From positions 6,361 to 70,360 of the forward strand of contig SVLF01000007.1 in assembly GCA_015068085.1 (NCBI GenBank): a stretch of DNA of 64,000 nt, read 5' to 3'. The position numbers were made by a program, and so were the translations under genes. Positions 1-64,000 of this stretch are shown piece by piece. Source of the DNA: Oscillospiraceae bacterium. Its GTDB lineage: Bacteria > Bacillota > Clostridia > Oscillospirales > JAAYXM01. The notes under the pieces were generated by a model, which saw only the letters and a program-made list of their open reading frames with translations, did no database searches and was not told the DNA's origin. Position 1 is the stretch's first letter; the number at the start of each line of letters is the position of its first letter.

Positions 1-486
1 GCAGGTGCATACGGCGGCGAAATATCACAGGTGCTTTCAAAAAGCACCTACGTTTCTCATGACGGAATATTTACAATTCCTGTCAAAGAACATAATTTCG
101 GCTACAGAACAAGCATTTATAAGCAAAATCCTGCATTTACCGTTTTGTCCGCCGAGTTTTCCCTTTATGAAGACACCCCGGATGCAATAGCCTCAAAAAT
201 GCGTGAGCTTGCCGAGCGCCGGCGTGAAAAACAGCCGTTGGAATTTCCAAGTGCCGGAAGCGTTTTCAAGCGTCCCGAAGGGCATTTTGCCGGAGCATTG
301 ATCGAACAATGCGGTCTCAAAGGCTTTTCAATCGGCGGTGCTGAGGTTTCCGAAAAACACGCAGGCTTTATCATAAACCGCGGCGATGCAACTGCCGATG
401 ACGTTAAAAGGCTTGTTGAACATATAAAGAATACCGTTTTGAAAGAGACCGGCGTAACACTTGAATGTGAAATCTGTTTTGTATAA
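1..486 (+). CDS. murB: UDP-N-acetylmuramate dehydrogenase, C-terminal part (5' truncated by window)
   Basis: QPLEFPSAGSVFKRP, IGGAEVSEKHAGFIIN and terminal LECEI motifs of the MurB C-domain. Confidence 0.95.
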   Translation, partial: AGAYGGEISQVLSKSTYVSHDGIFTIPVKEHNFGYRTSIYKQNPAFTVLSAEFSLYEDTPDAIASKMRELAERRREKQPLEFPSAGSVFKRPEGHFAGALIEQCGLKGFSIGGAEVSEKHAGFIINRGDATADDVKRLVEHIKNTVLKETGVTLECEICFV

Positions 487-502
487 AGGAATGTGAAAGA
501 GT

Positions 503-1363
503 ATGGATTTTTTCATAATATCGGGGATGTCCGGTGCCGGTAAAAGCCGTGCTGCATCGGTTCTCGAGGATATGGGGTTTTACTGCGTTGACAATATGCC
601 GCCGGAGCTTATCCCGAAGTTTGCGGAAATGTGCATTGCCGCAAACAGCCGTTTTTCTCAGGTTGCACTTGTTACGGACATCCGCGCCGGAATTGATTTT
701 TCTGCGCTTTTTGAAGCACTTGACAGCATAAAAACACTTGACTGCAATTATAAAATTCTTTATTTTGAAGCTTCAACCGATGTTATCATAAAGCGGTATA
801 AAGAAACCCGCAGGCGTCACCCGCTCTTTGAAGAGGGCGTTTCAATCGGAAAGACAATAGAAAAAGAGACAGAAATGCTTGCAGGGGTTCGCGCACGGGC
901 AGATTATATAATCGACACCACTGCGCTCACCTCTCTCAATCTGCGCTCACGGCTTATCCAGTTTTTCGATGATAACACCCTGCGCGACCAGTCTATGATT
1001 GTTAACGTTTCATCCTTCGGCTTCAAATACGGTATTCCGGCAGATGCAGACCTTGTTTTTGATGTGCGTTTTCTGCCGAATCCGTACTACGATATCTCTC
1101 TCCGTCCTAAAACCGGACTTGACAAAGAGGTTTATGACTATGTGATGAAATTCCGCCAGACGCAGGACTTTCTTTCCCACCTTTACAGCATGACGGATTA
1201 TCTCATTCCGCAATACGTAGAAGAAGGCAAAACCTCGCTCAACATTGCTATCGGCTGTACCGGCGGCAAGCACCGCTCGGTTACACTTTGCGAAGCACTT
1301 GGGGACCATATTGCAGCGCTCGGCTACAGAACGGTTAAGATGCACCGCGATGCATCAAGATAA
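503..1363 (+). CDS. rapZ: RNase adapter RapZ / YvcJ P-loop protein
   Basis: GMSGAGKS Walker A, SFGFKYG, DVRFLPNP, IGCTGGKHRSV. Confidence 0.95.
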   Translation: MDFFIISGMSGAGKSRAASVLEDMGFYCVDNMPPELIPKFAEMCIAANSRFSQVALVTDIRAGIDFSALFEALDSIKTLDCNYKILYFEASTDVIIKRYKETRRRHPLFEEGVSIGKTIEKETEMLAGVRARADYIIDTTALTSLNLRSRLIQFFDDNTLRDQSMIVNVSSFGFKYGIPADADLVFDVRFLPNPYYDISLRPKTGLDKEVYDYVMKFRQTQDFLSHLYSMTDYLIPQYVEEGKTSLNIAIGCTGGKHRSVTLCEALGDHIAALGYRTVKMHRDASR

Positions 1364-1385
1364 TTCATCTTTGGGAGATTATAAA

Positions 1386-2366
1386 ATGAATCCTGAAAAT
1401 TCAATCGGTCACGGCATTGTCGCCATTGGCGGAGGAACAGGGCTTTCCACAATGCTTCGCGGCCTGAAAAAGCACATTGACGATATAACGGCAATTGTTG
1501 CGGTTTCCGACGATGGCGGAGGAAGCGGGGTTCTTCGGACTGACCTTAATATGCTCCCTCCCGGAGATATACGCAACTGTATCATAGCCCTTTCAAACAC
1601 AGAACAGCTTATGTCCCGTCTTTTGTCACACCGTTTTCACGAGGGTTTGCTTGACGGGCAGAGCTTCGGGAATTTATTTTTGGCGGCACTCAATCAGGTG
1701 ACCGGGTCTTTTTACCAGTCTGTGCGCTATATGAGCGATGTTCTGGCAATAACCGGGCGGGTTCTCCCCGTCACCACGGAGGATGTGCACATAGAAGCAG
1801 AATTCGAAAACGGTGCTGTTGTTCGCGGCGAATCCAATATAAACACACAGAAAAAACTTCTGGACAGCCCCATCCGCCACATCCGTATGATACCGGAGCA
1901 TCCGAAGGCACTTTCCGACACCATAAGCGCAATAACAAATGCACGCCTTCTTATCTTCGGTCCCGGAAGCCTGTATACAAGTATAATACCGAATCTCCTC
2001 GTTGACGGAATCGTTGATGCCGTCCGTGCATCAAATGCACGAAAGGTCTACATATGCAATGTGATGACCCAGGACGGCGAAACGGAAAACTATACTGCAA
2101 CTGACCACATAAAAGCCCTTTTCGACCATTCCTATGACGGGCTTTTTGACACGTGCATCGCAAACAATGCCGAAATCTCGCGCGAGCTTATAAAAAAATA
2201 TGCCGCAGAGGGTGCAGAGCCAATGCCGATTAATGAAGAGGATTTTGAAAAGATGGGCATAAAGCTTATCCTCAAGCCACTGATTTCAGAAAACACACCG
2301 CTTGCACGCCACGACCCGGCAAGACTCGCCGAGGTTATTATGGATGTGTATAACGGGAAACTATAA
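1386..2366 (+). CDS. yvcK: YvcK/CofD-family gluconeogenesis factor
   Basis: IGGGTGLS, DDGGGSG, PPGDIRNC, GPGSLYTSIIPNLLV, RHDP; conserved rapZ-yvcK-whiA order; start moved to ATG 1386 after GGGAG. Confidence 0.93.
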   Translation: MNPENSIGHGIVAIGGGTGLSTMLRGLKKHIDDITAIVAVSDDGGGSGVLRTDLNMLPPGDIRNCIIALSNTEQLMSRLLSHRFHEGLLDGQSFGNLFLAALNQVTGSFYQSVRYMSDVLAITGRVLPVTTEDVHIEAEFENGAVVRGESNINTQKKLLDSPIRHIRMIPEHPKALSDTISAITNARLLIFGPGSLYTSIIPNLLVDGIVDAVRASNARKVYICNVMTQDGETENYTATDHIKALFDHSYDGLFDTCIANNAEISRELIKKYAAEGAEPMPINEEDFEKMGIKLILKPLISENTPLARHDPARLAEVIMDVYNGKL

Positions 2367-2391
2367 CACGCGAAAAGGATTGGTCATAAAA

Positions 2392-3315
2392 ATGACTTTT
2401 TCTGCAAGGATAAAAGAAGAGCTGTGCTCTTTGCCAATAAAGAATGCTGAAGCCGCACTTGCAGAGCTGTGCGGTATGGTGCTTTTTGCAAACGCAACCA
2501 AAAGCACTAAAATCAAGCTCACAACGGAAAACAAAAGCATTGCGCACCGTGCATCATGGCTTTTGAAAAGCCTTTTCGGATTTGATTTTGACAAAAAAAT
2601 CGTTCCCGTCGGGAGTATCAGAAAATTCAGCCTGATAATTGAAAATGCCGACAAGCTTCACGAAATATTTGACGCGTTCGGGACTGACCCGAAAATTTCA
2701 ATCCGCTTAAACGCTGCCATTGCGGAAACGGATGAGGCTCGCGCCGCGTTCTGCCGCGGAGCCTTCCTTACCGGCGGCTCGGTAACGGACCCCGAAACAG
2801 GCTATCACCTTGAGCTTGTAACATCACACAACAACTTAAGCCGCGAGGTTATCTCTCTGCTATTTGAGCTTGAGCTTCCCGCAAAGCTTGCGGCAAGAAA
2901 ATCGAACAACATAATCTATTTAAAAGAAAGCGGACATATAGAGGATTTTCTCACCCGCATAGGTGCGCCGCTTTCCGCGCTTGACCTTATGCAGACAAAG
3001 CTTTTGAAGGACGTAAGAAACAAGATCAACCGAAAGGTAAACTGCGAGGTCGCCAATATGACGAAAACCGCAGATGCCGCAAAAGCCCAGCTCCACGCAA
3101 TAAAAATCATCAGGGAACACACAGGGCTTGAAGCACTTACGCCTCAGCTTTACGATGCGGCAATTCTCCGCACGGAAAACCCGGAGCTTTCCCTTTCCGA
3201 GCTTGTAAAGCTCTCCGGAGGGAAAGTCGGGCGCTCGGGTCTTAACCACAGATTAAACAAGCTTATCGCAATTTCAGAGGATATTTTATCACGAAAGGAT
3301 GCACAGAACAAATGA
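2392..3315 (+). CDS. whiA: DNA-binding protein WhiA
   Basis: RGAFLTGGSVTDP, YHLE, RNKINRKVNCEVAN, SGLNHRL; synteny. Confidence 0.95.
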   Translation: MTFSARIKEELCSLPIKNAEAALAELCGMVLFANATKSTKIKLTTENKSIAHRASWLLKSLFGFDFDKKIVPVGSIRKFSLIIENADKLHEIFDAFGTDPKISIRLNAAIAETDEARAAFCRGAFLTGGSVTDPETGYHLELVTSHNNLSREVISLLFELELPAKLAARKSNNIIYLKESGHIEDFLTRIGAPLSALDLMQTKLLKDVRNKINRKVNCEVANMTKTADAAKAQLHAIKIIREHTGLEALTPQLYDAAILRTENPELSLSELVKLSGGKVGRSGLNHRLNKLIAISEDILSRKDAQNK

Positions 3316-6300
3316 GTGGCTTTGTACATCTTCATGTTCACAGCGAATACAGTCTTCTCGACGGCGCCTGCCGTATAAACCGACTTTGCGAGCGCGCAAA
3401 GCAGCTCGGTCAGCCTGCCGTTGCCATAACCGACCACGGAGTAATGTACGGGATTATCGACTTTTACCGTGCGGCGAAGGCGGCGGGGATAAAGCCCATT
3501 ATCGGCTGTGAAGTGTATATGGCTCCGCGCTCTATGACGGATAAAGAAGGCTCTGCCGACAGAGAGCCTGCCCACCTTGTTCTTCTCTGCAAAAACGAAA
3601 CCGGATATAAAAATCTTATTCATCTCGTCAGTGCATCCTTTATGGAAGGCTTTTACGGCAAGCCGAGAATAGACCTCGATATCCTGAGAAAGCACTCTGA
3701 AGGGCTCATCTGCCTTTCTGCGTGTATTGCAGGGACGATTCCGCGCCTTATTCTGCGCGGTGACTTTGACGGTGCTCTTGAATATGCAAAAGAGCTTTAC
3801 ACAATCTTCGGAACGGATAATTTTTATCTTGAAATACAGGACCACGGCATTGAGGAGCAAAGAGTCGTCAACCGTGAAATAGTCAGAATCTCACGTGAAA
3901 CAGGAATCCCGCTCGTTGCAACGAATGACGCGCATTACGTAACACGCGAGGATGCGTATATTCAGGACGTTCTGATGTGCATACAAATGAACAAATCCGT
4001 CAGTGACCCCAGCAGAATGAAGTTTGCAACAAACGAGTTTTTCATCAAGAGCGAGGAGGAAATGCGCGACCTTTTCCCTCTGCAGCCGGAAGCGCTTGAA
4101 AACACACTGAAAATCGCCGAAATGTGCAATCTTGAGTTTGAATTCGGCAAGCATCACTTGCCTGAATACGACACACCAAAGGAATATGCAGACTCGCTTG
4201 CATATCTTAAGCATCTTGCAAACGACGGCTTTTCCCGCCGCTATCCCGACACCCCCGCGGGATACAGAGAACGCCTTGATTATGAGCTTGATATGATTAC
4301 CCGTATGGGATATGTCGACTATTTTCTCATCGTGTGGGATTTTATAAATTATGCACGCTCTCAGGATATACCGGTAGGACCCGGACGCGGAAGCGCCGCC
4401 GGAAGTATCGTTTCATACTGCCTCGGCATCACGAACATTGACCCGATGAAGTATAACCTGTACTTCGAGCGCTTTCTTAATCCGGAAAGAATAAGCATGC
4501 CGGATATCGACGTTGACTTTTGCTACGAACGGCGTCAGGAGGTAATTGACTACGTTGTGCGCAAATACGGCGAGAAGCGTGTTGCGCAGATAGTCACCTT
4601 CGGTACAATGGCGGCACGCGGCTCCATCCGTGACGTTGCGCGCGTTCTTGACTTTCCGTATAACGAAGCCGACACAATTGCGAAAAACGTGCCGAACGAG
4701 CTTCATATGACGCTTGAAAAGGCGCTTAAGGTTTCAAAGCCGTTCCACGATTTTTACGAAGCGGACGAAAAATACAAAAAGCTTATCGATACCGCCATTG
4801 CAATTGAAGGTATGCCGAGGCATGCCTCTACCCACGCAGCAGGCGTTGTCATCACAAAAAACGCAGTTTCGTCCTACGTTCCCCTTGCCAGAAACGACGA
4901 AGCGGCGGTAACGCAGTTTACAATGGTCACGCTTGAGGAGCTTGGTCTTCTCAAAATGGACTTTTTGGGGCTTCGCAACCTTACCGTGCTCCACGATGCA
5001 GAGGTGCTTGTGCGCAAGCACACGCCCGCCTTTTCATTATCCGATATTCCCGACAATGACGAGCTGACCTTCCGCGAGCTTTCTCTCGGTCACACGGCAG
5101 GTGTTTTCCAGCTTGAAAGCCAAGGCATGACGTCTGTTGTCGTAGGAATGAAGCCGCAGTCAATAGAAGATATCACCGCTATTGTTGCACTTTACCGCCC
5201 CGGTCCGATGGACTCTATTCCCCACTATATAAGTTGTAAAAACAATCCCGAAAACATAAAATATCAGCATCCGATGCTGAAGGAAATTCTCGAGGTTACC
5301 TACGGCTGTATCGTTTATCAGGAGCAGGTTATGGACATTTTCCGCAAGCTTGCCGGATATTCGCTCGGACGAGCCGATATGGTTCGCCGCGCTATTTCCA
5401 AGAAGAAAGAAAAGGACCTTCTCCGCGAGAGACAGAACTTTGTTTACGGAAACGAGCAAGACGGCATCGCAGGTGCCATCAATAACGGAATTCCCGAAGA
5501 TGTCGCAAACAAGATATTCGATGATATCGTCGCATTTGCAAACTATGCGTTCAATAAGGCACACGCCGCAGCATATGCTGTTGTTTCATATCAGACGGCG
5601 TATATGAAGTTCCATCATCCGCGTGAGTATATGGCAGCGCTTCTCACCTCCGTTCTTGACTTCACAGACAAGCTTGCCGGATATTTCGAGCTTTGCCGCG
5701 AGATGGGAATAAAGGTCCTTCCTCCGGATATCAATGAGTCCTCCGCAAGCTTCACGGTAAGCGGAGAAAATATCCGTTTCGGTCTTGCCGCAGTAAAAAA
5801 CGTCGGTCGTTCTTTTGTGAAAACACTCACCGACGAGCGCGATGCCGGAGGACCGTTCCGCTCTCTGCGTGATTTCTGTATGCGCTTGCAGTCTCGCGAG
5901 CTTAACCGACGCGCGCTTGAAAATCTTATCAAGTGCGGAGCCTTTGAAAGCACCGGTGCAAACCGCGCCCAGCTTCTTCAGGTTTATGACGGCATCTTAA
6001 ACGGAATATCCTATATGAAGAGCAAAACGATAGAAGGACAGTTTAATCTTTTCACATCCGATACAGAAAACGAAGAACCAATGTACACCGAAGATCCACT
6101 TCCGCGCATTTCTGAGTATCCGCCCAAAACAATACTGTCGTTTGAGCGCGAGACGCTCGGTATTTATCTGTCGGGACATCCTCTGGATGATTATGCTCCT
6201 CTCCTGGAAAGGCTCAGAACCGAAACTGTTTCCGATGCGCTCAACACCGAAAAGCACAACGACGGTGACAGCGTTTTTATCGCCGCCTGTGTCTCATCGG

Positions 6301-6767
6301 TGCGTCTTAAGGCAACGAAAAGCAATGCAATGATGGCTTACGCCGTATTTGAAGGAACGGTCGGCTCGATTGAGGGTATCGTTTTCCCGAAGGTACTCGA
6401 AAAGCATCAGGCTGTTCTTGAAGAGGGTGCTATTGTAGTTATCCGCGGAAGAATAAGCACTCGTGAGGATTCTGCACCCCAGCTTATATGCGACGAGCTT
6501 CACAAGATATCCGAATATGAATATATGAGCACAGACACATCCGGCACAGACAAGCTTTATCTGCGTTTTCCGTGCGAAGACTGTCAGAATGCAAAAGCAG
6601 TCAAAGCAATGACAACGGCGTTTCCCGGAAAGCTTGAAACGATAATGTATTTCGAGGACACAAAAAAGCGTGTCCGGACGCATATGGCAAATGATATAAT
6701 GCTCTTTAACCGTCTTCGCGAAATGCTCGGTGCAGAAAACGTTGTACTGAAAAACGCCGGAGATTAG
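3312..6767 (+). CDS. dnaE: DNA polymerase III alpha subunit
   Basis: HLHVHSEYSLLDG PHP domain, GPGRGSAAGS, PDIDVDF, KMDFLGL, FNKAHAAAY. Confidence 0.98.
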   Translation: MSGFVHLHVHSEYSLLDGACRINRLCERAKQLGQPAVAITDHGVMYGIIDFYRAAKAAGIKPIIGCEVYMAPRSMTDKEGSADREPAHLVLLCKNETGYKNLIHLVSASFMEGFYGKPRIDLDILRKHSEGLICLSACIAGTIPRLILRGDFDGALEYAKELYTIFGTDNFYLEIQDHGIEEQRVVNREIVRISRETGIPLVATNDAHYVTREDAYIQDVLMCIQMNKSVSDPSRMKFATNEFFIKSEEEMRDLFPLQPEALENTLKIAEMCNLEFEFGKHHLPEYDTPKEYADSLAYLKHLANDGFSRRYPDTPAGYRERLDYELDMITRMGYVDYFLIVWDFINYARSQDIPVGPGRGSAAGSIVSYCLGITNIDPMKYNLYFERFLNPERISMPDIDVDFCYERRQEVIDYVVRKYGEKRVAQIVTFGTMAARGSIRDVARVLDFPYNEADTIAKNVPNELHMTLEKALKVSKPFHDFYEADEKYKKLIDTAIAIEGMPRHASTHAAGVVITKNAVSSYVPLARNDEAAVTQFTMVTLEELGLLKMDFLGLRNLTVLHDAEVLVRKHTPAFSLSDIPDNDELTFRELSLGHTAGVFQLESQGMTSVVVGMKPQSIEDITAIVALYRPGPMDSIPHYISCKNNPENIKYQHPMLKEILEVTYGCIVYQEQVMDIFRKLAGYSLGRADMVRRAISKKKEKDLLRERQNFVYGNEQDGIAGAINNGIPEDVANKIFDDIVAFANYAFNKAHAAAYAVVSYQTAYMKFHHPREYMAALLTSVLDFTDKLAGYFELCREMGIKVLPPDINESSASFTVSGENIRFGLAAVKNVGRSFVKTLTDERDAGGPFRSLRDFCMRLQSRELNRRALENLIKCGAFESTGANRAQLLQVYDGILNGISYMKSKTIEGQFNLFTSDTENEEPMYTEDPLPRISEYPPKTILSFERETLGIYLSGHPLDDYAPLLERLRTETVSDALNTEKHNDGDSVFIAACVSSVRLKATKSNAMMAYAVFEGTVGSIEGIVFPKVLEKHQAVLEEGAIVVIRGRISTREDSAPQLICDELHKISEYEYMSTDTSGTDKLYLRFPCEDCQNAKAVKAMTTAFPGKLETIMYFEDTKKRVRTHMANDIMLFNRLREMLGAENVVLKNAGD

Positions 6768-6870
6768 AAAGTTAAAAAATTGTCATATCATAGCTATTTA
6801 CTTTTTTAATCTTAATGGTATAATTAATATATAGAATAAGTTAGTTTTCTGTTTGAAAGGTTGATTTACT

Positions 6871-7842
6871 ATGTCAGAAATTAAAACGATAGGTGTCCTA
6901 ACAAGCGGCGGCGATGCTCCCGGAATGAATGCGGCAATCCGCGCCGTTGCACGTACAGCGGCATATCACGGCATAACCTGCCTTGGCATACGCCGCGGAT
7001 ATAACGGTCTCATAAACGGCGATGTCGTAGAACTGAACGCCCGAAGCGTTAACGGAATTATCTCCAAAGGAGGAACAATGCTCTTCACCGCGCGCTGTCC
7101 TGAGTTTATGACCCCCGAGGGAATAAAGAAGGGTGCAGATACGTGCAAATATCTCGGAATCGACGGAATTGTCACTATCGGCGGCGACGGAACCTTCCGC
7201 GGTGCACGTGACCTTGCAGCAAGCGGAGTTCATACAATCGGCGTCCCCGCAACGATTGACAATGACATTTCATCAACTGAGTACAGCATCGGCTTTGACA
7301 CAGCCTGCAATACTGCACTTGACGCAATCGACAAGCTGCGTGATACGATGCAATCCCATGAGCGTTGCTCTGTTGTTGAGGTTATGGGGCACAATGCCGG
7401 TCATCTTGCGCTTCATGTTGCAATTGCCTGCGGTGCTCAGGCTGTTCTCGTTCCCGAAAAACCGTTTGACTTCCAGCGCGATGTTGTTGAAAAAATCCGC
7501 GCAGGACGAATCAACAAACGGTCTCACTTTATCATCATTCAGGCAGAAGGCGTTGGAAACTCAGTCGACATCACAAACCGTATTATTGAAGAAACCGGTA
7601 TTGATACACGTCTCACCATTCTCGGCCACATTCAGCGCGGCGGAAGCCCAACGGCGCGCGACCGCGTTATGGCAAGCCGTTTTGGTGAATATGCAGTTCA
7701 CACACTTATGGCAGGAAAAACCAACCGCGTTGTCTGCGCACGTGACAATGATATATGTGATATTGATATAAACGAAGCCCTCGAGATGAAAAAGGATCTC
7801 CCTGAGAATATGTATATGACCTCAAAGATAATGTCGATATAA
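6871..7842 (+). CDS. pfkA: ATP-dependent 6-phosphofructokinase
   Basis: LTSGGDAPGMNA, IGGDGT, TIDNDI, VEVMG, LGHIQRGG. Confidence 0.97.
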   Translation: MSEIKTIGVLTSGGDAPGMNAAIRAVARTAAYHGITCLGIRRGYNGLINGDVVELNARSVNGIISKGGTMLFTARCPEFMTPEGIKKGADTCKYLGIDGIVTIGGDGTFRGARDLAASGVHTIGVPATIDNDISSTEYSIGFDTACNTALDAIDKLRDTMQSHERCSVVEVMGHNAGHLALHVAIACGAQAVLVPEKPFDFQRDVVEKIRAGRINKRSHFIIIQAEGVGNSVDITNRIIEETGIDTRLTILGHIQRGGSPTARDRVMASRFGEYAVHTLMAGKTNRVVCARDNDICDIDINEALEMKKDLPENMYMTSKIMSI

Positions 7843-7853
7843 CTTTAACAACT

Positions 7854-7889
7854 TTGCACCGTATGGAAAATGATTTCCATACGGTGCAA
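7854..7889. terminator. 16-bp perfect hairpin between convergent genes
   Basis: TTGCACCGTATGGAAA-ATGA-TTTCCATACGGTGCAA. Confidence 0.75.
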
Positions 7890-7932
7890 TCATTGTGCAG
7901 TATACCACAAATTACCTTTTCGAAAGCTATGC

Positions 7933-9231
7933 TCAGTATTCAAATCCCAGACTTTTTGCATACTCTGATACACTTTCAACCGTTCCCTGCTTGCGCGCTT
8001 TTTCTGCGGCAAAAGCTATTATATGGTTTTGAGTCGAAATATCAATATCAGCAGCACAAAATCCCTTATATTCTCCGTTAAAATATTCATAGAGTTCATA
8101 TATAATGCCGGTATCTCCGCCACCGTGTCCTCCCTCTATGCTTTCCTCTGTCCATTCAACAGATAGATTTATTTTCTTTCTGTCCTCAAATGTGAAAACT
8201 GTAATTTCCGTATCACTTGCATTTGCATATAGCTCGCCTTTTGTTCCAAAAATGCGGATATAGCGTCCGCCTTCATTAAATGCGTTCATTGTAAGAGATG
8301 CCGTAACTCCTCCTTCAAACTGCATGTTTACAATCTGATGGTCAACAACATCGTTCCCCGCATGATATACACACGCTCCATAGTTGGAGTTCCTTATGCC
8401 TGCAAGCACTTCTTCATCCAGCGGAGGATCATTTTCCGAATATCCTTTTGATGCTGCCCAGCGGCAAAATCCCAACGGGCATTTTTCAGAAAAATAAATT
8501 TTGTTGATATCATACGGACATTCCTCCCTTACAGGACAAAAAGTGTCCACACAACGCAAAGGTGCATTTTCAGGTGCGCGTTCAGGCTTAAAATACGTCA
8601 ATTCGCCAAAAGAAGATACTTTTTCACACGGTCGGTTAATCAGCCATTGAATAATATCAACATCATGACAACATTTCGCAAGAAGCATCGGCGTGGTTTC
8701 ATCTTCACACTTCCAATTTCCTCTTACATAGCTGTGACTATGATGTACATTCCCGACACCTTCAACAGCCAGCACAGACATTACATCTCCGATCAATCCA
8801 TCCATCACAGCCGTTTTCACGGTTTTATAAAATGGTGTATATCTGAGGACATGGCAAACTAAAACTTTCACACCCTTTTTCTTCGCCGCCGTTGCAATCG
8901 CAATGCATTCTTCTGCAGTCTGGGCAATCGGCTTTTCTAAAAGCAAATTATACCCGCATTCTATTGCAGCCAACGCAGGTTCCAGATGCATTTCATCCAA
9001 TGTTGCGATTATCGCTACATCCGCCAATCTGGGTAATGAAAGAAGTTCGTTATAGTTTGCAAAGCAATTTTCTTCCGGAATACTGAACATTTCTTTTATA
9101 TGTCTTCTGCGCGATTCAATCGGTTCCGCAACTCCCACAACATCAAACATATCGGGAAGCTTCTTCATATTTTCGACATACGTTGTTCCCCTGCTTCCGG
9201 CACCTACCAGGATAACAGTAAGTTTTTTCAA
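7933..9231 (-). CDS. Gfo/Idh/MocA-family oxidoreductase
   Basis: VGAGSRG Rossmann fold, LLEKP, CHVLRY, KCCHDVD, GHGGGD; probable TTG start at 9231. Confidence 0.9.
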   Translation of the reverse strand: MKKLTVILVGAGSRGTTYVENMKKLPDMFDVVGVAEPIESRRRHIKEMFSIPEENCFANYNELLSLPRLADVAIIATLDEMHLEPALAAIECGYNLLLEKPIAQTAEECIAIATAAKKKGVKVLVCHVLRYTPFYKTVKTAVMDGLIGDVMSVLAVEGVGNVHHSHSYVRGNWKCEDETTPMLLAKCCHDVDIIQWLINRPCEKVSSFGELTYFKPERAPENAPLRCVDTFCPVREECPYDINKIYFSEKCPLGFCRWAASKGYSENDPPLDEEVLAGIRNSNYGACVYHAGNDVVDHQIVNMQFEGGVTASLTMNAFNEGGRYIRIFGTKGELYANASDTEITVFTFEDRKKINLSVEWTEESIEGGHGGGDTGIIYELYEYFNGEYKGFCAADIDISTQNHIIAFAAEKARKQGTVESVSEYAKSLGFEY

Positions 9232-9345
9232 AACAACCACTCTTTTCTTGACATATTTTTTATTATATGATAGCATAAAAGAGTGGTTCTTCATAGAACA
9301 AAAACGCGCCATTTTAGCATTATATTGATTTTTCAGGTGATTTCT

Positions 9346-10160
9346 ATGCAATTTGAATATTTAGAAAGGACTCCTGTAGCATACAGTCCTTCTGCCGTAA
9401 AAGTGCTTCGCTTTTCACCAAAAGCCGGAAGCAATTGCTTTCGGCTGCACTGGCATGACCGTATTGAAATAATATATTTAAAACGCGGTCTGGTCGAATT
9501 CATCTGCGGAGCTCAAAGCGGCACGTTAAAAGAAGGATGCGCACTTATCGTTCCGCCACGCTCCGTTCATCATATGAAAGCGGTAAGCGATTCCGCATAT
9601 GATACGTTAATGTTTGATGTAAGATTTTTTTATAACGAAACTGAAATATGTAAAAACCTCCTGCCCTGTTTTATGAAAAACAGCGCAAAATACGAAAATA
9701 TCTGTACATCAAAAAAGTTCTTTCATGCATAAACAGACTGTGCAACGAAGTCAACACCGACACATTGAATGCCGTTTGCGAAGTTTATCGTTTACTTCAT
9801 TTGCTTATTGAAGAAAAAATTGTAGTTGTTTCAGACGAGAAAAAGAACGATGATGTTTCTCGTATAACCGAATATCTTGAGCAGAATTTTGCAGAAAGCA
9901 TAACATCACAACAGTTAAGTGAGCAATTCGGATATACTGCAGCTCATCTATGTCGCAAATTTAAAAAGGAAATCGGTCTGCCTCCATTAACGTATCTTAA
10001 AATTTACAGACTTGAACGTGCATATAACCTGATTACAGAAAGCACCCTCCCAATATCTGACATAGCCGAAAACAGCGGATTTGATGATCCCAACTATTTC
10101 ACACGCTGTTTCACTGCCCACTTCGGTCATCCTCCCTCTTATTATCGGAAGAAGCAATAA
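9346..10160 (+). pseudogene. AraC-family regulator split by a -1 frameshift at about 9711-9717
   Basis: Cupin half (LHWHDRIE) ends at 9732; HTH half (SGFDDPNYFTRCF...PSYYR) continues open in the -1 frame; joined length about 270 aa. Could be a sequencing indel or recoding. Confidence 0.75.
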
Positions 10161-10322
10161 TCACTATGCCAAAAAGATGGCGCTGTTATTTAATCATCAA
10201 AAAAACAACCAAAAAACAACGCTTTCAGCGTTGTTCTAATGCTATTTGCTTGTTCAAAGATTTTGCAAAAAACTCTATACTAATAGCAACGAATCAACGC
10301 TATTGGTATTGGAGGATACACA

Positions 10323-10643
10323 ATGGATAAAATTGTATTAGGCGCAAGAATCCGCGAAGCGCGCAATAAATGTAAATTCACACAAGAAGTTCTGGCAGAA
10401 AAAGCAGATATCGGTGTTATGTATCTCGGCGAAATCGAACGCGGAATAAAAATGCCAAGCCTCAATGTATTTATTCGCCTTGTCGAGGCTCTCAACATTT
10501 CTGCAGACTATATTCTTCGGGATGAACTAAGCTCAGGCAGGGATTTTGTTTTTGACGAGCTTACAGCTAAACTCTCCCCGCTTACTCCTAAGCAACGCAA
10601 AGCTGCTTCGGACATATTAGATGCTTTTATAAGAAATTTGTAA
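10323..10643 (+). CDS. XRE-family HTH regulator
   Basis: TQEVLAEKADI...YLGEIERG.KMPS; GGAGG SD. Confidence 0.9.
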   Translation: MDKIVLGARIREARNKCKFTQEVLAEKADIGVMYLGEIERGIKMPSLNVFIRLVEALNISADYILRDELSSGRDFVFDELTAKLSPLTPKQRKAASDILDAFIRNL

Positions 10644-10665
10644 TATACTGTTGCATTTTACATAA

Positions 10666-10682
10666 TTCGACTATTTTCGACA
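10666..10682 (-). promoter_or_regulatory. Tandem Spo0A boxes upstream of abrB-like gene
   Basis: TTCGACT-att-TTCGACA, reverse complement of TGTCGAA/AGTCGAA with a 3-bp gap, as at Bacillus abrB. Confidence 0.55.
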
Positions 10683-10758
10683 TAAAGATATGTTATCATT
10701 AGCATATAGCATTGAGCACACGCTATATGCTAATGTTTTTTTCAGGAGGACCATCTCA

Positions 10759-10932
10759 ATGAAACAAATAGGAATAATAAGGAAAACTGATAAACTCGGA
10801 AGAATCGTTATACCGAAAGAAATACGAGATTTTTTCGACATTGACATCTGCGAGCCTGTCGAAATTCTCGCTACCGAAAACGGAGTTCTTATACGAAAAG
10901 CAAATTACAAGCTTGAAAAAATCCAGCAATGA
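10759..10932 (+). CDS. AbrB/MazE/SpoVT-family DNA-binding protein
   Basis: GIIRKTDKLGRIVIPKEIR; AGGAGG SD. Confidence 0.88.
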   Translation: MKQIGIIRKTDKLGRIVIPKEIRDFFDIDICEPVEILATENGVLIRKANYKLEKIQQ

Positions 10933-11001
10933 ATGTCTTGATTGTTTGCGAAAAAAACAGTCTCTTCCTGCAAGGGAAAAGACTGTAGTAAATACTCTAT
11001 G

Positions 11002-11520
11002 TCATACCGTTTTTTTCACTGCCATATAGAAGCTTATGCCGGTTATCGGTGCAAAGGATACGTCAGGCGTGTTATATCTGTCAAGAAAGCGTGCCTGTAT
11101 TTCATCCGACATGATATATTCGTAAATGAGAAAGCCGCAGTCAGAAAGAAGCTTTTCCATCTTTTCAAACGGCTCATTCTCCGGGCGATCAAGCACGACA
11201 GTGCTTCCCTCTTTGAATATCCGTGAAAGCGCCCCCATCAGCCCCTGAAGCTTTATAATCGGCATATCAAAGCTTAGTCCTAACATATTGCAAAAACACA
11301 TTTCATCCTTTGCAAAGCACGGAATTTCGATTTGTGATATTCTCCCTTTGCTTGACAGCAAAATGCGCGAGTGGCGCATTCCCTCGGCATCAGGAAGCTT
11401 AAACGGCGCAAGGCGCGTGTTAAAATCAACATACTGCTGTGCACCGAGCTGCTTTGCATTCCGCAATGCCGGAGCCGCATATTCCGCGCGGGCAAGAGTT
11501 CCCATAAGTATATTCTGCAT
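11002..11520 (-). CDS. Hypothetical protein, weakly resembling the C-terminus of SAM-dependent methyltransferases
   Basis: GAGGTG SD, 172-aa ORF; similarity recalled by eye only. Confidence 0.5.
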   Translation of the reverse strand: MQNILMGTLARAEYAAPALRNAKQLGAQQYVDFNTRLAPFKLPDAEGMRHSRILLSSKGRISQIEIPCFAKDEMCFCNMLGLSFDMPIIKLQGLMGALSRIFKEGSTVVLDRPENEPFEKMEKLLSDCGFLIYEYIMSDEIQARFLDRYNTPDVSFAPITGISFYMAVKKTV

Positions 11521-11543
11521 AAATTTTCACCTCAGTTCGACTA

Positions 11544-11567
11544 AAACAGCCCCTTTCGGGGCTGTTT
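11544..11567 (-). terminator. Intrinsic terminator after gltX
   Basis: AAACAGCCCC-TTTC-GGGGCTGTTT. Confidence 0.75.
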
Positions 11568-11571
11568 GTCT

Positions 11572-13047
11572 TTACGATAGTTTTTCAATTGCGACATCTA
11601 TTCTGCGGAGAGTTTCTTCTTTTCCGAGAATGTGACAGAACTCAACACCGCCTCCGGGCGTTACCTGCTTGCCTGAAAGCGCCGTGCGAAGCGGCCACAG
11701 AACAAATCCGTTCTTAAGCTCGTGCTCTGCAATATAGGCAAAGAGAGTGTCGTGGATACACTCAAAGCTCCAATCGCTTATTCCCTCAATAACCGGGCGA
11801 AGCTCACGCAGTGTGACAAGCGCGGTCTCTGCATTCGTCTTCATCTTCTTGTGGAAATACATCTCGCTGTCATACTCCGGAACAGCGTCAAAGAAATCAA
11901 CCTGCTCGGGAATATCGGAAAGCCGCTCACATCTCTGCTGAAGAAGCGGAGCAATGAGATCCGGATTAATGTCGGGGTTCTTTACGCCCTGACGGATATA
12001 CGGGCGAGCAACCTCTGCAAACTGCTCCGGTGTCATTGCGCGGATGTACTCTGCATTTATATACTTAAGCTTTGCCGTGTCGAAAATTGCAGGCGACTTT
12101 GATATGCCGCGAAGCTCGAAAATATCGACAAGCTCGGAAAGCGAGAATATTTCCTGCTCACCGCCCGGGCTCCACCCGAGAAGTGTTACATAGTTTACAA
12201 CGGCATCCTTAAGATAACCTTCGTTTATAAGATCCTCATAGGACGGGTCTCCGTTGCGCTTTGAAAGCTTATGCTGTGCATCCTTCATAACCGGTGAGCA
12301 GTGAACATACGTCGGGATTTCCCAACCGAAAGCCTCATAGAGAAGATTATATTTCGGCGCGGAAGAAAGATACTCCGAGCCGCGCACGACGTGAGTAATT
12401 CCCATAAGGTGATCGTCGATAACGTTTGCGAAGTTATATGTCGGATACCCGTCGCTCTTTATAAGAATCTGATCGTCAAGGTCTTCATTCGGAACGGTTA
12501 TATCGCCGTAAACAACATCTGAAAACGTTGTTTCGCCGCTTTCCGGCATCTTCTGACGAATAACATACGGAACCCCTGCATCAAGTTTCTCCTGAATCTC
12601 TTCCGGAGAAAGGCGTGAGCAACGTCCGTCATACTTCGTCGGTGCATCCCCTTCCTTTTCCTCATGGTCGGTCTTTTCGCAGAAGCAACGGTATGCCGCT
12701 CCCTTTTCTATCAAAAGCTCGGCATACTGCTTATACATTCCCATACGTTCACTCTGAACATACGGACCTACAGGGCCGCCGATATCCGGACCTTCATCGT
12801 AGTTAAGTCCCGTTTCGCGGAGCGTGCGGTAGATAAGGTCAGTAGCTCCCTCAACAAGACGTCCGCGGTCAGTATCCTCGATACGGAGGATAAAATCACC
12901 GCCGTTGTGCTTTGCAATCATATAGGTATAGAGAGCTGTGCGGAGATTGCCTATGTGCATATACCCCGTGGGGCTGGGAGCGAAGCGCGTTCTTACCTTT
13001 CCTTTAGGAATACGCGCCTCTGCCTCCTCGTAAAATTTCATATCCAT
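11572..13047 (-). CDS. gltX: Glutamate--tRNA ligase
   Basis: [25 protein letters not shown]. Confidence 0.97.
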
Positions 13048-13122
13048 TTATCATCAATCCTTATCTTATCCCCCGCCGCGTAAGCGGCGGGGTAATATTG
13101 CTTAAATATTTCAAAACTATAT

Positions 13123-14796
13123 TTATTTTTTCTTCGCCCATGAATCCTTGAGCGATACTGTGCGGTTAAACACAAGCTTTTCTTCTGTTGAAAGCTTTGT
13201 ATCAAGACAGAAATAACCGTTGCGGAGGAACTGGTAATGTCCGTCACCAAGGCCGTCTTTTATAGCAGATTCACATTTGCAGCCTGAGAGAATTTCAAGC
13301 GAATCGGGGTTGATGTTGTCCGTAAACGCACCGCCCTCGGGGAACTCGCCCGGATTTTCCGCGTTGAACAGATTCTCATAAAGGCGAACCTCCGCATCAA
13401 CCGCGTCATGCGCCGATACCCAATGGATTGTACCCTTTACCTTGCGCTTGTCGGGCGTATCACCGCCACGGGATTCGGGATCGTACTCTGCATGGATAAC
13501 AGTTACATTGCCGTTCTCATCGGTCTCAAAGCTCTTGCAGGTAACATAATACGCATACTTAAGGCGAACTTCGTTTCCGGGGAACATTCTGAAATATCCC
13601 TTGACCGGCTCTGCAAGGAAGTCCTCCCGCTCGATATAAAGCTCACGCGAGAAGGTAACCTTATGTGTTCCGCTGTTCTCGTCAGCCGGATTGTTCTGTG
13701 CGTCAAAGGTCTCCGTCTGCCCTTCTGGGTAATTGTCGATAACAAGCTTTATAGGACGGAGAACAACCATCATACGCATCGCGTTTTCGTTAAGATCCTC
13801 GCGGATGCAATGTTCAAGGAAACCGTAGTCAACGGTGTTATATGCCTTTGAAACGCCGATTCTCTCGCAGAAGTTGCGGATGGAGCGCGGAGTATAGCCG
13901 CGGCGGCGTAGTCCCGAAAGCGTCGGCATACGCGGATCATCCCAACCGTCAACGTGCTTTTCCTCAACAAGCTGGCGGAGATAGCGCTTGGACATAACTG
14001 TGTTTGTAACATTAAGGCGCGAGAACTCAATCTGGCGCGGCGGATTTTCAAATCCTATCTCCCGTACCACCCAGTCATAAAGCGGACGGTGGTTTTCAAA
14101 CTCGATTGAGCAGAGGGAATGGGTAATGCCCTCAAGCGCGTCCTGAATCGGGTGTGCATAGTCGTAAAGCGGATAGATGCACCACTTATCACCCTGACGG
14201 TGGTGGTGAGTGTGCAGAATTCTGTATATTGCCGGATCGCGCATATTCATATTCGGAGATGCCATATCAATCTTTGCGCGGAGAGTGTGGCTACCGTCCG
14301 GAAATTCGCCGTTCTTCATACGCTCAAACAAATCGAGGTTTTCCTCAACGGAGCGGTCCCGGTACGGGCTGTTCTTGCCCGGCTCTGTGAGCGTACCGCG
14401 ATACTCACGCATTTCATCTGCAGAAAGATCGCAGACGTATGCCTTGCCGCGTTTGATAAGCTCTATTGCAAACTCATAGCATTTGTCGAAATAATCCGAG
14501 CCGTAGAAGATGCCGCCGTTAGGCTCAGCACCGAGCCAGCGAAGATCCTCTTCTATTGAACGGACATATTCATCATCCTCGCGGACGGGGTTTGTGTCGT
14601 CATAGCGAAGATTGAAAAGACCGTTATATTTCTGTGCAACGCCTGCCGAAATCCAGATAGCCTTTGCACTGCCGATATGCAGATAGCCGTTCGGCTCCGG
14701 CGGAAAGCGCGTGTGAATCTTTGTTAATCCCTTTTTCTCAATATCCTCATTTATCGCCTCGTGGATAAAATTGGTTGGGCTTGTGTTTACGTCCAT
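13123..14796 (-). CDS. glnS: Glutamine--tRNA ligase
   Basis: [45 protein letters not shown]. Confidence 0.97.
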
Positions 14797-14966
14797 TATG
14801 TCAAACTACCTCCGATTTTTTACAGTTCACATTATTCTAAACTATATTTTACCACACTTTGTATGCAATACTCAATAGTAAATTTGAAATAATTCAGCAA
14901 AAAAATCCGAGCGACCTGTTTATCGTTCGGATTTTTATGTTGTACTGCGCATCGGTGAAGCCTTTC

Positions 14967-15230
14967 TTACAGCGGCGGTTCTGCCAACGCATCAAGCAGA
15001 AATTTTGTTGCAAAGCGTATTCCCTTTTCAAACGCTTTTTCAGAAGAATATCCACTTAACTCATTTATGTTTTCTTCATATTCTTCCAGCATCGCACGTT
15101 GCTCTTCATTGAGAGACGAGATTAGTTTACTGAGACTCGCCTCTGTTTTTTTCACTGCATCCTGCATTTCGCAGACTCTTTCGTTACGGTTTTCAAACAA
15201 ATACGTATTCCACAAATCTGAAAGAAACAT
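14967..15230 (-). CDS. Small helical hypothetical protein (DUF6809-like)
   Basis: AGGAGGTG SD, C-terminal AFEKGIRFATK pattern; followed by a hairpin at about 14901-14937. Confidence 0.7.
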   Translation of the reverse strand: MFLSDLWNTYLFENRNERVCEMQDAVKKTEASLSKLISSLNEEQRAMLEEYEENINELSGYSSEKAFEKGIRFATKFLLDALAEPPL

Positions 15231-15239
15231 ATTCCCACC

Positions 15240-15417
15240 TCCTGTCGCAAATAAAAAGTGCGCAGCCGAAGCTACGCACGAAAAATGCATAACTCCGATT
15301 TGCTGCGACACAAAGTTTTCTCATAACACAGGTATGTGAAAATAGAGCATGCATTTTTACCGAAAGGCAAAAAAACACACCAGTGCTATTGAGAAAATAT
15401 TAACCTTTATGTCGCAG
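15240..15417 (-). ncRNA. Structured 5' leader / attenuator-like RNA of unknown family
   Basis: Promoter TTGCAA-17-TAAAAT with extended TG (15450-15422); 13-bp stem 15405-15417/15303-15315; UUCG terminator 15258-15279 with U tract, just before the SD. Confidence 0.65.
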
Positions 15418-15571
15418 TTTTATTTTACCACAGTTTCTTTCTTTTTGCAATAAATTCAGACAAAATTTTTCCGCAAATCCCGAAGCTCTGCTTCATTGTA
15501 TTTTCCCTTGAACAAAAAACGCATTTATGGTACAATAAACATATACCACATCAGTGCGAGGTGTTACTACG

Positions 15572-15871
15572 ATGGATAACAAAACATTCGGGTTGCGCGA
15601 AGGCGTGTTGGAAAAGATAATAGAAATTGGAATCGGCTACGATGCCGAGCGGTTGGTTATCTTTGGCTCACGTGCCCGCGGAGATTATAAAGAAAGAAGC
15701 GATATTGATATAGCCATATACGGCGGAAACACGGATAATTTCTCGCTCGATGTTGATGAATTTGTTCCGACGCTCCTGAAATTTGATGTTGTTAATATGA
15801 ACAAGCCCGTACAGAAAGAGCTCCGTGACTCAATAGAAAAAGAAGGTGTCGTAATTTATGAAAAAGTATGA
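15572..15871 (+). CDS. Minimal nucleotidyltransferase (MNT) antitoxin
   Basis: IFGSRARGDYKERSDIDIA motif. Confidence 0.92.
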   Translation: MDNKTFGLREGVLEKIIEIGIGYDAERLVIFGSRARGDYKERSDIDIAIYGGNTDNFSLDVDEFVPTLLKFDVVNMNKPVQKELRDSIEKEGVVIYEKV

Positions 15872-16250
15872 AAACTTTTGCCGTGCGTATAAAAATCTTG
15901 AAGAATCCATAATTTTAGAACCACCGTATGATACGGTTACGCTTACCGGACTTGTTGCGCTTTTTGAGATAACGTTTGAACAGTCGTGGGAAATGATAAA
16001 AGAAATTCTCGAATATCACGGCTATGAGCAAAGCAACACCGGATCACCGAGAATTGTAATTAAAACCGCTTTTCAGGCAGGTATGATTGATGATGAAGAA
16101 ACCTGGCTTATGGCTCTTGCCGCACGAAACAACGTCGCTCATTCATACAACGAGGATATAGCACTCAGCATTGTCCGTGAAACGAAGGACATTTATGCCG
16201 GTATGTTTAAAAAGCTAAAAGAAACAGTTGAAAAAGCCTGGATTAAGTAA
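15858..16250 (+). CDS. HEPN / HI0074-family toxin
   Basis: FEITFEQSW, SPR, RNNVAHSY (RX4H); overlaps the MNT stop. Confidence 0.9.
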   Translation: MKKYENFCRAYKNLEESIILEPPYDTVTLTGLVALFEITFEQSWEMIKEILEYHGYEQSNTGSPRIVIKTAFQAGMIDDEETWLMALAARNNVAHSYNEDIALSIVRETKDIYAGMFKKLKETVEKAWIK

Positions 16251-16258
16251 CAAATCGC

Positions 16259-16306
16259 AAATAACGCAGCTCCACCGAATTTATATCGGCGTAAGCTGCG
16301 TTATTT
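16259..16306. terminator. Bidirectional terminator between convergent TA operons
   Basis: AAATAACGCAGCT...AGCTGCGTTATTT. Confidence 0.75.
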
Positions 16307-16320
16307 TACACAAAATTTTA

Positions 16321-16665
16321 TTATATATCAAAATAGTTTCGCAGGGCTTCCGTTATTTCCTCTTGTTTTGCAACATCCGTAAGCGCAGACACCTTATTGA
16401 GAAGTCTGTCGTGCGAAACCGTGCGTATCTGCTGTACCATTACAACAGACAGCTTAGGAAGCCCACTTTCGACCTGCTTCAAAAGTATTTCTGTCGGATA
16501 AATCTTATCTCCCGGCTTTACGCTCGAAAGAGGCAAAACCGTCGAAACCGGAATGTTATGATTTACGGCATCTGTGGAAATAACCATAACGGGTCTTGTT
16601 CCGCGTTGTTCACTTCCCTTTGTCGGGTCGAGATTACAGAAATATATTTCCCATTTGTTTACCAT
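16321..16665 (-). CDS. PemK/MazF-family endoribonuclease toxin
   Basis: LDPTKGSEQRGTRPV, QIRTVSHDRL. Confidence 0.93.
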   Translation of the reverse strand: MVNKWEIYFCNLDPTKGSEQRGTRPVMVISTDAVNHNIPVSTVLPLSSVKPGDKIYPTEILLKQVESGLPKLSVVMVQQIRTVSHDRLLNKVSALTDVAKQEEITEALRNYFDI

Positions 16666-16928
16666 TCTCCCTGTACCTCGCTGTCCGATAATGAAAAATC
16701 TTCTGCACATCGGCTTGTTCTCTCAATAAAGGCTTCATCCGCTGCAGCTTTTTTCATCTGTGCCGCATACTGAGCTTTCTTTATCTGCTTGAGATATTCA
16801 TCAACAGCCTGACGGATGCCATAATTTACAGACGGAATAAGATTTTCACCGGCGAGCGCTTTAAGGTCATTAAGCGCAGCAACTGGAAGCGTTGCGGTAT
16901 ATCTCGTTGTTTCTGTGTAGTTCATCAT
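16659..16928 (-). CDS. Cognate antitoxin (RHH-like)
   Basis: Small ORF overlapping the toxin start; N-terminal beta-helix-helix pattern, acidic tail ending in EW. Confidence 0.75.
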   Translation of the reverse strand: MMNYTETTRYTATLPVAALNDLKALAGENLIPSVNYGIRQAVDEYLKQIKKAQYAAQMKKAAADEAFIERTSRCAEDFSLSDSEVQGEW

Positions 16929-17124
16929 CAATATCACCTCAATTACAGTATACACTATATCATCCAAAATATCAACACTATTTTGATGATTTTTACGCAT
17001 CACATTTTGCATCTTTTTATGCACCTTGCGGAACAAACCGCAAGGTGCTTGATTTTTGTACTTGCCTTTTTGCAAAGCACAGCTCATTTTTGCATATACT
17101 GCTTTTGTAAAGGGGAGATTACTT

Positions 17125-17565
17125 ATGCCGTTTTCCGACAGAGAGCTGCTTGCACGGCTTATCCAGTGCGAGGCAGGAGGCGAAGGCGACACCGGTATGC
17201 AGGCTGTTGCAAGCGTTATTATGAACCGTGTGTATGCGCCCGACGGAGAATACGCCCGCGTCGGTCAGCAGAATATCCGCAACATCATCTTTCAGCCCGG
17301 TCAGTTTGAATGTGCAACGGACTATTACAACAACCGCTACAACCCGCAGAACATATATAATATGAACCCCGAGCAGATACATTACGATATCGCCGACTGG
17401 GCAATCGCAGGCAACCGTCTTTCCCCGCTCGGTACGGCACTGTGGTTTTTCAACCCCTTCTCACCCGAATGCAGAGAGAATTTTCCGAGCGGAGTGGGCG
17501 TTTTTGCCGTGAGAGTGGGCGAACACTGCTTTTACAACCCTACGGAAGCGTATTCAGATACTTAA
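17125..17565 (+). CDS. Cell wall hydrolase (SleB/CwlJ-like, Hydrolase_2)
   Basis: LLARLIQCEAGGE, VIMNRV, QPGQFE, LWFFNP, HCFY. Confidence 0.9.
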   Translation: MPFSDRELLARLIQCEAGGEGDTGMQAVASVIMNRVYAPDGEYARVGQQNIRNIIFQPGQFECATDYYNNRYNPQNIYNMNPEQIHYDIADWAIAGNRLSPLGTALWFFNPFSPECRENFPSGVGVFAVRVGEHCFYNPTEAYSDT

Positions 17566-17586
17566 TTTATATATGGAGTGATTTTT

Positions 17587-17913
17587 ATGGATTCATTAAA
17601 CCCGAGAATGAACTTTACACAGCCGAGACCTCAAAATGATTTTTATGAGCTCAGTGGCACACCTTCCGCTCAGCAATCACAGGTGCTGATGCTCGGCGAA
17701 CAGTTGCAATCCTCAATCGGCTATTATGTGAGCTGCGAGTTCTTAATCGGCACGCAGATACTTGAAACGCGCGACGGAATTCTCGCTAAGGTCGGAACAA
17801 ATTTTCTCACGCTGTATCAGCCAAACCTCGAGCGCTATATTGTCTGCGACTTGTATGCACTTAAATTCATAACGATTTATAACAGCACAACTGTCCCAAG
17901 CCTGAACAGATAA
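17587..17913 (+). CDS. Hypothetical protein, GerQ-like spore coat protein
   Basis: Follows the cwlJ-like gene (cwlJ-gerQ pairing); GILAKVGTNFLTL pattern. Confidence 0.55.
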   Translation: MDSLNPRMNFTQPRPQNDFYELSGTPSAQQSQVLMLGEQLQSSIGYYVSCEFLIGTQILETRDGILAKVGTNFLTLYQPNLERYIVCDLYALKFITIYNSTTVPSLNR

Positions 17914-17959
17914 AGAGAAAAGATGCGGCAGAATCATTTCTGCCGCATTCGCTCTCTTT

Positions 17960-19720
17960 TTATACCTTTGAAAGAACATACTTTTCTGCGTATTTGTTGA
18001 AGTCGTCAACAAACTCTCCCGTAATGGAGTGCTTGACCTGATTGAGGTATCCGTGCGTGTTGAGTTCTTCTTTTCTGATCTGAATTATGCATACCGCAAT
18101 GTTCGAGCAATGGTCCGAAACTCTTTCGCAGTTCGTTAGAACGTCTGAGAGGATAAAGCCAAGCTCTATAGTGCAGTTGCCTTCCTTAAGGCGCTTGATA
18201 TGACGTGCCTTGATATCACTTCCGAGACCGTCGATAACCTGCTCAAGCGGCTCGACGTGTGCAGCAAGCTGCGCATCGTCCTGACCGAATGAGCGGATAG
18301 CAATGTCAAGAATTTCTTCAACCGCCGCAACGAGGATATGTAAGTCTGCCTTTGCTTCGTCGGAGAAGCTTATTCCCTTCTCGTCCATTTCGCGTGCGGT
18401 TTTGAGAAGGTTTACGGCATGGTCGCCTATTCGCTCAAAATCTCCGATTGTATAAAGAAGTCTTGAAATCTCGCGGCTCTCGTCTTCGGATACGCCAAGC
18501 CCCGACAGCTTTACGAGGTATGTGCCGAGCTTGTCCTCATAAGTGTCGATTCTCGCTTCAGCATCTTCGATTTCCTGTGCACGTTTTTCCGAGAAATCCC
18601 ACATCAGCTCTGCTGCATCGTGGAAGGTTGCTTTCGCAAGCACTGCCATTTCTCCGGCTATGCCTTTGCAACGCTCAATTGCAAAGCTCGGGGTGTTGAG
18701 CAGACGCTCATCAAGGAAGTTCGTTGCATCCTCAGGTGCGCTATCCGGTACGGAAATCGTTGCAAGATGACCGAGCTGCTTTGAAAACGGAAGAAGCAGA
18801 AAGGTTGAAAACACATTAAACATTGAATGAACAACCGCAATATCAACAGCAGACATCGACATTGTTTTAAAGCTGAAATCAAAGAAAAGGTCAAGACCGT
18901 AGAACAAAACAAAAACGATTATAACGCCGATTATATTGAAATACAGATGGACAAGCGCCGCTCTTCTCGCATTCTTTTTCGCACCGATGCACGAGATAAG
19001 CGTTGTTGTACACGAACCGATGTTCTGACCGAGAATCATCGGTATTGCGAAGCCATATGTAACATTACCCGCAACAGCCATCGCCTGCATAATACCAACG
19101 GATGCAGATGAGCTCTGCAAAAGCGTGGTAAGAGCAAAGCCTGCAAACATACCGAGAATGGGATTTGTGAACATAAGAAGGAAATCCTCAAACCCCTGAA
19201 GGCTTGTTATCGGCTCCATAGCGTCAATCATCGTATTCATACCGACCATAAGCACGCCGAAACCGACAAGTATCGAGCCGATATCGCGCTTTTTGCTCTT
19301 CTTTGAAAGCATTATCATCGCAATGCCGACAAACGCAAAAAGCGGAGCAAAGTTTGACGGCTTTAAAAGCTGAACAAAAAAGCTGTCGCCCTGAATACCC
19401 GTAAGGCTGAGTATCCACGCCGTCGCTGTTGTACCGATGTTTGCACCCATAATAATTCCTATCGCCTGTGCAAGCTTCATTATGCCGGAGTTTACAAAGC
19501 CGACAACCATAACCGTCGTCGCGGCGCTGGACTGGATAATTGCCGTTACAACAGCGCCGAGCAAAACACCCTTGAATATTTTGTCGGACAGGCGTTCCAG
19601 AATTCCCTCAAGCTTGCTTCCTGAAACGCGCTCAAGCCCCGAGCCCATTACCTTCATTCCGTAAAGGAACAGGGCAATACCGCCAAGAAGCTCAAAAATC
19701 GTAAAAATGTCAATACTCAC
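17960..19720 (-). CDS. Na/Pi cotransporter with C-terminal PhoU domains
   Basis: IQSSAATT, GANIGTT, LQSSSAS, GQNIGS, FERIGDHAVN, ERVSDHCSN. Confidence 0.95.
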   Translation of the reverse strand: MSIDIFTIFELLGGIALFLYGMKVMGSGLERVSGSKLEGILERLSDKIFKGVLLGAVVTAIIQSSAATTVMVVGFVNSGIMKLAQAIGIIMGANIGTTATAWILSLTGIQGDSFFVQLLKPSNFAPLFAFVGIAMIMLSKKSKKRDIGSILVGFGVLMVGMNTMIDAMEPITSLQGFEDFLLMFTNPILGMFAGFALTTLLQSSSASVGIMQAMAVAGNVTYGFAIPMILGQNIGSCTTTLISCIGAKKNARRAALVHLYFNIIGVIIVFVLFYGLDLFFDFSFKTMSMSAVDIAVVHSMFNVFSTFLLLPFSKQLGHLATISVPDSAPEDATNFLDERLLNTPSFAIERCKGIAGEMAVLAKATFHDAAELMWDFSEKRAQEIEDAEARIDTYEDKLGTYLVKLSGLGVSEDESREISRLLYTIGDFERIGDHAVNLLKTAREMDEKGISFSDEAKADLHILVAAVEEILDIAIRSFGQDDAQLAAHVEPLEQVIDGLGSDIKARHIKRLKEGNCTIELGFILSDVLTNCERVSDHCSNIAVCIIQIRKEELNTHGYLNQVKHSITGEFVDDFNKYAEKYVLSKV

Positions 19721-19945
19721 GCAAATTCTCCTTTCTTCTCCGAAAGCGTTATATTTTTTAATTTACTCCGAGTATATCATAACACAATTTATAATGGCGT
19801 TCAATAGATTAAAAAAATGAAATTTGCAATTTTATACAACGCCTTTTCGTGCAGATTGACGGAGAGGAAGTTTCTTGTGAGTATGAAACCGGAAAGGTGA
19901 ATTTTCCTTCTATCGCAAATAATTTTCCAAATAGCAAAAAAAGAG

Positions 19946-19974
19946 TTGACAATATTATATATTCGGGATATAAT
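19946..19974 (+). promoter_or_regulatory. sigmaA promoter of tRNA-Ala
   Basis: TTGACA-17-TATAAT. Confidence 0.85.
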
Positions 19975-19987
19975 TATATAGTTATTT

Positions 19988-20063
<76 letters not shown>

Positions 20064-20170
20064 AACACCTTGGAATCATTGCGGTTTCAAGGTGTTTTGC
20101 TATTTGTGGCGTGCTTTTTCAGAGCGCTTGAATGATTGTAAAATTTCTATTATTCAAGAGGTGCAGATTT

Positions 20171-21103
20171 ATGGCAAGAATTATGATGACAACAAGCGCA
20201 AATCCAACAGCCGAACAAGTGTTTTCTTTCTTCATCTCAGCGACTGCCGCACGAGGTGCAAAAGACAAAACACTTGACACTTACAAACAGCATTTTCGCT
20301 CTATTTCCAAACGACTTGATACCTCAATTCCAATAGGCAATCTGACAAAAGTGCATTTGGATGATATGATATTCGAAATGCGAGCGGGCGGTCTTTCTTC
20401 ACGCTCAATAAACAGTTATACACGCACTCTGAAAACTTTTCTCTCTTGGTGCAACTCTGAAGGATACACTTCTTTGAACATTCCCATTTATAAAGCAAGC
20501 GAATCCACAAAAGAAACATACTCGGATGATGAATTGTTGATACTTTTAAAGAAACCAAGAGCGGGATGTAACTTTTGCGAATACCGCAATTGGGTTATTA
20601 TCAATTTTCTTTTAAATAGCGGTTGTCGCGCGGCAACCGTGCGCAACATTCAGATACAAGATGTATATTTGCAAAATCGTCAGATACTGCTGAGGCATAC
20701 GAAAAATGGCAAACTGCAAACAATCCCGCTCTGCATGGAAATGGTTTCTATTCTCCAAGAGTATATGCAGATACGCGGTGGAAGCAGGACTGATTATCTG
20801 TTCTGCAATGAGTTCGGCAATTATCTTTCCGAAAGTGCCTTGCGGCAGACAATTGTAAAATACAATAGGAAAAGAGGAATAAAGCGAACCTCCATCCATG
20901 CATTTCGGCATACCTTCGCGCGAAAGTATCTTGTAGATTGCGGCGGCGATGCTTTCACATTGCAGAGGATATTAGGACACTCAACTCTTGCAATGACAAA
21001 GCATTATTGCAACATTTTTAATTCAGATATTGTTGATAAATACGAAAGTCTTTCACCACTTGCACAACTTAAAAAAACGAGCGGGAAGTATATCAAAAAA
21101 TAA
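20171..21103 (+). CDS. Tyrosine recombinase/integrase
   Basis: SGCR, HTKN, HAFRHTFA, ILGHS, HY catalytic residues. Confidence 0.95.
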   Translation: MARIMMTTSANPTAEQVFSFFISATAARGAKDKTLDTYKQHFRSISKRLDTSIPIGNLTKVHLDDMIFEMRAGGLSSRSINSYTRTLKTFLSWCNSEGYTSLNIPIYKASESTKETYSDDELLILLKKPRAGCNFCEYRNWVIINFLLNSGCRAATVRNIQIQDVYLQNRQILLRHTKNGKLQTIPLCMEMVSILQEYMQIRGGSRTDYLFCNEFGNYLSESALRQTIVKYNRKRGIKRTSIHAFRHTFARKYLVDCGGDAFTLQRILGHSTLAMTKHYCNIFNSDIVDKYESLSPLAQLKKTSGKYIKK

Positions 21104-21105
21104 CG

Positions 21106-21145
21106 AAAAAGACGCAAGAAACAATCAAGTTTCCTGCGTCTTTTT
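21106..21145. terminator. Bidirectional terminator
   Basis: AAAAAGACGCAAGAAAC...GTTTCCTGCGTCTTTTT. Confidence 0.8.
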
Positions 21146-21180
21146 AACATCATTCATACATCTTTTATGCAACAAATCAC

Positions 21181-23106
21181 CTAAAATCTCTCTTTGATTT
21201 TCTCTGTTAAATATTCAATAATCTTTCCATATAAAAATCCCGCAAGTCCTCCACAGAGAATAGTCAAAAGACCGATAGCTATTCCTTTCGCTGTAAATGT
21301 CATATAATTATTTTGCACAAAAATAATTACCAACAGAAGTGCCACATACGGAACACCAAAAACGAGACCCGCAAACACATTGGCAAGAGTTCTTGAAAAT
21401 GACTCTCTTTGAGATTCAACTTTTCTTTCCAGTGTTTGATTTTTCTCAGACACATCCATTTTATCTGTTATAGCTCGACTGAGCTTATCTTTAGTTTTTT
21501 GATGTTCTTCCTTTTCTGTTTCATATTTCTTGTCTCCTTCAAACTGCGCATCCGCCTTAATCTGAACATAAACCTCTCGCCATGTTTGATCAGTAAACTG
21601 AGAATAATCCCCCGACGTAGCATCAAGAAGTTTTGTTTCTACAATAGGATGTGACCTCAAAAACAAAAATTTCTCTTCCGTTAAGCCTTCCGCCTTTTTT
21701 TGATAAGCCTTATCCAAGGAAAGGTTAAAACTGGCAATCATTTGAGGCGTAGGACGCAACAAAGCTCTACAATCTGCTAACAACTTAAAACTACTATAGT
21801 CGTTATTTTCATCACCATAATCCATCCAAAGAAGAGTACCAAAAATATCAGCTGTGATACTTGTCGGTATTATACCCTTAGCTGGCTCTTCTTCGCACGC
21901 AATATCTTTGCTAACCTTCGCAATTACTCTATTTGTTGTTATAAATATAGCCTTTGCAGTTTTAATACTAGTTGATAGTGTTCCTCTTCTTTTTCTTTGA
22001 GTCATCACTATTGATCTGACATCCGTTCTAATACTATTGTCATAAAGTCCTTCAGTAGAATATTTACTATCTCTCTCACTATATTCGTTTTTTATTGCAT
22101 CGGATATCTTTTCTTCGTCGGCTTGGAATTGATTTTCCTCTACCAAGTAGCTGGCATCATATCGAGCGATCCCCATAAGGTTAAGCATACCCTCAACTTC
22201 ACCGATATATTCAACCATTTCCTCAGACGTTTTATCAGAATTACGGAAAAACTGTGCCACCTTATTAGCTTTTGCGGGGTCATAGTCATCACGTTGCGCC
22301 CATCTCGCCGCGCGCTCCATTATTCCTAACACTTCCTGTAAGTTATGGTCAAACACAAAGAGAGACATCCCCACTTTCTTCGCTTTTTCAACGATATATT
22401 GGTATGCATCTTTTCTTTCAAGCGTATCCATCCCCAAAAGCGCAAAAATCATAGGAGTGTCTAAGAATACTTGCAAATCAGATTGTTGTGCAGAATCTGT
22501 ATTTGAATAAAACAAAGTCGCCTTTGCAATATTTGCCATACACAAGCCTTCAACAAAAGCGTGTCGTTCAACATCGCGTTCTCTTAAATCCAGAATATAT
22601 TTACACCAATGATATACGAACTGACTATTTGTAGCGTCTATATCCCCAATATGATTAAAAATAACATGGTCATCATAATCATCTAAAAAGGCAGTGATGT
22701 TTTTTTCTATTTCTTTTTCATTCAAACTATAATTATGTTTTTTTGCATATTCGCCAAAATCTGCAATAAGCGTTTTCCACTTACTTAGAAAACCATCGTC
22801 TGAAAGACGCAGTTTCCTCATCTCTGAAATATCCGGAACATAGCTTCCTTTTACCCTTTTCACCATCTTCCTATCCATAGCTTCACCCAACACCTGTCGA
22901 ACAAAAGTAGGCTGGAACGTTGCGTTGTATTTTTCTTTCAACTTAGAACAAATGATACTTACATCAACAACTTCCATTCCCTCATCAACTATTATAGTTG
23001 CTATGAATGGTAAATATTTGTCGAGAATATTCGAAGAAACAAAATTACTTTTCATCATCGCATATGCCTTAACAAACTGATCTGTCATCATATGTACCTC
23101 CACCAT
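21181..23106 (-). CDS. Hypothetical protein: wHTH-like N-terminus, PIN-like core, coiled coil, two C-terminal TM helices
   Basis: QVFLDTPMIF, later D and FITTN motifs, charged helical stretch, two hydrophobic segments; domain calls made by eye. Confidence 0.65.
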   Translation of the reverse strand: MVEVHMMTDQFVKAYAMMKSNFVSSNILDKYLPFIATIIVDEGMEVVDVSIICSKLKEKYNATFQPTFVRQVLGEAMDRKMVKRVKGSYVPDISEMRKLRLSDDGFLSKWKTLIADFGEYAKKHNYSLNEKEIEKNITAFLDDYDDHVIFNHIGDIDATNSQFVYHWCKYILDLRERDVERHAFVEGLCMANIAKATLFYSNTDSAQQSDLQVFLDTPMIFALLGMDTLERKDAYQYIVEKAKKVGMSLFVFDHNLQEVLGIMERAARWAQRDDYDPAKANKVAQFFRNSDKTSEEMVEYIGEVEGMLNLMGIARYDASYLVEENQFQADEEKISDAIKNEYSERDSKYSTEGLYDNSIRTDVRSIVMTQRKRRGTLSTSIKTAKAIFITTNRVIAKVSKDIACEEEPAKGIIPTSITADIFGTLLWMDYGDENNDYSSFKLLADCRALLRPTPQMIASFNLSLDKAYQKKAEGLTEEKFLFLRSHPIVETKLLDATSGDYSQFTDQTWREVYVQIKADAQFEGDKKYETEKEEHQKTKDKLSRAITDKMDVSEKNQTLERKVESQRESFSRTLANVFAGLVFGVPYVALLLVIIFVQNNYMTFTAKGIAIGLLTILCGGLAGFLYGKIIEYLTEKIKERF

Positions 23107-23195
23107 TTTTTAAAACTCCGCCATACCAAGCAGCATCTTTTTCACAATAATATTTTACAGAACTTTTTACAAAAATGCAAATGGTTTTATCTCGC

Positions 23196-24362
23196 TCAAT
23201 ACATTTTTCTCACGTTTTCTACATAACTCTTGAACTTCTCCACAACATCATCCGGAGCAACTATTTTCACCTTTTTACCAAATCCCAAGAGCCAACCGAA
23301 GAACTGATTGCTGATTTCTACTTTTGCGGTAACTGTGAAATGGCTGTCATCGCATTTGGAATATTGAGCTTCCTTTGTACCGAAACGTTCAATGGCGGTA
23401 TCCAATAGAGGATTGATAAAACGCAAGGTAATTCGCTTTTCTTCACCGCTATACATATTGAAGGCTCTTCGAGTGTATGTTGTCAGGTCTATCTTCTTGA
23501 ACTCTGCTTCTCCGTCTCTTGGTTCTCCGGTATATCGGATGTCTTTCATTCTGTCAACGCGGTATGTCCATAACTTCTTCTTTTTATCATCAAATGCAAG
23601 CAAATAATAATTGCCGTCATTTATCAAAAGTTTGTATGGACTTACGATATATCTTTCGCCTTTTCTTCGGTCTATCTGTTGGTTTACATCGTCAATTGTA
23701 TGCTTCAAGTATTTAAAGCTGATCTTTTCCGGCTCGTGTGCATCATCTCCGTTTCGATAACTCATAGCATCATTGATTGTCATAACGTTTGTGAAAACAT
23801 TTTTGTTTGCGGTTCTCGCCCTATCGACCATAAATGCATCGTGCCTGAGATTTTCTGCCTGATGCTCGCTTACCAACCCACAAACCACATCAATCAATTG
23901 TCTCACTTTCGATTCCGAAACAAATTTTGCCGTATAAACACATTCAGCCAAAAGACGAATATCATTTAACTCAAATTTGCGTTGTTTTACATAAAAGCCT
24001 TTTGAATGTTTGTCATAAACAATTAATTTGAGTTCGTCAAACTCATCATCTGCAAGCATTTCTGCCGCTTCTGAAATCTCGCAATCTTCCTGAAATGCCA
24101 ATGCCACCTTGTTTATATCTTCAATATCGCGGTAAATTGACCTTCTTTCTGCATAAACACCGTAATCAGCGAGAAACCCTTCAATATCGTATGCAGATAC
24201 TGTGTGATTTTCATCTGTCGCAACCAACAGATATTGAAGAACAAGATACGGTTTAAGTTTTTGGTTTTCTCTCTTGCCATGGTGTGCTTCTACCTTACCG
24301 TTTAAATGCTTGTCTGCTTTGCGGTAAAACTTTTTATATTTAATTTCCTCCACGTACATCAC
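23196..24362 (-). CDS. WYL-domain transcriptional regulator
   Basis: N-terminal wHTH (ERRSIYRDI), VSPYKLLINDGNYYLLA, YRVDRM, WCX tail (FFGWLLGFGKKVKIVAP); true start may be GTG 24353. Confidence 0.92.
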   Translation of the reverse strand: MMYVEEIKYKKFYRKADKHLNGKVEAHHGKRENQKLKPYLVLQYLLVATDENHTVSAYDIEGFLADYGVYAERRSIYRDIEDINKVALAFQEDCEISEAAEMLADDEFDELKLIVYDKHSKGFYVKQRKFELNDIRLLAECVYTAKFVSESKVRQLIDVVCGLVSEHQAENLRHDAFMVDRARTANKNVFTNVMTINDAMSYRNGDDAHEPEKISFKYLKHTIDDVNQQIDRRKGERYIVSPYKLLINDGNYYLLAFDDKKKKLWTYRVDRMKDIRYTGEPRDGEAEFKKIDLTTYTRRAFNMYSGEEKRITLRFINPLLDTAIERFGTKEAQYSKCDDSHFTVTAKVEISNQFFGWLLGFGKKVKIVAPDDVVEKFKSYVENVRKMY

Positions 24363-24366
24363 TCCA

Positions 24367-24386
24367 ATTGAAAGTGCACTTTCAAT
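24367..24386. promoter_or_regulatory. 20-bp perfect palindrome over the +1 of the WYL promoter
   Basis: ATTGAAAGTGCACTTTCAAT, directly downstream of the minus-strand TGnTATAAT (24396-24388). Confidence 0.7.
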
Positions 24387-24466
24387 AATTATAACATATA
24401 AGCTTCAAAAATGGAATCTTATTCATTTTTATTGATTTATTTTCCTAAAAGTGATATAATACAATC

Positions 24467-24696
24467 ACCACATACAACAATTTAATATCAATGACAAGAT
24501 ATTTCTACAAATATCTCTATTTGTGTTACACATTTATATGATGTTACACGGCAATATTAAGTTTGTTAAAAACGCAGGCTGAAATATGTTTTGTCGTGTG
24601 ATATTCATATTAGATTGTTGTGTGTGGTAACCAGTAATCAAGCCGCGTTTTTGATGCGTGGTGCAGATTTCTGTTGCCACGCATTTTTTATTTGCG
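24467..24696 (+). ncRNA. Structured RNA / attenuator leader divergent from the WYL gene
   Basis: TTGATT-17-TATAAT with extended TG (24432-24460); 22-bp helix 24467-24488/24607-24628 with two G:U pairs; terminator 24654-24689. Confidence 0.7.
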
Positions 24697-24759
24697 TGAG
24701 ACTTTAGAAAGGAGTTCTTTATTCTTAATTTTAATAATCATATTGAAAGGTGGCTTGAC

Positions 24760-24906
24760 ATGAAAACAATTAAATTTAAAGAAAGCGATAAAGACTTGAT
24801 TCAAAGAATCAAAGAATATCAAAATGCACATGGCTTATCATCGTTTGTGGCAGCAGTTCGCAAACTATGTGCAGATGCCCTTGCAATAGAGAAAATAAGA
24901 CATTAA
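24760..24906 (+). CDS. 48-aa RHH-like small protein (absent from the ORF track)
   Basis: GAAAGGTGG SD; MKTIKFKESDKDLIQRIKEYQNAHGLSSFVAAVRKLCADALAIEKIRH. Confidence 0.65.
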   Translation: MKTIKFKESDKDLIQRIKEYQNAHGLSSFVAAVRKLCADALAIEKIRH

Positions 24907-24921
24907 AAGGAGAAATATCAA

Positions 24922-26280
24922 ATGAAAAAGAAAATTATATCACTTACCCTTAGTGTTGCTATGTTTTTGAGTGTGTTCCCAACAACATTTGCAACGGGAG
25001 GCAGTCTCACAAATTTCAAGAAGAAAAACACATATGTTCCAGGTCAGTTTTCTGACGTTGCTCCTGGTGCATGGTATGAAAATACAGTGGCTTCTGCTTA
25101 CGAAACCGGACTGATCAAGGGCTCATCCGAAACGAGCTTTAACCCAAATGGGAACATAACAATGGCAGAATCGCTCGCTTTGGCTTCCAGAATTCATAAT
25201 ATATATAACGGCGGAAGTGGTGAGTTTACCCAAGGATCACCATGGTATAAGGTTTACGTTGATTATGTAGTGAAAAACGATATATATGAATTGGCATCAC
25301 AGCATTCCCATTCACAGTTAAATGCAAATTGGTCGCGTGAAAATTTTATTAGATGTTTATCAAAAGCAATTCCTGAAGAAGAATTGAACGAAATTAACAG
25401 CATTCCGGATGGTTCTATTCCTGATGTTTTTTGGAAAAATGATGAAATTTATTCTCTTTATAGAGCAGGAATCATTACCGGTAATGATGAAAAAGGAACG
25501 TTCAATGCAAATTCCCCAATCAAGCGCTGTGAAGTAGCAACAATTGTTGCGCGGTTGATAGACAAATCGAAGAGAGTAAAGTTTTCCTTGTCCGGTGGTC
25601 TTGTGATGCCTGACTCTATCACAATAGAAGAACAAAAAGACGCCATTAACATAGGTAACAGAATATATTTGCATGCAACCGTATTACCGGACACTTTACG
25701 CACTAACAAGACTTTGGTATGGTCATCCGATAATCCAACGGTTGCCTCAGTAGATGACGATGGGGATGTAACAGGGTTGACACCTGGAGAAGCAAACATA
25801 ACCGCGACAACGGTAAACGGACTTTCTTATACAGTACGCGTTAAGGTAATGGATCTCCGTCCGAAATTTACATATGATTCAGTAAAAGAATTAGCCATAG
25901 CATGTTCCGAAGCAGGCGATGCTGGTATCCGAATGTCCAACTATCTCTCAGCAGCACTGGATGATCTGCTCGACAGAGAAAACATCTATTTGCGTTATTC
26001 TATGATAAAGAAAGAAGCGGAGAGTGTATCATGGGATTTGACAACAGCTATCAAAATACTCAAAAAACACGTCCCGGTAAAATTAACAGACGGTAGCACA
26101 TTGTTGGAGCTGGCTGAAAAGGCTCTTTCAGCCAATGAAAAAATAATAGCATTAGAAATGACTGAGGACACAGCTATTGAACGTTCTATAGAACTTTACG
26201 ATTTGGTTAGCGACTATCTTATCCATACTTCAGCTATCATAGGCATCGTCGCGGATATGTCAGCCAATGTTGTCAAATAG
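24922..26280 (+). CDS. SLH-domain surface protein with Big_2 Ig-like domain
   Basis: Signal peptide; FSDV...GLIKG...FNPNGNIT and GIITG...IKRCE SLH repeats; WSSDNPTVASVD. Confidence 0.88.
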   Translation: MKKKIISLTLSVAMFLSVFPTTFATGGSLTNFKKKNTYVPGQFSDVAPGAWYENTVASAYETGLIKGSSETSFNPNGNITMAESLALASRIHNIYNGGSGEFTQGSPWYKVYVDYVVKNDIYELASQHSHSQLNANWSRENFIRCLSKAIPEEELNEINSIPDGSIPDVFWKNDEIYSLYRAGIITGNDEKGTFNANSPIKRCEVATIVARLIDKSKRVKFSLSGGLVMPDSITIEEQKDAINIGNRIYLHATVLPDTLRTNKTLVWSSDNPTVASVDDDGDVTGLTPGEANITATTVNGLSYTVRVKVMDLRPKFTYDSVKELAIACSEAGDAGIRMSNYLSAALDDLLDRENIYLRYSMIKKEAESVSWDLTTAIKILKKHVPVKLTDGSTLLELAEKALSANEKIIALEMTEDTAIERSIELYDLVSDYLIHTSAIIGIVADMSANVVK

Positions 26281-26338
26281 TCATTTCAAACCAAAAAGCA
26301 ATCAAATCATATGGGTCAGACAAAATGTCTGACCTTTT

Positions 26339-26899
26339 TCATTTTCTCGCCCTGACCAACGTACTTTTACTGATGCCGGTCATTTCAGTTACTTGTTTGT
26401 ATGTCTTGCCTTGTTCCAATAGTGAAAGCGCAAGTTGCAGTTGTTGCGGTGTGTATTTCTTCGGTCTGCCTTCTCTGAAATTTGCATCTTGTCGTGCGAG
26501 CATCTTTCCGGTTTGCGTGCGCTCGACAATCATTCCTCTTTCATACTCAGCAAACGCGAGCATAACAGTCAGTATCAGATTTCCGGTGAGCGTATTTTCA
26601 ATCAGTCCCATATTCAGAATGTGAACTCTTATGTTCCGTTCAAACAGTTCGCGCACTGTCTGAACCCCTTCTATTGCGGTTCGCGCAAATCTGTCGAGCT
26701 TGCTGACAACCAATGTATCACCCTCTTGGAGTTGTTCCAACAGAGAAAGAAACGCAGGTCGTTCCATCGTCTTTCCGGTAAATGCTTCTTTGATTATCTT
26801 TTGACATCCGTATTTTTCAAGTGCGGCAACCTGCTCTTCAAGGCTGTTGCCGTCGCGCCCTTGTGCGGTTGTCGACACACGTGCATATCCGTAAATCAT
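26339..26899 (-). CDS. Serine recombinase (resolvase/invertase)
   Basis: [26 protein letters not shown]-terminal HTH. Confidence 0.95.
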
Positions 26900-26927
26900 A
26901 TCAATTTTCTCCTTTACTTTTGGTTCT

Positions 26928-26987
26928 AAGTTATGACACCGCGCAAACCCGCATATTTTCAGCATTAGAAAAACGGTGTCATAACTT
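26928..26987. promoter_or_regulatory. Putative res site / resolvase binding inverted repeat
   Basis: AAGTTATGACACCG...CGGTGTCATAACTT, 14-bp IR upstream of the resolvase. Confidence 0.6.
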
Positions 26988-27038
26988 TTGAGTTTTGGAA
27001 CGCGACAGTTTTTTTCTGCCGCGCTCCTTTTCTATCAA

Positions 27039-27698
27039 CTAATCCAAATGAGCAAGAATTAGTTGTTCATCGCAATCCATACATTTGATTCTGACTTCCT
27101 TTGTCGCTCTGACACTCATTCCGCAACAAGGACAAACGTATTTTCTCGTGCTACTCTTCTTTCGTGGTGTTTGTCCGTTGTCTGAATTGCCGTTGTGCGT
27201 TCCGCTTCCACCAATCTGTGGTGCGTAAAAATCGTTTCGGCAAATTCTTATCTCAGGCAATTCTTTTTCCATACAGAACTCAAGCAACTCATCGCTCGGT
27301 GAAGTTCTCGACCATCCGTAGGTGTCGTGATGCGTGACCGCAAGACCGCACTCCTCAGCTTTTATTTTAAACTTTCGATTGTGGTATGTATTTCCTCTGC
27401 TACAATCTTTTATGTTGTTGATATCATTGTAGTAATGTATCATTTCGTGCAAGAGAGTTGCAACAATTTCTTCTATTGGTCTGGAAAGCGTTCCTGCACC
27501 GAGGTTAATTTCTCTGACACCCTTTTCGTTGTCCAAACTCCAAGCATCATAAAGTGTGTAATGTCCGTATGCTTTCGGAGTTGACTGAATTGTTATCACC
27601 GGTCTTGAAAGTGCACTTTCAAAATATCGCTCATTCAAAAGCTGAAATATTGAATTGAGGTATCCTGCTACGCGATTATAGGTTGTCATTTCTTTCAT
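27039..27698 (-). CDS. SprT-like zinc metalloprotease with C-terminal Zn ribbon
   Basis: LLHEMIH (HEXXH), YHNRKFK, CPCC...CMDC; GGGAGTG SD. Confidence 0.88.
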   Translation of the reverse strand: MKEMTTYNRVAGYLNSIFQLLNERYFESALSRPVITIQSTPKAYGHYTLYDAWSLDNEKGVREINLGAGTLSRPIEEIVATLLHEMIHYYNDINNIKDCSRGNTYHNRKFKIKAEECGLAVTHHDTYGWSRTSPSDELLEFCMEKELPEIRICRNDFYAPQIGGSGTHNGNSDNGQTPRKKSSTRKYVCPCCGMSVRATKEVRIKCMDCDEQLILAHLD

Positions 27699-27826
27699 AA
27701 TTTTCACTCCCTTTACTTGATTTTTAGGAGTGAACATTTTATAATTATTAATGTCCACTCCCTTTTCTCGGTTGTGGTCAACTCTTCGTCTGTGGCTTTG
27801 GTCGGCATTCAGATGAAGAGTTTTTC

Positions 27827-28102
27827 TTATGCGATGGAAAACCTGCGACTTGCGGATTGTTTGATGAAGTTCTTGTATACATCCGGCATCTCCTTTTTGA
27901 AAGCTGTCGTGTCGAACCTCTGTGTCAGAACACTTGTCCATCTTACGATGTAAGTTCCGACTTCAAGTTCTTCAACATCAAGGTCTGCCATCTCAGCCTT
28001 GATGCTGTCGCGAAGTGTATCAGCTTCTGCTTTTGCTTCTTCCATAAGTGCTTCCCACTCGTTAAGTGCCTCGATCTTTGCTACCAATTCGTTCTTGCTC
28101 AT
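27827..28102 (-). CDS. Small hypothetical coiled-coil/beta protein of mobile elements
   Basis: AAGGAG SD, consensus promoter upstream; RFDTTAFKK...SRRF tail. Confidence 0.75.
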   Translation of the reverse strand: MSKNELVAKIEALNEWEALMEEAKAEADTLRDSIKAEMADLDVEELEVGTYIVRWTSVLTQRFDTTAFKKEMPDVYKNFIKQSASRRFSIA

Positions 28103-28159
28103 TTTTCATTTCTCCTTTAAATTTTTTGAGATGTTGTGTTTCATCTCTTAACTGTATTT

Positions 28160-28271
28160 ATTATACTACGAAATTCGTAATTTGTCAATACGTTTTTCGT
28201 AATTTCTTTTACGAATTTCAAAATTATTTTTCGGATTGCGTATTGAAATACTACGAAATACGTGATATAAT
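28160..28271. promoter_or_regulatory. Divergent promoters with five TACG-N5-CGTA operators
   Basis: Minus strand TTGACA-17-TATAAT (28188-28160); plus strand TTGAAA-17-TATAAT (28243-28271); sites at 28167, 28189, 28210, 28230, 28252. Confidence 0.8.
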
Positions 28272-28295
28272 ACCAGTAGAAGGAGTTGATAAGCA

Positions 28296-28508
28296 ATGAT
28301 TAAATTTAAGGTGAAGGTTATGCTTGCAATGCGCAACATGACGCAAAAGGATCTTGCAGAAAAAACAGGTATCAGACCGCCAACAATTTCCGCAATCTGC
28401 ACCGGAGCAGTGAAGCATCTTCCAATAGACGTATTGGATAAAATTTGTGCGGTTCTTGAATGTCAACCCGCAGATTTGATGGAGTATAGGGAATCCGCAA
28501 ATGATTAA
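28296..28508 (+). CDS. Cro/CI-type XRE repressor
   Basis: MTQKDLAEKTGIRPPTISAI...LDKICAVLECQPADL; AAGGAG SD. Confidence 0.92.
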   Translation: MIKFKVKVMLAMRNMTQKDLAEKTGIRPPTISAICTGAVKHLPIDVLDKICAVLECQPADLMEYRESAND

Positions 28509-28725
28509 ATTTAAGACGTGGCGGGGGAGTATATTGCGGGAGAAAATTTTCTCACTTGCGAATTTTGTTTATACCACGCCTATCTCCTCACCAAATCGTA
28601 TTTAAATTTCAAAAAACGACCGTCAGCGAAAATAAAAAAATGCGGCAACAGCTTACGTTTTTATAAGCTATTGCCGCATTTCATATTTTGAGATTTTGCA
28701 ATATTTTATCAACTGCGTTTTGAAT

Positions 28726-29013
28726 CTACTTTTCCAGTTCTTGCTCTTGGTTCTTAGATAACACAACCTTTGCATCTTCATCTGAACCTTTCTTTAGCAT
28801 TGATTTTCTTTTTGATTGAAGTATTTCTTCGGGAGTGTAGCTGTCAAGATACATCGTTGGGTAGTAATCCGGAATTCTTTTATTTGACACCATTTTTCTT
28901 TTCTCCTTTTCTTCTGGATTATCGCTCGAATTGTGCTTTGCACAATTCCGAGCGGTTCGTTTCAGTTCAAATGTGCGCGAGCGCACTTTGAACGAACCGA
29001 ACTTTTCTTCCAT
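28726..29013 (-). CDS. Small hypothetical protein; real start probably near 28893
   Basis: AAGGAG precedes MVSNKRIPDYYPTMYLD; the upstream part of the ORF overlaps hairpins. Confidence 0.45.
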   Translation of the reverse strand: MEEKFGSFKVRSRTFELKRTARNCAKHNSSDNPEEKEKRKMVSNKRIPDYYPTMYLDSYTPEEILQSKRKSMLKKGSDEDAKVVLSKNQEQELEK

Positions 29014-29055
29014 TGATTATTGAAATTTCTTATAAGTGGATTAACTTAAATTGAA

Positions 29056-29118
29056 AAACAGTTAAATTTTGTCCTATATATAAAATATATATTTATTCTG
29101 GACAAAATTTAACTGTTT
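29056..29118. repeat. 19-bp perfect inverted repeat with AT-rich spacer (candidate origin)
   Basis: AAACAGTTAAATTTTGTCC-25 nt (24 A/T)-GGACAAAATTTAACTGTTT. Confidence 0.75.
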
Positions 29119-29701
29119 ACTTTTTTCCTTTATAATTCCACCAAGCATTTGGGGTTATGTAATGACCGATTGTTCTGATTTCGCCGTCCGCACGTCTTTT
29201 CCTTTCTATATTTCTATCGATCACTTCAAAATCTTCTATTAAAACTTTTTTAGCTCTTCCTATTACTTTTTCACTAATTCCGCCCAAATCTACTGATATC
29301 TGATAATTTGTGGTCAATTCATCCCAACGATGTTGAATTGACCACAAATAAACTTTCAAAACCACTTCCCAAGAAACATTAGCTGCTGAATATCTATGAT
29401 TTTTCAAATCATCTATTGCTCTTGGATCAATTCTGATTTCAGTCTCCTGTGGTATGATTTTTATGCAATATTTTTGCTCACTGTTTAAACATTCACAAAA
29501 GCCGTTCTTTGTTATCTCTTCAATTGCTTTCTTTAGTCTATGTCTCGTTTGAGTTTGTGGAGCAAGCGATAAACTTCGACATAAGTCGGTCAAATTGCCT
29601 TCAAAACCATTTTGTTCCGCAATTATCGCCAAAACTCCGAATTCACTTTTCTCGAGCGGGAGCCACTCTTTGTAACAGCTTACTTTTTCAACTTTCATCA
29701 C
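29117..29701 (-). CDS. Hypothetical protein with probable tandem wHTH domains (Rep-like?)
   Basis: AAGGAGAG SD; two helix-turn-helix-like segments; ends at the AT-rich IR. Confidence 0.55.
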   Translation of the reverse strand: MMKVEKVSCYKEWLPLEKSEFGVLAIIAEQNGFEGNLTDLCRSLSLAPQTQTRHRLKKAIEEITKNGFCECLNSEQKYCIKIIPQETEIRIDPRAIDDLKNHRYSAANVSWEVVLKVYLWSIQHRWDELTTNYQISVDLGGISEKVIGRAKKVLIEDFEVIDRNIERKRRADGEIRTIGHYITPNAWWNYKGKK

Positions 29702-29713
29702 AATGCTCTCCTT

Positions 29714-30169
29714 TTATGCTATTTTTACATCTTTAATCAGAGCGGGAGCAGAGTCAACATCTTTCTTTTCTTCCTCTTGGATTTTTACTCCGATTTCCGC
29801 AAACTTTTTGATTTCGGGAAACTTCTCAATAAACCACTTCTTGATTACCGGATATCTATACTGCAACGCCTGACATTTGGAAATTTGAATCATTCCAGAA
29901 AGTTCCTCTGCTATACTTTCTTTTTCTTTTGGAGATAAACTCTTGTTTGTTGAGATGTAATCATACATATACTCATACGTTAAGCCGCGATAGGTGTTCT
30001 TCTTATGATTCTTCTTTATTGTTCTAAGAACAACAGAATACTCCGGATAATCTTTTCGCACCTGCTGGAGATGCGCATATTCTGGACTCATCGTATTTTC
30101 TGCTCTCTTGGCAAAAGTTCTGTCCATTACAATCTTTCTTGCCGCATGGGAAATCTTTAAAGTATTCAT
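29714..30169 (-). CDS. Hypothetical basic protein, paralog of the 30183-30578 gene
   Basis: DYPEY, YRGLTYEYM, Y..IKKWF..KFPE; AAGGAGGT SD. Confidence 0.8.
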   Translation of the reverse strand: MNTLKISHAARKIVMDRTFAKRAENTMSPEYAHLQQVRKDYPEYSVVLRTIKKNHKKNTYRGLTYEYMYDYISTNKSLSPKEKESIAEELSGMIQISKCQALQYRYPVIKKWFIEKFPEIKKFAEIGVKIQEEEKKDVDSAPALIKDVKIA

Positions 30170-30182
30170 TTCAACTACCTCC

Positions 30183-30578
30183 TTATGCACTCTGCTCAAC
30201 AAGATTGTTTTCTATCATCTGACGCGGCGTCTTAACTTCAGGGAACTTCGCCAAGAACCACTCTTTTACTTCGAAGTAAGAAGCTGTTTCAAAACTTTCA
30301 CTTTCAGTCTTACCGATAAGTTCATAGTAGAACTTGAGTGCTTCTTCATTATTTCTTCTCTGAATGTACTTTTCCATATAAGAGTATGTGAGACCTTTGT
30401 ACTCAGCTTTTCTCTTGGTTTTCTTTACTTCTCTGACCTTAACTTCAAATTCCGGATAATCAGAACGAATTTTCTTTATCGCCTCATAAATGTCCGAACC
30501 GTAAACTCTTGCTTTCTTTGCCTCTGCCTTTGTGATCTCAATTACCTTCAATTCAAAATTTGCAAACATTGTAGTCAT
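30183..30578 (-). CDS. Hypothetical basic protein, paralog of the 29714-30169 gene
   Basis: DYPEF, YKGLTYSYM, YFEVKEWF..KFPE; GAAAGGA SD. Confidence 0.8.
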   Translation of the reverse strand: MTTMFANFELKVIEITKAEAKKARVYGSDIYEAIKKIRSDYPEFEVKVREVKKTKRKAEYKGLTYSYMEKYIQRRNNEEALKFYYELIGKTESESFETASYFEVKEWFLAKFPEVKTPRQMIENNLVEQSA

Positions 30579-31052
30579 TTCCTTTCATAATTAAATTTGA
30601 TTTTTTATTGTTTATGATTTTCTTTTTATTTAAGTTTTCTGCGTTAGACTGTTACCTACGATGTGTCAACTTTCATTTTTTCTTTTCTCCTTTCCGCAAG
30701 TTTTTTTGTCTCGTCCCTTGCTTTGTGAATATAGTATACCAAATACAAAACAAAAACCAGTCGTTTTAATGGTAAGTTTATAAAAAGTTACAATAAAAAA
30801 ACTGCAAGCTTTTTTGCCCACAGTTTCAGTACATATTCAAAGTTGTATCAGACTTGTTTGCTACTGGAATAAACGTTGAAGATTAGATGTATAAAAGTTG
30901 ATTAAAAGATGTTATTGTGTTATAATGTTTTTAGCAATCAGTTCAAGCAGTTTATATAAGCAATGAATCAAGAGGTTTTGAAACGGGAGTTGCCTGAGAG
31001 CGCTTGCTTGCGGGGAACTCGACAGAGTTCACCGGAGCCGATAGTTCGGCTC

Positions 31053-31102
31053 AATGGCATTCAAGAGGTCATGGGTTCGATCCCCACCGTCTCCACCAAA
31101 CA
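31053..31102 (+). repeat. attR: duplicate of the tRNA-Ala 3' half
   Basis: Identical to 20018-20067. Confidence 0.95.
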
Positions 31103-31112
31103 GAAAACGTAC

Positions 31113-31393
31113 CATCCGTAAGGTTGGTACGTTTTTTGTTTTGGTGTTACGCGAGACGGTGAGGGATCGAACAGGACGGCGCTCCGCAGAGCGCAAAAAG
31201 GGTGCCGGTGGCACGCTTTTTAGTCCGCGGGTAGATCCCCAATGTAAGTTTACGAAGAACGCAAATGGCATCCGTAAGGTTGGTACGTTTTTTGTTTTGA
31301 TGTTACGCGAGACGGTGAGGGAGCGAACAGGACGGCGCTCCGCAGAGCGCAAAAAGGGTGCCGGTGGCACGCTTTTTAGTCCGCGGGTAGATC
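31113..31393 (+). repeat. Two near-identical 125-bp direct repeats (period 156)
   Basis: 31113-31237 and 31269-31393, from CATCCGTAAGGTTGGTACG to CCGCGGGTAGATC. Confidence 0.9.
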
Positions 31394-31400
31394 TCCTGTG

Positions 31401-32339
31401 TTAAAACAGCTTATCATTGATCATATATATAGGCTTTGCCATTTTACCTGTGGTATCTAAATTATATTTAGATTCAAAATATTTTATTATCTCTTCTTCG
31501 GATGGGAATTCTATCCATTGATATGGTTCCTGGAACGCTAATTTTTCCAAAAGATATACAGAACCATCTTTTTCATATATCACTCCTGCATGATCCAGAA
31601 ACAGAAACGGATCAGATTCATCTACGGTATTGTGCACAACAAGACCGATAAATTTTAATTTGGAATTTTTAAATTGAATTCCTCTCTCCTTAAGAGCTTG
31701 CTCCAAAACCTTTTTTTGAACCTCTTTATCAGTTGATAAGCTTGTAGGTATTGGTGCATAAAAGTTTTCAAATGCCTTTAAATTTTCATCTGTCATATAT
31801 TTAGCGGGCATCATTTCAAACGAATTACTGTCAAAAGCCAATGTCCACATGGATGTTTTTTCAAAATCAGTGTTGTTTATCAGGATATCATCTCTCAACA
31901 ATGTAAACACTGCCATTCTGCAACAAACACCAACAAAATCAGGATATTTTTGCTCCCATACGTCGTTTATCTCATAAGGGTCGTAATTCACTTTATCCAA
32001 AGTGTTCCAACCCTTCAAAACCGATTCGGGCGCAGTTTCATTGTATATATTAACGTAGTTAATACAATCTTTAATATATGATTCTTTTATTCCTGCTTTT
32101 TCCAAATCCTTGCTAAGCTCTGATTGATCTTCTTCAGAAATCAAGTTACTGAATTTCACCTCGGGATTTACATAGGGATCTGTTATCCCACTGGATCTCA
32201 GATCTTTCGCATATCCGCTTTGGTTTTTATCAGGACTGTTCTCCCCCAAATTATCTGAACAAGCAGAAAATAATGCTGTCACCATAACTGATATTAAAAA
32301 TACACTCAAAATTCTTTCAGCACTTTTTAAAACCTTCAT
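31401..32339 (-). CDS. Lipoprotein, DUF4300-like
   Basis: Lipobox FSAC; C(C)R, LFLDHAGV, EKLAFQEPYQ motifs. Confidence 0.8.
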   Translation of the reverse strand: MKVLKSAERILSVFLISVMVTALFSACSDNLGENSPDKNQSGYAKDLRSSGITDPYVNPEVKFSNLISEEDQSELSKDLEKAGIKESYIKDCINYVNIYNETAPESVLKGWNTLDKVNYDPYEINDVWEQKYPDFVGVCCRMAVFTLLRDDILINNTDFEKTSMWTLAFDSNSFEMMPAKYMTDENLKAFENFYAPIPTSLSTDKEVQKKVLEQALKERGIQFKNSKLKFIGLVVHNTVDESDPFLFLDHAGVIYEKDGSVYLLEKLAFQEPYQWIEFPSEEEIIKYFESKYNLDTTGKMAKPIYMINDKLF

Positions 32340-32532
32340 TTTTGTAACCATTCCTTTCATTGTGTTAAAGACACAAAACAACATGTAATAAAATCAAAAT
32401 GCACTGCATTTTGTACCATACCTCTTCACTCTTAACTTTTCCCTCTTACCTGTCTGAATTTATTCAGACTTATTCTCCTTATTTCAATATTTATTACTAT
32501 GGTTAAAACTTATGCGGTTCTTTCGAAAAATT

Positions 32533-32733
32533 TGTCGATATGCAAACTAAAGTTTGCCCGATATTTTTACTATCGTAAAATCAATATGTTTTCCCTTCGG
32601 TCAAACTCGATATGATATAAATCTCGTTGCCGCAAGGCAACATATCGAGTGCGAAGCACATATCGAGTCATTTTTGACATATCGAAAATCGAGGTACGAG
32701 ATTTATATCGACGAATTCAACTTTGTTGAATTC
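32533..32733. repeat. Multi-hairpin palindromic element with iterated TCGATAT/ATATCGA
   Basis: Four TCGATAT-like and four ATATCGA copies separated by small hairpins; 14-bp IR 32614-32627/32696-32709. Confidence 0.7.
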
Positions 32734-32902
32734 ATTATACCATGTTTTCTTCCCATTTTCAATGGATCTTCAAAAACGGTAAATCCTTCATTTAAAAATT
32801 TTATTTTTGTTTTTTGCATAATCACCTCATTCCCGCGCAAAATATATGTACATCATCACGAAGAGATTTCGTGCTGATACAATTTTTAAGAGGTGAATTA
32901 AA

Positions 32903-33043
32903 ATGTCTAACCAGCAGAACAACAAAAACAATCAGAACAACCAGCAGAATCAGCAGAACAAGAATAACCAGAACAATTCTCAGAACAAAAACAATCAGAA
33001 CAACAGCCAGAACAAAAACGACAACAACCAGAGCAACTATTAA
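32903..33043 (+). CDS. 46-aa Asn/Gln-rich micro-protein, likely spore-associated (absent from the ORF track)
   Basis: AAGAGGTGA SD, sigG-like GCATA-17-CAAAATA (32816-32844), own terminator at about 33051-33096. Confidence 0.75.
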   Translation: MSNQQNNKNNQNNQQNQQNKNNQNNSQNKNNQNNSQNKNDNNQSNY

Positions 33044-33161
33044 ACCCGGCAAAAACAACCGTTCCGCTTACTCTCTCGCGGGACGGTTGTTTTTCTTGAA
33101 CAGAAAAAATATTTATGGTACAATATATAATACAACAGAGTATCCCGAAAGGAGGATTTTC

Positions 33162-34379
33162 ATGGACAGACACATACTTCACTGCGACCTGAACGCATTT
33201 TTTGCATCTGTTGAAGAGGTCCGCAATTCCGAGCTTCGCAAATATCCCGTGGCTGTCTGCGGAAATCCTGAAAACCGCCACGGGATTATCCTCGCCAAAA
33301 ACGAAAAGGCTAAAAAATTCGGCGTAAAAACTGCCGAAACAATATGGCAGGCACAGAAAAAATGCCCCGGGCTTGTGCTTGTCCCTCCACATTACAAAGA
33401 CTATGCAAAATATTCGCGCATAGTAAACGACATTTATCTGCGCTATACCGACCTTGTCGAGCCGTTCGGTATTGACGAATCCTGGCTCGACGTGACCGGC
33501 TCTGCCCATCTTTTCGGAACTCCGCGCGAAATCGCAGACGAGCTGCGGCGCGTGGTGAAAAGCGAAACAGGCCTTACCATATCTGTCGGAGTTTCCTTTA
33601 CAAAAGCATTTGCAAAGCTCGGAAGCGACTATAAAAAGCCTGATGCCACGACAGTAATAACACGTGAAAATTACAAAGACATTGTCTGGAAGCTGCCGGT
33701 TACGGATTTGCTTTTCGTAGGAAAGAGCGCGAAGAAAACTTTCGAGCGCCTCGGAATCTCCACTATCGGTGAGCTTGCCGCAAGCTCAAAGGAAAGCATC
33801 AGCTCCCTTCTCGGAAAAACAGGAGAAACAATACACGACTATGCCAACGGAATAGACTTATCCCCCGTCCAATCGGCTTTTGCTGAAACCGACCCGAAAT
33901 CCATCGGGCGCGGAACAACCTTTCCACACGACCTTACGGAGATTTCTGACATCAGAACAGGCATAACAGTTCTTTCCGATGACGTTGCTGCGCGTCTGCG
34001 AAAAAAGCACCTTATGGCAAACGTGGTAACGCTGACAGTCCGTGACCCCAACTTCAAAACAACATCACGTCAAAAAACGCTTTCCACACCCACGCATCTT
34101 GAACACGACATAACAGAGGCGTGCATGGAGCTTTATATGCGCTATTATGCAACGCGCCGCTCTCCCGTGAGAATGCTTACCGTCACGGTATCTTCTCTCG
34201 TTGATGAGGATACGGCAGGGCTTTTGCAATTTTCGCTCTTCGGCGATGATGAAATGCACGAAAAAACCGAACGAATGGAGCTTGCGATAGACAAAATACG
34301 CAACAAATTCGGACGGGATGCAATGAAAAAAGGTTCGTTTTTAAATCGTGACTTCACCATACGCGATAAAGACGGCTAA
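33162..34379 (+). CDS. dinB: DNA polymerase IV
   Basis: ILHCDLNAFFASVE, GIDE, SDYKKPD; GAAAGGAGG SD. Confidence 0.96.
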   Translation: MDRHILHCDLNAFFASVEEVRNSELRKYPVAVCGNPENRHGIILAKNEKAKKFGVKTAETIWQAQKKCPGLVLVPPHYKDYAKYSRIVNDIYLRYTDLVEPFGIDESWLDVTGSAHLFGTPREIADELRRVVKSETGLTISVGVSFTKAFAKLGSDYKKPDATTVITRENYKDIVWKLPVTDLLFVGKSAKKTFERLGISTIGELAASSKESISSLLGKTGETIHDYANGIDLSPVQSAFAETDPKSIGRGTTFPHDLTEISDIRTGITVLSDDVAARLRKKHLMANVVTLTVRDPNFKTTSRQKTLSTPTHLEHDITEACMELYMRYYATRRSPVRMLTVTVSSLVDEDTAGLLQFSLFGDDEMHEKTERMELAIDKIRNKFGRDAMKKGSFLNRDFTIRDKDG

Positions 34380-34445
34380 ACTCAAAAAAACGGCAAAAGT
34401 ACTTGACAAACAAGTGCTTTTGGGTGTATTATATTCTTTAAATAA

Positions 34446-35933
<1,488 letters not shown>

Positions 35934-35999
35934 AAACAGCTATGAGCCGCATTCACTATGCGGCTCTGTTTATTAAAAAATCAAAGGAATGATTACTTT

Positions 36000-36725
36000 A
36001 TGTCCTGCAAAATGCAAAAGGATTTGAGCGTTTTTATAAGCCAGTGCGACAGCACTTCAAAAATGAGTATACCGAGCATCTTTTCCCTCTTCGGCGATCT
36101 TGCATCGGAGCATGCCCCGCAGATAGGTCTTGGTTTTAGCACTCTTGCAGAAAAAGGCTTGTTCTGGATTGCCGTAAGAACCAAAATCAAGGTTCACCGC
36201 CGCCCTGAAATGACGGAGAGCTTCCTTGCAAACACCTGGCCGGAAGCCCCCGGCAGGGTGCGCTGTGTAAGGTACTACACCCTCACAGACATCAACTTGA
36301 ATCTGATTGCCGAAGGCAAGAGCGAATGGGCAATAGTTGACCTTTCAACCGGAAGACCGCATAAGCTCTCAGAAATCTATCCGGAAGAAATGCAACATCT
36401 CACCGACACTGCTTGTGACGAGCCCTTCAATAAAATCGCTGAGAACACCGATGATGCAGAAAAATTTGCCGTCTACACCGTTCGTTCAACGGACATTGAT
36501 ATTGGCAAGCATATGAACAATGCGGCATATATCCGTGCGGTTTTCGGTGCATTCACCTGCGCAGAACTTGAGGCAATGGATATAAGCGATGTTGAAATAA
36601 ACTTCAAAGCGCAGTGCTATGAAGGAGATGAGCTTGCATTCTACAAGCGCAAATGTGGCGATGCACTTGAAGTAATCGTTCTGCGTCCCGACGGAAAATG
36701 CGCCGCGACGTTAAGACTTGCGTGA
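36000..36725 (+). CDS. Acyl-ACP thioesterase
   Basis: DIDIGKHMNNAAY motif, double hot-dog length. Confidence 0.88.
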   Translation: MSCKMQKDLSVFISQCDSTSKMSIPSIFSLFGDLASEHAPQIGLGFSTLAEKGLFWIAVRTKIKVHRRPEMTESFLANTWPEAPGRVRCVRYYTLTDINLNLIAEGKSEWAIVDLSTGRPHKLSEIYPEEMQHLTDTACDEPFNKIAENTDDAEKFAVYTVRSTDIDIGKHMNNAAYIRAVFGAFTCAELEAMDISDVEINFKAQCYEGDELAFYKRKCGDALEVIVLRPDGKCAATLRLA

Positions 36726-36736
36726 AATATTGAATA

Positions 36737-36780
36737 AAAAAGCATACTGCGTTCACAAAAGCGAACGCAGTATGCTTTTT
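36737..36780. terminator. Bidirectional terminator
   Basis: AAAAGCATACTGCGTTC...GAACGCAGTATGCTTTT. Confidence 0.85.
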
Positions 36781-38143
36781 ATTTATACATTTTAAGGTAT
36801 TCTGCTGTATTGGCTACCATTCCGTCAAACATCTCACGAGCCTTATCTATCGGCAAACGCACCAACGGGTCGTTTGCAAAAACCGCGAATGCAAGATCCA
36901 AGCTTCTTTCGGCAATTGCCTCGTCAAGCGACACCTGATTTCCGCACGCGTGTGAGACAAGCGAATAAATTTTCTGCGGAATTTCGCCTGCAAAAACCGG
37001 CTTTACACTGTCACCGCGGAAAACCGCATTTGTTTCAACGATTGCTCCCATCGGCAAATTAGGAATTTGCCCGTAGTTCGGAAGATTTACATTGGTTATG
37101 AGGTCATCAAGGCCGAGAAGCGCCCGCATCTGACGGCATCCGTCCTCGCCGGTCGGCTTAAACTCCGGCTTCATTTCTCCCGAGAGAAGCTTTGCGCTCT
37201 TCTCTAATCTCTCACGAAGCTGGTTTCGTCTCCAGTCAACGGTTGTAAGCCCGAATCCCCAGCCTTCTACCTGTTCGGGGCTGTTGAGATACCAGTCTCC
37301 GGGGCAGAACTCTGCAAGGTGACGGTCACCCGCCGCGGCAATAACTCCGTAACGAAGGAATAAATCAAACTTAACCTTCTCACCGTGCCTTACTTTGTCA
37401 TTTATGAGGTTCTCACCCTGCTTGAAGTCGAAGCCGCTTTCACGGTGCTGTACCGCGAACTCACGGTACAGAGGGAACAAATCAGTATTCTTATACTTTG
37501 CTTCCGTAACCCAGGTAAAATGGTTTACGCCTATCGGATTCACCTTGATTTCCTCACGCTTTACATCCTTTATTCCACAAAGCTTATCGAGCATTCTTGA
37601 AAGAAGAACCTGTGTTCCGAAAACCTCATGACAGCACCCGAACGCTTTAATTTGCGGGAAAACTCGATAAAGCGCCTTTATGCTGATGCTCATCGGGTTC
37701 GTATAGTTGATAACCCAAGCATCCGGGCAATACTTTTTTATCGCTTCACCAAACTCTTCAAACATCGGCACCGTACGGAGCGAGCGGATAATCCCGCCAG
37801 GGCCCACGCTGTCACCGACAGACTGATATATACCGTACTTTTCGGGATAATGCACATCGGAGTGCATCTCATCAAACGTTCCCGGAAAGATTGATATTAT
37901 TACAAAATCCGCGCCATCGAGTGCCTCACCTATCGTATTGCACGCGAGGTATGACCAATCACCGATTTCTATGCTGTTTCCTATCGTTTCATTTTTCTTC
38001 GCGGCATCAAAATCTATATCGTACAAATACACCGTGCCACCCATATCCTTATCCTGAGCAAGATCGGTCATGAACCCCCACGCCCAGCCGCGTGAACCTC
38101 CGCCGATATATGCAACCTTCAGGTTCTTGTAATTCTTCTGCAT
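36779..38143 (-). CDS. GH4 glycoside hydrolase, probable alpha-galacturonidase
   Basis: IGGGS, NYTNP, GCCHEV (CHEV is the GH4 alpha-galacturonidase signature), GVNHF. Confidence 0.9.
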   Translation of the reverse strand: MQKNYKNLKVAYIGGGSRGWAWGFMTDLAQDKDMGGTVYLYDIDFDAAKKNETIGNSIEIGDWSYLACNTIGEALDGADFVIISIFPGTFDEMHSDVHYPEKYGIYQSVGDSVGPGGIIRSLRTVPMFEEFGEAIKKYCPDAWVINYTNPMSISIKALYRVFPQIKAFGCCHEVFGTQVLLSRMLDKLCGIKDVKREEIKVNPIGVNHFTWVTEAKYKNTDLFPLYREFAVQHRESGFDFKQGENLINDKVRHGEKVKFDLFLRYGVIAAAGDRHLAEFCPGDWYLNSPEQVEGWGFGLTTVDWRRNQLRERLEKSAKLLSGEMKPEFKPTGEDGCRQMRALLGLDDLITNVNLPNYGQIPNLPMGAIVETNAVFRGDSVKPVFAGEIPQKIYSLVSHACGNQVSLDEAIAERSLDLAFAVFANDPLVRLPIDKAREMFDGMVANTAEYLKMYK

Positions 38144-38161
38144 TGTAAAAATCCTTTCCTG

Positions 38162-39256
38162 TTATATATTTACATTGATGTAATACATTCCATCCCGTCC
38201 GTTCGTGTCAAGGCGCAAAGCTTTACCGTCAAACGTGATACTGCAATTACGGTTATCCGCACAGTTTGCGCTCAAATTAAACGGCAGTTTATTCAGCCAC
38301 AGAAGCGGAAGTGCGTCGTCATAGCCGTATCCACTGCCTACGTTACAGATGTTGCGGATGTAAATCTCGCTATCGGTCTGTTCAATATCCGCCGCCATTC
38401 TGTCAGAACCGAGAATATTTTCAAAGCTTGCCTTGCCGTCTTCCACGCGGATTGCAAACTGAATATCTGTCCTCGTATACGGAAGAAAGGCACGGGTTAT
38501 GTGAAATCCCGTAACGCCACGGCGTATCATCTCACAATAATCCTTGTAAGAGCCGACCTGCGCCATATGGATTGGCACATTATTTGCCTTTGCATATTCT
38601 ATTCCGTCACGCGATTCTTCCCAGTATTTCATCGGGTCGCTTTCCGGATAGATAAACATCGTTACAATACCGTTTTTAAACGGTATGACGTTGTCCACAA
38701 CCTCGCGGGTAAGAGGTGCGCGGTGCAATATCACCTGCGAAAGTGGAATAGCATCGCTGTATTTTCTCACTTCACGCAGTGTTTCTATCGTGAATGAATT
38801 TATAACACAGCTTTCCTCAACATGATACTTTCTCACCGTTTTCATAACATCACGAACAAGCTCCGGAATTTTATTGTTGCGCAGCGTTATGTAAACGAGC
38901 TTGCCGTTTTCTTTGCATATACGGACATATGTGTCAAAATCGCACACTTTGGCATAATGCCCCATTGCATCATATTCGGCAGCATATTCGAGAGTTTTGA
39001 GATAATCGTATGTAAGATCAACAAAAAGCTTTCGGTTATTTTTATCAAGCTTGCATATGCGTCCATTCTCGTCAAGCGTTATCCCGGCATCGTGGCACAT
39101 AACAAGCCTGTTATCCTTTGTTATACGCACATCGCCTTTCAGTGCATTAAAACCGAGATGCGCGGCAAGCTGAAAATGCTCTGCCGTATTTATCGGCGCA
39201 AGGCCTATCTGCGAATACGCCGTGTTCATTATTTCCTTATCAAAATTAAAATGCAT
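38162..39256 (-). CDS. Glycerophosphodiester phosphodiesterase-like protein
   Basis: PINT..., DVRITKDNRLVMCHD; canonical HRG and E residues not seen. Confidence 0.75.
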   Translation of the reverse strand: MHFNFDKEIMNTAYSQIGLAPINTAEHFQLAAHLGFNALKGDVRITKDNRLVMCHDAGITLDENGRICKLDKNNRKLFVDLTYDYLKTLEYAAEYDAMGHYAKVCDFDTYVRICKENGKLVYITLRNNKIPELVRDVMKTVRKYHVEESCVINSFTIETLREVRKYSDAIPLSQVILHRAPLTREVVDNVIPFKNGIVTMFIYPESDPMKYWEESRDGIEYAKANNVPIHMAQVGSYKDYCEMIRRGVTGFHITRAFLPYTRTDIQFAIRVEDGKASFENILGSDRMAADIEQTDSEIYIRNICNVGSGYGYDDALPLLWLNKLPFNLSANCADNRNCSITFDGKALRLDTNGRDGMYYINVNI

Positions 39257-39416
39257 TATCTTTCTCCCTGCATCGCCATTTGCAGAGGACAGCCAAAACC
39301 ACTGTCCTCTGCATTTTTGCTTATTGCTTCACATAATCAAGTATGCGCCCCAGAAGAACCGCAACCTTCGTGCGGCGTTGCCGCACAATGCAAAGTGCAC
39401 AATGCAAAGTGCAAAA

Positions 39417-42400
39417 TTATTTCATATAGTCAAGTACCCGTTTCAGCAGAACTGCAATCTCCGCTCTTGTTGTATATTCAAGAGGGGCGATGAGGTTGTT
39501 CTTGCCGTTGACGAGACCTGCACCGATGAGGGCGGTGACGGCATCCTTTGCGTAAGGCGCGACAGTGGTGAAGTCGGAGTATTGCGAGGGAGAAATCCCT
39601 CCAACGTCTTCGACGGTCCCCCTCCCGCGAGGTTTGGGAGGCTCATTGCCAAGGCTCTGCAGTGCGCGGTAGACTATCACCATCATATCCTGGCGGGTAA
39701 TGGTATTGCGCGGTGCGAACTTGTTATCACCGATACCGGATACAATTCCGTTGTTACGTGCTATTGCAAGCTCTTGCGCGAAGTAGTCAGAAGCATTTAC
39801 ATCTGCGAAGTTTTCCGTATCATCGCTCGTGAGGTTAAACGCACGAACGAGCAGGATTGCGAAATCTGCGCGGGTTATGTTGCTTGCCGGTGAGAAGGTA
39901 TTCTCGGATGTTCCCTTTATAATTCCGTCTGCCGCAAGGGTGTTGATTGCATCTTCTGCCCATGAGTGGCTATCAAGGTCAGTGAATTGCGTTTTTTCCA
40001 CCTCATCCGCCTCGCCTGCGCCCTGCACCTTTTCCTCGAGGAGAAGGCTTTCATCGTCGTCAGTTTTGTCGGTATTTGTCGTATCATCCGGTTTGTCGGT
40101 CGGTGCGGCACCGCCGCCACCGCCTCCTCCACCGCCGCCGGCAGGGGTTGATGTGTCTCCTGATGTTCCGGTATTTTCCGATGGCGTTTCGGTGCTATCA
40201 TTGCTTGACGAACCGCCCGTTGTGGAACCGTAAACCGTTACCGTGAAGTGAACGGTGCTTTCGCGCCCGTCGCTGTCACGGGCAGTTATCGCCACGTGGT
40301 TTTCGCCTATCTGCGAGCTGTCCGGCTTCCACGTAAACACGCCGGTTTCCGCATTGACAGAAGCTCCGCGCGGAAGCGTTGTTCCGATGTAGGTAATTTT
40401 CGGTGCATTTTCTTCTACAGGGCTGGTTGCGCTGAGCGATACGGATATTGTGCTGCCCGCACTGGTAGTTATGCTGTCATTTACCGGCGCAAACTCAGGC
40501 GAGAAGTCCTCACTGAACGACAGCGGAATTTCAAAGCTCTGTCCCGCCGAAATATTATATACATATCCAAGCTCCGGATTTGAAGCATTCTGATGTCCGC
40601 GGATGAGCGTTGTTCTGTCTATATCAAGACGAATTACGTTCTTACCTTCGCCATAGGTGTGGTTTTCAAGAACGCTTGCACCCTCTATCTTATACACCGC
40701 GTTATCTGCGCCGTCATTTGCGATGAAGATGTATTCACCTGCAAGTGCATCAGTATCCTCAATTTCTGCAGAAATGTCGATATAGTTCTTGAATGCAAGA
40801 TTTCTCTCAAAGCCTTCAATCTTACCGGTAAGAGTTCCCTTGTTCTCAACCTCATCGCCGATTATGTTGCCGTCGTGGACATAACGGTATGTCGGTGCGC
40901 CTTCGCTGTTCGTGCTGTACACTCCGACAAAGCCCCGGAAATCGAACACTCCGCCGACGTTGTATTTAACCGAATTATTCGTCGCATAAACAACATAATC
41001 AATTCTCTCACCGCCTACGTGCGTTACCTTTACCGCGCGTGCCATATCACCGCTCTGTTCCGTGCCGGAGACCACGCTTACATCAACAGCCTCGATTTTA
41101 TCAATATTGGATGTGTTGCGATACGGTTCATAGACCGTTGTGAAAAGGCTGTCAAGCTCCTGGCCTTCCGGTGCCTCGCGCTCAACATATACATATTCAA
41201 GCATCGTTGCGCGGTCGGCATCGAATCTATCTTTATATCCGATGTTCTTCGATGCCTCACTTCTCTGCGGAACGTGACCGCCCGCAAAGGCAACGCCGGT
41301 CGGCGTAAAGTCATTGACCTGCGTCATACGCAGATGTATACCCTTCGGATTCGAAAGCACCTTTTTGTAGTCGGTAATCTCGAAATCAACAGTGAAGTTG
41401 CTTTGCGGCTCTGCCGCACGGCGAACGTTACGCAGCCAAGTATATCCGCGCGGGAACATTGTTTCATAGCTCCATGCCGGCTGTGTCCACGGATCCTGAC
41501 CGTAGGTTACGGGGAAGACCGTTTCAAAGTCAACCTCTTCACCCGGGAGCGCCTTGCGAACACTGCCATCCGGATTCTTCACATATGCCGCATCCTTTCC
41601 GGCATATGTTGCCCAGTCCATTGTTCCGTTCTTATCCACCTGAATAAGCTCGGGCTCTGTCGCCATTGAAAGTCCCGAAACCTCATTTACCTTCGATGAT
41701 GCCGAGTGGTAAACATAAGTATGGTGGTTTCCGCCCGTTACGCGGAAAAAGTCAACGCCGTAAGATGTGTCGTCATTTATCTTTACCATAACAAGACTTC
41801 TTCGATAATTCTCTGCCTCTGCATACTTATGGGTTGCATCAATATCCATAAGCTTTACCATTCCCGAATCATTAAAGTGAAGCGGGAAGCCGCGTACATC
41901 ATCACCTATTGAATTCTTCTGATTTATCAGAACTGTGTTATGAGATAGAGTTGAGCCTACCCACTGCAAGCGATTAGGCGTATAGCTTGTATCTTCAGGA
42001 TATGCAAGGTCTGCACCGAGATTAAGACCGTATGCATCAACGTTAAGCTCGAGAGAGTCAGGATGTCCGTGTCCGTCGGTGTCGCCTGCCGTTATCCAGA
42101 AGTCGCGCATATTGTTTACCTCTGTGCTTGCGGATGCAGAATCATATATTCCGCCGTCACGAAGCACGGCAAAGCCCCACCCTGCCATAAGATCGCTTTC
42201 AAGCTTTCCCGTCTCATCAATAAGCGCAGCTATATCTTCTTCAAAGCTTTCCGGATCTTCTGTGAAAATATCATAGTGAAGCCCTTCCGTTGTTCTTCCG
42301 TTTCGTGTCCATATATACTGGGCAAGCTCGTCAGCGATATCAGTATCGCGAAGCTCTTTAAATCCCTTCTTCCATATCTCGATATCTCCGCTGTAATTTT

Positions 42401-44981
42401 CAACCGATAACGTTGTTGATGTATCACCTATATGCGGATGTCCCGGCGGTGTAACCGGACGGACAAAAGCCATAAACATCTCACGGAACTTCGGGTTTTC
42501 ATAGAGGTTGTATTTTGCTCCGTCCTTATAATCCGCAAGGAAGTCTGCCATCTTACCGAGCCCTTCTATCTGCGTGCGGTTATAGTTTGTGCTGGATTCA
42601 TGTCCCATGCCGTCGCGGTCGATAACGTCTATAAGCTGGCTCGTTACTCCGTCACCGCCCTGCTCAAACGATCCGTCCGGAACTGCCGGCTGATAAATCC
42701 ACTCGAGCATTTCGGTTGTCTCAGGCTGTCTGTCCTGAACAATAGCATTTATTGAAGTTGTCGCCTGGCTTTGACCAAAGTTACCTTCAATTCTTGCACA
42801 CTTGACGCCCCAATAATTCTTTCTGATAATTCCGTTTTCCCAATTCTTCCAGATATCATGAGAGCTTGACTTGTCGTTGCGGCGCATTTCATGCTCATAC
42901 TCACGGCAATCCCCATCGCACATACGTACATAACCACTGCTTGTGTAATTCAAATGGTAATCGTACTTATCATCATCCGGCAATGTGTCATACCCATATT
43001 TCTTTGCCTTCTCGGAAAGATAATCTATAACCTGAGTATCGGAAAGCACGGGATAAAACGCATCTGCGCACAGTGCAAGAATCTGCGCCTGATTATTTGA
43101 GTCTATGCGTCCGGTGATAAGCCCTATACCGCTTCCGCCTTCTGTATTATACCATATACGGTCGTAAGAGCCGTCACCGTTATAGTCTATATCGTTGTGA
43201 ATAAACATATCGTATGTGTGATAAACGTCTGCAATTCTGTCAAGAAGGATTGCTCCCGCTCTTCCGTATTTGATGTCTCCTGTATACAGATATGCATTCT
43301 TGAGCGTATCGAGAGCATCCGTAATTACGGTTTTCATCGTTCTGTCAACTATATGCGCAACATATATATGCTTTTCATCAAAATACTGAACTATACCGCT
43401 GCTTCCTGTGAGAGAATACTTATACGGAGTTACACCATCGGGCTGCAGCGGAACATATCCCCAACCGTCATCAACGCCCCACGTTTTCCAATCCTCACCG
43501 GGACGAAGACCCTGACTGTTATTAAGTGCCGGTGAAACTTTTGCCGGGTCAGCAAGCTCAGGATAAAGTGTGTTTACAAGATATCCGCCGTCAACGCCGA
43601 AGCCGTAGTGGTCCTGTTCTGCCTTCGTGAGAAAATCACCTTCGTTGATTTCTTTCTTACGTGCATCGTCTATTCCCGCATCAGGCAAGCTCTTTCCTTT
43701 TTCAAGGAGCATTGCACGGTGGGCTTCAAGCGCGCGGAGTCTGTCAAACGCGCCTTCGCGGTCAAGACCGAGCTTATAGAAACCCTCAAAGTCATTTGAC
43801 GGGAAAAGACGTTTGCAGTCCGGACACTGTGTCTTCCACGGACGTGAAATGACATCTGTAATAAAGTTACTGCCTTTTTTATTGATACCCCCATCGCAAT
43901 AACGGCAAAGGTTGTAGTACGGATCATTTACTCCGCCCATTCTCGTGCTTCGCGGGAGTCCTTCGGCGAGAATTATATCATAGAGAGAATCAAGCTCCTG
44001 AACATATGTTTCAGCTGCTTTTTCCGCACTCTTTTTCATACTCTTCGCCCAATCGTAAGTTGCAATATTCTCAAGAGCTGTAGCACGTTTTTCGGTTGTG
44101 TAATAAGTCGCTTCCGTTTTTCCGTCATCGCGCACAACCTCTATATTCTTTTCCGCGGAAACTTGCTCTCCGCGGAAGGTTGCGACAGCTGTTACCAGCA
44201 CACCCTTTTCTTTCGCAAGAGCAGTGACATATCCCGGATCGTCAAACCTTAACGCATCGCCGTCGTCGCTTGTGTATGTTACGCCCTCTGCCGGAATAGT
44301 TATCTTATTCCCGCTCTTCATTGAGAGAACAAAAGAAAGCTTTGTCTTTCCGCCGACGTAGATAAGATCATCACACTCTATTTCCGCACCGATTATGTCA
44401 GTATCATCAATTGCATTTATAACTATGCTTTCCTTTATGGCAGAATCTGCGTTTGAAACCGTTGCGGTAATTGTCACTTCACCGTGACCGCGGCCCGTTA
44501 TAACTCCGTTTTCATCCACCGTTGCAATATCGGGATTTGACGACTCATACAAAACAGAGTATGTTTTCTTATCAAGCAAGGTACCGTCAAGAAGCCGTGC
44601 CGTTATTGAGGTAGCAAGCGTTTTTCCGTAAGCTACTTCACTTCCCTCTGATGTGAAGCTTACAAGCTTCATTGTATTTATGCCGTCAAGCCTGAGAATA
44701 CGAGGGCAGAAATAACTGGGCTTAGCATCTCCTTGTTCAAAAACAAGAACGTATTCGCCTTTTTCCTCAATATCAACTGTTCCGATAACTCTTCTGTTCA
44801 CAGCATCCTTTGAAGGTGCAAGAAAGCTTACGGTGTTGATATATGTCTTTTTCGTCAGAAGCGAATCCACCTCCGCGACAGTTTGCGGTTTCGGAACAAT
44901 ATAAATGTTTGCGTTTGCCGTTGTTGCCGTTCTTGCATAATATTCAAAATCTACTGCGTATTTCCCGGCAGTCGGAAACAT
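39417..44981 (-). CDS. C-terminal part of a giant SLH-anchored heparinase II/III-like polysaccharide lyase
   Basis: Big_2 domain, GHGHPDSLE and STLSHNTV lyase-like motifs, He_PIG-like domain, Gly/Thr linker, three SLH repeats; start is probably artificial (frameshift). Confidence 0.8.
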   Translation of the reverse strand: MFPTAGKYAVDFEYYARTATTANANIYIVPKPQTVAEVDSLLTKKTYINTVSFLAPSKDAVNRRVIGTVDIEEKGEYVLVFEQGDAKPSYFCPRILRLDGINTMKLVSFTSEGSEVAYGKTLATSITARLLDGTLLDKKTYSVLYESSNPDIATVDENGVITGRGHGEVTITATVSNADSAIKESIVINAIDDTDIIGAEIECDDLIYVGGKTKLSFVLSMKSGNKITIPAEGVTYTSDDGDALRFDDPGYVTALAKEKGVLVTAVATFRGEQVSAEKNIEVVRDDGKTEATYYTTEKRATALENIATYDWAKSMKKSAEKAAETYVQELDSLYDIILAEGLPRSTRMGGVNDPYYNLCRYCDGGINKKGSNFITDVISRPWKTQCPDCKRLFPSNDFEGFYKLGLDREGAFDRLRALEAHRAMLLEKGKSLPDAGIDDARKKEINEGDFLTKAEQDHYGFGVDGGYLVNTLYPELADPAKVSPALNNSQGLRPGEDWKTWGVDDGWGYVPLQPDGVTPYKYSLTGSSGIVQYFDEKHIYVAHIVDRTMKTVITDALDTLKNAYLYTGDIKYGRAGAILLDRIADVYHTYDMFIHNDIDYNGDGSYDRIWYNTEGGSGIGLITGRIDSNNQAQILALCADAFYPVLSDTQVIDYLSEKAKKYGYDTLPDDDKYDYHLNYTSSGYVRMCDGDCREYEHEMRRNDKSSSHDIWKNWENGIIRKNYWGVKCARIEGNFGQSQATTSINAIVQDRQPETTEMLEWIYQPAVPDGSFEQGGDGVTSQLIDVIDRDGMGHESSTNYNRTQIEGLGKMADFLADYKDGAKYNLYENPKFREMFMAFVRPVTPPGHPHIGDTSTTLSVENYSGDIEIWKKGFKELRDTDIADELAQYIWTRNGRTTEGLHYDIFTEDPESFEEDIAALIDETGKLESDLMAGWGFAVLRDGGIYDSASASTEVNNMRDFWITAGDTDGHGHPDSLELNVDAYGLNLGADLAYPEDTSYTPNRLQWVGSTLSHNTVLINQKNSIGDDVRGFPLHFNDSGMVKLMDIDATHKYAEAENYRRSLVMVKINDDTSYGVDFFRVTGGNHHTYVYHSASSKVNEVSGLSMATEPELIQVDKNGTMDWATYAGKDAAYVKNPDGSVRKALPGEEVDFETVFPVTYGQDPWTQPAWSYETMFPRGYTWLRNVRRAAEPQSNFTVDFEITDYKKVLSNPKGIHLRMTQVNDFTPTGVAFAGGHVPQRSEASKNIGYKDRFDADRATMLEYVYVEREAPEGQELDSLFTTVYEPYRNTSNIDKIEAVDVSVVSGTEQSGDMARAVKVTHVGGERIDYVVYATNNSVKYNVGGVFDFRGFVGVYSTNSEGAPTYRYVHDGNIIGDEVENKGTLTGKIEGFERNLAFKNYIDISAEIEDTDALAGEYIFIANDGADNAVYKIEGASVLENHTYGEGKNVIRLDIDRTTLIRGHQNASNPELGYVYNISAGQSFEIPLSFSEDFSPEFAPVNDSITTSAGSTISVSLSATSPVEENAPKITYIGTTLPRGASVNAETGVFTWKPDSSQIGENHVAITARDSDGRESTVHFTVTVYGSTTGGSSSNDSTETPSENTGTSGDTSTPAGGGGGGGGGGAAPTDKPDDTTNTDKTDDDESLLLEEKVQGAGEADEVEKTQFTDLDSHSWAEDAINTLAADGIIKGTSENTFSPASNITRADFAILLVRAFNLTSDDTENFADVNASDYFAQELAIARNNGIVSGIGDNKFAPRNTITRQDMMVIVYRALQSLGNEPPKPRGRGTVEDVGGISPSQYSDFTTVAPYAKDAVTALIGAGLVNGKNNLIAPLEYTTRAEIAVLLKRVLDYMK

Positions 44982-47040
44982 TTATCGTAAGTCCGTACCA
45001 TCGTCCCGCACCGGGATATATTCTGAGATAGTTGCTGGTGTAGCGCGCATTCTTTGCTACAAAATTATTCGGCCCCGCACCGAACCATTCCCACGTTCCG
45101 TCTGTGTAATCATCGGTAATACCTAAAATATCCGTATCTCTTGCAACATTTGGATTCGTGCTTTGCCCGGGCTTTGAAAACGGAGCCCACTCCGGACTTA
45201 TCGTTTCGAAGAAATTATATGTATAAATGGTATCCGCGCACGGAAGCTGCGGCGGAAGTTCGGTTACTTTATATGTGTCTTTTACCGTATCGTACAGCAC
45301 TCCGTCAAAATATATTTCTGCCGTAAGCTCAGTTTCTCCTATTGCATAAACATCAACCATACCGTCATTTTTTCCGATATCCGCAACAGATGTATCTGAG
45401 CTTTTCCACGTTATCGTTGCACCTGACAAATCTTTATATGACTTATTGCTGAGAAGAATAGAAACCGAGGCTTCACCGTCTTCGTTGACTGTGATGCTCT
45501 TCTTCATCGGCACAGCGTCTCCCGTACCGCTTGTGAGCCAGAAATCACCGACAGAGCCTACACCGTCTCTTGCCCAGAAAGCGATTGTGTAATATCCGGC
45601 TTCCGGAATTTCAAAGCCCTGTATTTTGTTAGGTGCTGATATCAGCTTATCAAAATCATCTCCCGCGCCTTCTTCATCACACGGATAACTTCCTATGTAA
45701 GTGCCGAGAGATGCTTCTATTTTATCTTTGTTTCCGGAAATATTGTCTGTGTAAACCCCACCGGCTTCTTCGAGCTTCTTGATTGTGCTGAGATAAACTC
45801 TCACATCCTTAGCGCCGCTCATTATTCCGTTTTTCATTTCCATTGTATATGTTCCCGCTACGGGGATATATACTTCATATACTACCGCAACATTAGACGC
45901 AATCTGCATATTGCCGGTACCTTTTGAGTTGTCACCTCTCGGTCGGGCATAACGTGTTGTGGTATTTTCTTTATCGAAATTACCGTCGTAGTATTGGTAA
46001 AAGTCATCAGTGTTTTTATATGTAGCCTGTCTTACTGCTTCATTACGGGGTGATCCGCCTATCGATGTCGCAAAATACCCTATATCATAAAATATCTTTG
46101 CACCGGCGTTTGCAACCTTGATGGTCTTTGATGCGGAAAGCACTCCTCCCGCAGATTCAAGTGTCGCCGTAATGGTTGCCTCGCCTTCTTCACCGCCGAT
46201 GATTAAACCGTTATCGGATACCGTTGCGTTTCCGGTTACGGAATACGAAGCTTTATCGGTAACATCTTCAAAAGTGCCGTCGCTCATAATAGCTGTAACC
46301 GTCATCTGTGCCGTTCCGCCGTTCGGTGCGATTGCAGTTTTATCCACCTCTGCTGAAATCAACATCGGCACGGCGCCGGGTCCGCCGTTAAGAGTAATTG
46401 CCCCCGGATACATCCTCGCGTTTGAGTCTGTCCCTGAATTTTGATCCTTCAGTGCCTTATAAACGACCAAGTATTTGCCTGCTTCCGGGAAATAATAGTC
46501 TCCTGCTCCGATCGTTGCCTTCGCATTTCCCGAGCCGTTTTCATTTCTGAAATCAATATCCGTTGTCTGCGCCGTTTCTTCAGTAAGCGCAGCGGCAATT
46601 TCATTATCTGTATACTCTGTTCCCGTAGCTTCATTGATCAGCGGAAGAATCCACATTCCCGCTTGCTGTGCCGCGGCAACGCTTTTCTTCATGTGACCGT
46701 ACTCAAGCGTCACATCATATTTTCCTGCCTTGGGAACATATATCTCCACTGCTACCCATTCGCCTACAAAACAATTGTAGTAAAGGCAATATGAATTCTG
46801 CACAATAAACCCTCTGCTTGTAGCCTTTGAATGATAACCCCAGAATTCACTTGTGTCAGCAAACCCAATTCCGGTTATATCCGTATCATTCGGGAATGTA
46901 TATCCCGCACCTGAAACCATCCCGTACCTTACGGTAATGCCGGAATATTCCTGCGCATTCTCTCCGTCTGCAGAAACCGCCGGCACAAGGCTTATAAGCA
47001 TTGCAAGCGACAAAAACAATGATAATAATCTTTTCATCAA
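44944..47040 (-). CDS. N-terminal part of the same giant surface protein (signal peptide, CBM-like and Big_2 modules)
   Basis: Signal peptide; removing one T at about 44977 gives WYGLTINVPTAGKY, matching the repeated YVP.AG.Y motif. Confidence 0.8.
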   Translation of the reverse strand: MMKRLLSLFLSLAMLISLVPAVSADGENAQEYSGITVRYGMVSGAGYTFPNDTDITGIGFADTSEFWGYHSKATSRGFIVQNSYCLYYNCFVGEWVAVEIYVPKAGKYDVTLEYGHMKKSVAAAQQAGMWILPLINEATGTEYTDNEIAAALTEETAQTTDIDFRNENGSGNAKATIGAGDYYFPEAGKYLVVYKALKDQNSGTDSNARMYPGAITLNGGPGAVPMLISAEVDKTAIAPNGGTAQMTVTAIMSDGTFEDVTDKASYSVTGNATVSDNGLIIGGEEGEATITATLESAGGVLSASKTIKVANAGAKIFYDIGYFATSIGGSPRNEAVRQATYKNTDDFYQYYDGNFDKENTTTRYARPRGDNSKGTGNMQIASNVAVVYEVYIPVAGTYTMEMKNGIMSGAKDVRVYLSTIKKLEEAGGVYTDNISGNKDKIEASLGTYIGSYPCDEEGAGDDFDKLISAPNKIQGFEIPEAGYYTIAFWARDGVGSVGDFWLTSGTGDAVPMKKSITVNEDGEASVSILLSNKSYKDLSGATITWKSSDTSVADIGKNDGMVDVYAIGETELTAEIYFDGVLYDTVKDTYKVTELPPQLPCADTIYTYNFFETISPEWAPFSKPGQSTNPNVARDTDILGITDDYTDGTWEWFGAGPNNFVAKNARYTSNYLRIYPGAGRWYGLTINVSDCREIRSRF

Positions 47041-47084
47041 TGGTCCTCCTCGTGTTGTATGGATTCTAATATCTTTTCTCTATA

Positions 47085-47936
47085 TTACTCAAGATAAAGC
47101 GTTTCACCGGATGATATCTTGTGCATCTCGCCGTCAATCACAAACCATATCTCAAAAAGAGTAGGGTTGTAAATAATTGAACCGTCTGCACTATAGATAA
47201 GCGAGTTATATGCATTTACGTATTCGTAAATTTCCATATTGGTCGCATACCATATATCGTCTTTTCCGGAAAGCTTCTCACAGATTTCATCAAGAAGCTC
47301 CCAGCCGGTATAACGCTCAAACTCGTTGCTGTGTCCCCAAAGGTAAAAGAGTCTTGGACCCCCGCGCGAATTTCTTATCCTGTTTTTCTCGTCATCCATA
47401 AAAGCATCGATGTATTCCGGAAGCTCAGGATTTGCGTGGCGCGTAGTCGGAATCCAGTTATGCCAGTCGGTAGGCAAATGGAACTCCTTATTGTCTCCAC
47501 GGAGAGATCGGGCATATACAACATCAAGGTCTGTGAGATATCTTTTGACGTTTTCGTAAGTAGCGCCGTTTTCAAAATACGTTATCCCTGAATCCGGATA
47601 CGCCATTCCGCGTATTATAATCCCAAGCTTTTTTTCCCACTCAAGCCGACAATCAAGGGTATCGCGGATTCCCTCAATGCATCTCATACTTCCGTTTGCA
47701 CGGTGAACGGTACCGTGAATGGCAACCTCATGTCCTCTGTCAAGTATATATTCCCGAACCTGCTCCGCGGTAATATGGTTCTCGCGAAGCCCCTCGTGGT
47801 TGAGGTTAAACGTTGCTTTCATCCCGCACGAGGTTATCTTATCCGAAAAGCGCATATCCTCACGCAGGCCGTCATCATAGCTTAGCGTTACCGCCTTTGC
47901 CTTTCCGCCCGGAAATCTTAAAAATCTGTATTGCAT
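47085..47936 (-). CDS. Polysaccharide deacetylase (CE4/NodB-like)
   Basis: TLSYDDG, GHEVAIHG.VH, MAYP, LWGHS. Confidence 0.88.
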   Translation of the reverse strand: MQYRFLRFPGGKAKAVTLSYDDGLREDMRFSDKITSCGMKATFNLNHEGLRENHITAEQVREYILDRGHEVAIHGTVHRANGSMRCIEGIRDTLDCRLEWEKKLGIIIRGMAYPDSGITYFENGATYENVKRYLTDLDVVYARSLRGDNKEFHLPTDWHNWIPTTRHANPELPEYIDAFMDDEKNRIRNSRGGPRLFYLWGHSNEFERYTGWELLDEICEKLSGKDDIWYATNMEIYEYVNAYNSLIYSADGSIIYNPTLFEIWFVIDGEMHKISSGETLYLE

Positions 47937-47959
47937 AACACCCGCTCCTTGCACCCAAA

Positions 47960-49525
47960 CTATTTTATCTTGTTATACGCATTTTCGTAAACCGCGAGAA
48001 GCTCTTTAATCGGAAGAGATGAAAGCTCCTTTTGGAATTCATCCCATTCACTCATCGGACGCTGACCGATAATGAACTTCTGAATATTTTCTTTTACCAT
48101 TGTACCAAGCGTTGTGCTGTAATCCGCCACTTCTGCTTTCTCCGCTGAGCTTAAGTTTATATATACAGTCGGATCAAGCTTCGGATAAGTATACTCAAGA
48201 ACAAAATCAGTCGTTGCCGCCTGTTCCTCGGACATACCCGCCTCTGCTGCCGCCGGATCGATACGGAGATATGAACCGATTGTCTGGAAGCCGTAAAGAA
48301 CCTGCGCATTGTTCTCTCCCTCTGGGAAGATAAAGCGTTTTTTGCCGTTGACTACCTCATAGGTTTCGCCTTCTTTGCCCCACGAAACAAGCTCGCTTCC
48401 CTCGTTGGAATAGAACCAGTTTATGTATCTCCATGCATTTGCAATGGATGCCTCATCTCCGGTGTTTGCAACTGCCATACCGGTCGGGTCCCAGTTGAGC
48501 TTGTTAAACATCGGAACACCGATACCGTTATCCGCATGCGGCGGTTTCATAGCTGTAAGGTTAAACTCCGGATTGTTAGGACGTGCAAGATTGTTGAAGA
48601 AGTCAATACGAATCTGATACTCCGGCATGATAAAGCCGCGGTCTGTGGTAACAAGCTCCTGCCACGAAGAAGTGTTGATTGTGAAATAATCCTGCGGAAT
48701 AAGCTTTTCGTCATACATCTTCTTGAAGAATGTTACGAGCTGAAGCATAATGTCGCTTTCTGCCGTTCCGTAGCTCCACTTTTCATTATCGAAATCATAA
48801 TAAACGCCATAGCTGAAATTCGGCTTCCACATTGAGCCTATAACAGCAAGATTGTTGATGCCGTTTCTCATGCAGAAGGGATATGACTCAGGATACAGCT
48901 CTTTAAGCTTTTTTGAAACTGTGTAAAGCTCATCAAGAGTTTCCGGAGTTTTGAGACCGTGTTTGTCGAAAATATCCTTGCGATAGAGCCATGCGCGAAC
49001 ATTCTTTGAACGCTCCATACCGTAGACAGGCGTGAAATACACCTTCCCGTCAACCGCTTTATGCATATCTCTCATCCACTGCTCATCCTCGGAAACGCTA
49101 TCCCAGAACTTATTATAGTCCGGCAGGAACTCTTCATAATCATCAAAGGCAAGGAATGCGCCCTGCTCGCAGTAGTCTGAAAACGTTCCCGGTCTGCCGG
49201 AAAACCCGAATACATCCGGCAAGGAATCCGGTGCTGCCATTGTGAGCGAAAACTTTGTTCCGAAGTCCGAAGACGGAACAGCGTTAACATTGATAGTCCC
49301 GCCGATTGCCTCTTCTATGTACTCCCATACCTTCCAGTTTTCGTCATACGGCCAGCTTGCATGGCTTGCTATAGTGATGTCAAGCACTGCATCATCGGGA
49401 ATTTGCTTTCCCTCCGGAATGTCATAGGAGACCTCCCCCGAAAGCGCTTTCTCCCCCGCACCGCCGCAAGCGGCAAGCGATAAAATCATAAGTCCTGCAA
49501 GAATTAAGCTTAAAAATCTTTTCAT
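47960..49525 (-). CDS. Sugar ABC transporter solute-binding lipoprotein
   Basis: Lipobox LAAC; YRKDIFDKHGL..PETLDEL, WGKEGETY, KFIIGQRP. Confidence 0.92.
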   Translation of the reverse strand: MKRFLSLILAGLMILSLAACGGAGEKALSGEVSYDIPEGKQIPDDAVLDITIASHASWPYDENWKVWEYIEEAIGGTINVNAVPSSDFGTKFSLTMAAPDSLPDVFGFSGRPGTFSDYCEQGAFLAFDDYEEFLPDYNKFWDSVSEDEQWMRDMHKAVDGKVYFTPVYGMERSKNVRAWLYRKDIFDKHGLKTPETLDELYTVSKKLKELYPESYPFCMRNGINNLAVIGSMWKPNFSYGVYYDFDNEKWSYGTAESDIMLQLVTFFKKMYDEKLIPQDYFTINTSSWQELVTTDRGFIMPEYQIRIDFFNNLARPNNPEFNLTAMKPPHADNGIGVPMFNKLNWDPTGMAVANTGDEASIANAWRYINWFYSNEGSELVSWGKEGETYEVVNGKKRFIFPEGENNAQVLYGFQTIGSYLRIDPAAAEAGMSEEQAATTDFVLEYTYPKLDPTVYINLSSAEKAEVADYSTTLGTMVKENIQKFIIGQRPMSEWDEFQKELSSLPIKELLAVYENAYNKIK

Positions 49526-49570
49526 GTTGTTGTCCTCCATTTATTAAGAATATTTTACAACCTTAGTTAT

Positions 49571-49611
49571 ATTATATAATGCGTAAATCGCAATTTTAAT
49601 AAAATCGTTCA
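49571..49611 (-). promoter_or_regulatory. Regulon motif TGAACGATTTTAYTAAA plus TATAAT (copy 1 of 3)
   Basis: Same motif and same spacing to -10 at 54825-54865 and 58663-58703. Confidence 0.8.
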
Positions 49612-49676
49612 CGTTCTGCAAAATTTCATATAGTAATTTGTGGGAATATAAATGAGCGGAGAGGATGTCCTCTCCG

Positions 49677-49719
49677 CCCGTGAATTTTAGTCTGCGTAGA
49701 TTACGCGGTATGTGCCGTT
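49677..49719 (-). repeat. Orphan copy of the 3' end of the 50786-53557 gene
   Basis: 40/43 identical to 50776-50818; encodes NGTYRVIYAD*. Confidence 0.9.
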
Positions 49720-49734
49720 ACTTTGAAAAACCGG

Positions 49735-49791
49735 TTGACAAATTAAGTATTTTTATGTATAATGAAACTACGATAATATCGTAGTTTCATT
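49735..49791 (+). promoter_or_regulatory. TA promoter with palindromic operator
   Basis: TTGACA-17-TATAAT; AATGAAACTACGATA-A-TATCGTAGTTTCATT (49761-49791). Confidence 0.85.
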
Positions 49792-49803
49792 GGATGTGAT
49801 AAA

Positions 49804-50133
49804 ATGACAAGAGAATTTGTTCATACCGCTCCTTTTCTCAAATGTTGGAAGGCGATGGGCTTAAGCACGGACGATTTAAGAAAGCTTGAACTGATACTGC
49901 TTAAAAGTCCGCAGTCAGGTGATGTAATACAAGGGACTGGCGGTGCGCGCAAGCTCCGGATTCGTCTTGAGGGAAAAGGAAAAAGCGGAGGCGGCAGAGT
50001 TATATATCTTGATATTTTCGAAAAAGAGAAATTATATTTTCTTTTTGCATATCCTAAAAATGTACAAGAGGATTTGATCCCTGAGCAAAAAGAAGCAATC
50101 AGGATGTTAATAAACAGAATAAAGGAGGAATAA
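49804..50133 (+). CDS. RelE/HigB-family toxin
   Basis: GDVIQGTGGARKLR, GKSGGGRVIY, AYPKN. Confidence 0.93.
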   Translation: MTREFVHTAPFLKCWKAMGLSTDDLRKLELILLKSPQSGDVIQGTGGARKLRIRLEGKGKSGGGRVIYLDIFEKEKLYFLFAYPKNVQEDLIPEQKEAIRMLINRIKEE

Positions 50134-50137
50134 GCTT

Positions 50138-50488
50138 ATGCACGAACCGAACTTTAAATCTTCACTATCTATGAATGAAATCGAAGAAAATTTCAAAAAC
50201 ATTGATTTCTTTTCCGGAATTATGGATGGTCTTAACGAGGCTCTTGCTTACGAAAAGGGAAAAGCTTCTTCTGTATCCTTTGCAAGAAAACAAAGCCTTC
50301 CTTCCGTAAACGTCGTCGAAATCAGAAAATCGCTTTCCATGACGCAAAAATCCTTCGCTTCTGTTCTCGGCGTTTCATCCCGCACTGTTGAGTCATGGGA
50401 AAGCGGAAAAACAACTCCAACCCCAACAGCAAAAAAACTGATACATTTAATTTCTCAAGATCATACACTGATTGATAGGTTGATGTAA
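50138..50488 (+). CDS. HigA-like XRE antitoxin
   Basis: MTQKSFA..LGVSSRTVESWESG..TP; toxin-first order. Confidence 0.9.
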   Translation: MHEPNFKSSLSMNEIEENFKNIDFFSGIMDGLNEALAYEKGKASSVSFARKQSLPSVNVVEIRKSLSMTQKSFASVLGVSSRTVESWESGKTTPTPTAKKLIHLISQDHTLIDRLM

Positions 50489-50509
50489 AACGCGCATTCA
50501 GTTACATCT

Positions 50510-50778
50510 GGGCTGTAGCAAAACAGCCCAGACCGCATAAAGTGTAAAAGTGATATTTTTTTGCAGATAACATCGGAAAAGTATATGGTATGAAGTATGA
50601 AAGTAAATTGAAAATTCGGCAGAAGCCGAATTTGAGGATTTAGTTACACTTTATGCGTAAAGCTTATCGGACCTCTCGACGTACTTATGTACTACTTCGG
50701 GTCCGATTTGCTCATTCTGCACTATTTTTCTAAAGCCCCAAAGGGATTGTAGCAAAATGCATTTCGCTACAATCCCCC
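50510..50778. repeat. MITE-like non-coding element with nested inverted repeats
   Basis: Ends GGGCTGTAGCAAAA / TTTCGCTACAATCCC; internal 14-bp IR 50534-50547/50644-50657; further hairpins. Confidence 0.55.
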
Positions 50779-50785
50779 GTAAATT

Positions 50786-53557
50786 TTAGTTTGCGTAAAT
50801 TACGCGGTATGTGCCGTTGTCGTTGTAGATGAGGTATGCTGTTGCAGCATCCACATCCGCACTGTCATACGGCTTTGCGGTAAACTGGCCACGCAAATTG
50901 TTCTTCGCTTCGCGGGATACTGCACGGCTGTTTGCAGAATTTATTTTTGCATTTGCTCCGAAGAGAATACCAACTTCAACAATGTTCGCGCCGTTAGCAT
51001 CGTAAGAAATCATTCTTGCACCATCTGTTTTCTTATCGTCGATTGAGATAATCGGCTTGTTGTCATTTTCTGCTTCTTCAAATGTAATCGTTGCTTCGCT
51101 CCATACGCAGTAGGTGTAGCTCGTTCCGTAAGCAACCGTCTCGCCGTTTACTTTCCAGAAGCCGGCATTATCTGCGCTCATCTCTATTTCCGTATCATAT
51201 GCATATGTACCGGATGATTTATTGCTTGTCACATTTGCCGGAACCGTTACAGCAAAGCTGTCTGTGTCCGTAAACTTTGCAACAACGCGGGTAAGCTTTT
51301 CAAACACCTTATCTGCTGCAATTTTACTCTCACCGTCTACCGTCCAGAAGAAGCTGTTGTAACCTGTAAGAGTCGGTGTTACGCCATTTGCAAGCGTACC
51401 AAACGTTTCATTATCGACAGCCTTGCTTGCAAGGAACTGTCCGTTGAAGTTGTAGAATTCAACGTTTACCGCTGCATCAGTTGCAGTGTCAACATCATAA
51501 ACTGCGGTGAGATAGGTGTTTGTAAGAAGCGGGAAAGAATATGTTTTGCTTGTCGTTACCCACACGCCGTTATCACGGCTTCCGCGCTTCCAGCCGCGGA
51601 AGATGTATCCCTCAACATCACTTGCTGTTACCTTAACTGTTTTTCCGGGAGTTATATCTGGTGTTGTATTTCCGACTTTATAGTCTTCAATATTCGTCGT
51701 GACTCCTGCATTATCCGCAAGAGTTGATGTTGCCATAAACTGAACAGTTTCTACTTCATCTGTTGCAGTTTTATCAACAACCGTAACTGTTCGCGTTGCG
51801 GTTACTGCATTGTCATCCTCGCCAATTGTTGCGGTAATGTCTGCTGTACCTGTTCCGACTGCTGTGATTGTTTTGCCTTCCACCTTAACAACAGATGTAT
51901 CTGAGCTTACATAAGTTGTCGTATCATCGCTCTGTGCTATGACATCACCATTAGTGTCACAAGCTATCGCACCGGTGATGGTTGCAGTGTTATCAGTGTC
52001 ATTAAGGGTAAGAGTTGTCTTGTCCATCTCGACTATCGCCGGCATGGGAAGTGTTACGCCTGTGCCGTTGGTAAGGGTGAAGTTACCGACATATCCGTAT
52101 CCGTCACTTGCTAAGAAAGAAATAATATGATATCCTTTTTCAAGTTCAATACCTGTCATAACATTAGGTTCACTTCTGACCGCATAATCATCCGCAGTTG
52201 CACTTGTTCTGTCGCAACTATATTCAGCTACTTTTCTTCCTAATTTCTCATTCCCGTTTGTCAATTCTACATTTTCTGCGTCGCTGACCCAAACCTCTGT
52301 ATTTCCCGCTCCTGTATACTCCTGATTCCACATCTCCATAGTGTAATTACCTGTTTGCGGAACATATATTTCAAAAGCAAGCGCAATCGTATTCGTCAAC
52401 TGAATTCCCGGTTTAGACAAGCGAAGTCTCAAATTTCCTCCGGATTGAGCCGGATTTGCAGTCTTAGAATTGTGTCCATAATATCTGTAGAATCCCTTCG
52501 AATAATCATAAGTAAGCGCTGTTAAAAAACCTTCGTTCAACCTATCCAACATACCGTCTCCGATTTGGTAATCAATCGAAACGCCTTCTGCGGTGACAGT
52601 TATTTTTTCAGAAGATGCTACTTCCGGATAACCGTCTACAGTTGCAGTGATTGTAGTTGTACCATAAGCTTTCGCCGTGATAGCACCATTTTCATCAACA
52701 GTTGCTATGTTTTTATCACTACTAGAATAAGTAACCTTGTAATCCTCCGGTGCAACTGAACCGTCACTCATATATGCAGTCGCTGTCATCTGTGCTGTTT
52801 CGCCAATCTGAAGCTCTGTCTTATCATCAACAACGACAGTATCCATTGTCATTGGAATTAAATTCACGTCATTTTCTCCGTCACCATCAAGAGTGATGGT
52901 TCCCGGATACAAGCGTGCGTTTGTACTATCTGTTTTTCCAGCAATTCCCTTATAAACAACTAAATATGTTCCGGATTCTGAAAACTCATAGTCCCCTACG
53001 TTTACCTGAGTTTCGCTATTTTTACTGCTTCCGTCATTAAGAAAATCCAAACTTGTTGTCTGTGCTGTTTTATCTACCAACGCCTCAGCTATCTGAGCAT
53101 CTGTGTATTCTGTACCGGTAGTTTCATTAATCAAAGGAAGTATCCACATTCCAGCCTGCTGTGCTGCGCCAGCAGTAGTGGATGAATCTTTCATATAACC
53201 ATGGTTGAGAACTATGTCATATTTTCCTTTTCGAGGAACATATATTTCAATCGCTACCCAATCACCAACCAAAGCATTATAATAAATACAATACGAATTT
53301 TGTACACTAAACACCCTGTTTGTTGCTTTCGAATTATATTTCCAAAAACCATTTGTATCATCGAAAGTAACTTTGGTTAAATCTTCCCCTATCGCCGTAT
53401 CATTAAAATTATACCCCGCACCGGAAACCATTCCATACTTCACCGTAATCCCGGAGTATTCCATTTCCGTCTCCGTCGTTGTATCTTCCGCAAATACTGC
53501 GGGAACGAGGCTTATGATGAGTGCCAATGCGAGTAATGTGCTTAAAAATCTTTTCAC
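50786..53557 (-). CDS. Secreted multi-domain protein with CBM-like and Big_2 modules
   Basis: Signal peptide; YSSSDKNIATVDENG; N-terminal ~400 aa paralogous to the 47040 gene. Confidence 0.85.
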   Translation of the reverse strand: MKRFLSTLLALALIISLVPAVFAEDTTTETEMEYSGITVKYGMVSGAGYNFNDTAIGEDLTKVTFDDTNGFWKYNSKATNRVFSVQNSYCIYYNALVGDWVAIEIYVPRKGKYDIVLNHGYMKDSSTTAGAAQQAGMWILPLINETTGTEYTDAQIAEALVDKTAQTTSLDFLNDGSSKNSETQVNVGDYEFSESGTYLVVYKGIAGKTDSTNARLYPGTITLDGDGENDVNLIPMTMDTVVVDDKTELQIGETAQMTATAYMSDGSVAPEDYKVTYSSSDKNIATVDENGAITAKAYGTTTITATVDGYPEVASSEKITVTAEGVSIDYQIGDGMLDRLNEGFLTALTYDYSKGFYRYYGHNSKTANPAQSGGNLRLRLSKPGIQLTNTIALAFEIYVPQTGNYTMEMWNQEYTGAGNTEVWVSDAENVELTNGNEKLGRKVAEYSCDRTSATADDYAVRSEPNVMTGIELEKGYHIISFLASDGYGYVGNFTLTNGTGVTLPMPAIVEMDKTTLTLNDTDNTATITGAIACDTNGDVIAQSDDTTTYVSSDTSVVKVEGKTITAVGTGTADITATIGEDDNAVTATRTVTVVDKTATDEVETVQFMATSTLADNAGVTTNIEDYKVGNTTPDITPGKTVKVTASDVEGYIFRGWKRGSRDNGVWVTTSKTYSFPLLTNTYLTAVYDVDTATDAAVNVEFYNFNGQFLASKAVDNETFGTLANGVTPTLTGYNSFFWTVDGESKIAADKVFEKLTRVVAKFTDTDSFAVTVPANVTSNKSSGTYAYDTEIEMSADNAGFWKVNGETVAYGTSYTYCVWSEATITFEEAENDNKPIISIDDKKTDGARMISYDANGANIVEVGILFGANAKINSANSRAVSREAKNNLRGQFTAKPYDSADVDAATAYLIYNDNGTYRVIYAN

Positions 53558-53614
53558 TTTGTTTTCCTCCTTGAATTTTGTTTTTATTTTAAATGTATTT
53601 GCTACTTAATTTAG

Positions 53615-53710
53615 TTTGGTGTTGTAATTACAACACCAAAGGGCATATGCCCTTTCGGATGGAAGCTTTCCCCTCTCGTGTCATCCTGAGGCTTGCCGAA
53701 GGATCTCCCG
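53615..53710. repeat. Cluster of palindromes / REP-like unit
   Basis: TTTGGTGTTGTAATTACAACACCAAA, AAAGGGCATATGCCCTTT, GTCATCCTGAG...GAAGGATCT. Confidence 0.6.
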
Positions 53711-53740
53711 CGCATCCCTCCACTCTCGAAAGAGAAGCTT

Positions 53741-54781
53741 TTAAAACGGAGTTACCTTATATCCGTCCGTAACAGCGGTTGCATCTTCAATAAACGCAAG
53801 CAGCGCATCAAAGTCGGACGGAAGATGTGCGTGTCCGCCCTCGCGGAGACGATATGCAATGTTTTCCGGCACTCCGTAAAGCTCCCACACTTCTTTCGCG
53901 GCCTCGTGGGTGAGGTATGCCCCCTTCGGGTTTGCCCATGTATCGTCGCTTCCGTTCGTTTCAAGCAAGCATCGCGGTGCAACGCACGCTTTTAAGAAAT
54001 GCTGGTCAAACGGCAGCTCGTGGTCGCGCCCGATATATTCCTTGAGCTTCGGACCGAACCAGTATGCAACACCGCGCAGAATTTCTTCAAGACGCTCGTT
54101 TCCGCGCTTTCCGTCGCGCGGCTCTGTTCGATAGCGGAAGCATCCGCCACCGCCGCACCCCGAGCCATTCGGGTTTACAACGGCGAAGCGTTCATCAACC
54201 GCTCCGGCAAGAAGCACTGTCTTTCCCCCGCGGGAATGACCGGTTATCGTAACCTTTTCCGTATCAACAAACGGTAATGTTTCGAGCGCGTCCATCGCGC
54301 GGGAATATCCCCACGCCCACGCGGAAATTGCTCCAAAGGCAAGCCCCGGATACATTTCATAAATTCCGCCCGTGCGATCCTCATGGTGTAAATCCTTTGC
54401 AAACTCAACTCTGTTAAACTTTGCAACTACATATCCGCGCGCAATTGCATCGTCAATAACCGTGTCACTGCAATTGCGGTAGCATCCATCGCCGGTAAGG
54501 ATGACGGGGTATTTCTTTCCTTCCTCAAGCGGACGCGGCTTGAACACCTGCATCATAAAGTTAAACCGCTCATTAATATGAACCTTCATACTAAGCGCAT
54601 TTATCGGATGCTGAAGCTGTTCAACGCGGATGCTCTCCGGCTCCGGCGGAAGACCGCCGTACTCGAGGTCAACTATTCTATCAAGAATCTCACGTCGGCG
54701 CTTTCGCCACGCCTCTACGCTGTTTCCCGAATCAATCGGCGGAAGCGGCGCAAGGAGTCTGTCCTGCATACTTTTCATCAT
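53741..54781 (-). CDS. Alpha/beta hydrolase, CE15 glucuronoyl-esterase-like
   Basis: AISAWAWG, GHSRGGK, SGCGG, LPFDQH, DTWANP. Confidence 0.85.
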   Translation of the reverse strand: MMKSMQDRLLAPLPPIDSGNSVEAWRKRRREILDRIVDLEYGGLPPEPESIRVEQLQHPINALSMKVHINERFNFMMQVFKPRPLEEGKKYPVILTGDGCYRNCSDTVIDDAIARGYVVAKFNRVEFAKDLHHEDRTGGIYEMYPGLAFGAISAWAWGYSRAMDALETLPFVDTEKVTITGHSRGGKTVLLAGAVDERFAVVNPNGSGCGGGGCFRYRTEPRDGKRGNERLEEILRGVAYWFGPKLKEYIGRDHELPFDQHFLKACVAPRCLLETNGSDDTWANPKGAYLTHEAAKEVWELYGVPENIAYRLREGGHAHLPSDFDALLAFIEDATAVTDGYKVTPF

Positions 54782-54824
54782 CCCTTCCTCAATTTTTGTT
54801 AAAAATGTATTACATTACGGCTTT

Positions 54825-54865
54825 ATTATATATCCTATACAACCCGAATTTAATAAAATCGTTCA
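54825..54865 (-). promoter_or_regulatory. Regulon motif (copy 2 of 3)
   Basis: TTTAATAAAATCGTTCA ending 40 nt from the start of ATTATA. Confidence 0.8.
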
Positions 54866-54963
54866 TAATTTCAAAAATTTTTTTTACAAGGTTTTGTATG
54901 TTGACAAACAGGAACGAATGGTGCTATATTATAATTATAAATTCAAAAAAGGGATGTGAGAAA

Positions 54964-55896
54964 ATGGAAAAAGAGATGAAAAAAAGTAAAAACGCCATCA
55001 TTTCAAGCTCTATTTCTCCTTTTCTCACCGAAAGACCTCCGGTCAACGTAACTCACATTACCGAAATAGTGAAAGAACATACCTTCCCGCGCCACACAGA
55101 CTATCCCTCCATATGGATATGCCTTGACGGAGAGTTTCTCCTTCGCACCGAGCACGGAAATGTCCACTGCGCTTCCGGCAGCGTAGTAATTGTTCCTGCC
55201 GGAACTTTATACTATCCCGAGGTCTCCTCTGCCGGCAAGCTTTCCGTTATGCGTATATTTACGGAATACAACACCTACAAGAATGTTAACCACGCGGCTT
55301 TCATCAGTTCCATCACGCACCTGCTTCTGCACGCATTTTCAAAGGAGCTGGGCTTTGAGCCTGTGCGCACGGTCATTCTTTCCGCAGCTTCTCTCGAACA
55401 AGCAAAAACGCTTTTCTTCGCTCCGTCGCTTAAATCCATTGAAAAGTTCTTTTCTTTACCGGAGTTTTCTCTTTCCGATAAACAAAAAAAGACGGCGCTT
55501 TCCGTCTTCTCAAGGCGTCTTTTGCCGGTGCTTGATGCTATGACGTATATTCATAAAAATTACTCGCAGAAAATCACCAGCGAAAGTCTTGCAAAAGCAA
55601 GCAGGCTTTGCCGCACAAATCTTTTTACGCTTTTTAAAAGATATCTTGACGTATCGCCACTGACCTATCTTGTTATGATACGGGTTGTACGCGCACAGTT
55701 TGCGCTCACGCACACACAATATTCCCTGCAGTATATATCCGATATGTGCGGCTTCGCAAACTGCTCACATATGAGCAAATGCTACAGACAGTATAAAGGC
55801 TTTTTGCCGAGAGAAGACAGAGCAAAGATGAAGAGATACCGTAAAAAATATCCCAATCTTCACGTATCTCACGATTACTTTTTTAAAGAAGAGTAA
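54964..55896 (+). CDS. AraC-family regulator
   Basis: N-terminal cupin; C-terminal LFKRY...ISDMCGFANCSHM; divergent from the CE15 gene. Confidence 0.9.
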   Translation: MEKEMKKSKNAIISSSISPFLTERPPVNVTHITEIVKEHTFPRHTDYPSIWICLDGEFLLRTEHGNVHCASGSVVIVPAGTLYYPEVSSAGKLSVMRIFTEYNTYKNVNHAAFISSITHLLLHAFSKELGFEPVRTVILSAASLEQAKTLFFAPSLKSIEKFFSLPEFSLSDKQKKTALSVFSRRLLPVLDAMTYIHKNYSQKITSESLAKASRLCRTNLFTLFKRYLDVSPLTYLVMIRVVRAQFALTHTQYSLQYISDMCGFANCSHMSKCYRQYKGFLPREDRAKMKRYRKKYPNLHVSHDYFFKEE

Positions 55897-55948
55897 AAAA
55901 ATCCCTGCAGCTCAATCCGTCAGGATTTAACCGCAGGGTATTTTTTAT

Positions 55949-56800
55949 TTATTTTTCCAAAAACAGAACGCCGAGGGTGCCGGGACCGCAGTGGGTGGAA
56001 ATAGTACAGCTCGCACGGCTCGTGTATATTTCCTTAAACAATCCGGTGGCTTCGACCTGCTTTTTAACAGCGGCAAGCCGCTCCTCCGGCACGCCCGAAT
56101 GGGTAATATACATACGCTCCGGACGGACATTCGGATATTTTTCAAACTGCTCGGAAACATACTGAGAGAGAACTCTGTCCATATTTCCGCGATATTTTTT
56201 TGCCGCGTGAAGCTCGCCGGTTTCGTTATCAACTTCAATGGACACCTTAAGCCCGAGCATTCCCGCCGCAAGCGCCGCAACGCCGGAGCAACGCCCGCCC
56301 GCCTTCATAAAGTCAAGCGTTTCAAGGACGAAGCTACAGTGGCTTTTGGCACGGAGAGCCGATACCTCTTCCACAATCTGCTCTGCAGGAAGACCTTGTG
56401 CTATTCTCTCCCCTGCCTCTATTACAAGAAGCGCAATTGCGCTTGAAACATTGCGGGAGTCGATAACATGCACTCCCGGAAGCTCTGCCGCCGCAAGCAG
56501 GCATGACTGGTAGCTGCTCGTTATTGCAGAGGAAAGCGTTATATGAATAACCTCATAGCCTTTATCCGTCCATTGACTGAAATATTCGATATACTCCTGC
56601 GGATTTATTGCGGATGTTTTGGGAAGCGTGCCGTCTTTACGGAACGCCGCATAAAGGTCATCCGGAAAAACATCAACGCTATCCATATATTTTTTATCGT
56701 TAAGAGTGATTGAATACGAAATAAGATTTACGGAATACTTTTCCTGAAGTTCCGGACCGATATCGCAGGTACGGTCTGCGCTGAGAATAATCTTGGGCAT
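55949..56800 (-). CDS. DegV-family fatty-acid binding protein
   Basis: PKTSA, LSSAITSSY, VIDS, GGR, HCGPG. Confidence 0.93.
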   Translation of the reverse strand: MPKIILSADRTCDIGPELQEKYSVNLISYSITLNDKKYMDSVDVFPDDLYAAFRKDGTLPKTSAINPQEYIEYFSQWTDKGYEVIHITLSSAITSSYQSCLLAAAELPGVHVIDSRNVSSAIALLVIEAGERIAQGLPAEQIVEEVSALRAKSHCSFVLETLDFMKAGGRCSGVAALAAGMLGLKVSIEVDNETGELHAAKKYRGNMDRVLSQYVSEQFEKYPNVRPERMYITHSGVPEERLAAVKKQVEATGLFKEIYTSRASCTISTHCGPGTLGVLFLEK

Positions 56801-56844
56801 ATCCTAAGTCCCCTTTCTTTAAGCCGAGGAGGAAAAACTTGTTT

Positions 56845-57570
56845 TTATTCTTCCTCTTCCCAGTTATGATAGACGTTCTGAACGTCATCATTGTCTTCAA
56901 GCATATCAAGAAGCTTCTGCATATTCTTGATATCATCTTCATTTTCAAGCTTTGTGTACGTCTGCGGAACCATTTCGGACTCTGCAGATACAACGGTATA
57001 TCCCGCCGCTTCAAGAGCGCCGCTTACCTCAACAACGGAAGTCGGGTCGCAATAAACCTCAACAACCTCTTCCGAGACCTCAACGTCATCAGCGCCCGCA
57101 TCAAGGCACGCCAGCATAACGTCATCCTCATCGGCACCTGCGCGCTCGATAACAACAATGCCTTTGTTGTCAAACTGCCAGCCCACACAGCCGGTTGCAC
57201 CGAGATTTCCGCCGTATTTATCGAAATAATGACGAACCTCGGATGCTGTGCGGTTGCGGTTGTCCGTCATAGTTTCAACAATAACGGCAACGCCGCACGG
57301 ACCGTAGCCCTCATATACAATGGTTTCATAGTTTGCGCCGTCAGCACCTGAAGCACGCTCGATAATGCGCTTAATATTATCATTCGGCACATTATTTGCC
57401 TTTGCTTTTGCAAGGCAGGCAGCAAGCTTTGAGTTGCTTGCAGGGTCGGGGCCGCCCTCTTTTACGGCCACCGCCATTTCTCTTCCTATTTTAGTGAAAA
57501 TCTTCGCTCTCTGAGCATCGGTTTTTTCCTTCTTATGAAGAATATTCTTCCATTTTGAATGTCCTGACAT
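56845..57570 (-). CDS. yebC: YebC/PmpR-family protein
   Basis: MSGHSKW, YEGYGP, TDNRNRT, DDVQNVYHN. Confidence 0.96.
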   Translation of the reverse strand: MSGHSKWKNILHKKEKTDAQRAKIFTKIGREMAVAVKEGGPDPASNSKLAACLAKAKANNVPNDNIKRIIERASGADGANYETIVYEGYGPCGVAVIVETMTDNRNRTASEVRHYFDKYGGNLGATGCVGWQFDNKGIVVIERAGADEDDVMLACLDAGADDVEVSEEVVEVYCDPTSVVEVSGALEAAGYTVVSAESEMVPQTYTKLENEDDIKNMQKLLDMLEDNDDVQNVYHNWEEEE

Positions 57571-57712
57571 TTTAGTTCCTCATTCCTTAGGGTTTTATAT
57601 ATAATATATAAGTATACAACATTGTTATGATTTTTTCAAGCAAATTAAACCCATTTTTTCAATTTGGCAATAATTTATCCGGAGATGTGATGTTTTCACA
57701 CCCCCGGTCAAC

Positions 57713-58633
57713 CTATCTTTGCATTATTTGTCTGTTTTTTATCTCATCAAAATACTCTTTCTTTGTGCCGTAGGACAGATACGGTGCATAGCAGCTACTG
57801 TTTTTCTCGGTCCCGTCCTCTTTATAATATCCGCTGCAAAGACCATAGTGGTCGCTTCCGCCGGAAATGTAGAGTCCCTTATCATACGCTATGCGAAGAG
57901 CTTTTTCCTTTTCTTCATCCGTCATAAGGTGATGCCAGACCTCAAGCCCGTCTATGCCCATTTCAACAAGCGGCTCAATACATTCAAGCTGATCATGCGG
58001 ATGCGCAACGATAGCAATGCCACCCGCATCGTGAATGAGCTTTATTATCTCGTGCTCCTGCAAAAACGGATACGCCGGTTCTACCTCATGCCGATGAACA
58101 CCAAAAAGCTCACGGAAATACCATTCACGATCCGACGGTTGCATAAGTCCCTTTGCAAGAAGTGCGCGCCAGAGGTGGTCATTACAAAGCCATGTAACTC
58201 CTTTGTTAAACTCTAAAACCTCATCCCACTCTATCCCGTGTATCTTTCCAAGGCGAACCCCGCGCTCAAAAAGCGTCCGCGTCTGCTCCGTCTCACGGAA
58301 GCTCATTCCCGCAAGATACTCTTTCATTTTGGGATACTCGGGGTCAAAGTGATACCCGCAGATGTGAAACTCTGTAAGCAGATGAAACGCCGCACCTTTA
58401 TCTTTATTCTTTTCAAGCAGCTTTGACGGAGAGGAAAACTCAGCACCGAAAATTGTTTCAAGCCCAAGCTTTTCACACTCCTCACGCAGCTCTGTGTATC
58501 CCGTAACGGTATCGTGGTCGGTAAGCGCAAGTGCGCCGTAGCCTTCCTTCTTCGCTGCAGCGGCAAGCTGCTTCGGTGTGAATCCACCGTCCGAATGAGT
58601 TGAGTGGGTATGTAAATTCGCATATAGCTTCAT
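57713..58633 (-). CDS. PHP-domain phosphoesterase
   Basis: LHTHSTHSDG, ALTDHDT, AHP, GGSDHY. Confidence 0.9.
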   Translation of the reverse strand: MKLYANLHTHSTHSDGGFTPKQLAAAAKKEGYGALALTDHDTVTGYTELREECEKLGLETIFGAEFSSPSKLLEKNKDKGAAFHLLTEFHICGYHFDPEYPKMKEYLAGMSFRETEQTRTLFERGVRLGKIHGIEWDEVLEFNKGVTWLCNDHLWRALLAKGLMQPSDREWYFRELFGVHRHEVEPAYPFLQEHEIIKLIHDAGGIAIVAHPHDQLECIEPLVEMGIDGLEVWHHLMTDEEKEKALRIAYDKGLYISGGSDHYGLCSGYYKEDGTEKNSSCYAPYLSYGTKKEYFDEIKNRQIMQR

Positions 58634-58662
58634 AATGCAACCCAACTTTCTGTTTTTTATAA

Positions 58663-58703
58663 ATTATATCACCTGATTTTGTCAATTTTAGTAAAATCGT
58701 TCA
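58663..58703 (-). promoter_or_regulatory. Regulon motif (copy 3 of 3)
   Basis: TTTTAGTAAAATCGTTCA ending 40 nt from the start of ATTATA. Confidence 0.8.
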
Positions 58704-58780
58704 TTTTGGAAAACACTTGAAAAGAAAAACACTCCTACAGCATTATTCACTGCAGGAGTGTAAAAATATTTTTGAGAATT

Positions 58781-59731
58781 TTATGCTTTGTTTGCGTTCT
58801 TAGTGAGCTTTACCCACACTGCGCCGGAGATGAACATTGAAGAGTAAAGACCTGCAACAACACCTACAACAAGCGGAATTGCAAAGTTGCGGATTGATGT
58901 TACGCCGAAAATTGCAATCATAACGATTGAGAGAAGAGTTGTTACCGTTGTATTTACGCTTCTTGTTGCACTCTGCCAGATGCTCTTGTTTACGATATCT
59001 GCAAAGCTTGTCTTCTTAATAAGCTTTCTGTTCTCACGGATGCGGTCGAAGATAACGATTGTTGCGTTAATGGAGTAACCAAGAATCGTAAGAACGACAG
59101 CGATGAATGTGAGATTAAGCGGAATTCTGAAGATAACGTATGCGCTGATAACAACGAGAACGTCGTGAGCAAGCGCAATAATTGCAGCAAGACCGGAGCG
59201 AACGTCAAAGCGGATTGCAATGTAGATAAGCATAAAGAGAATTGCAAGGAATGCCGCCTTGATTGCGGAATTGCGAAGGTCGTTACCCATTACCGGGTCA
59301 ACGTTGTCAACGGAGATAACGTCCGTGTGAGCTGTTTCGCCCTCAGCAACCGTCTCGGTTCCGTCGTGGAGACCGTATGCCTCCTTGAGTGCATTGAACG
59401 CTGCATCGCGCTGTTCGGAAGAGAGCGTTGCGCTCTTGAGAACAACCTGCTCGTCGCCGTCGCCGGACTTCTGAGCCGATGATATCTCTGCACCCGTTGC
59501 TTTTTCAACGATAGCCGTGATATTGTCAAGCTCAGCTTTATCAAGCTGCTTATGCATATTATAGGTCATTGTGGTTCCGCCGGCAAAGTCGATGTCAAGG
59601 TTGAAAAGATTTACACCGAACGGAAGGATGATGAGTGAAACAAGACCAATGAGAGCAAAGATGACGCCTATAAGAAAGAATACATTAGACTTGTTTACAA
59701 TATTTAACTTATTTTCCATTTTACTAAACAT
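58781..59731 (-). CDS. secF: Protein translocase subunit SecF
   Basis: DIDFAGG, ALAHD, GYSINATIVIFDRIRE. Confidence 0.96.
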   Translation of the reverse strand: MFSKMENKLNIVNKSNVFFLIGVIFALIGLVSLIILPFGVNLFNLDIDFAGGTTMTYNMHKQLDKAELDNITAIVEKATGAEISSAQKSGDGDEQVVLKSATLSSEQRDAAFNALKEAYGLHDGTETVAEGETAHTDVISVDNVDPVMGNDLRNSAIKAAFLAILFMLIYIAIRFDVRSGLAAIIALAHDVLVVISAYVIFRIPLNLTFIAVVLTILGYSINATIVIFDRIRENRKLIKKTSFADIVNKSIWQSATRSVNTTVTTLLSIVMIAIFGVTSIRNFAIPLVVGVVAGLYSSMFISGAVWVKLTKNANKA

Positions 59732-59745
59732 TATCTTTTTCCTCC

Positions 59746-61044
59746 TTATGCGCCGTATGCCTTAAGTGACTTGATGTTCATATCGACAAGGCGATAAAGC
59801 AGGAAGCGTGAAACAACAAGCACTGTAAACATCGAGATTACAACACCGAGACCAAGCGTAATTGCAAAGCCGCGGATAGTTCCCATACCGAAGCAGTAAA
59901 GAACAACTGCAGCGATAAGGGTTGTTACGTTGGAGTCTAAAATTGCGGTGAACGCGCGCTTAAAGCCTGCATCAATGGATGCCTTAAGTGTCTTACCAAC
60001 GCGGAGCTCTTCCTTGATTCTCTCATAGATAATAACGTTTGCGTCAACCGCCATACCGATTGAAAGGATGATACCTGCAATACCCGGGAGAGAAAGGTTG
60101 ACTTTAAGAAGCGACATAATCACAACTAAAAGTGCTGTGTAGAAAGCAAGAGAGATGCTTGCAACAACACCAGAGAGACGGTAGATAAGAATCATAAAGA
60201 GCATAACGAGAAGAAGACCGATAAAGCCTGCGAAAAGGCTTGTCTCAAGTGCTTTTTCACCGAGAGTAGGTCCAACCGAGCGAAGCTCAATTTCCTCAAG
60301 AGCAAACGGGAGACGGCCGGAGTTGATGATGTTTGCAAGAGTCTTAGACTCTTCGCCGCCGGCAGGATTTAAGCTATCCTCACTGCCGATTGTGATAACA
60401 ACCTCTTCGGAGTTGATGCCTGTTGATGCGTAAGAAGCATCTACAAACGGACGGCTCTGGAGAGTTTCATCAAGATAAATGTCGATATAGTTCTTTTCGG
60501 CAGAAGCCTGGGAAGCAGCCTTCTTTGTTGCCTGAGTGAACTTCTCTCTTCCCTCGCTTGTGAGCGAAAGAACAACGTGGTGCTGGTTTGCGCCGTTTTC
60601 AGAAACCTGACCGTAAACGGATTCCGCACTCTTTACCTCGTTACCGGAGATAATGACGTTTCCGTCTGCATCGCGGAACTCAAGAACAGCGGTTTTTCCG
60701 AGAAGAGCGACCGCTTCTTCCGGATCGGTTACGGACGGAATCTCAACCGTGAGGCGCGTATCGCCTGCAGCAGTAACAGTTCCTTCTGTGTAATTTGCAG
60801 CATCAAGACGCTTGCGAAGAACAGTCTTTGCAATTTCCATATCTGCCTTTGACGGAGCAGAGCCGTCCTCTGTGCGTGCCTCAAACGTAATCATCGCACC
60901 GCCCTGAAGGTCAAGTCCGAGACGGATACCGTCTGTTGCACTCGGGATTTCGACAACGCCAAGGTTAAGACCGCTGATTGTGGTTGCAATAAACACTGCA
61001 ATAACAGCAACAACAGCGACAAACCAAAGTATGCCTTTTTTCAT
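59746..61044 (-). CDS. secD: Protein translocase subunit SecD
   Basis: LGLDLQGG, VGPTLG, GMAVDANVIIYERIKEE. Confidence 0.96.
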   Translation of the reverse strand: MKKGILWFVAVVAVIAVFIATTISGLNLGVVEIPSATDGIRLGLDLQGGAMITFEARTEDGSAPSKADMEIAKTVLRKRLDAANYTEGTVTAAGDTRLTVEIPSVTDPEEAVALLGKTAVLEFRDADGNVIISGNEVKSAESVYGQVSENGANQHHVVLSLTSEGREKFTQATKKAASQASAEKNYIDIYLDETLQSRPFVDASYASTGINSEEVVITIGSEDSLNPAGGEESKTLANIINSGRLPFALEEIELRSVGPTLGEKALETSLFAGFIGLLLVMLFMILIYRLSGVVASISLAFYTALLVVIMSLLKVNLSLPGIAGIILSIGMAVDANVIIYERIKEELRVGKTLKASIDAGFKRAFTAILDSNVTTLIAAVVLYCFGMGTIRGFAITLGLGVVISMFTVLVVSRFLLYRLVDMNIKSLKAYGA

Positions 61045-61159
61045 TTGTATAACCTCCTCTTTTGCGCAAAACTCTTTATAGCCATATTTTTACATTTTGC
61101 GCACAATAAATATTATATAATTTTTAACCGGTTTAGTCAATAGCGAAAATTCTGTTTCC

Positions 61160-62590
61160 TTAAACTTTAAGCTCTGCCTCGGTTTCAATTTCCGCACTGT
61201 ACTTTTCGATTGCCGGATATACGAAGTCACGCAAAAACTCCGTAACCTGCGAGGCACTTCTGCCCGTATAGTTTTTCGGGTCGAGATTCTTCACAATCTC
61301 TTCCTTCGTCATACCGAATGCCGGGTCTGCGGCAATGCGGTCGATAAGGTCGTTTGCCTCGCCGTCCTCCTTCACGCGCTTACCCGCTGCAAGGGAGTGG
61401 GTTCTGATAAGCTCGTGAAGCTCCTGACGGTCTCCGCCGCGCTTTACTGCATCCATCATTATGTTCTCCGATGCCATAAACGGAAGCTCTTCCATAACAC
61501 GGCGACGGATTACCTTCGGGTAAACAACAAAGCCTGAGGCGATGTTTAAGTAAATTGAAAGAATTGCGTCCGTTGCAAGGAATGCCTCAGAAACCGCAAG
61601 GCGCTTGTTTGCAGAGTCGTCAAGAGTTCTTTCAAACCACTGCGTTGCCGCAGTGAGCGCCGGGTTCTGAGCAGTTGCGATGACAAACTTTGAAAGTGCG
61701 CATATACGCTCGGAGCGCATCGGATTTCTCTTATACGGCATTGCGGATGAACCGATCTGCTTCTTTTCAAACGGCTCTTCCATTTCCTTGAGATTTGAGA
61801 GAAGGCGAAGGTCCGTTGCAAACTTGCAGGCACTCTGCGCAATTCCCGAGAGAGTTGCAAGAGCCACAGAGTCAATCTTTCTTGAATACGTCTGTCCCGA
61901 AACAGGAATTACGCCGTCAAAGCCGAGCTCCTCTGCAATATATTCTTCCATCTTTTTGATTTTTTCTTCATCGCCGTCAAAAAGCTCCATAAAGCTCGCC
62001 TGTGTTCCCGTTGTTCCCTTAGAGCCGAGAAGGCGCATTGCATCAATGCGGAACTCAAGCTCGGAAAGGTCGTAGAGAAGCTCGTTAATCCAGAGCGTTG
62101 CGCGCTTACCTACGGTTGTAAGCTGTGCCGGCTGGTAGTGGGTAAAACCGAGAGTCGGCATATCCTTATACGCATCTGCAAACTTTGCAAGCGCGGAAAT
62201 AACGCTTACAAGGCGCTGGCGGATAAGCTTTAAGGCGTCGCGCATAATGATAAGGTCTGTGTTGTCGCCGACGTAGCAGCTTGTCGCACCGAGGTGGATT
62301 ATCCCCTTTGCATTCGGGCACTGAAGACCGTATGCGTAAACATGGGACATAACGTCGTGGCGGACTTCCTTCTCGCGCTTTTCCGCATCCTCATAGTTTA
62401 TGTTGTCGCGGTTGCGCTCAAGCTCGTCAATCTGCTCCTGAGTTACAGGAAGGCCCAGCTTCATCTCAGCACGCGCAAGAGCAATCCAGAGCTTTCTCCA
62501 GGTTTTGAATTTTACATCGGGAGAGAAAAGCTCAAGCATCTCCTTACTTGCATATCTTCCCGAAAGCGGTGATTCATATGTGTTTCTCAT
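61160..62590 (-). CDS. purB: Adenylosuccinate lyase
   Basis: RHDVM, HLGATS, THYQPAQ, GSSAMPYKRNP. Confidence 0.97.
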   Translation of the reverse strand: MRNTYESPLSGRYASKEMLELFSPDVKFKTWRKLWIALARAEMKLGLPVTQEQIDELERNRDNINYEDAEKREKEVRHDVMSHVYAYGLQCPNAKGIIHLGATSCYVGDNTDLIIMRDALKLIRQRLVSVISALAKFADAYKDMPTLGFTHYQPAQLTTVGKRATLWINELLYDLSELEFRIDAMRLLGSKGTTGTQASFMELFDGDEEKIKKMEEYIAEELGFDGVIPVSGQTYSRKIDSVALATLSGIAQSACKFATDLRLLSNLKEMEEPFEKKQIGSSAMPYKRNPMRSERICALSKFVIATAQNPALTAATQWFERTLDDSANKRLAVSEAFLATDAILSIYLNIASGFVVYPKVIRRRVMEELPFMASENIMMDAVKRGGDRQELHELIRTHSLAAGKRVKEDGEANDLIDRIAADPAFGMTKEEIVKNLDPKNYTGRSASQVTEFLRDFVYPAIEKYSAEIETEAELKV

Positions 62591-62604
62591 AATCAATTAT
62601 TCCT

Positions 62605-63885
62605 TTAACCCATAATCTTTTCAAGCGCCGCAAGCTTTGTACAGAGGCACAGAAGCTCGGATGCCGTTTTAAGTTCATCAACGGTCGGATAAGTCGGTGC
62701 AATTCGAAGGTTTGTATCCTTGGGGTCGTTTCCGTACGGGAACGTTGCACCACAGCCTGTCATAACAACACCTGCATCCGCCATAAGCTTGTGAACACGC
62801 TTTGCCGTGCCGGGTAATACATCCAGGCTTATAAAGTATCCGCCGCGCGGTGCTGTCCACTCTGCAATATCGAGCCCTGAAAGCTCGCTGTCCAATGCAT
62901 TGAGAACGGTTTCAAACTTCGGACCGATAAGAGCAGCATGCTTCTTCATATGCGCCATAACGCCGTCTAAGTTTTTAAAATACTTTACATGGCGGAGCTG
63001 GTTAATCTTGTCCGGACCTATCATCTGATATGTCATAACCTTCTTTGCCGCCGCGATGTTTGCCTCGCTCATTGCCATTGCACCGACACCGGCACCCGGG
63101 AACGAAATCTTGGAGGTTGAAGCAAAAATATAAACCATATCCTCTTTTCCGTTCTTGCGGCATTCATCGAGAATACCGAGGAGCTTATCGCCCTCGTCGT
63201 AAAGGTCGTGTACGCAATATGCGTTATCCCAGAATATTCTGAAATCCTCTGCCGCAGGGTTGAGAGCCGCAAATGCACGGACAACATCATCTGAATATGT
63301 TATACCGCTCGGGTTAGAGTATTTCGGAACGCACCAGATACCCTTGACCGCGGCATCGTTTTCCACATACTTTCTGACCTCATCCATATCCGGGCCGTCA
63401 GCATTCATGGAAATCGGAATCATCTTAATTCCGAAGCACTCGCAGATACCGAAGTGGCGGTCATATCCCGGAACGGGACAGAGGAATTTAACCTCCGGAA
63501 GCTTGCACCACGGAGTGCTTCCCATAACGCCGTGGGTAACGGAGCGGGAAACCATATCAAACATCATCGTAAGGCTTGCGTTTCCGCCGATAACAACCTC
63601 TGACGGTGAAACGCCGAGAATTTCGGCAAAAAGTGCCTTCATTTCCGGAATACCGTCAATTCCGCCATAGTTACGGACATCGGGAGAAACATCTGCAACA
63701 TCGCCGTTTTTCGAAATTGCCGTGAACAGCCCTTCGCATATATCAAGCTGGTCCGGTGCCGGCTTTCCTCTTGACATATCAAGACGGAGGCCTCTTGCAA
63801 CGTATTCTGCATAAGTCTTCTGAAGGTCTGCGTAAAGCTCTGCCGCGGCTTCGCGTGACAGTGAGCTGTAAGAAACTTTTTTCAT
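62605..63885 (-). CDS. PLP-dependent class I/II aminotransferase
   Basis: LDMSRGKP, PGYDRH, PKYSNP, WDNAY, STSKI, GGYF, LRIAPT; AGGAG SD. Confidence 0.92.
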   Translation of the reverse strand: MKKVSYSSLSREAAAELYADLQKTYAEYVARGLRLDMSRGKPAPDQLDICEGLFTAISKNGDVADVSPDVRNYGGIDGIPEMKALFAEILGVSPSEVVIGGNASLTMMFDMVSRSVTHGVMGSTPWCKLPEVKFLCPVPGYDRHFGICECFGIKMIPISMNADGPDMDEVRKYVENDAAVKGIWCVPKYSNPSGITYSDDVVRAFAALNPAAEDFRIFWDNAYCVHDLYDEGDKLLGILDECRKNGKEDMVYIFASTSKISFPGAGVGAMAMSEANIAAAKKVMTYQMIGPDKINQLRHVKYFKNLDGVMAHMKKHAALIGPKFETVLNALDSELSGLDIAEWTAPRGGYFISLDVLPGTAKRVHKLMADAGVVMTGCGATFPYGNDPKDTNLRIAPTYPTVDELKTASELLCLCTKLAALEKIMG

Positions 63886-63910
63886 ATATGAATAACTCCT
63901 AAAATAAAAT

Positions 63911-64000
63911 TTACAAAAGCTTGCCCGTGCATCTCGGGAACGGGAGAACATCGCGGATGTTTGATATTCCCGTGAGGTACATTATAAGACGTTCAAAGCC
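63911..64000 (-). CDS. asnS: Asparagine--tRNA ligase, last 29 residues (truncated by window)
   Basis: GFERLIMYLTGISNIRDVLPFPR class II motif 3. Confidence 0.8.
   Translation of the reverse strand, partial: GFERLIMYLTGISNIRDVLPFPRCTGKLL

Follow-up and report, generated by a model that had tools for sequence, protein, structure and literature searches.

A multi-copy RNA leader family of Clostridia as a candidate terminator/antiterminator switch

Two RNAs encoded on opposite strands of the window, a 64,000-nucleotide stretch of DNA from an Oscillospiraceae bacterium, raise the question whether transcripts with hardly any sequence in common can be members of one structured family and, if so, what such a family does. 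An earlier note on this DNA had described RNA A and RNA B as little alike in sequence, and a BLAST search with RNA B gave only a 17-nt match in RNA A with an E-value of about 5. The layout that it described was nevertheless found in both, i.e., an extended -10 promoter, a helix from +1, pairing between an A-run and a linker, a terminator and then a ribosome-binding site, and every element that it listed is present, at or a few bases from where it had been placed (Table 1). Its core proposal, one undescribed family of structured RNAs in Clostridia that act as cis-attenuators or sRNAs, is supported: models of each type detect the other, the loop-linker pairing covaries and no Rfam family matches. 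The best reading is that of a new cis-acting terminator/antiterminator leader that is absent from Rfam, and RNA A and RNA B are probably copies of such a leader, 150-230 nt long and acting as a transcription attenuator.

Table 1. Elements of RNA A and RNA B and the genes that follow them (positions in the window)
Feature	Position	Strand	Description	Basis
RNA A promoter	15450-15422	-	-35 TTGCAA, spacer 17 nt, TG-extended -10 TAAAAT	promoter scan
RNA A leader	15416-15249	-		
RNA A P1, 5' strand	15416-15405	-	UGCGACAUAAAG; begins at or next to the predicted +1	MFE fold
RNA A J1/2 motif	15404-15398	-	GUUAAUA, unpaired and conserved	family consensus nAAUAU
RNA A P3 hairpin	15374-15354	-	U-run, GCC, loop UUUC, GGU, A-run	fold
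RNA A segment b	15358-15344	-	AAAAAUGCAUGCUCU; 5' strand of long-range (pseudoknot) helix	
RNA A P1, 3' strand	15315-15304	-	CUUUGUGUCGCA	MFE fold, covariation
RNA A linker	15303-15297	-	GCAAAUC	
RNA A segment d	15296-15281	-	GGAGUUAUGCAUUUUU	
RNA A terminator hairpin	15279-15258	-	intrinsic terminator	terminator scan, covariation
RNA A U-tract	15257-15249	-	UUUUUAUUU, then GCG	
SD 3' of RNA A	15242-15235	-	GGAGGUGG	
ORF after RNA A	15230-14967	-	ATG at 15230, stop included; 87 aa, DUF6809	
RNA B promoter	24432-24460	+	-35 TTGATT, spacer 17 nt, TG-extended -10 TATAAT	promoter scan
RNA B leader	24467-24693	+		
RNA B P1, 5' strand	24468-24488	+	21 nt (P1 of 21 bp)	fold
RNA B UUAAUAU	24482-24488	+	inside P1 5' strand	
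RNA B segment b	24568-24580	+	AAAAACGCAGGCU (AAAAACGC-A-GGCU)	
RNA B P1, 3' strand	24607-24627	+		fold
RNA B linker	24628-24640	+	UAACCAGUAAUCA, AAUC within	
RNA B segment d	24641-24652	+	AGCCGCGUUUUU, complementary to segment b	
RNA B terminator hairpin	24654-24684	+		centroid fold, hairpin fold
RNA B U-tract	to 24693	+		
ORF after RNA B	24760-24906	+	ATG at 24760; 48 aa, without Pfam family	
SLH/Big_2 protein gene	24922-26280	+	after the 48-aa ORF	

Family membership, distribution and downstream genes

That the two RNAs belong to one family, as had been proposed, is supported by covariance models of each type detecting the other. A model trained on 19 A-type copies, RNA B being excluded, ranked RNA B second among its matches in the window (33.7 bits), and a model built from RNA B and its one ortholog found RNA A and the other eight copies of this genome at their exact positions, with scores of 14.8-36.2 bits. 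The genome holds 10 copies in total. Nine sense copies came from the whole-genome model search, in which RNA B was not listed; RNA B was found by an unfiltered scan of the window only, and in that alignment its P1 fell on an internal helix. The structure is also undescribed as far as Rfam is concerned. With the 4227 models of Rfam 15, the whole window gave only one tRNA at the gathering threshold, positions 14800-25200 gave only chance matches of miRNA or snoRNA type far under threshold at E<=10, and 20 copy-bearing loci gave nothing at the RNA positions at E<=1. The leader family is not described in the available parts of the literature searched, and it is possible that it stands as an unnamed entry in the supplementary catalogues of structured-RNA surveys. 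The accessible text of PMC11109978 and PMC8632094 contains neither the taxon nor the gene terms, that of PMC5737381 only mentions of rumen and ROOL, and that of PMC8040213 nothing matching this leader family.

A placement in Clostridia was confirmed. BLAST matches were obtained in 23/32 genomes of the taxonomic family and covariance-model matches in 55/151 genomes of the order, covering 19 of 30 taxonomic families; in the class sample 41/151 genomes had matches at E<=1e-5, and a single genome can carry as many as 15 copies. The association with accessory DNA that had been suggested is right only in part. RNA B sits within a tRNA-integrase island, and the phage, plasmid and viral-contig collections that were searched contain next to no member of the family. 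The motif pattern occurred in at least 120 genome stretches and in no viral contig, and blastn with RNA A gave two matches among 50,697 phage records, both in unannotated faecal contigs, and no match in the plasmid collection. On this near-absence a phage or plasmid origin was rejected.

The position of the copies relative to genes is fixed. Of 104 copies, 95 are followed on their own strand, no more than 200 nt away, by the start of an SD-preceded ORF of at least 40 aa, most often 17-24 nt past the end of the model, compared with 26/91 in the control direction, and the SD spacing is constant. This is the layout of a generic intrinsic-terminator attenuator, with its own promoter, a leader and a GC-rich hairpin with U-tract just upstream of an ORF. 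Against an attenuator count the nine of these copies, and C21 and C131 of this genome, that have no adjacent ORF, and the existence of tandem copies, each with its own promoter. The products are mostly secreted proteins, lipoproteins, BspA-type LRR proteins, Zn-ribbon proteins and small unknown proteins. The small regulatory genes that had been expected do occur, in that some copies precede XRE, RHH, AbrB or HicA-like genes, but most of the genes are of the surface, lipoprotein or small unknown kind. The ORF after RNA A was assigned to DUF6809 (Pfam PF20648, E 1.5e-8), for which no paper was found in the literature search, and it is presumably the gene under RNA A control. GlnRS and GluRS genes lie downstream of this first gene. 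In RNA A, C48 and C8 the downstream ORF extends in-frame through the terminator; such an extension was rejected as a family feature, since the frames differ among the three and it is therefore not conserved.

Paired elements and competing complementarities

Both RNAs fold far better than expected from their composition, with z-scores of -8.08 (RNA A) and -7.50 (RNA B) and none of 200 shuffles folding equally well. Covariation was computed on 59 aligned copies. P1 is paired in 94.3% of cells with both-side changes in 11/12 pairs, and the terminator in 99.8% with both-side changes in 7/9 pairs; the RNA B terminator hairpin, present in the centroid fold, was missed by the simple terminator scan. 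The long-range helix between the A-run region and the linker, of which the columns were left unpaired in the search model, is paired in 93.1% of cells and changes on both sides in 7/15 pairs, so that the covariation predicted for the loop-linker pairing is seen. The complementary stretch itself is 12-16 bp long rather than the 8 bp first described. The structure as a whole is 95.2% paired, compared with 87.1% in shuffles, of which 0/500 reached the observed value, and with 34-52% when the partners were slid. In divergent copies wholesale compensations can be read directly, i.e., AAAAAUGCAAAUUCC/GGAGUUUGCAUUUUU, AAAAACGCAAAUUCUG/CGGGGUUUGCGUUUUU and AAAAACACAU/AUGUGUUUUU. Since the alignment by MAFFT and RNAalifold recovered P1 and the terminator only, P2 and P3 were judged from single-sequence folds.

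Two of the elements noted earlier appear in another structural setting than was thought. The A-run, taken for a loop motif, is in RNA A the 3' arm of a small U-run/A-run hairpin, P3, and is common to this hairpin and the long-range helix. UUAAUAU is present in both RNAs, unpaired in RNA A and within P1 in RNA B. A U-A-U triple helix between two U-runs and the A-run was set aside, by inference, on strand polarity. Few unpaired nucleotides are conserved (AAUAU, the P3 loop and CAGCAA), which is thin for a ligand pocket and in this respect speaks against the attenuator.

The linker with segment d of RNA A has two possible partners, segment b or the terminator 5' arm and loop. Shuffled linkers gave weaker duplexes with the interior in each of the 10 copies here (z -2.2 to -4.6). 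For the antiterminator, in which the linker pairs with the terminator 5' arm, about 91% of cells over the 59 copies are paired; when linker and terminator of the 10 copies here were folded together, it had the minimum energy in seven, 1.7-5.4 kcal/mol below that of the terminator by itself. The region 5' of P3 is a third competitor: its duplexes with the segment after the A-run have a mean of -7.7 kcal/mol, compared with -3.7 kcal/mol when shuffled (z<-1.64 in 36/58 copies), and RNA A too has this complementarity. The copies share helices that covary, complementarities that compete and a fixed position before ORFs. Some of the same data weigh against attenuation. The variation in the antiterminator is mostly G-U and one-sided, with both-side changes in 5/14 pairs; it is not the lowest-energy fold in C21, C124 and RNA B; the ortholog of RNA B in genome G013 has a C-A mismatch within the long-range helix; and the advantage of cognate over non-cognate linker pairing is modest (-18.3 versus -14.6 kcal/mol).

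A possible switch and its significance

That these alternative pairings serve as a switch is probable but inferred, as is the direction in which it would regulate. Each copy has its own strong sigma-A promoter and is predicted to fold into a long imperfect rod, with P1 from +1, the conserved AAUAU internal loop, a variable P2, the apical U-run/A-run hairpin P3 and, past this hairpin, an unpaired UGCAUGCUCU-like segment. An intrinsic terminator closes the leader, and from there it is about 20 nt to the start codon of the gene that would be controlled. The linker between P1 and the terminator would have to choose between two mutually exclusive partners. In the OFF state it would pair with the A-run and the segment that follows, and this long-range helix would serve as an anti-antiterminator, so that the terminator forms and transcription stops. 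In the ON state it would pair with the terminator 5' arm and loop as an antiterminator and allow read-through. The linker-like competitor 5' of P3 may in turn hold the A-run segment in an extended hairpin. The choice might be set by a small molecule, by a protein or RNA factor, or by the speed of transcription and folding. A 15-bp helix that joins the tip of the rod to a linker 5-7 nt from its base needs a sharp bend or partial unfolding, which is a point against attenuation.

If the family is such a switch, a leader common in an important and mostly uncultured part of the gut and rumen microbiota implies a common signal, and identifying it would establish a new regulon for these bacteria. DUF6809 and several unnamed small-protein families would also become open to functional study in this way. 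With one A-run segment contested in three ways, the design is clear and testable for a transcriptional RNA switch. It is tempting to speculate, although this is put forward tentatively, that the copies form an orphan riboswitch-like class or a self-contained co-transcriptional folding switch, which reads one global signal. The regulon under it, of as many as about 15 genes in a genome, would comprise lipoproteins, surface proteins of the BspA-type LRR kind, Zn-ribbon membrane proteins and several unnamed small-protein families, in Clostridia of both gut and rumen. A bolder variant, suggested because the linkers and interiors of paralogs are nearly interchangeable in pairing energy, is that terminated leaders act in trans on nascent paralogs and so couple the surface-protein genes.

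Other readings and known RNA classes

The same interchangeability, with non-cognate interior/linker duplexes nearly as stable as cognate ones, makes cross-talk possible and would also suit trans-acting sRNAs or dual leader/sRNAs, in which the terminated transcript of 150-230 nt is the product, acts on other mRNAs or on paralogous leaders, and leaves the gene to be expressed by leakage. A strong promoter and a strong terminator for every copy, tandem arrays where a further copy rather than a gene comes after the first, and the copies without an adjacent ORF are all in keeping with this. It is nonetheless unlikely, as an SD-preceded ORF in the same orientation begins about 20 nt after 95 of 104 copies, intramolecular alternatives account for all conserved segments and the linker of each copy fits its own interior. 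An Hfq-dependent sRNA was rejected, Hfq being above the cut-off in 78/151 genomes of the class sample overall but in no more than 12 of the 41 that carry the RNA.

The family could also be a constitutive cassette without sensing, in which a strong promoter, a stabilising helix at the 5' terminus and a leaky terminator give a fixed low output to many accessory genes. This is improbable, because it would make both the covarying 12-16 bp long-range helix and the complementarities of the linker with the terminator arm and of the linker-like competitor needless, and because the calculated energies of the two states are close; the scarcity of conserved unpaired nucleotides, the very heterogeneous downstream genes and the inclusion of the 5'-terminal nucleotide in P1 are the features that it would explain. 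A MITE or other DNA-level repeat, with P1 as terminal inverted repeats and an incidental RNA structure, fits the multi-copy, intergenic occurrence, the 12-21-bp inverted repeat around about 100 bp and the weak antisense model matches at the same loci, but is very improbable as P1, the long-range helix and the terminator keep their pairing through compensatory changes across orders, the orientation to the next gene (95/104) and the SD spacing are fixed, no transposase context was seen and the family is nearly absent from the mobile-element collections searched. A leader peptide was rejected as well, since 1/59 copies contains an ATG ORF of 8 or more codons with an SD before it and the common ATGs are lost in covarying copies.

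Among the known systems close to a terminator/antiterminator leader of this kind are OFF-type riboswitch platforms such as SAM-I/S-box and preQ1-I, in which a ligand-stabilised helix acts as anti-antiterminator. The likeness comprises a structured domain close to the promoter, several copies per genome with occasional tandems and, in the scheme proposed here, a 3' strand for which the sensor (so that the terminator forms) and the terminator 5' arm (as antiterminator) are alternative partners. Unlike these, the present leaders match no Rfam riboswitch, the sequestering helix is a long-range one of pseudoknot type (12-16 bp), conserved junction nucleotides are few and the downstream genes suggest no metabolite. 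PyrR-dependent pyr leaders and other protein-controlled attenuators of Firmicutes have three competing hairpins (anti-antiterminator, antiterminator and terminator), as proposed here. A chain of alternative pairings would constrain the sequence in both, whereas the family described here is without a known binding-protein motif or linked regulator gene and its gene sets are unrelated.

The c-di-GMP riboswitches of Clostridia likewise occur in many copies per genome before surface-protein, adhesin and unknown genes, but no c-di-GMP-I or -II model matched in the window region or at the 20 loci. As a ligand c-di-GMP was rejected, since PF00990 (GGDEF) has no match in 36 of the 55 carrier genomes of the order sample, including G028, G038, G049 and G078, each at least 96% complete; the genome of the window itself has three GGDEF matches. 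A whole-genome search with RF01051 carries no weight, its control being detected in 0/14 genomes. T-box leaders share the length (150-250 nt), the proposed choice between terminator and antiterminator and the multi-copy occurrence in Firmicutes, but no T-box model match, T-box sequence or specifier architecture was seen, and the first genes are not amino-acid related, with no synthetase among 47 first downstream ORFs.

Lambdoid PR'-tR', the source of the 6S transcript and the site of Q antitermination, combines a strong constitutive promoter with a short structured transcript and a strong terminator just before genes. Unlike it, the present family is chromosomal, has no viral-contig matches and is accompanied by no Q-like gene that was seen, and its covariation at the RNA level points to an RNA switch. 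A feature that the two have in common is a -10-like TAATAT at about +13 to +19 of the RNA, which was considered as a possible sigma-dependent pause site.

RNA A and RNA B as members of one family

Both leader RNAs of the window carry a TG-extended -10 promoter with a -35 box at 17 nt (promoter scan), and the predicted +1 coincides with or adjoins the start of the first helix, P1. Both fold far better than shuffled sequences (z-scores of -8.08 for RNA A and -7.50 for RNA B) and end in a GC-rich hairpin and a U-tract, followed by a ribosome-binding site. Every motif listed for the two RNAs in an earlier note was found when the sequences were read directly and the coordinates checked, and the low identity claimed there was confirmed by BLAST, in which RNA B gave a single 17-nt match in RNA A.

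That the two form one family was tested by cross-detection. Further copies in the same genome were recovered by BLAST with RNA A, and 19 A-type copies served to build a covariance model (R1) whose structure comprised P1 and the terminator only. R1 found nine sense copies in this genome, and RNA B was its second-best match in the 64-kb window (33.7 bits, filters off). The best non-self matches of the reciprocal model (R2), built only from RNA B and its single ortholog (genome G013), were the other nine copies of the genome at their exact positions (C8, 36.2 bits; C27, 33.9; C131, 30.9; C48, 26.0; C21, 25.9; C124, 23.6; C126, 21.1; RNA A, 20.8; C56, 14.8). As each model finds the other type, an argument against kinship from mutual non-detection fails in both directions. 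R1 also gave weak antisense matches in the window (see table) and at several other loci; these reflect the near-palindromic sequence of P1 and of the U-run/A-run hairpin, and they are not separate genes.

Covarying helices and competing pairings

The same architecture was obtained for all copies folded: P1 of 12–21 bp, an internal loop with AAUAU on its 5' side, a predicted and variable P2, a predicted apical hairpin of U-run and A-run (P3), and an unpaired 3' segment of 14–16 nt with the consensus UGCAUGCUCUAUUUUC. P2 and P3 come from single-sequence folds, and MAFFT misaligns the inner helices. Pairs were counted in 59 copies aligned to R1. P1 was 94.3% paired with changes on both sides in 11 of 12 pairs, the terminator 99.8% (7 of 9), and the long-range helix, in which the A-run segment pairs with the linker joining P1 to the terminator, 93.1% (7 of 15). 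The three helices together were 95.2% paired vs. 87.1% in shuffles, none of 500 reaching the observed value, and a slid-partner control for the whole structure gave 34–52%. The long-range columns are unpaired in R1, so the alignment was not fitted to this helix. The loop-linker pairing of the earlier note covaries, and the helix is longer than was seen then; in RNA A, AAAAAUGCAU(G)CUCU pairs with GGAG(UU)AUGCAUUUUU. In divergent copies its sequence is swapped wholesale with complementarity retained, and the linker pairs better than shuffled linkers in 10 of 10 copies of the window's genome. A contrary result is a C-A mismatch in the G013 ortholog of RNA B.

The linker could also pair with the 5' arm and loop of the terminator. 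The cells of this antiterminator were about 91% paired in the 59 copies, mostly with G-U pairs and one-sided changes, and it is the lowest-energy fold of linker and terminator alone in seven of ten copies of the window's genome, the exceptions being C21, C124, and RNA B. The linker-like region 5' of P3 could pair with the segment that follows the A-run (mean duplex energy -7.7 vs. -3.7 kcal/mol in shuffles; z<-1.64 in 36 of 58 copies). The result is a competition of three strands for a single segment, alongside one between the linker and the 3' arm of the terminator, a chain of constraints that also explains the conserved terminator sequence. We infer that these alternative pairings may be used in vivo as a switch. 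In the off state the long-range helix would be formed and the terminator could form, and in the on state the linker would be free and the antiterminator would form. Such a design works like the expression platform of an OFF-type riboswitch or a three-hairpin attenuator; the family itself belongs to none of those tested. It is probably a terminator/antiterminator system, and its signal is an orphan.

Distribution, downstream genes, and alternative readings

This is a real, widespread family of probable cis-regulatory leaders. Within the taxonomic family, 23 of 32 genomes had BLAST matches. Model searches found copies in 55 of the 151 genomes sampled from the order, spread over 19 of 30 taxonomic families, and, at E<=1e-5, in 41 of the 151 sampled from the class, with up to 15 per genome. 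At least 120 stretches of the species-genome collection exactly match an IUPAC pattern drawn from the conserved 3' portion; among the matches listed, every record title was a gut or rumen MAG, with the names Acutalibacteraceae, Oscillospiraceae, Ruminococcaceae, Ruminococcus, Faecalibacterium, Oscillibacter, and unclassified Clostridia. Tandem copies 45–60 nt apart occur at loci L030, L039, L070, L211, and L219 and in genome G099 (C1 and C186), each copy having its own promoter in the stretch that separates the preceding terminator from the following P1. As the earlier note anticipated, no Rfam family matched in the whole window, in its 14800-25200 part (E<=10), or at 20 other loci. The family is apparently undescribed in the literature searched.

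Downstream sequence of at least 400 nt was available for 104 copies. Of these, 95 precede a same-strand ORF of at least 40 aa with an SD and a start within 200 nt, most commonly about 17–24 nt 3' of the U-tract, vs. 26 of 91 in the divergent control direction. This leaves too little space for a further promoter, so that the downstream genes would depend on read-through. Pfam matches for 47 first ORFs were BspA-type LRR_5 (4), DUF6809 (4), LRR_8 (3), Zn_Ribbon_1 (3), Band_7_1 (2), SHOCT (2), and AMP-binding, DUF4234, YpsA, and NlpC/P60 (one each); many of the 47 had none. By eye, many products have lipoprotein or signal-peptide starts. Several unnamed small-protein families recur behind the leader across orders. 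Three without Pfam match (L024:513-743, L003:1322-1483, L031:1282-1485, and relatives) are of 77 aa starting MNIKLELL, of 40–54 aa starting MPDYK/MDNYK..MY..LFN, and of 55–68 aa and Cys-rich.

It is possible that the RNAs act in trans or have a dual role, as every copy in a tandem arrangement has a promoter of its own, certain copies have no ORF behind them, and pairing energies differ little between cognate and non-cognate partners; the ORFs behind 95 of 104 copies point to leaders acting in cis. Other readings were rejected: a leader peptide (candidate in 1 of 59 copies), a DNA-level repeat (orientation is fixed and changes are compensatory), phage or plasmid origin (near absence from the viral-contig, phage, and plasmid collections searched), Hfq dependence (Hfq in 12 of 41 carrier genomes), and c-di-GMP as the signal (no GGDEF match in 36 of 55 carriers).

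Surroundings of the leaders

Positions 19988-27941 of the window look like an integrated island, which would place RNA B on accessory DNA. An MNT/HEPN-like pair (within 15554-16710) is divergent from the promoter of RNA A. The gap of roughly 170 nt before GlnRS gave no match to the T-box or to any other Rfam leader.

Features of the window and two other loci
Feature	Position	Strand	Remark
GlnRS (557 aa) and GluRS (491 aa), tandem	11572-14796	-	downstream of DUF6809 gene
DUF6809 protein (Pfam), 87 aa			putatively controlled by RNA A
RNA A	15416-15249	-	
R1 antisense match	15304-15427	+	22–40 bits over all such loci
Nucleotidyltransferase (Polbeta)	15554-15871		divergent from RNA A promoter
Substrate-binding partner (NTase_sub_bind)	15858-16250		pairs with Polbeta nucleotidyltransferase
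PemK/MazF-type toxin	16321-16710	-	near MNT/HEPN-like pair
tRNA-Ala(GGC)	19988-20063		first element of putative island
Tyrosine integrase	20132-21103		
641-aa protein			no clear family
WYL/WCX protein	23196-24362	-	
RNA B	24467-24693	+	
48-aa ORF, then SLH/Big_2 protein			downstream of RNA B
Serine resolvase	26339-26965	-	
SprT-like protein			last listed element of putative island
Gut-1 RNA (RF01706)-like	L015:606-674		44.5 bits
Gut-1 RNA (RF01706)-like	L018:1201-1269		41 bits

Both Gut-1 matches fall short of the gathering score (50), and two leader copies follow them after a few hundred nt. The copies in L018, L020, L021, and L023 have tRNA genes ~380 nt upstream.

Follow-up and report, generated by a model that had tools for sequence, protein, structure and literature searches.

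A predicted terminator-switch leader RNA on an Oscillospiraceae island and its family in gut Clostridia

Introduction

Gene control in uncultured gut Clostridia (Oscillospiraceae and relatives) is poorly understood. The DNA analysed in the present study, a stretch of 64,000 nucleotides from an Oscillospiraceae bacterium (hereafter the window), shows on its + strand, from 24432 to 24906 and beyond, the following order of elements: a promoter, a long imperfect hairpin, a terminator, a 48-aa ORF and an SLH/Big_2 gene. The question raised by this locus is what the hairpin does between the promoter and the genes. A sequence-only reading of the same DNA had offered two answers: an attenuator gating cargo, or a ligand or antitoxin RNA of a pair formed by a WYL regulator and a "PIN-like" protein of 641 aa. 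The results described below point to the former. The region appears to be a cis-acting transcription-attenuation leader, belonging to a large family of leaders in Clostridia, that would set read-through into a cargo operon comprising the 48-aa ORF and the SLH/Big_2 gene; the probability of this interpretation is estimated at about 0.65.

Genomic Setting of the Locus

The leader locus is situated within an island of about 11 kb, which is integrated at the tRNA-Ala(GGC) gene (19988-20063) and bordered by a repeat of the 3′ part of this tRNA (20001-20067 and 31036-31102). The features of the island and of the leader are listed in Table 1. The intergenic comparison indicated that the WYL gene has its own promoter, located back-to-back with the leader promoter.

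Both genes expected downstream of the RNA, the 48-aa ORF and the SLH gene, are present. The 48-aa ORF, which is preceded by a good ribosome-binding site and has eight clusters of homologues 48-56 aa long with 65-81% identity, is probably a real gene, and the SLH/Big_2 surface-protein gene is likely to be the regulated cargo. A Pfam search at E ≤ 0.01 gave no match for the 48-aa protein. Its AlphaFold2 model (pLDDT 87) comprises a coil (residues 1-7) and two helices (8-24 and 26-47), and a Foldseek search with this model returned CopG, NikR or CdbA in nine of 14 rows, as the top matches, with E values of only 3.5-10. The modelled fold is compatible with the ribbon-helix-helix label that had been given to the peptide.

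Table 1. Coordinates of the features of the island and the leader in the window
Feature	Position	Strand	Remarks
Second, diverged family member	15252-15417	−	R1 35.9 bits, E 2e-05; own promoter, then 87-aa ORF
Integrase gene	20132-21103		On island; Pfam
WYL-WCX regulator gene	23196-24362	−	Pfam WYL 4.9e-11, WCX 2.9e-08; divergent from leader
Perfect 10+10 palindrome	24367-24386		Ahead of WYL gene
641-aa protein gene			On island; no family above threshold
Leader promoter, sigma-70-type	24432-24460	+	TTGATT 24432-24437, 17-nt spacer, TATAAT 24455-24460
Leader RNA	24467-24690	+	About 225 nt; R1 model 192.1 bits
P1 terminal helix	24467-24484 with 24611-24628	+	18 uninterrupted bp, two U:G (MFE fold)
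P2 hairpin	24497-24516 (24497-24504 with 24509-24516)	+	RNAalifold columns 51-58 with 64-71; centroid fold
P3 long stem	24536-24610 (24536-24558 with 24583-24610)	+	MFE fold; bears apex
Segment X, AAAAACGCAGGCU	24568-24580	+	Apex; pairs locally (24560-24566 with 24574-24580) or with X′
Antiterminator 5′ strand	24620-24648	+	P1 3′-strand end, spacer and X′; complementary to whole terminator 24656-24684
Segment X′, AGCCGCGUUUUU	24641-24652	+	Pairs with X (12 bp) or terminator 5′ arm
Intrinsic terminator T2	24655-24689	+	Hairpin 24655-24683, −16.0 kcal/mol, then U6 24684-24689
Conserved 21-nt box, GCGTGAGACTTTAGAAAGGAG	24694-24714	+	Contains Shine-Dalgarno-like AAAGGAG
48-aa ORF	24760-24906	+	First gene past leader
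SLH and Big_2 surface-protein gene	24922-26280	+	Pfam SLH 1.4e-14, Big_2 1.2e-12
Resolvase (serine recombinase) gene	26339-26965		On island
SprT-like gene			On island

Promoter, Extent and Predicted Fold of the Leader RNA

The leader promoter matches the consensus at 10 of 12 positions and carries an additional TG upstream of the −10 box (TGaTATAAT). It is the best of six promoter-like sites between 24200 and 25000, and it is aligned and conserved in relatives, in agreement with the near-consensus promoter described previously. The start of the leader was deduced from the −10 box and its 3′ end was taken as the U-tract of the terminator. Among the listed sequencing runs that contain this DNA, none is recorded as RNA. 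When folded as RNA, the + strand between 24460 and 24700 has a minimum free energy (MFE) of −81.5 kcal/mol and a z-score of −7.28, and none of 200 shuffled sequences folded as well; the minus strand of the leader region gave a z-score of −4.42. This bears out the suggestion of a highly paired RNA of about 225 nt, and we regard the strongly folded leader RNA predicted from the window DNA as real.

The terminal helix P1 can be extended towards 24492/24603, being part of an inverted repeat of 26 nt (24467-24492 and 24603-24628) with 88% complementarity. A terminal helix of 22 bp with two G:U pairs had been proposed; the two G:U pairs were found, and the length came only close to the uninterrupted helix of the MFE fold. 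In the subfamily of the window copy, two-sided changes were found in eight of 13 inner pairs of P1. Four pairs of the hairpin P2 show such changes as well; P2 is conserved in the subfamily and missing from some short members of the family. The sequence of the long stem P3 is wholly different among the members, the pairing being retained. The inner pairing proposed earlier (24487-24505 with 24581-24604) was not upheld, as the family supports P2 and P3 instead; the window sequence does contain a 10-nt complement at 24496-24505 and 24581-24590. The two TGTTACAC repeats reported for the loop are located at 24524-24531 and 24542-24549 and are not conserved in relatives. The complementarity of AAAAACGC (24568-24575) to GCGTTTTT (24645-24652), also noticed before, does exist, and it widens to a pairing of 12 bp that is conserved throughout the family.

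The hairpin of T2 and the six uridines behind it make up the strong terminator that had been noticed in the earlier reading. A simple consensus scan of 24200-25000 called no terminator-like site, and T2 was probably missed because of an unpaired base in its stem. Through its GCGUG, the conserved 21-nt box can form a helix with the 3′ arm of T2 (24678-24683 with 24693-24698).

The Leader Family

A covariance model, R1, was built from an alignment of ten sequences (A2). Within the same family, 21 of 32 genomes contained R1 matches (E ≤ 1e-3); with stricter filters and E ≤ 1e-4, matches were obtained in 20 of 151 genomes of the same order and 24 of 150 genomes of the same class. There are up to eight leader copies per genome. 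A homologue with 75% identity and the same promoter and terminator was found in G007, a genome of the same genus, and close relatives of the window copy (at least 150 bits) are spread over a number of families within the class, a distribution consistent with transport by mobile islands. The diverged second member in the window probably corresponds to a "copy A" implied by the earlier reading; a search for this copy by sequence similarity in its own genome gave nothing, and it became visible only with the covariance model.

The conserved 21-nt box was found at nine loci on eight MAG contigs of Oscillospiraceae/Clostridia, and the RNA precedes it on seven of these contigs. Without the RNA, the box precedes other secreted-protein genes (L021 and the second gene of L022). 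A genome scan with a 15-nt pattern returned 120 stretches, mostly chance matches, among which nhmmer found three clear matches (L049, which is the contig of L017, L067 and L146), one partial match (L045) and two weak ones at E of about 5e-4 (L027 and L035), L027 lying within coding-looking sequence. A weak R1 match of 19 bits (L193) was discarded as just a terminator hairpin. For the family comparison, 41 members were collected. All 41 end in a strong hairpin with a U-tract, the length of P1 varies between 16 and 26 bp, and P2 is optional.

The search of the whole window against Rfam 15 matched only a tRNA. In the region 24350-24960, four matches at chance level and of no relevance were obtained at E ≤ 10, and nothing was matched at the position of the RNA in 20 other family loci. 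The leader had no match at the gathering score among Rfam families including T-box, riboswitches and ToxI, and the C4, IsrK and sRNA-Xcc1 models did not match it even at E ≤ 10. We found no published description of this leader family; the supplementary tables of PMC8040213 list thousands of unnamed motifs and could contain it, and in the searched passages of its main text the terms Ruminococcaceae, Faecalibacterium, Oscillospir- and attenuator are absent. The window RNA is one member of a large and widespread family of predicted terminator-switch leaders in gut Clostridia, which has no match in Rfam 15.

Selection for RNA Structure

The rod formed by P1, P2 and P3 is more stable in the sense than in the antisense orientation in all 41 members, the mean difference being 12.8 kcal/mol, and G:U pairs account for 245 of 2113. 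The greater stability of the sense rod over its reverse complement in every member indicates that selection acts on the sense strand as RNA. In the subfamily of ten sequences, 92.4% of the cells of P1, P2, T2 and X:X′ are paired and 15 pairs are changed on both sides, a result reached by none of 500 shuffles. The letters conserved in the family belong mainly to A/U tracts and to the switching segments. The rod conserves pairing and not sequence, which makes a small-molecule pocket unlikely and favours an RNA, protein or kinetic input; it is more likely, therefore, that the predicted switch responds to an RNA partner, a protein or its own folding kinetics than to a small molecule.

Competing Pairings

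Four mutually exclusive pairings are conserved across the 41 members: X with X′, X′ with the 5′ arm and loop of T2, the end of P1 and the spacer with the loop and 3′ arm of T2, and T2 itself. None of the first three is compatible with the fold comprising the rod and the terminator. Segment X consists of an A-tract and 8-14 nt, and X′ ends in U5 immediately before the terminator. In all members except L020 (40 of 41), the A-tract of the apex is the best upstream duplex partner of X′. The variable cores of X and X′ match pairwise (CGCAGGCU/AGCCNCG, UGCGAACUCC/GGAGUUUGCG and GUGUUUUCUC/GAGAAGCAC). The pairing of X′ with the T2 5′ arm and loop reaches z < −2 in 31 members and z < −1 in 40, and the pairing of the P1 3′-strand end and spacer with the T2 loop and 3′ arm reaches z < −2 in 25. 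Spacer and terminator loop change together (CAUGAAAU/AUUUCUG, CAUUAAAUC/GGUUUAAG, CUCUUAAC/GUUUAAGAG and AAAAGUC/GACUUUU). Taken together, these two pairings with T2 form one long hairpin, the 3′ strand of which is the whole terminator. The 5′ end of the leader was found to imitate the 3′ arm of T2.

The specificity of the pairings was assessed by an alignment-free comparison of cognate and permuted partners in 24 non-redundant members (less than 75% identity in the switch region). In this comparison, which relatedness between members can inflate, the cognate energy was −18.9 vs. −14.6 kcal/mol for X:X′, −13.6 vs. −10.3 kcal/mol for X′ with the T2 5′ arm and loop, and −12.8 vs. −10.0 kcal/mol for the P1 end and spacer with the T2 loop and 3′ arm, and for each pairing the cognate mean was reached in 0 of 10000 permutations. 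In the close subfamily, 86% of the antiterminator is paired and 162 of 500 shuffles score as high, so that its covariation does not exceed that of the shuffles, because the sequence barely varies there. Another candidate, a helix between the P1 5′ strand and the T2 5′ arm, was seen by hand in the subfamily of the window copy and dropped, being absent in GCCAAAC-type members.

When the antiterminator is imposed on the fold, the median penalty is 6.0 kcal/mol (3.4 in the window copy and 0 in four of 41 members). X:X′ crosses P1 and P3, and imposing it as a nested helix has a median cost of 22 kcal/mol; this pairing needs a fold-back pseudoknot or two molecules. When 30 nt of downstream RNA are included, the inner antiterminator is present in the MFE fold of the window copy, in which the 21-nt box is the partner of the T2 3′ arm. 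The calculated energies support a switch that would be close to balance.

Proposed Attenuator Model

The suggestion of an attenuator gating cargo is sustained by the conservation of the terminator and the antiterminator with co-varying sequence and by the genes that follow most members on the same strand. A terminator hairpin with a U-tract is present in all 41 members, and the exclusive alternative helices outperform permuted partners. The arrangement can be read as the four-segment logic of attenuators, with X as segment 1, X′ as segment 2 and the terminator arms as segments 3 and 4, and with no leader peptide. Two additions to this logic are predicted: the local apex hairpin would lock segment 1, and the foot of P1 would contribute.

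According to this model, the long rod of P1, P2 and P3 would present X at its apex, followed by the spacer, X′ and T2. If X sequesters X′ and the 5′ end of the RNA occupies the P1 foot, T2 would form and transcription would stop at about 24689. If both are free, the antiterminator would form and RNA polymerase would continue, and in the read-through RNA the GCGUG of the downstream box could lock the T2 3′ arm further. The effect on RNA polymerase and the direction of the switch are what we infer from these pairings.

Attenuation by a ribosome translating a leader peptide was considered and rejected, as the short ORF, inspected by eye, is not conserved. In the window, a 16-codon frame that lacks a Shine-Dalgarno sequence begins with an ATG at 24491; L017 and other members do not have this ATG. 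Promoter-like sites in the antisense direction are only weak (9 of 12 matches) and lie in stretches that vary among the members.

Genes Downstream of the Leaders

An ORF on the same strand with a Shine-Dalgarno sequence begins within 300 nt of the terminator in 36 of 41 members, according to an automatic rule of which a few calls are doubtful. The Pfam search with 29 of the downstream ORFs identified Cu_amine_oxidN1 (three ORFs), YspA SLOG (two) and DUF1540 (two), as well as BspA-type LRR, DUF6273, WYL-WCX, zinc ribbon, SHOCT/DUF4428 and AMP-binding enzyme domains; many other downstream ORFs have lipoprotein-like N-termini. The downstream genes are heterogeneous, often encoding secreted or surface proteins, and this heterogeneity gives no clue to the signal. 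Some members have no gene behind them: in L150 and in both copies of L176, another terminator comes next. In L164, three units of promoter, RNA and terminator stand in tandem. Both the units without a gene and this tandem fit a free-standing RNA better than an attenuator.

Relation to the WYL Regulator and the 641-aa Protein

The RNA is indeed divergent from the WYL gene, as had been stated, and the co-occurrence of the two was analysed from both sides. A tblastn search with the window WYL protein found a WYL gene beside the RNA in two of 47 family loci, L025, with 55% identity, and L146, where only the N-terminus matched. In L157, a distant WYL-WCX gene lies downstream of the family member, which brings the total to three of 47 loci; these counts cover flanks of roughly 1.5 kb. 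Among five loci collected later, WYL was present in one (L219). Ten genomes (G002, G004, G007, G008, G009, G014, G016, G020, G022 and G028) contain the RNA and no WYL match at E ≤ 1e-20. From the other side, R1 found a divergent upstream RNA at two of 30 WYL-homologue loci, L192, with 56 bits, and L191, which scored 23.7 bits and was confirmed by visual inspection, and in both a lipoprotein gene follows the RNA. A separate search for related loci with the WYL protein gave a single locus. In the closest WYL clade (49-60% identity), a divergent upstream leader is present in six of eight loci (the window, L025, L146, L219, L192 and L191) and missing in L188 and L190. The link is weak from the side of the RNA, in contrast to the closest WYL clade.

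The 641-aa protein, termed "PIN-like" in the sequence-only reading, matched no PIN family at E ≤ 0.01, no defence family and no toxin signature. It is not conserved beside WYL homologues, and in L188 an integrase occupies its place. No tandem repeats of the kind found in ToxI-like type III antitoxins were detected in 24432-24906, and the RNA is divergent from the WYL and 641-aa genes and not upstream of them, unlike the ToxI-like layout. As most members have no WYL neighbour, the role of ligand or antitoxin of the WYL/641-aa pair did not find support as a general function, and the leader RNA is not dedicated to this pair. The divergence of leader and WYL gene in six of eight clade loci makes a local regulatory tie through the back-to-back promoters plausible. 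The simplest reading is that of a DNA-binding island regulator beside a cargo operon controlled by the leader.

Alternative Explanations

Another possibility is a dual-function or stand-alone small RNA, in which the terminated unit would act in trans, X pairing with X′ in transcripts of the same locus, either nascent or read-through, as a self-antisense RNA of the IsrK/c4 kind, possibly with other targets. In its favour, X:X′ is the strongest conserved pairing and yet topologically awkward in cis, and the orphan units L150 and L176 and the triple unit of L164 also speak for it. The paralogues of genome G000 (the window copy, 15252-15417, L170 and L175) differ in X and X′, each matching its own partner, but such differences are also expected from covariation in cis alone. 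Against this possibility, X is partly tied up in the local apex hairpin and the c4, IsrK and sRNA-Xcc1 models of Rfam do not match. A precedent exists in the short IsrK isoform, which acts in trans on the read-through isoform from the same promoter (PMC4825925). We consider the small-RNA explanation unlikely. It is compatible with the attenuator reading and does not exclude it. A special form of it is that X of the terminated leader pairs in trans only with X′ of the same locus, strips away the antiterminator strand and forces termination. Such self-addressed feedback is speculative and doubtful; if true, up to eight paralogues per genome would be orthogonal, copy-specific autoregulators of surface and accessory genes, and the antisense attenuation of plasmids would have been rebuilt on a single strand and spread via the chromosomes and islands of gut Clostridia. 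As a variant of this idea, the WYL protein might read the leader RNA in the islands of the WYL clade.

It is quite improbable that the RNA binds the WYL protein, the 641-aa protein or both directly, or serves them as ligand or antitoxin. Some WYL domains bind RNA or single-stranded nucleic acid, and the divergent leaders upstream of six of eight close WYL homologues and the distant WYL-WCX gene of L157 agree with a partnership of this kind. It is opposed by the rarity of WYL among the family loci and the ten genomes that have the RNA without WYL, by the 641-aa protein, which is not conserved near WYL and lacks PIN, defence or toxin matches, and by the missing tandem-repeat architecture, and a DNA-binding regulator acting on the back-to-back promoters accounts for the divergence more simply. 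An element acting as DNA and not as RNA, such as a transposable element of the miniature inverted-repeat type, a switch inverted by the resolvase or a single-strand origin, is suggested by the long terminal inverted repeat, the many copies per genome, the integrated island and the serine recombinase gene. Yet compensatory and G:U changes preserve pairing on the sense strand only, with the sense rod the more stable in 41 of 41 members, the arm sequences are unconserved between copies, and every copy has a promoter before it and a terminator behind it, in an orientation fixed to the next gene. A shufflon or invertible switch of the 21-nt box was rejected, as the genome contains a single copy of the box and none in inverted orientation. 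A DNA-level function is hardly credible.

Significance

If the region is the attenuation leader proposed here, it is a compact terminator switch whose alternative helices are unusually well backed by covariation. The family is frequent, with members in about one in six of the genomes sampled at class level even under strict filters, and precedes surface, secreted and mobile-element genes. The input, whether RNA, protein or kinetic, would, if found, explain the setting of many accessory and cell-surface genes. The family could also supply orthogonal parts for the engineering of gut Clostridia.

Comparison with Known Systems

Attenuators of the trp-operon type work by the 1:2, 2:3 and 3:4 logic of anti-antiterminator, antiterminator and terminator. 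The leader resembles them in having a terminator (3:4), an antiterminator that uses the terminator 5′ arm (2:3) and a sequestration of segment 2 (1:2), which here co-vary. Unlike the trp-type systems, it has no conserved leader peptide, segment 1 lies at the tip of a rod of about 40 bp, distant from segment 2, and a fifth element (segment a) is able to lock segment 1; the antiterminator covers the whole terminator and borrows the P1 foot. With terminator riboswitches the leader shares a promoter, a structured 5′ domain and the mutual exclusion of terminator and antiterminator. It differs from them in the lack of an Rfam match, in sensor helices that keep pairing and not sequence, and in downstream genes that share no pathway.

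In countertranscript attenuation, known from pT181 and pIP501/pAMbeta1, an RNA of the opposite strand sequesters a pre-emptor segment and the terminator forms. These are likewise leaders of low-G+C Gram-positive bacteria, in which the sequestered pre-emptor lets a terminator form before the gene. Here, in contrast, the complementary segment is on the same strand and antisense promoter-like sites are weak (9/12), and the leader is chromosomal or island-borne, has many copies and does not serve replication control.

Similarly to c4 of phages P1/P7 and IsrK, the locus combines an island-borne promoter with a leader segment that can pair with its complement further down the same transcript, and by analogy a short form acting in trans on the long form is possible; the difference at the level of Rfam models was mentioned above. 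In the Gifsy-1 prophage, one promoter gives the short terminated IsrK RNA and a read-through mRNA, and IsrK affects orf45 at the level of translation (PMC4825925); in the present leader, the complementary segment lies directly next to the terminator. The kind of device is known; its build, with a rod bearing an anti-antiterminator at the apex, an antiterminator covering the whole terminator, many paralogues and neither leader peptide nor known ligand, makes it a new variant.

Integration site and gene content of the island

The tRNA-Ala(GGC) gene is the integration site of an island of about 11 kb, the right-hand border of which includes an exact copy of the 3′ 47 nt of this tRNA gene. The repeat is followed directly by a pair of 133-nt direct repeats, which are 96% identical.

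Features of the island and of other parts of the window
Feature	Position	Strand	Remark
Island border, left	19988-20067
Integrase gene	20132-21103		Adjoins tRNA-Ala(GGC)
641-aa protein gene	21181-23106	minus	Downstream of the WYL gene
Palindrome, 10+10, perfect	24367-24386		ATTGAAAGTG/CACTTTCAAT, immediately upstream of the WYL start codon
21-nt box	24694-24714		GCGTGAGACTTTAGAAAGGAG
Island border, right	31036-31102
tRNA-Ala(GGC) 3′ copy, 47 nt	31056-31102
Direct repeats, 133 nt each	31113-31245; 31269-31401		156 nt apart
Repeat families D3, D4, D6-D9, D12	49496-58718		Promoter- or leader-like

The product of the 641-aa protein gene has been labelled "PIN-like" in the sequence-only reading, a label that finds no support in the scans against Pfam, PHROG, PADLOC and NCBIfam, where no family was above threshold. 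The weak matches of the protein are to a C-terminal 5TM region and an HD-like YqeK stretch. The palindrome preceding the WYL gene is a candidate operator; it shows no obvious conservation across the other WYL-leader intergenic regions compared.

Box after the terminator and repeated leaders

The 21-nt box located after the leader terminator also occurs without a leader, about 55-60 nt upstream of the ribosome-binding site of other genes for lipoproteins or secreted proteins (locus L021 and the second gene of locus L022, both outside the window). The 3′ half of the box echoes the real Shine-Dalgarno region (AGAAAGGA). The box may serve ribosomes as a decoy or as a stand-by site, be a site of processing or mark the boundary of a cassette.

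Members of the RNA family can also be arranged in tandem. Locus L164 (G026:C55, genome and contig, 1225-1868) comprises three of them. Every unit has a promoter and a terminator of its own, no ORF separates the units, and a gene encoding a secreted His-rich protein lies downstream of the array. Within the window, several repeated promoter- or leader-like stretches are situated upstream of large minus-strand genes.

Recurring neighbours

A small gene of the XRE helix-turn-helix type, with a product of about 66-99 aa containing the motif ...SQY.LIK...STGQLDRLRKN..., was repeatedly found beside the leader or beside WYL homologues (loci L018, L024, L188 and L190 of other genomes or contigs). This recurrence suggests a common island toolkit consisting of integrase, WYL, XRE, leader, lipoprotein cargo and resolvase.
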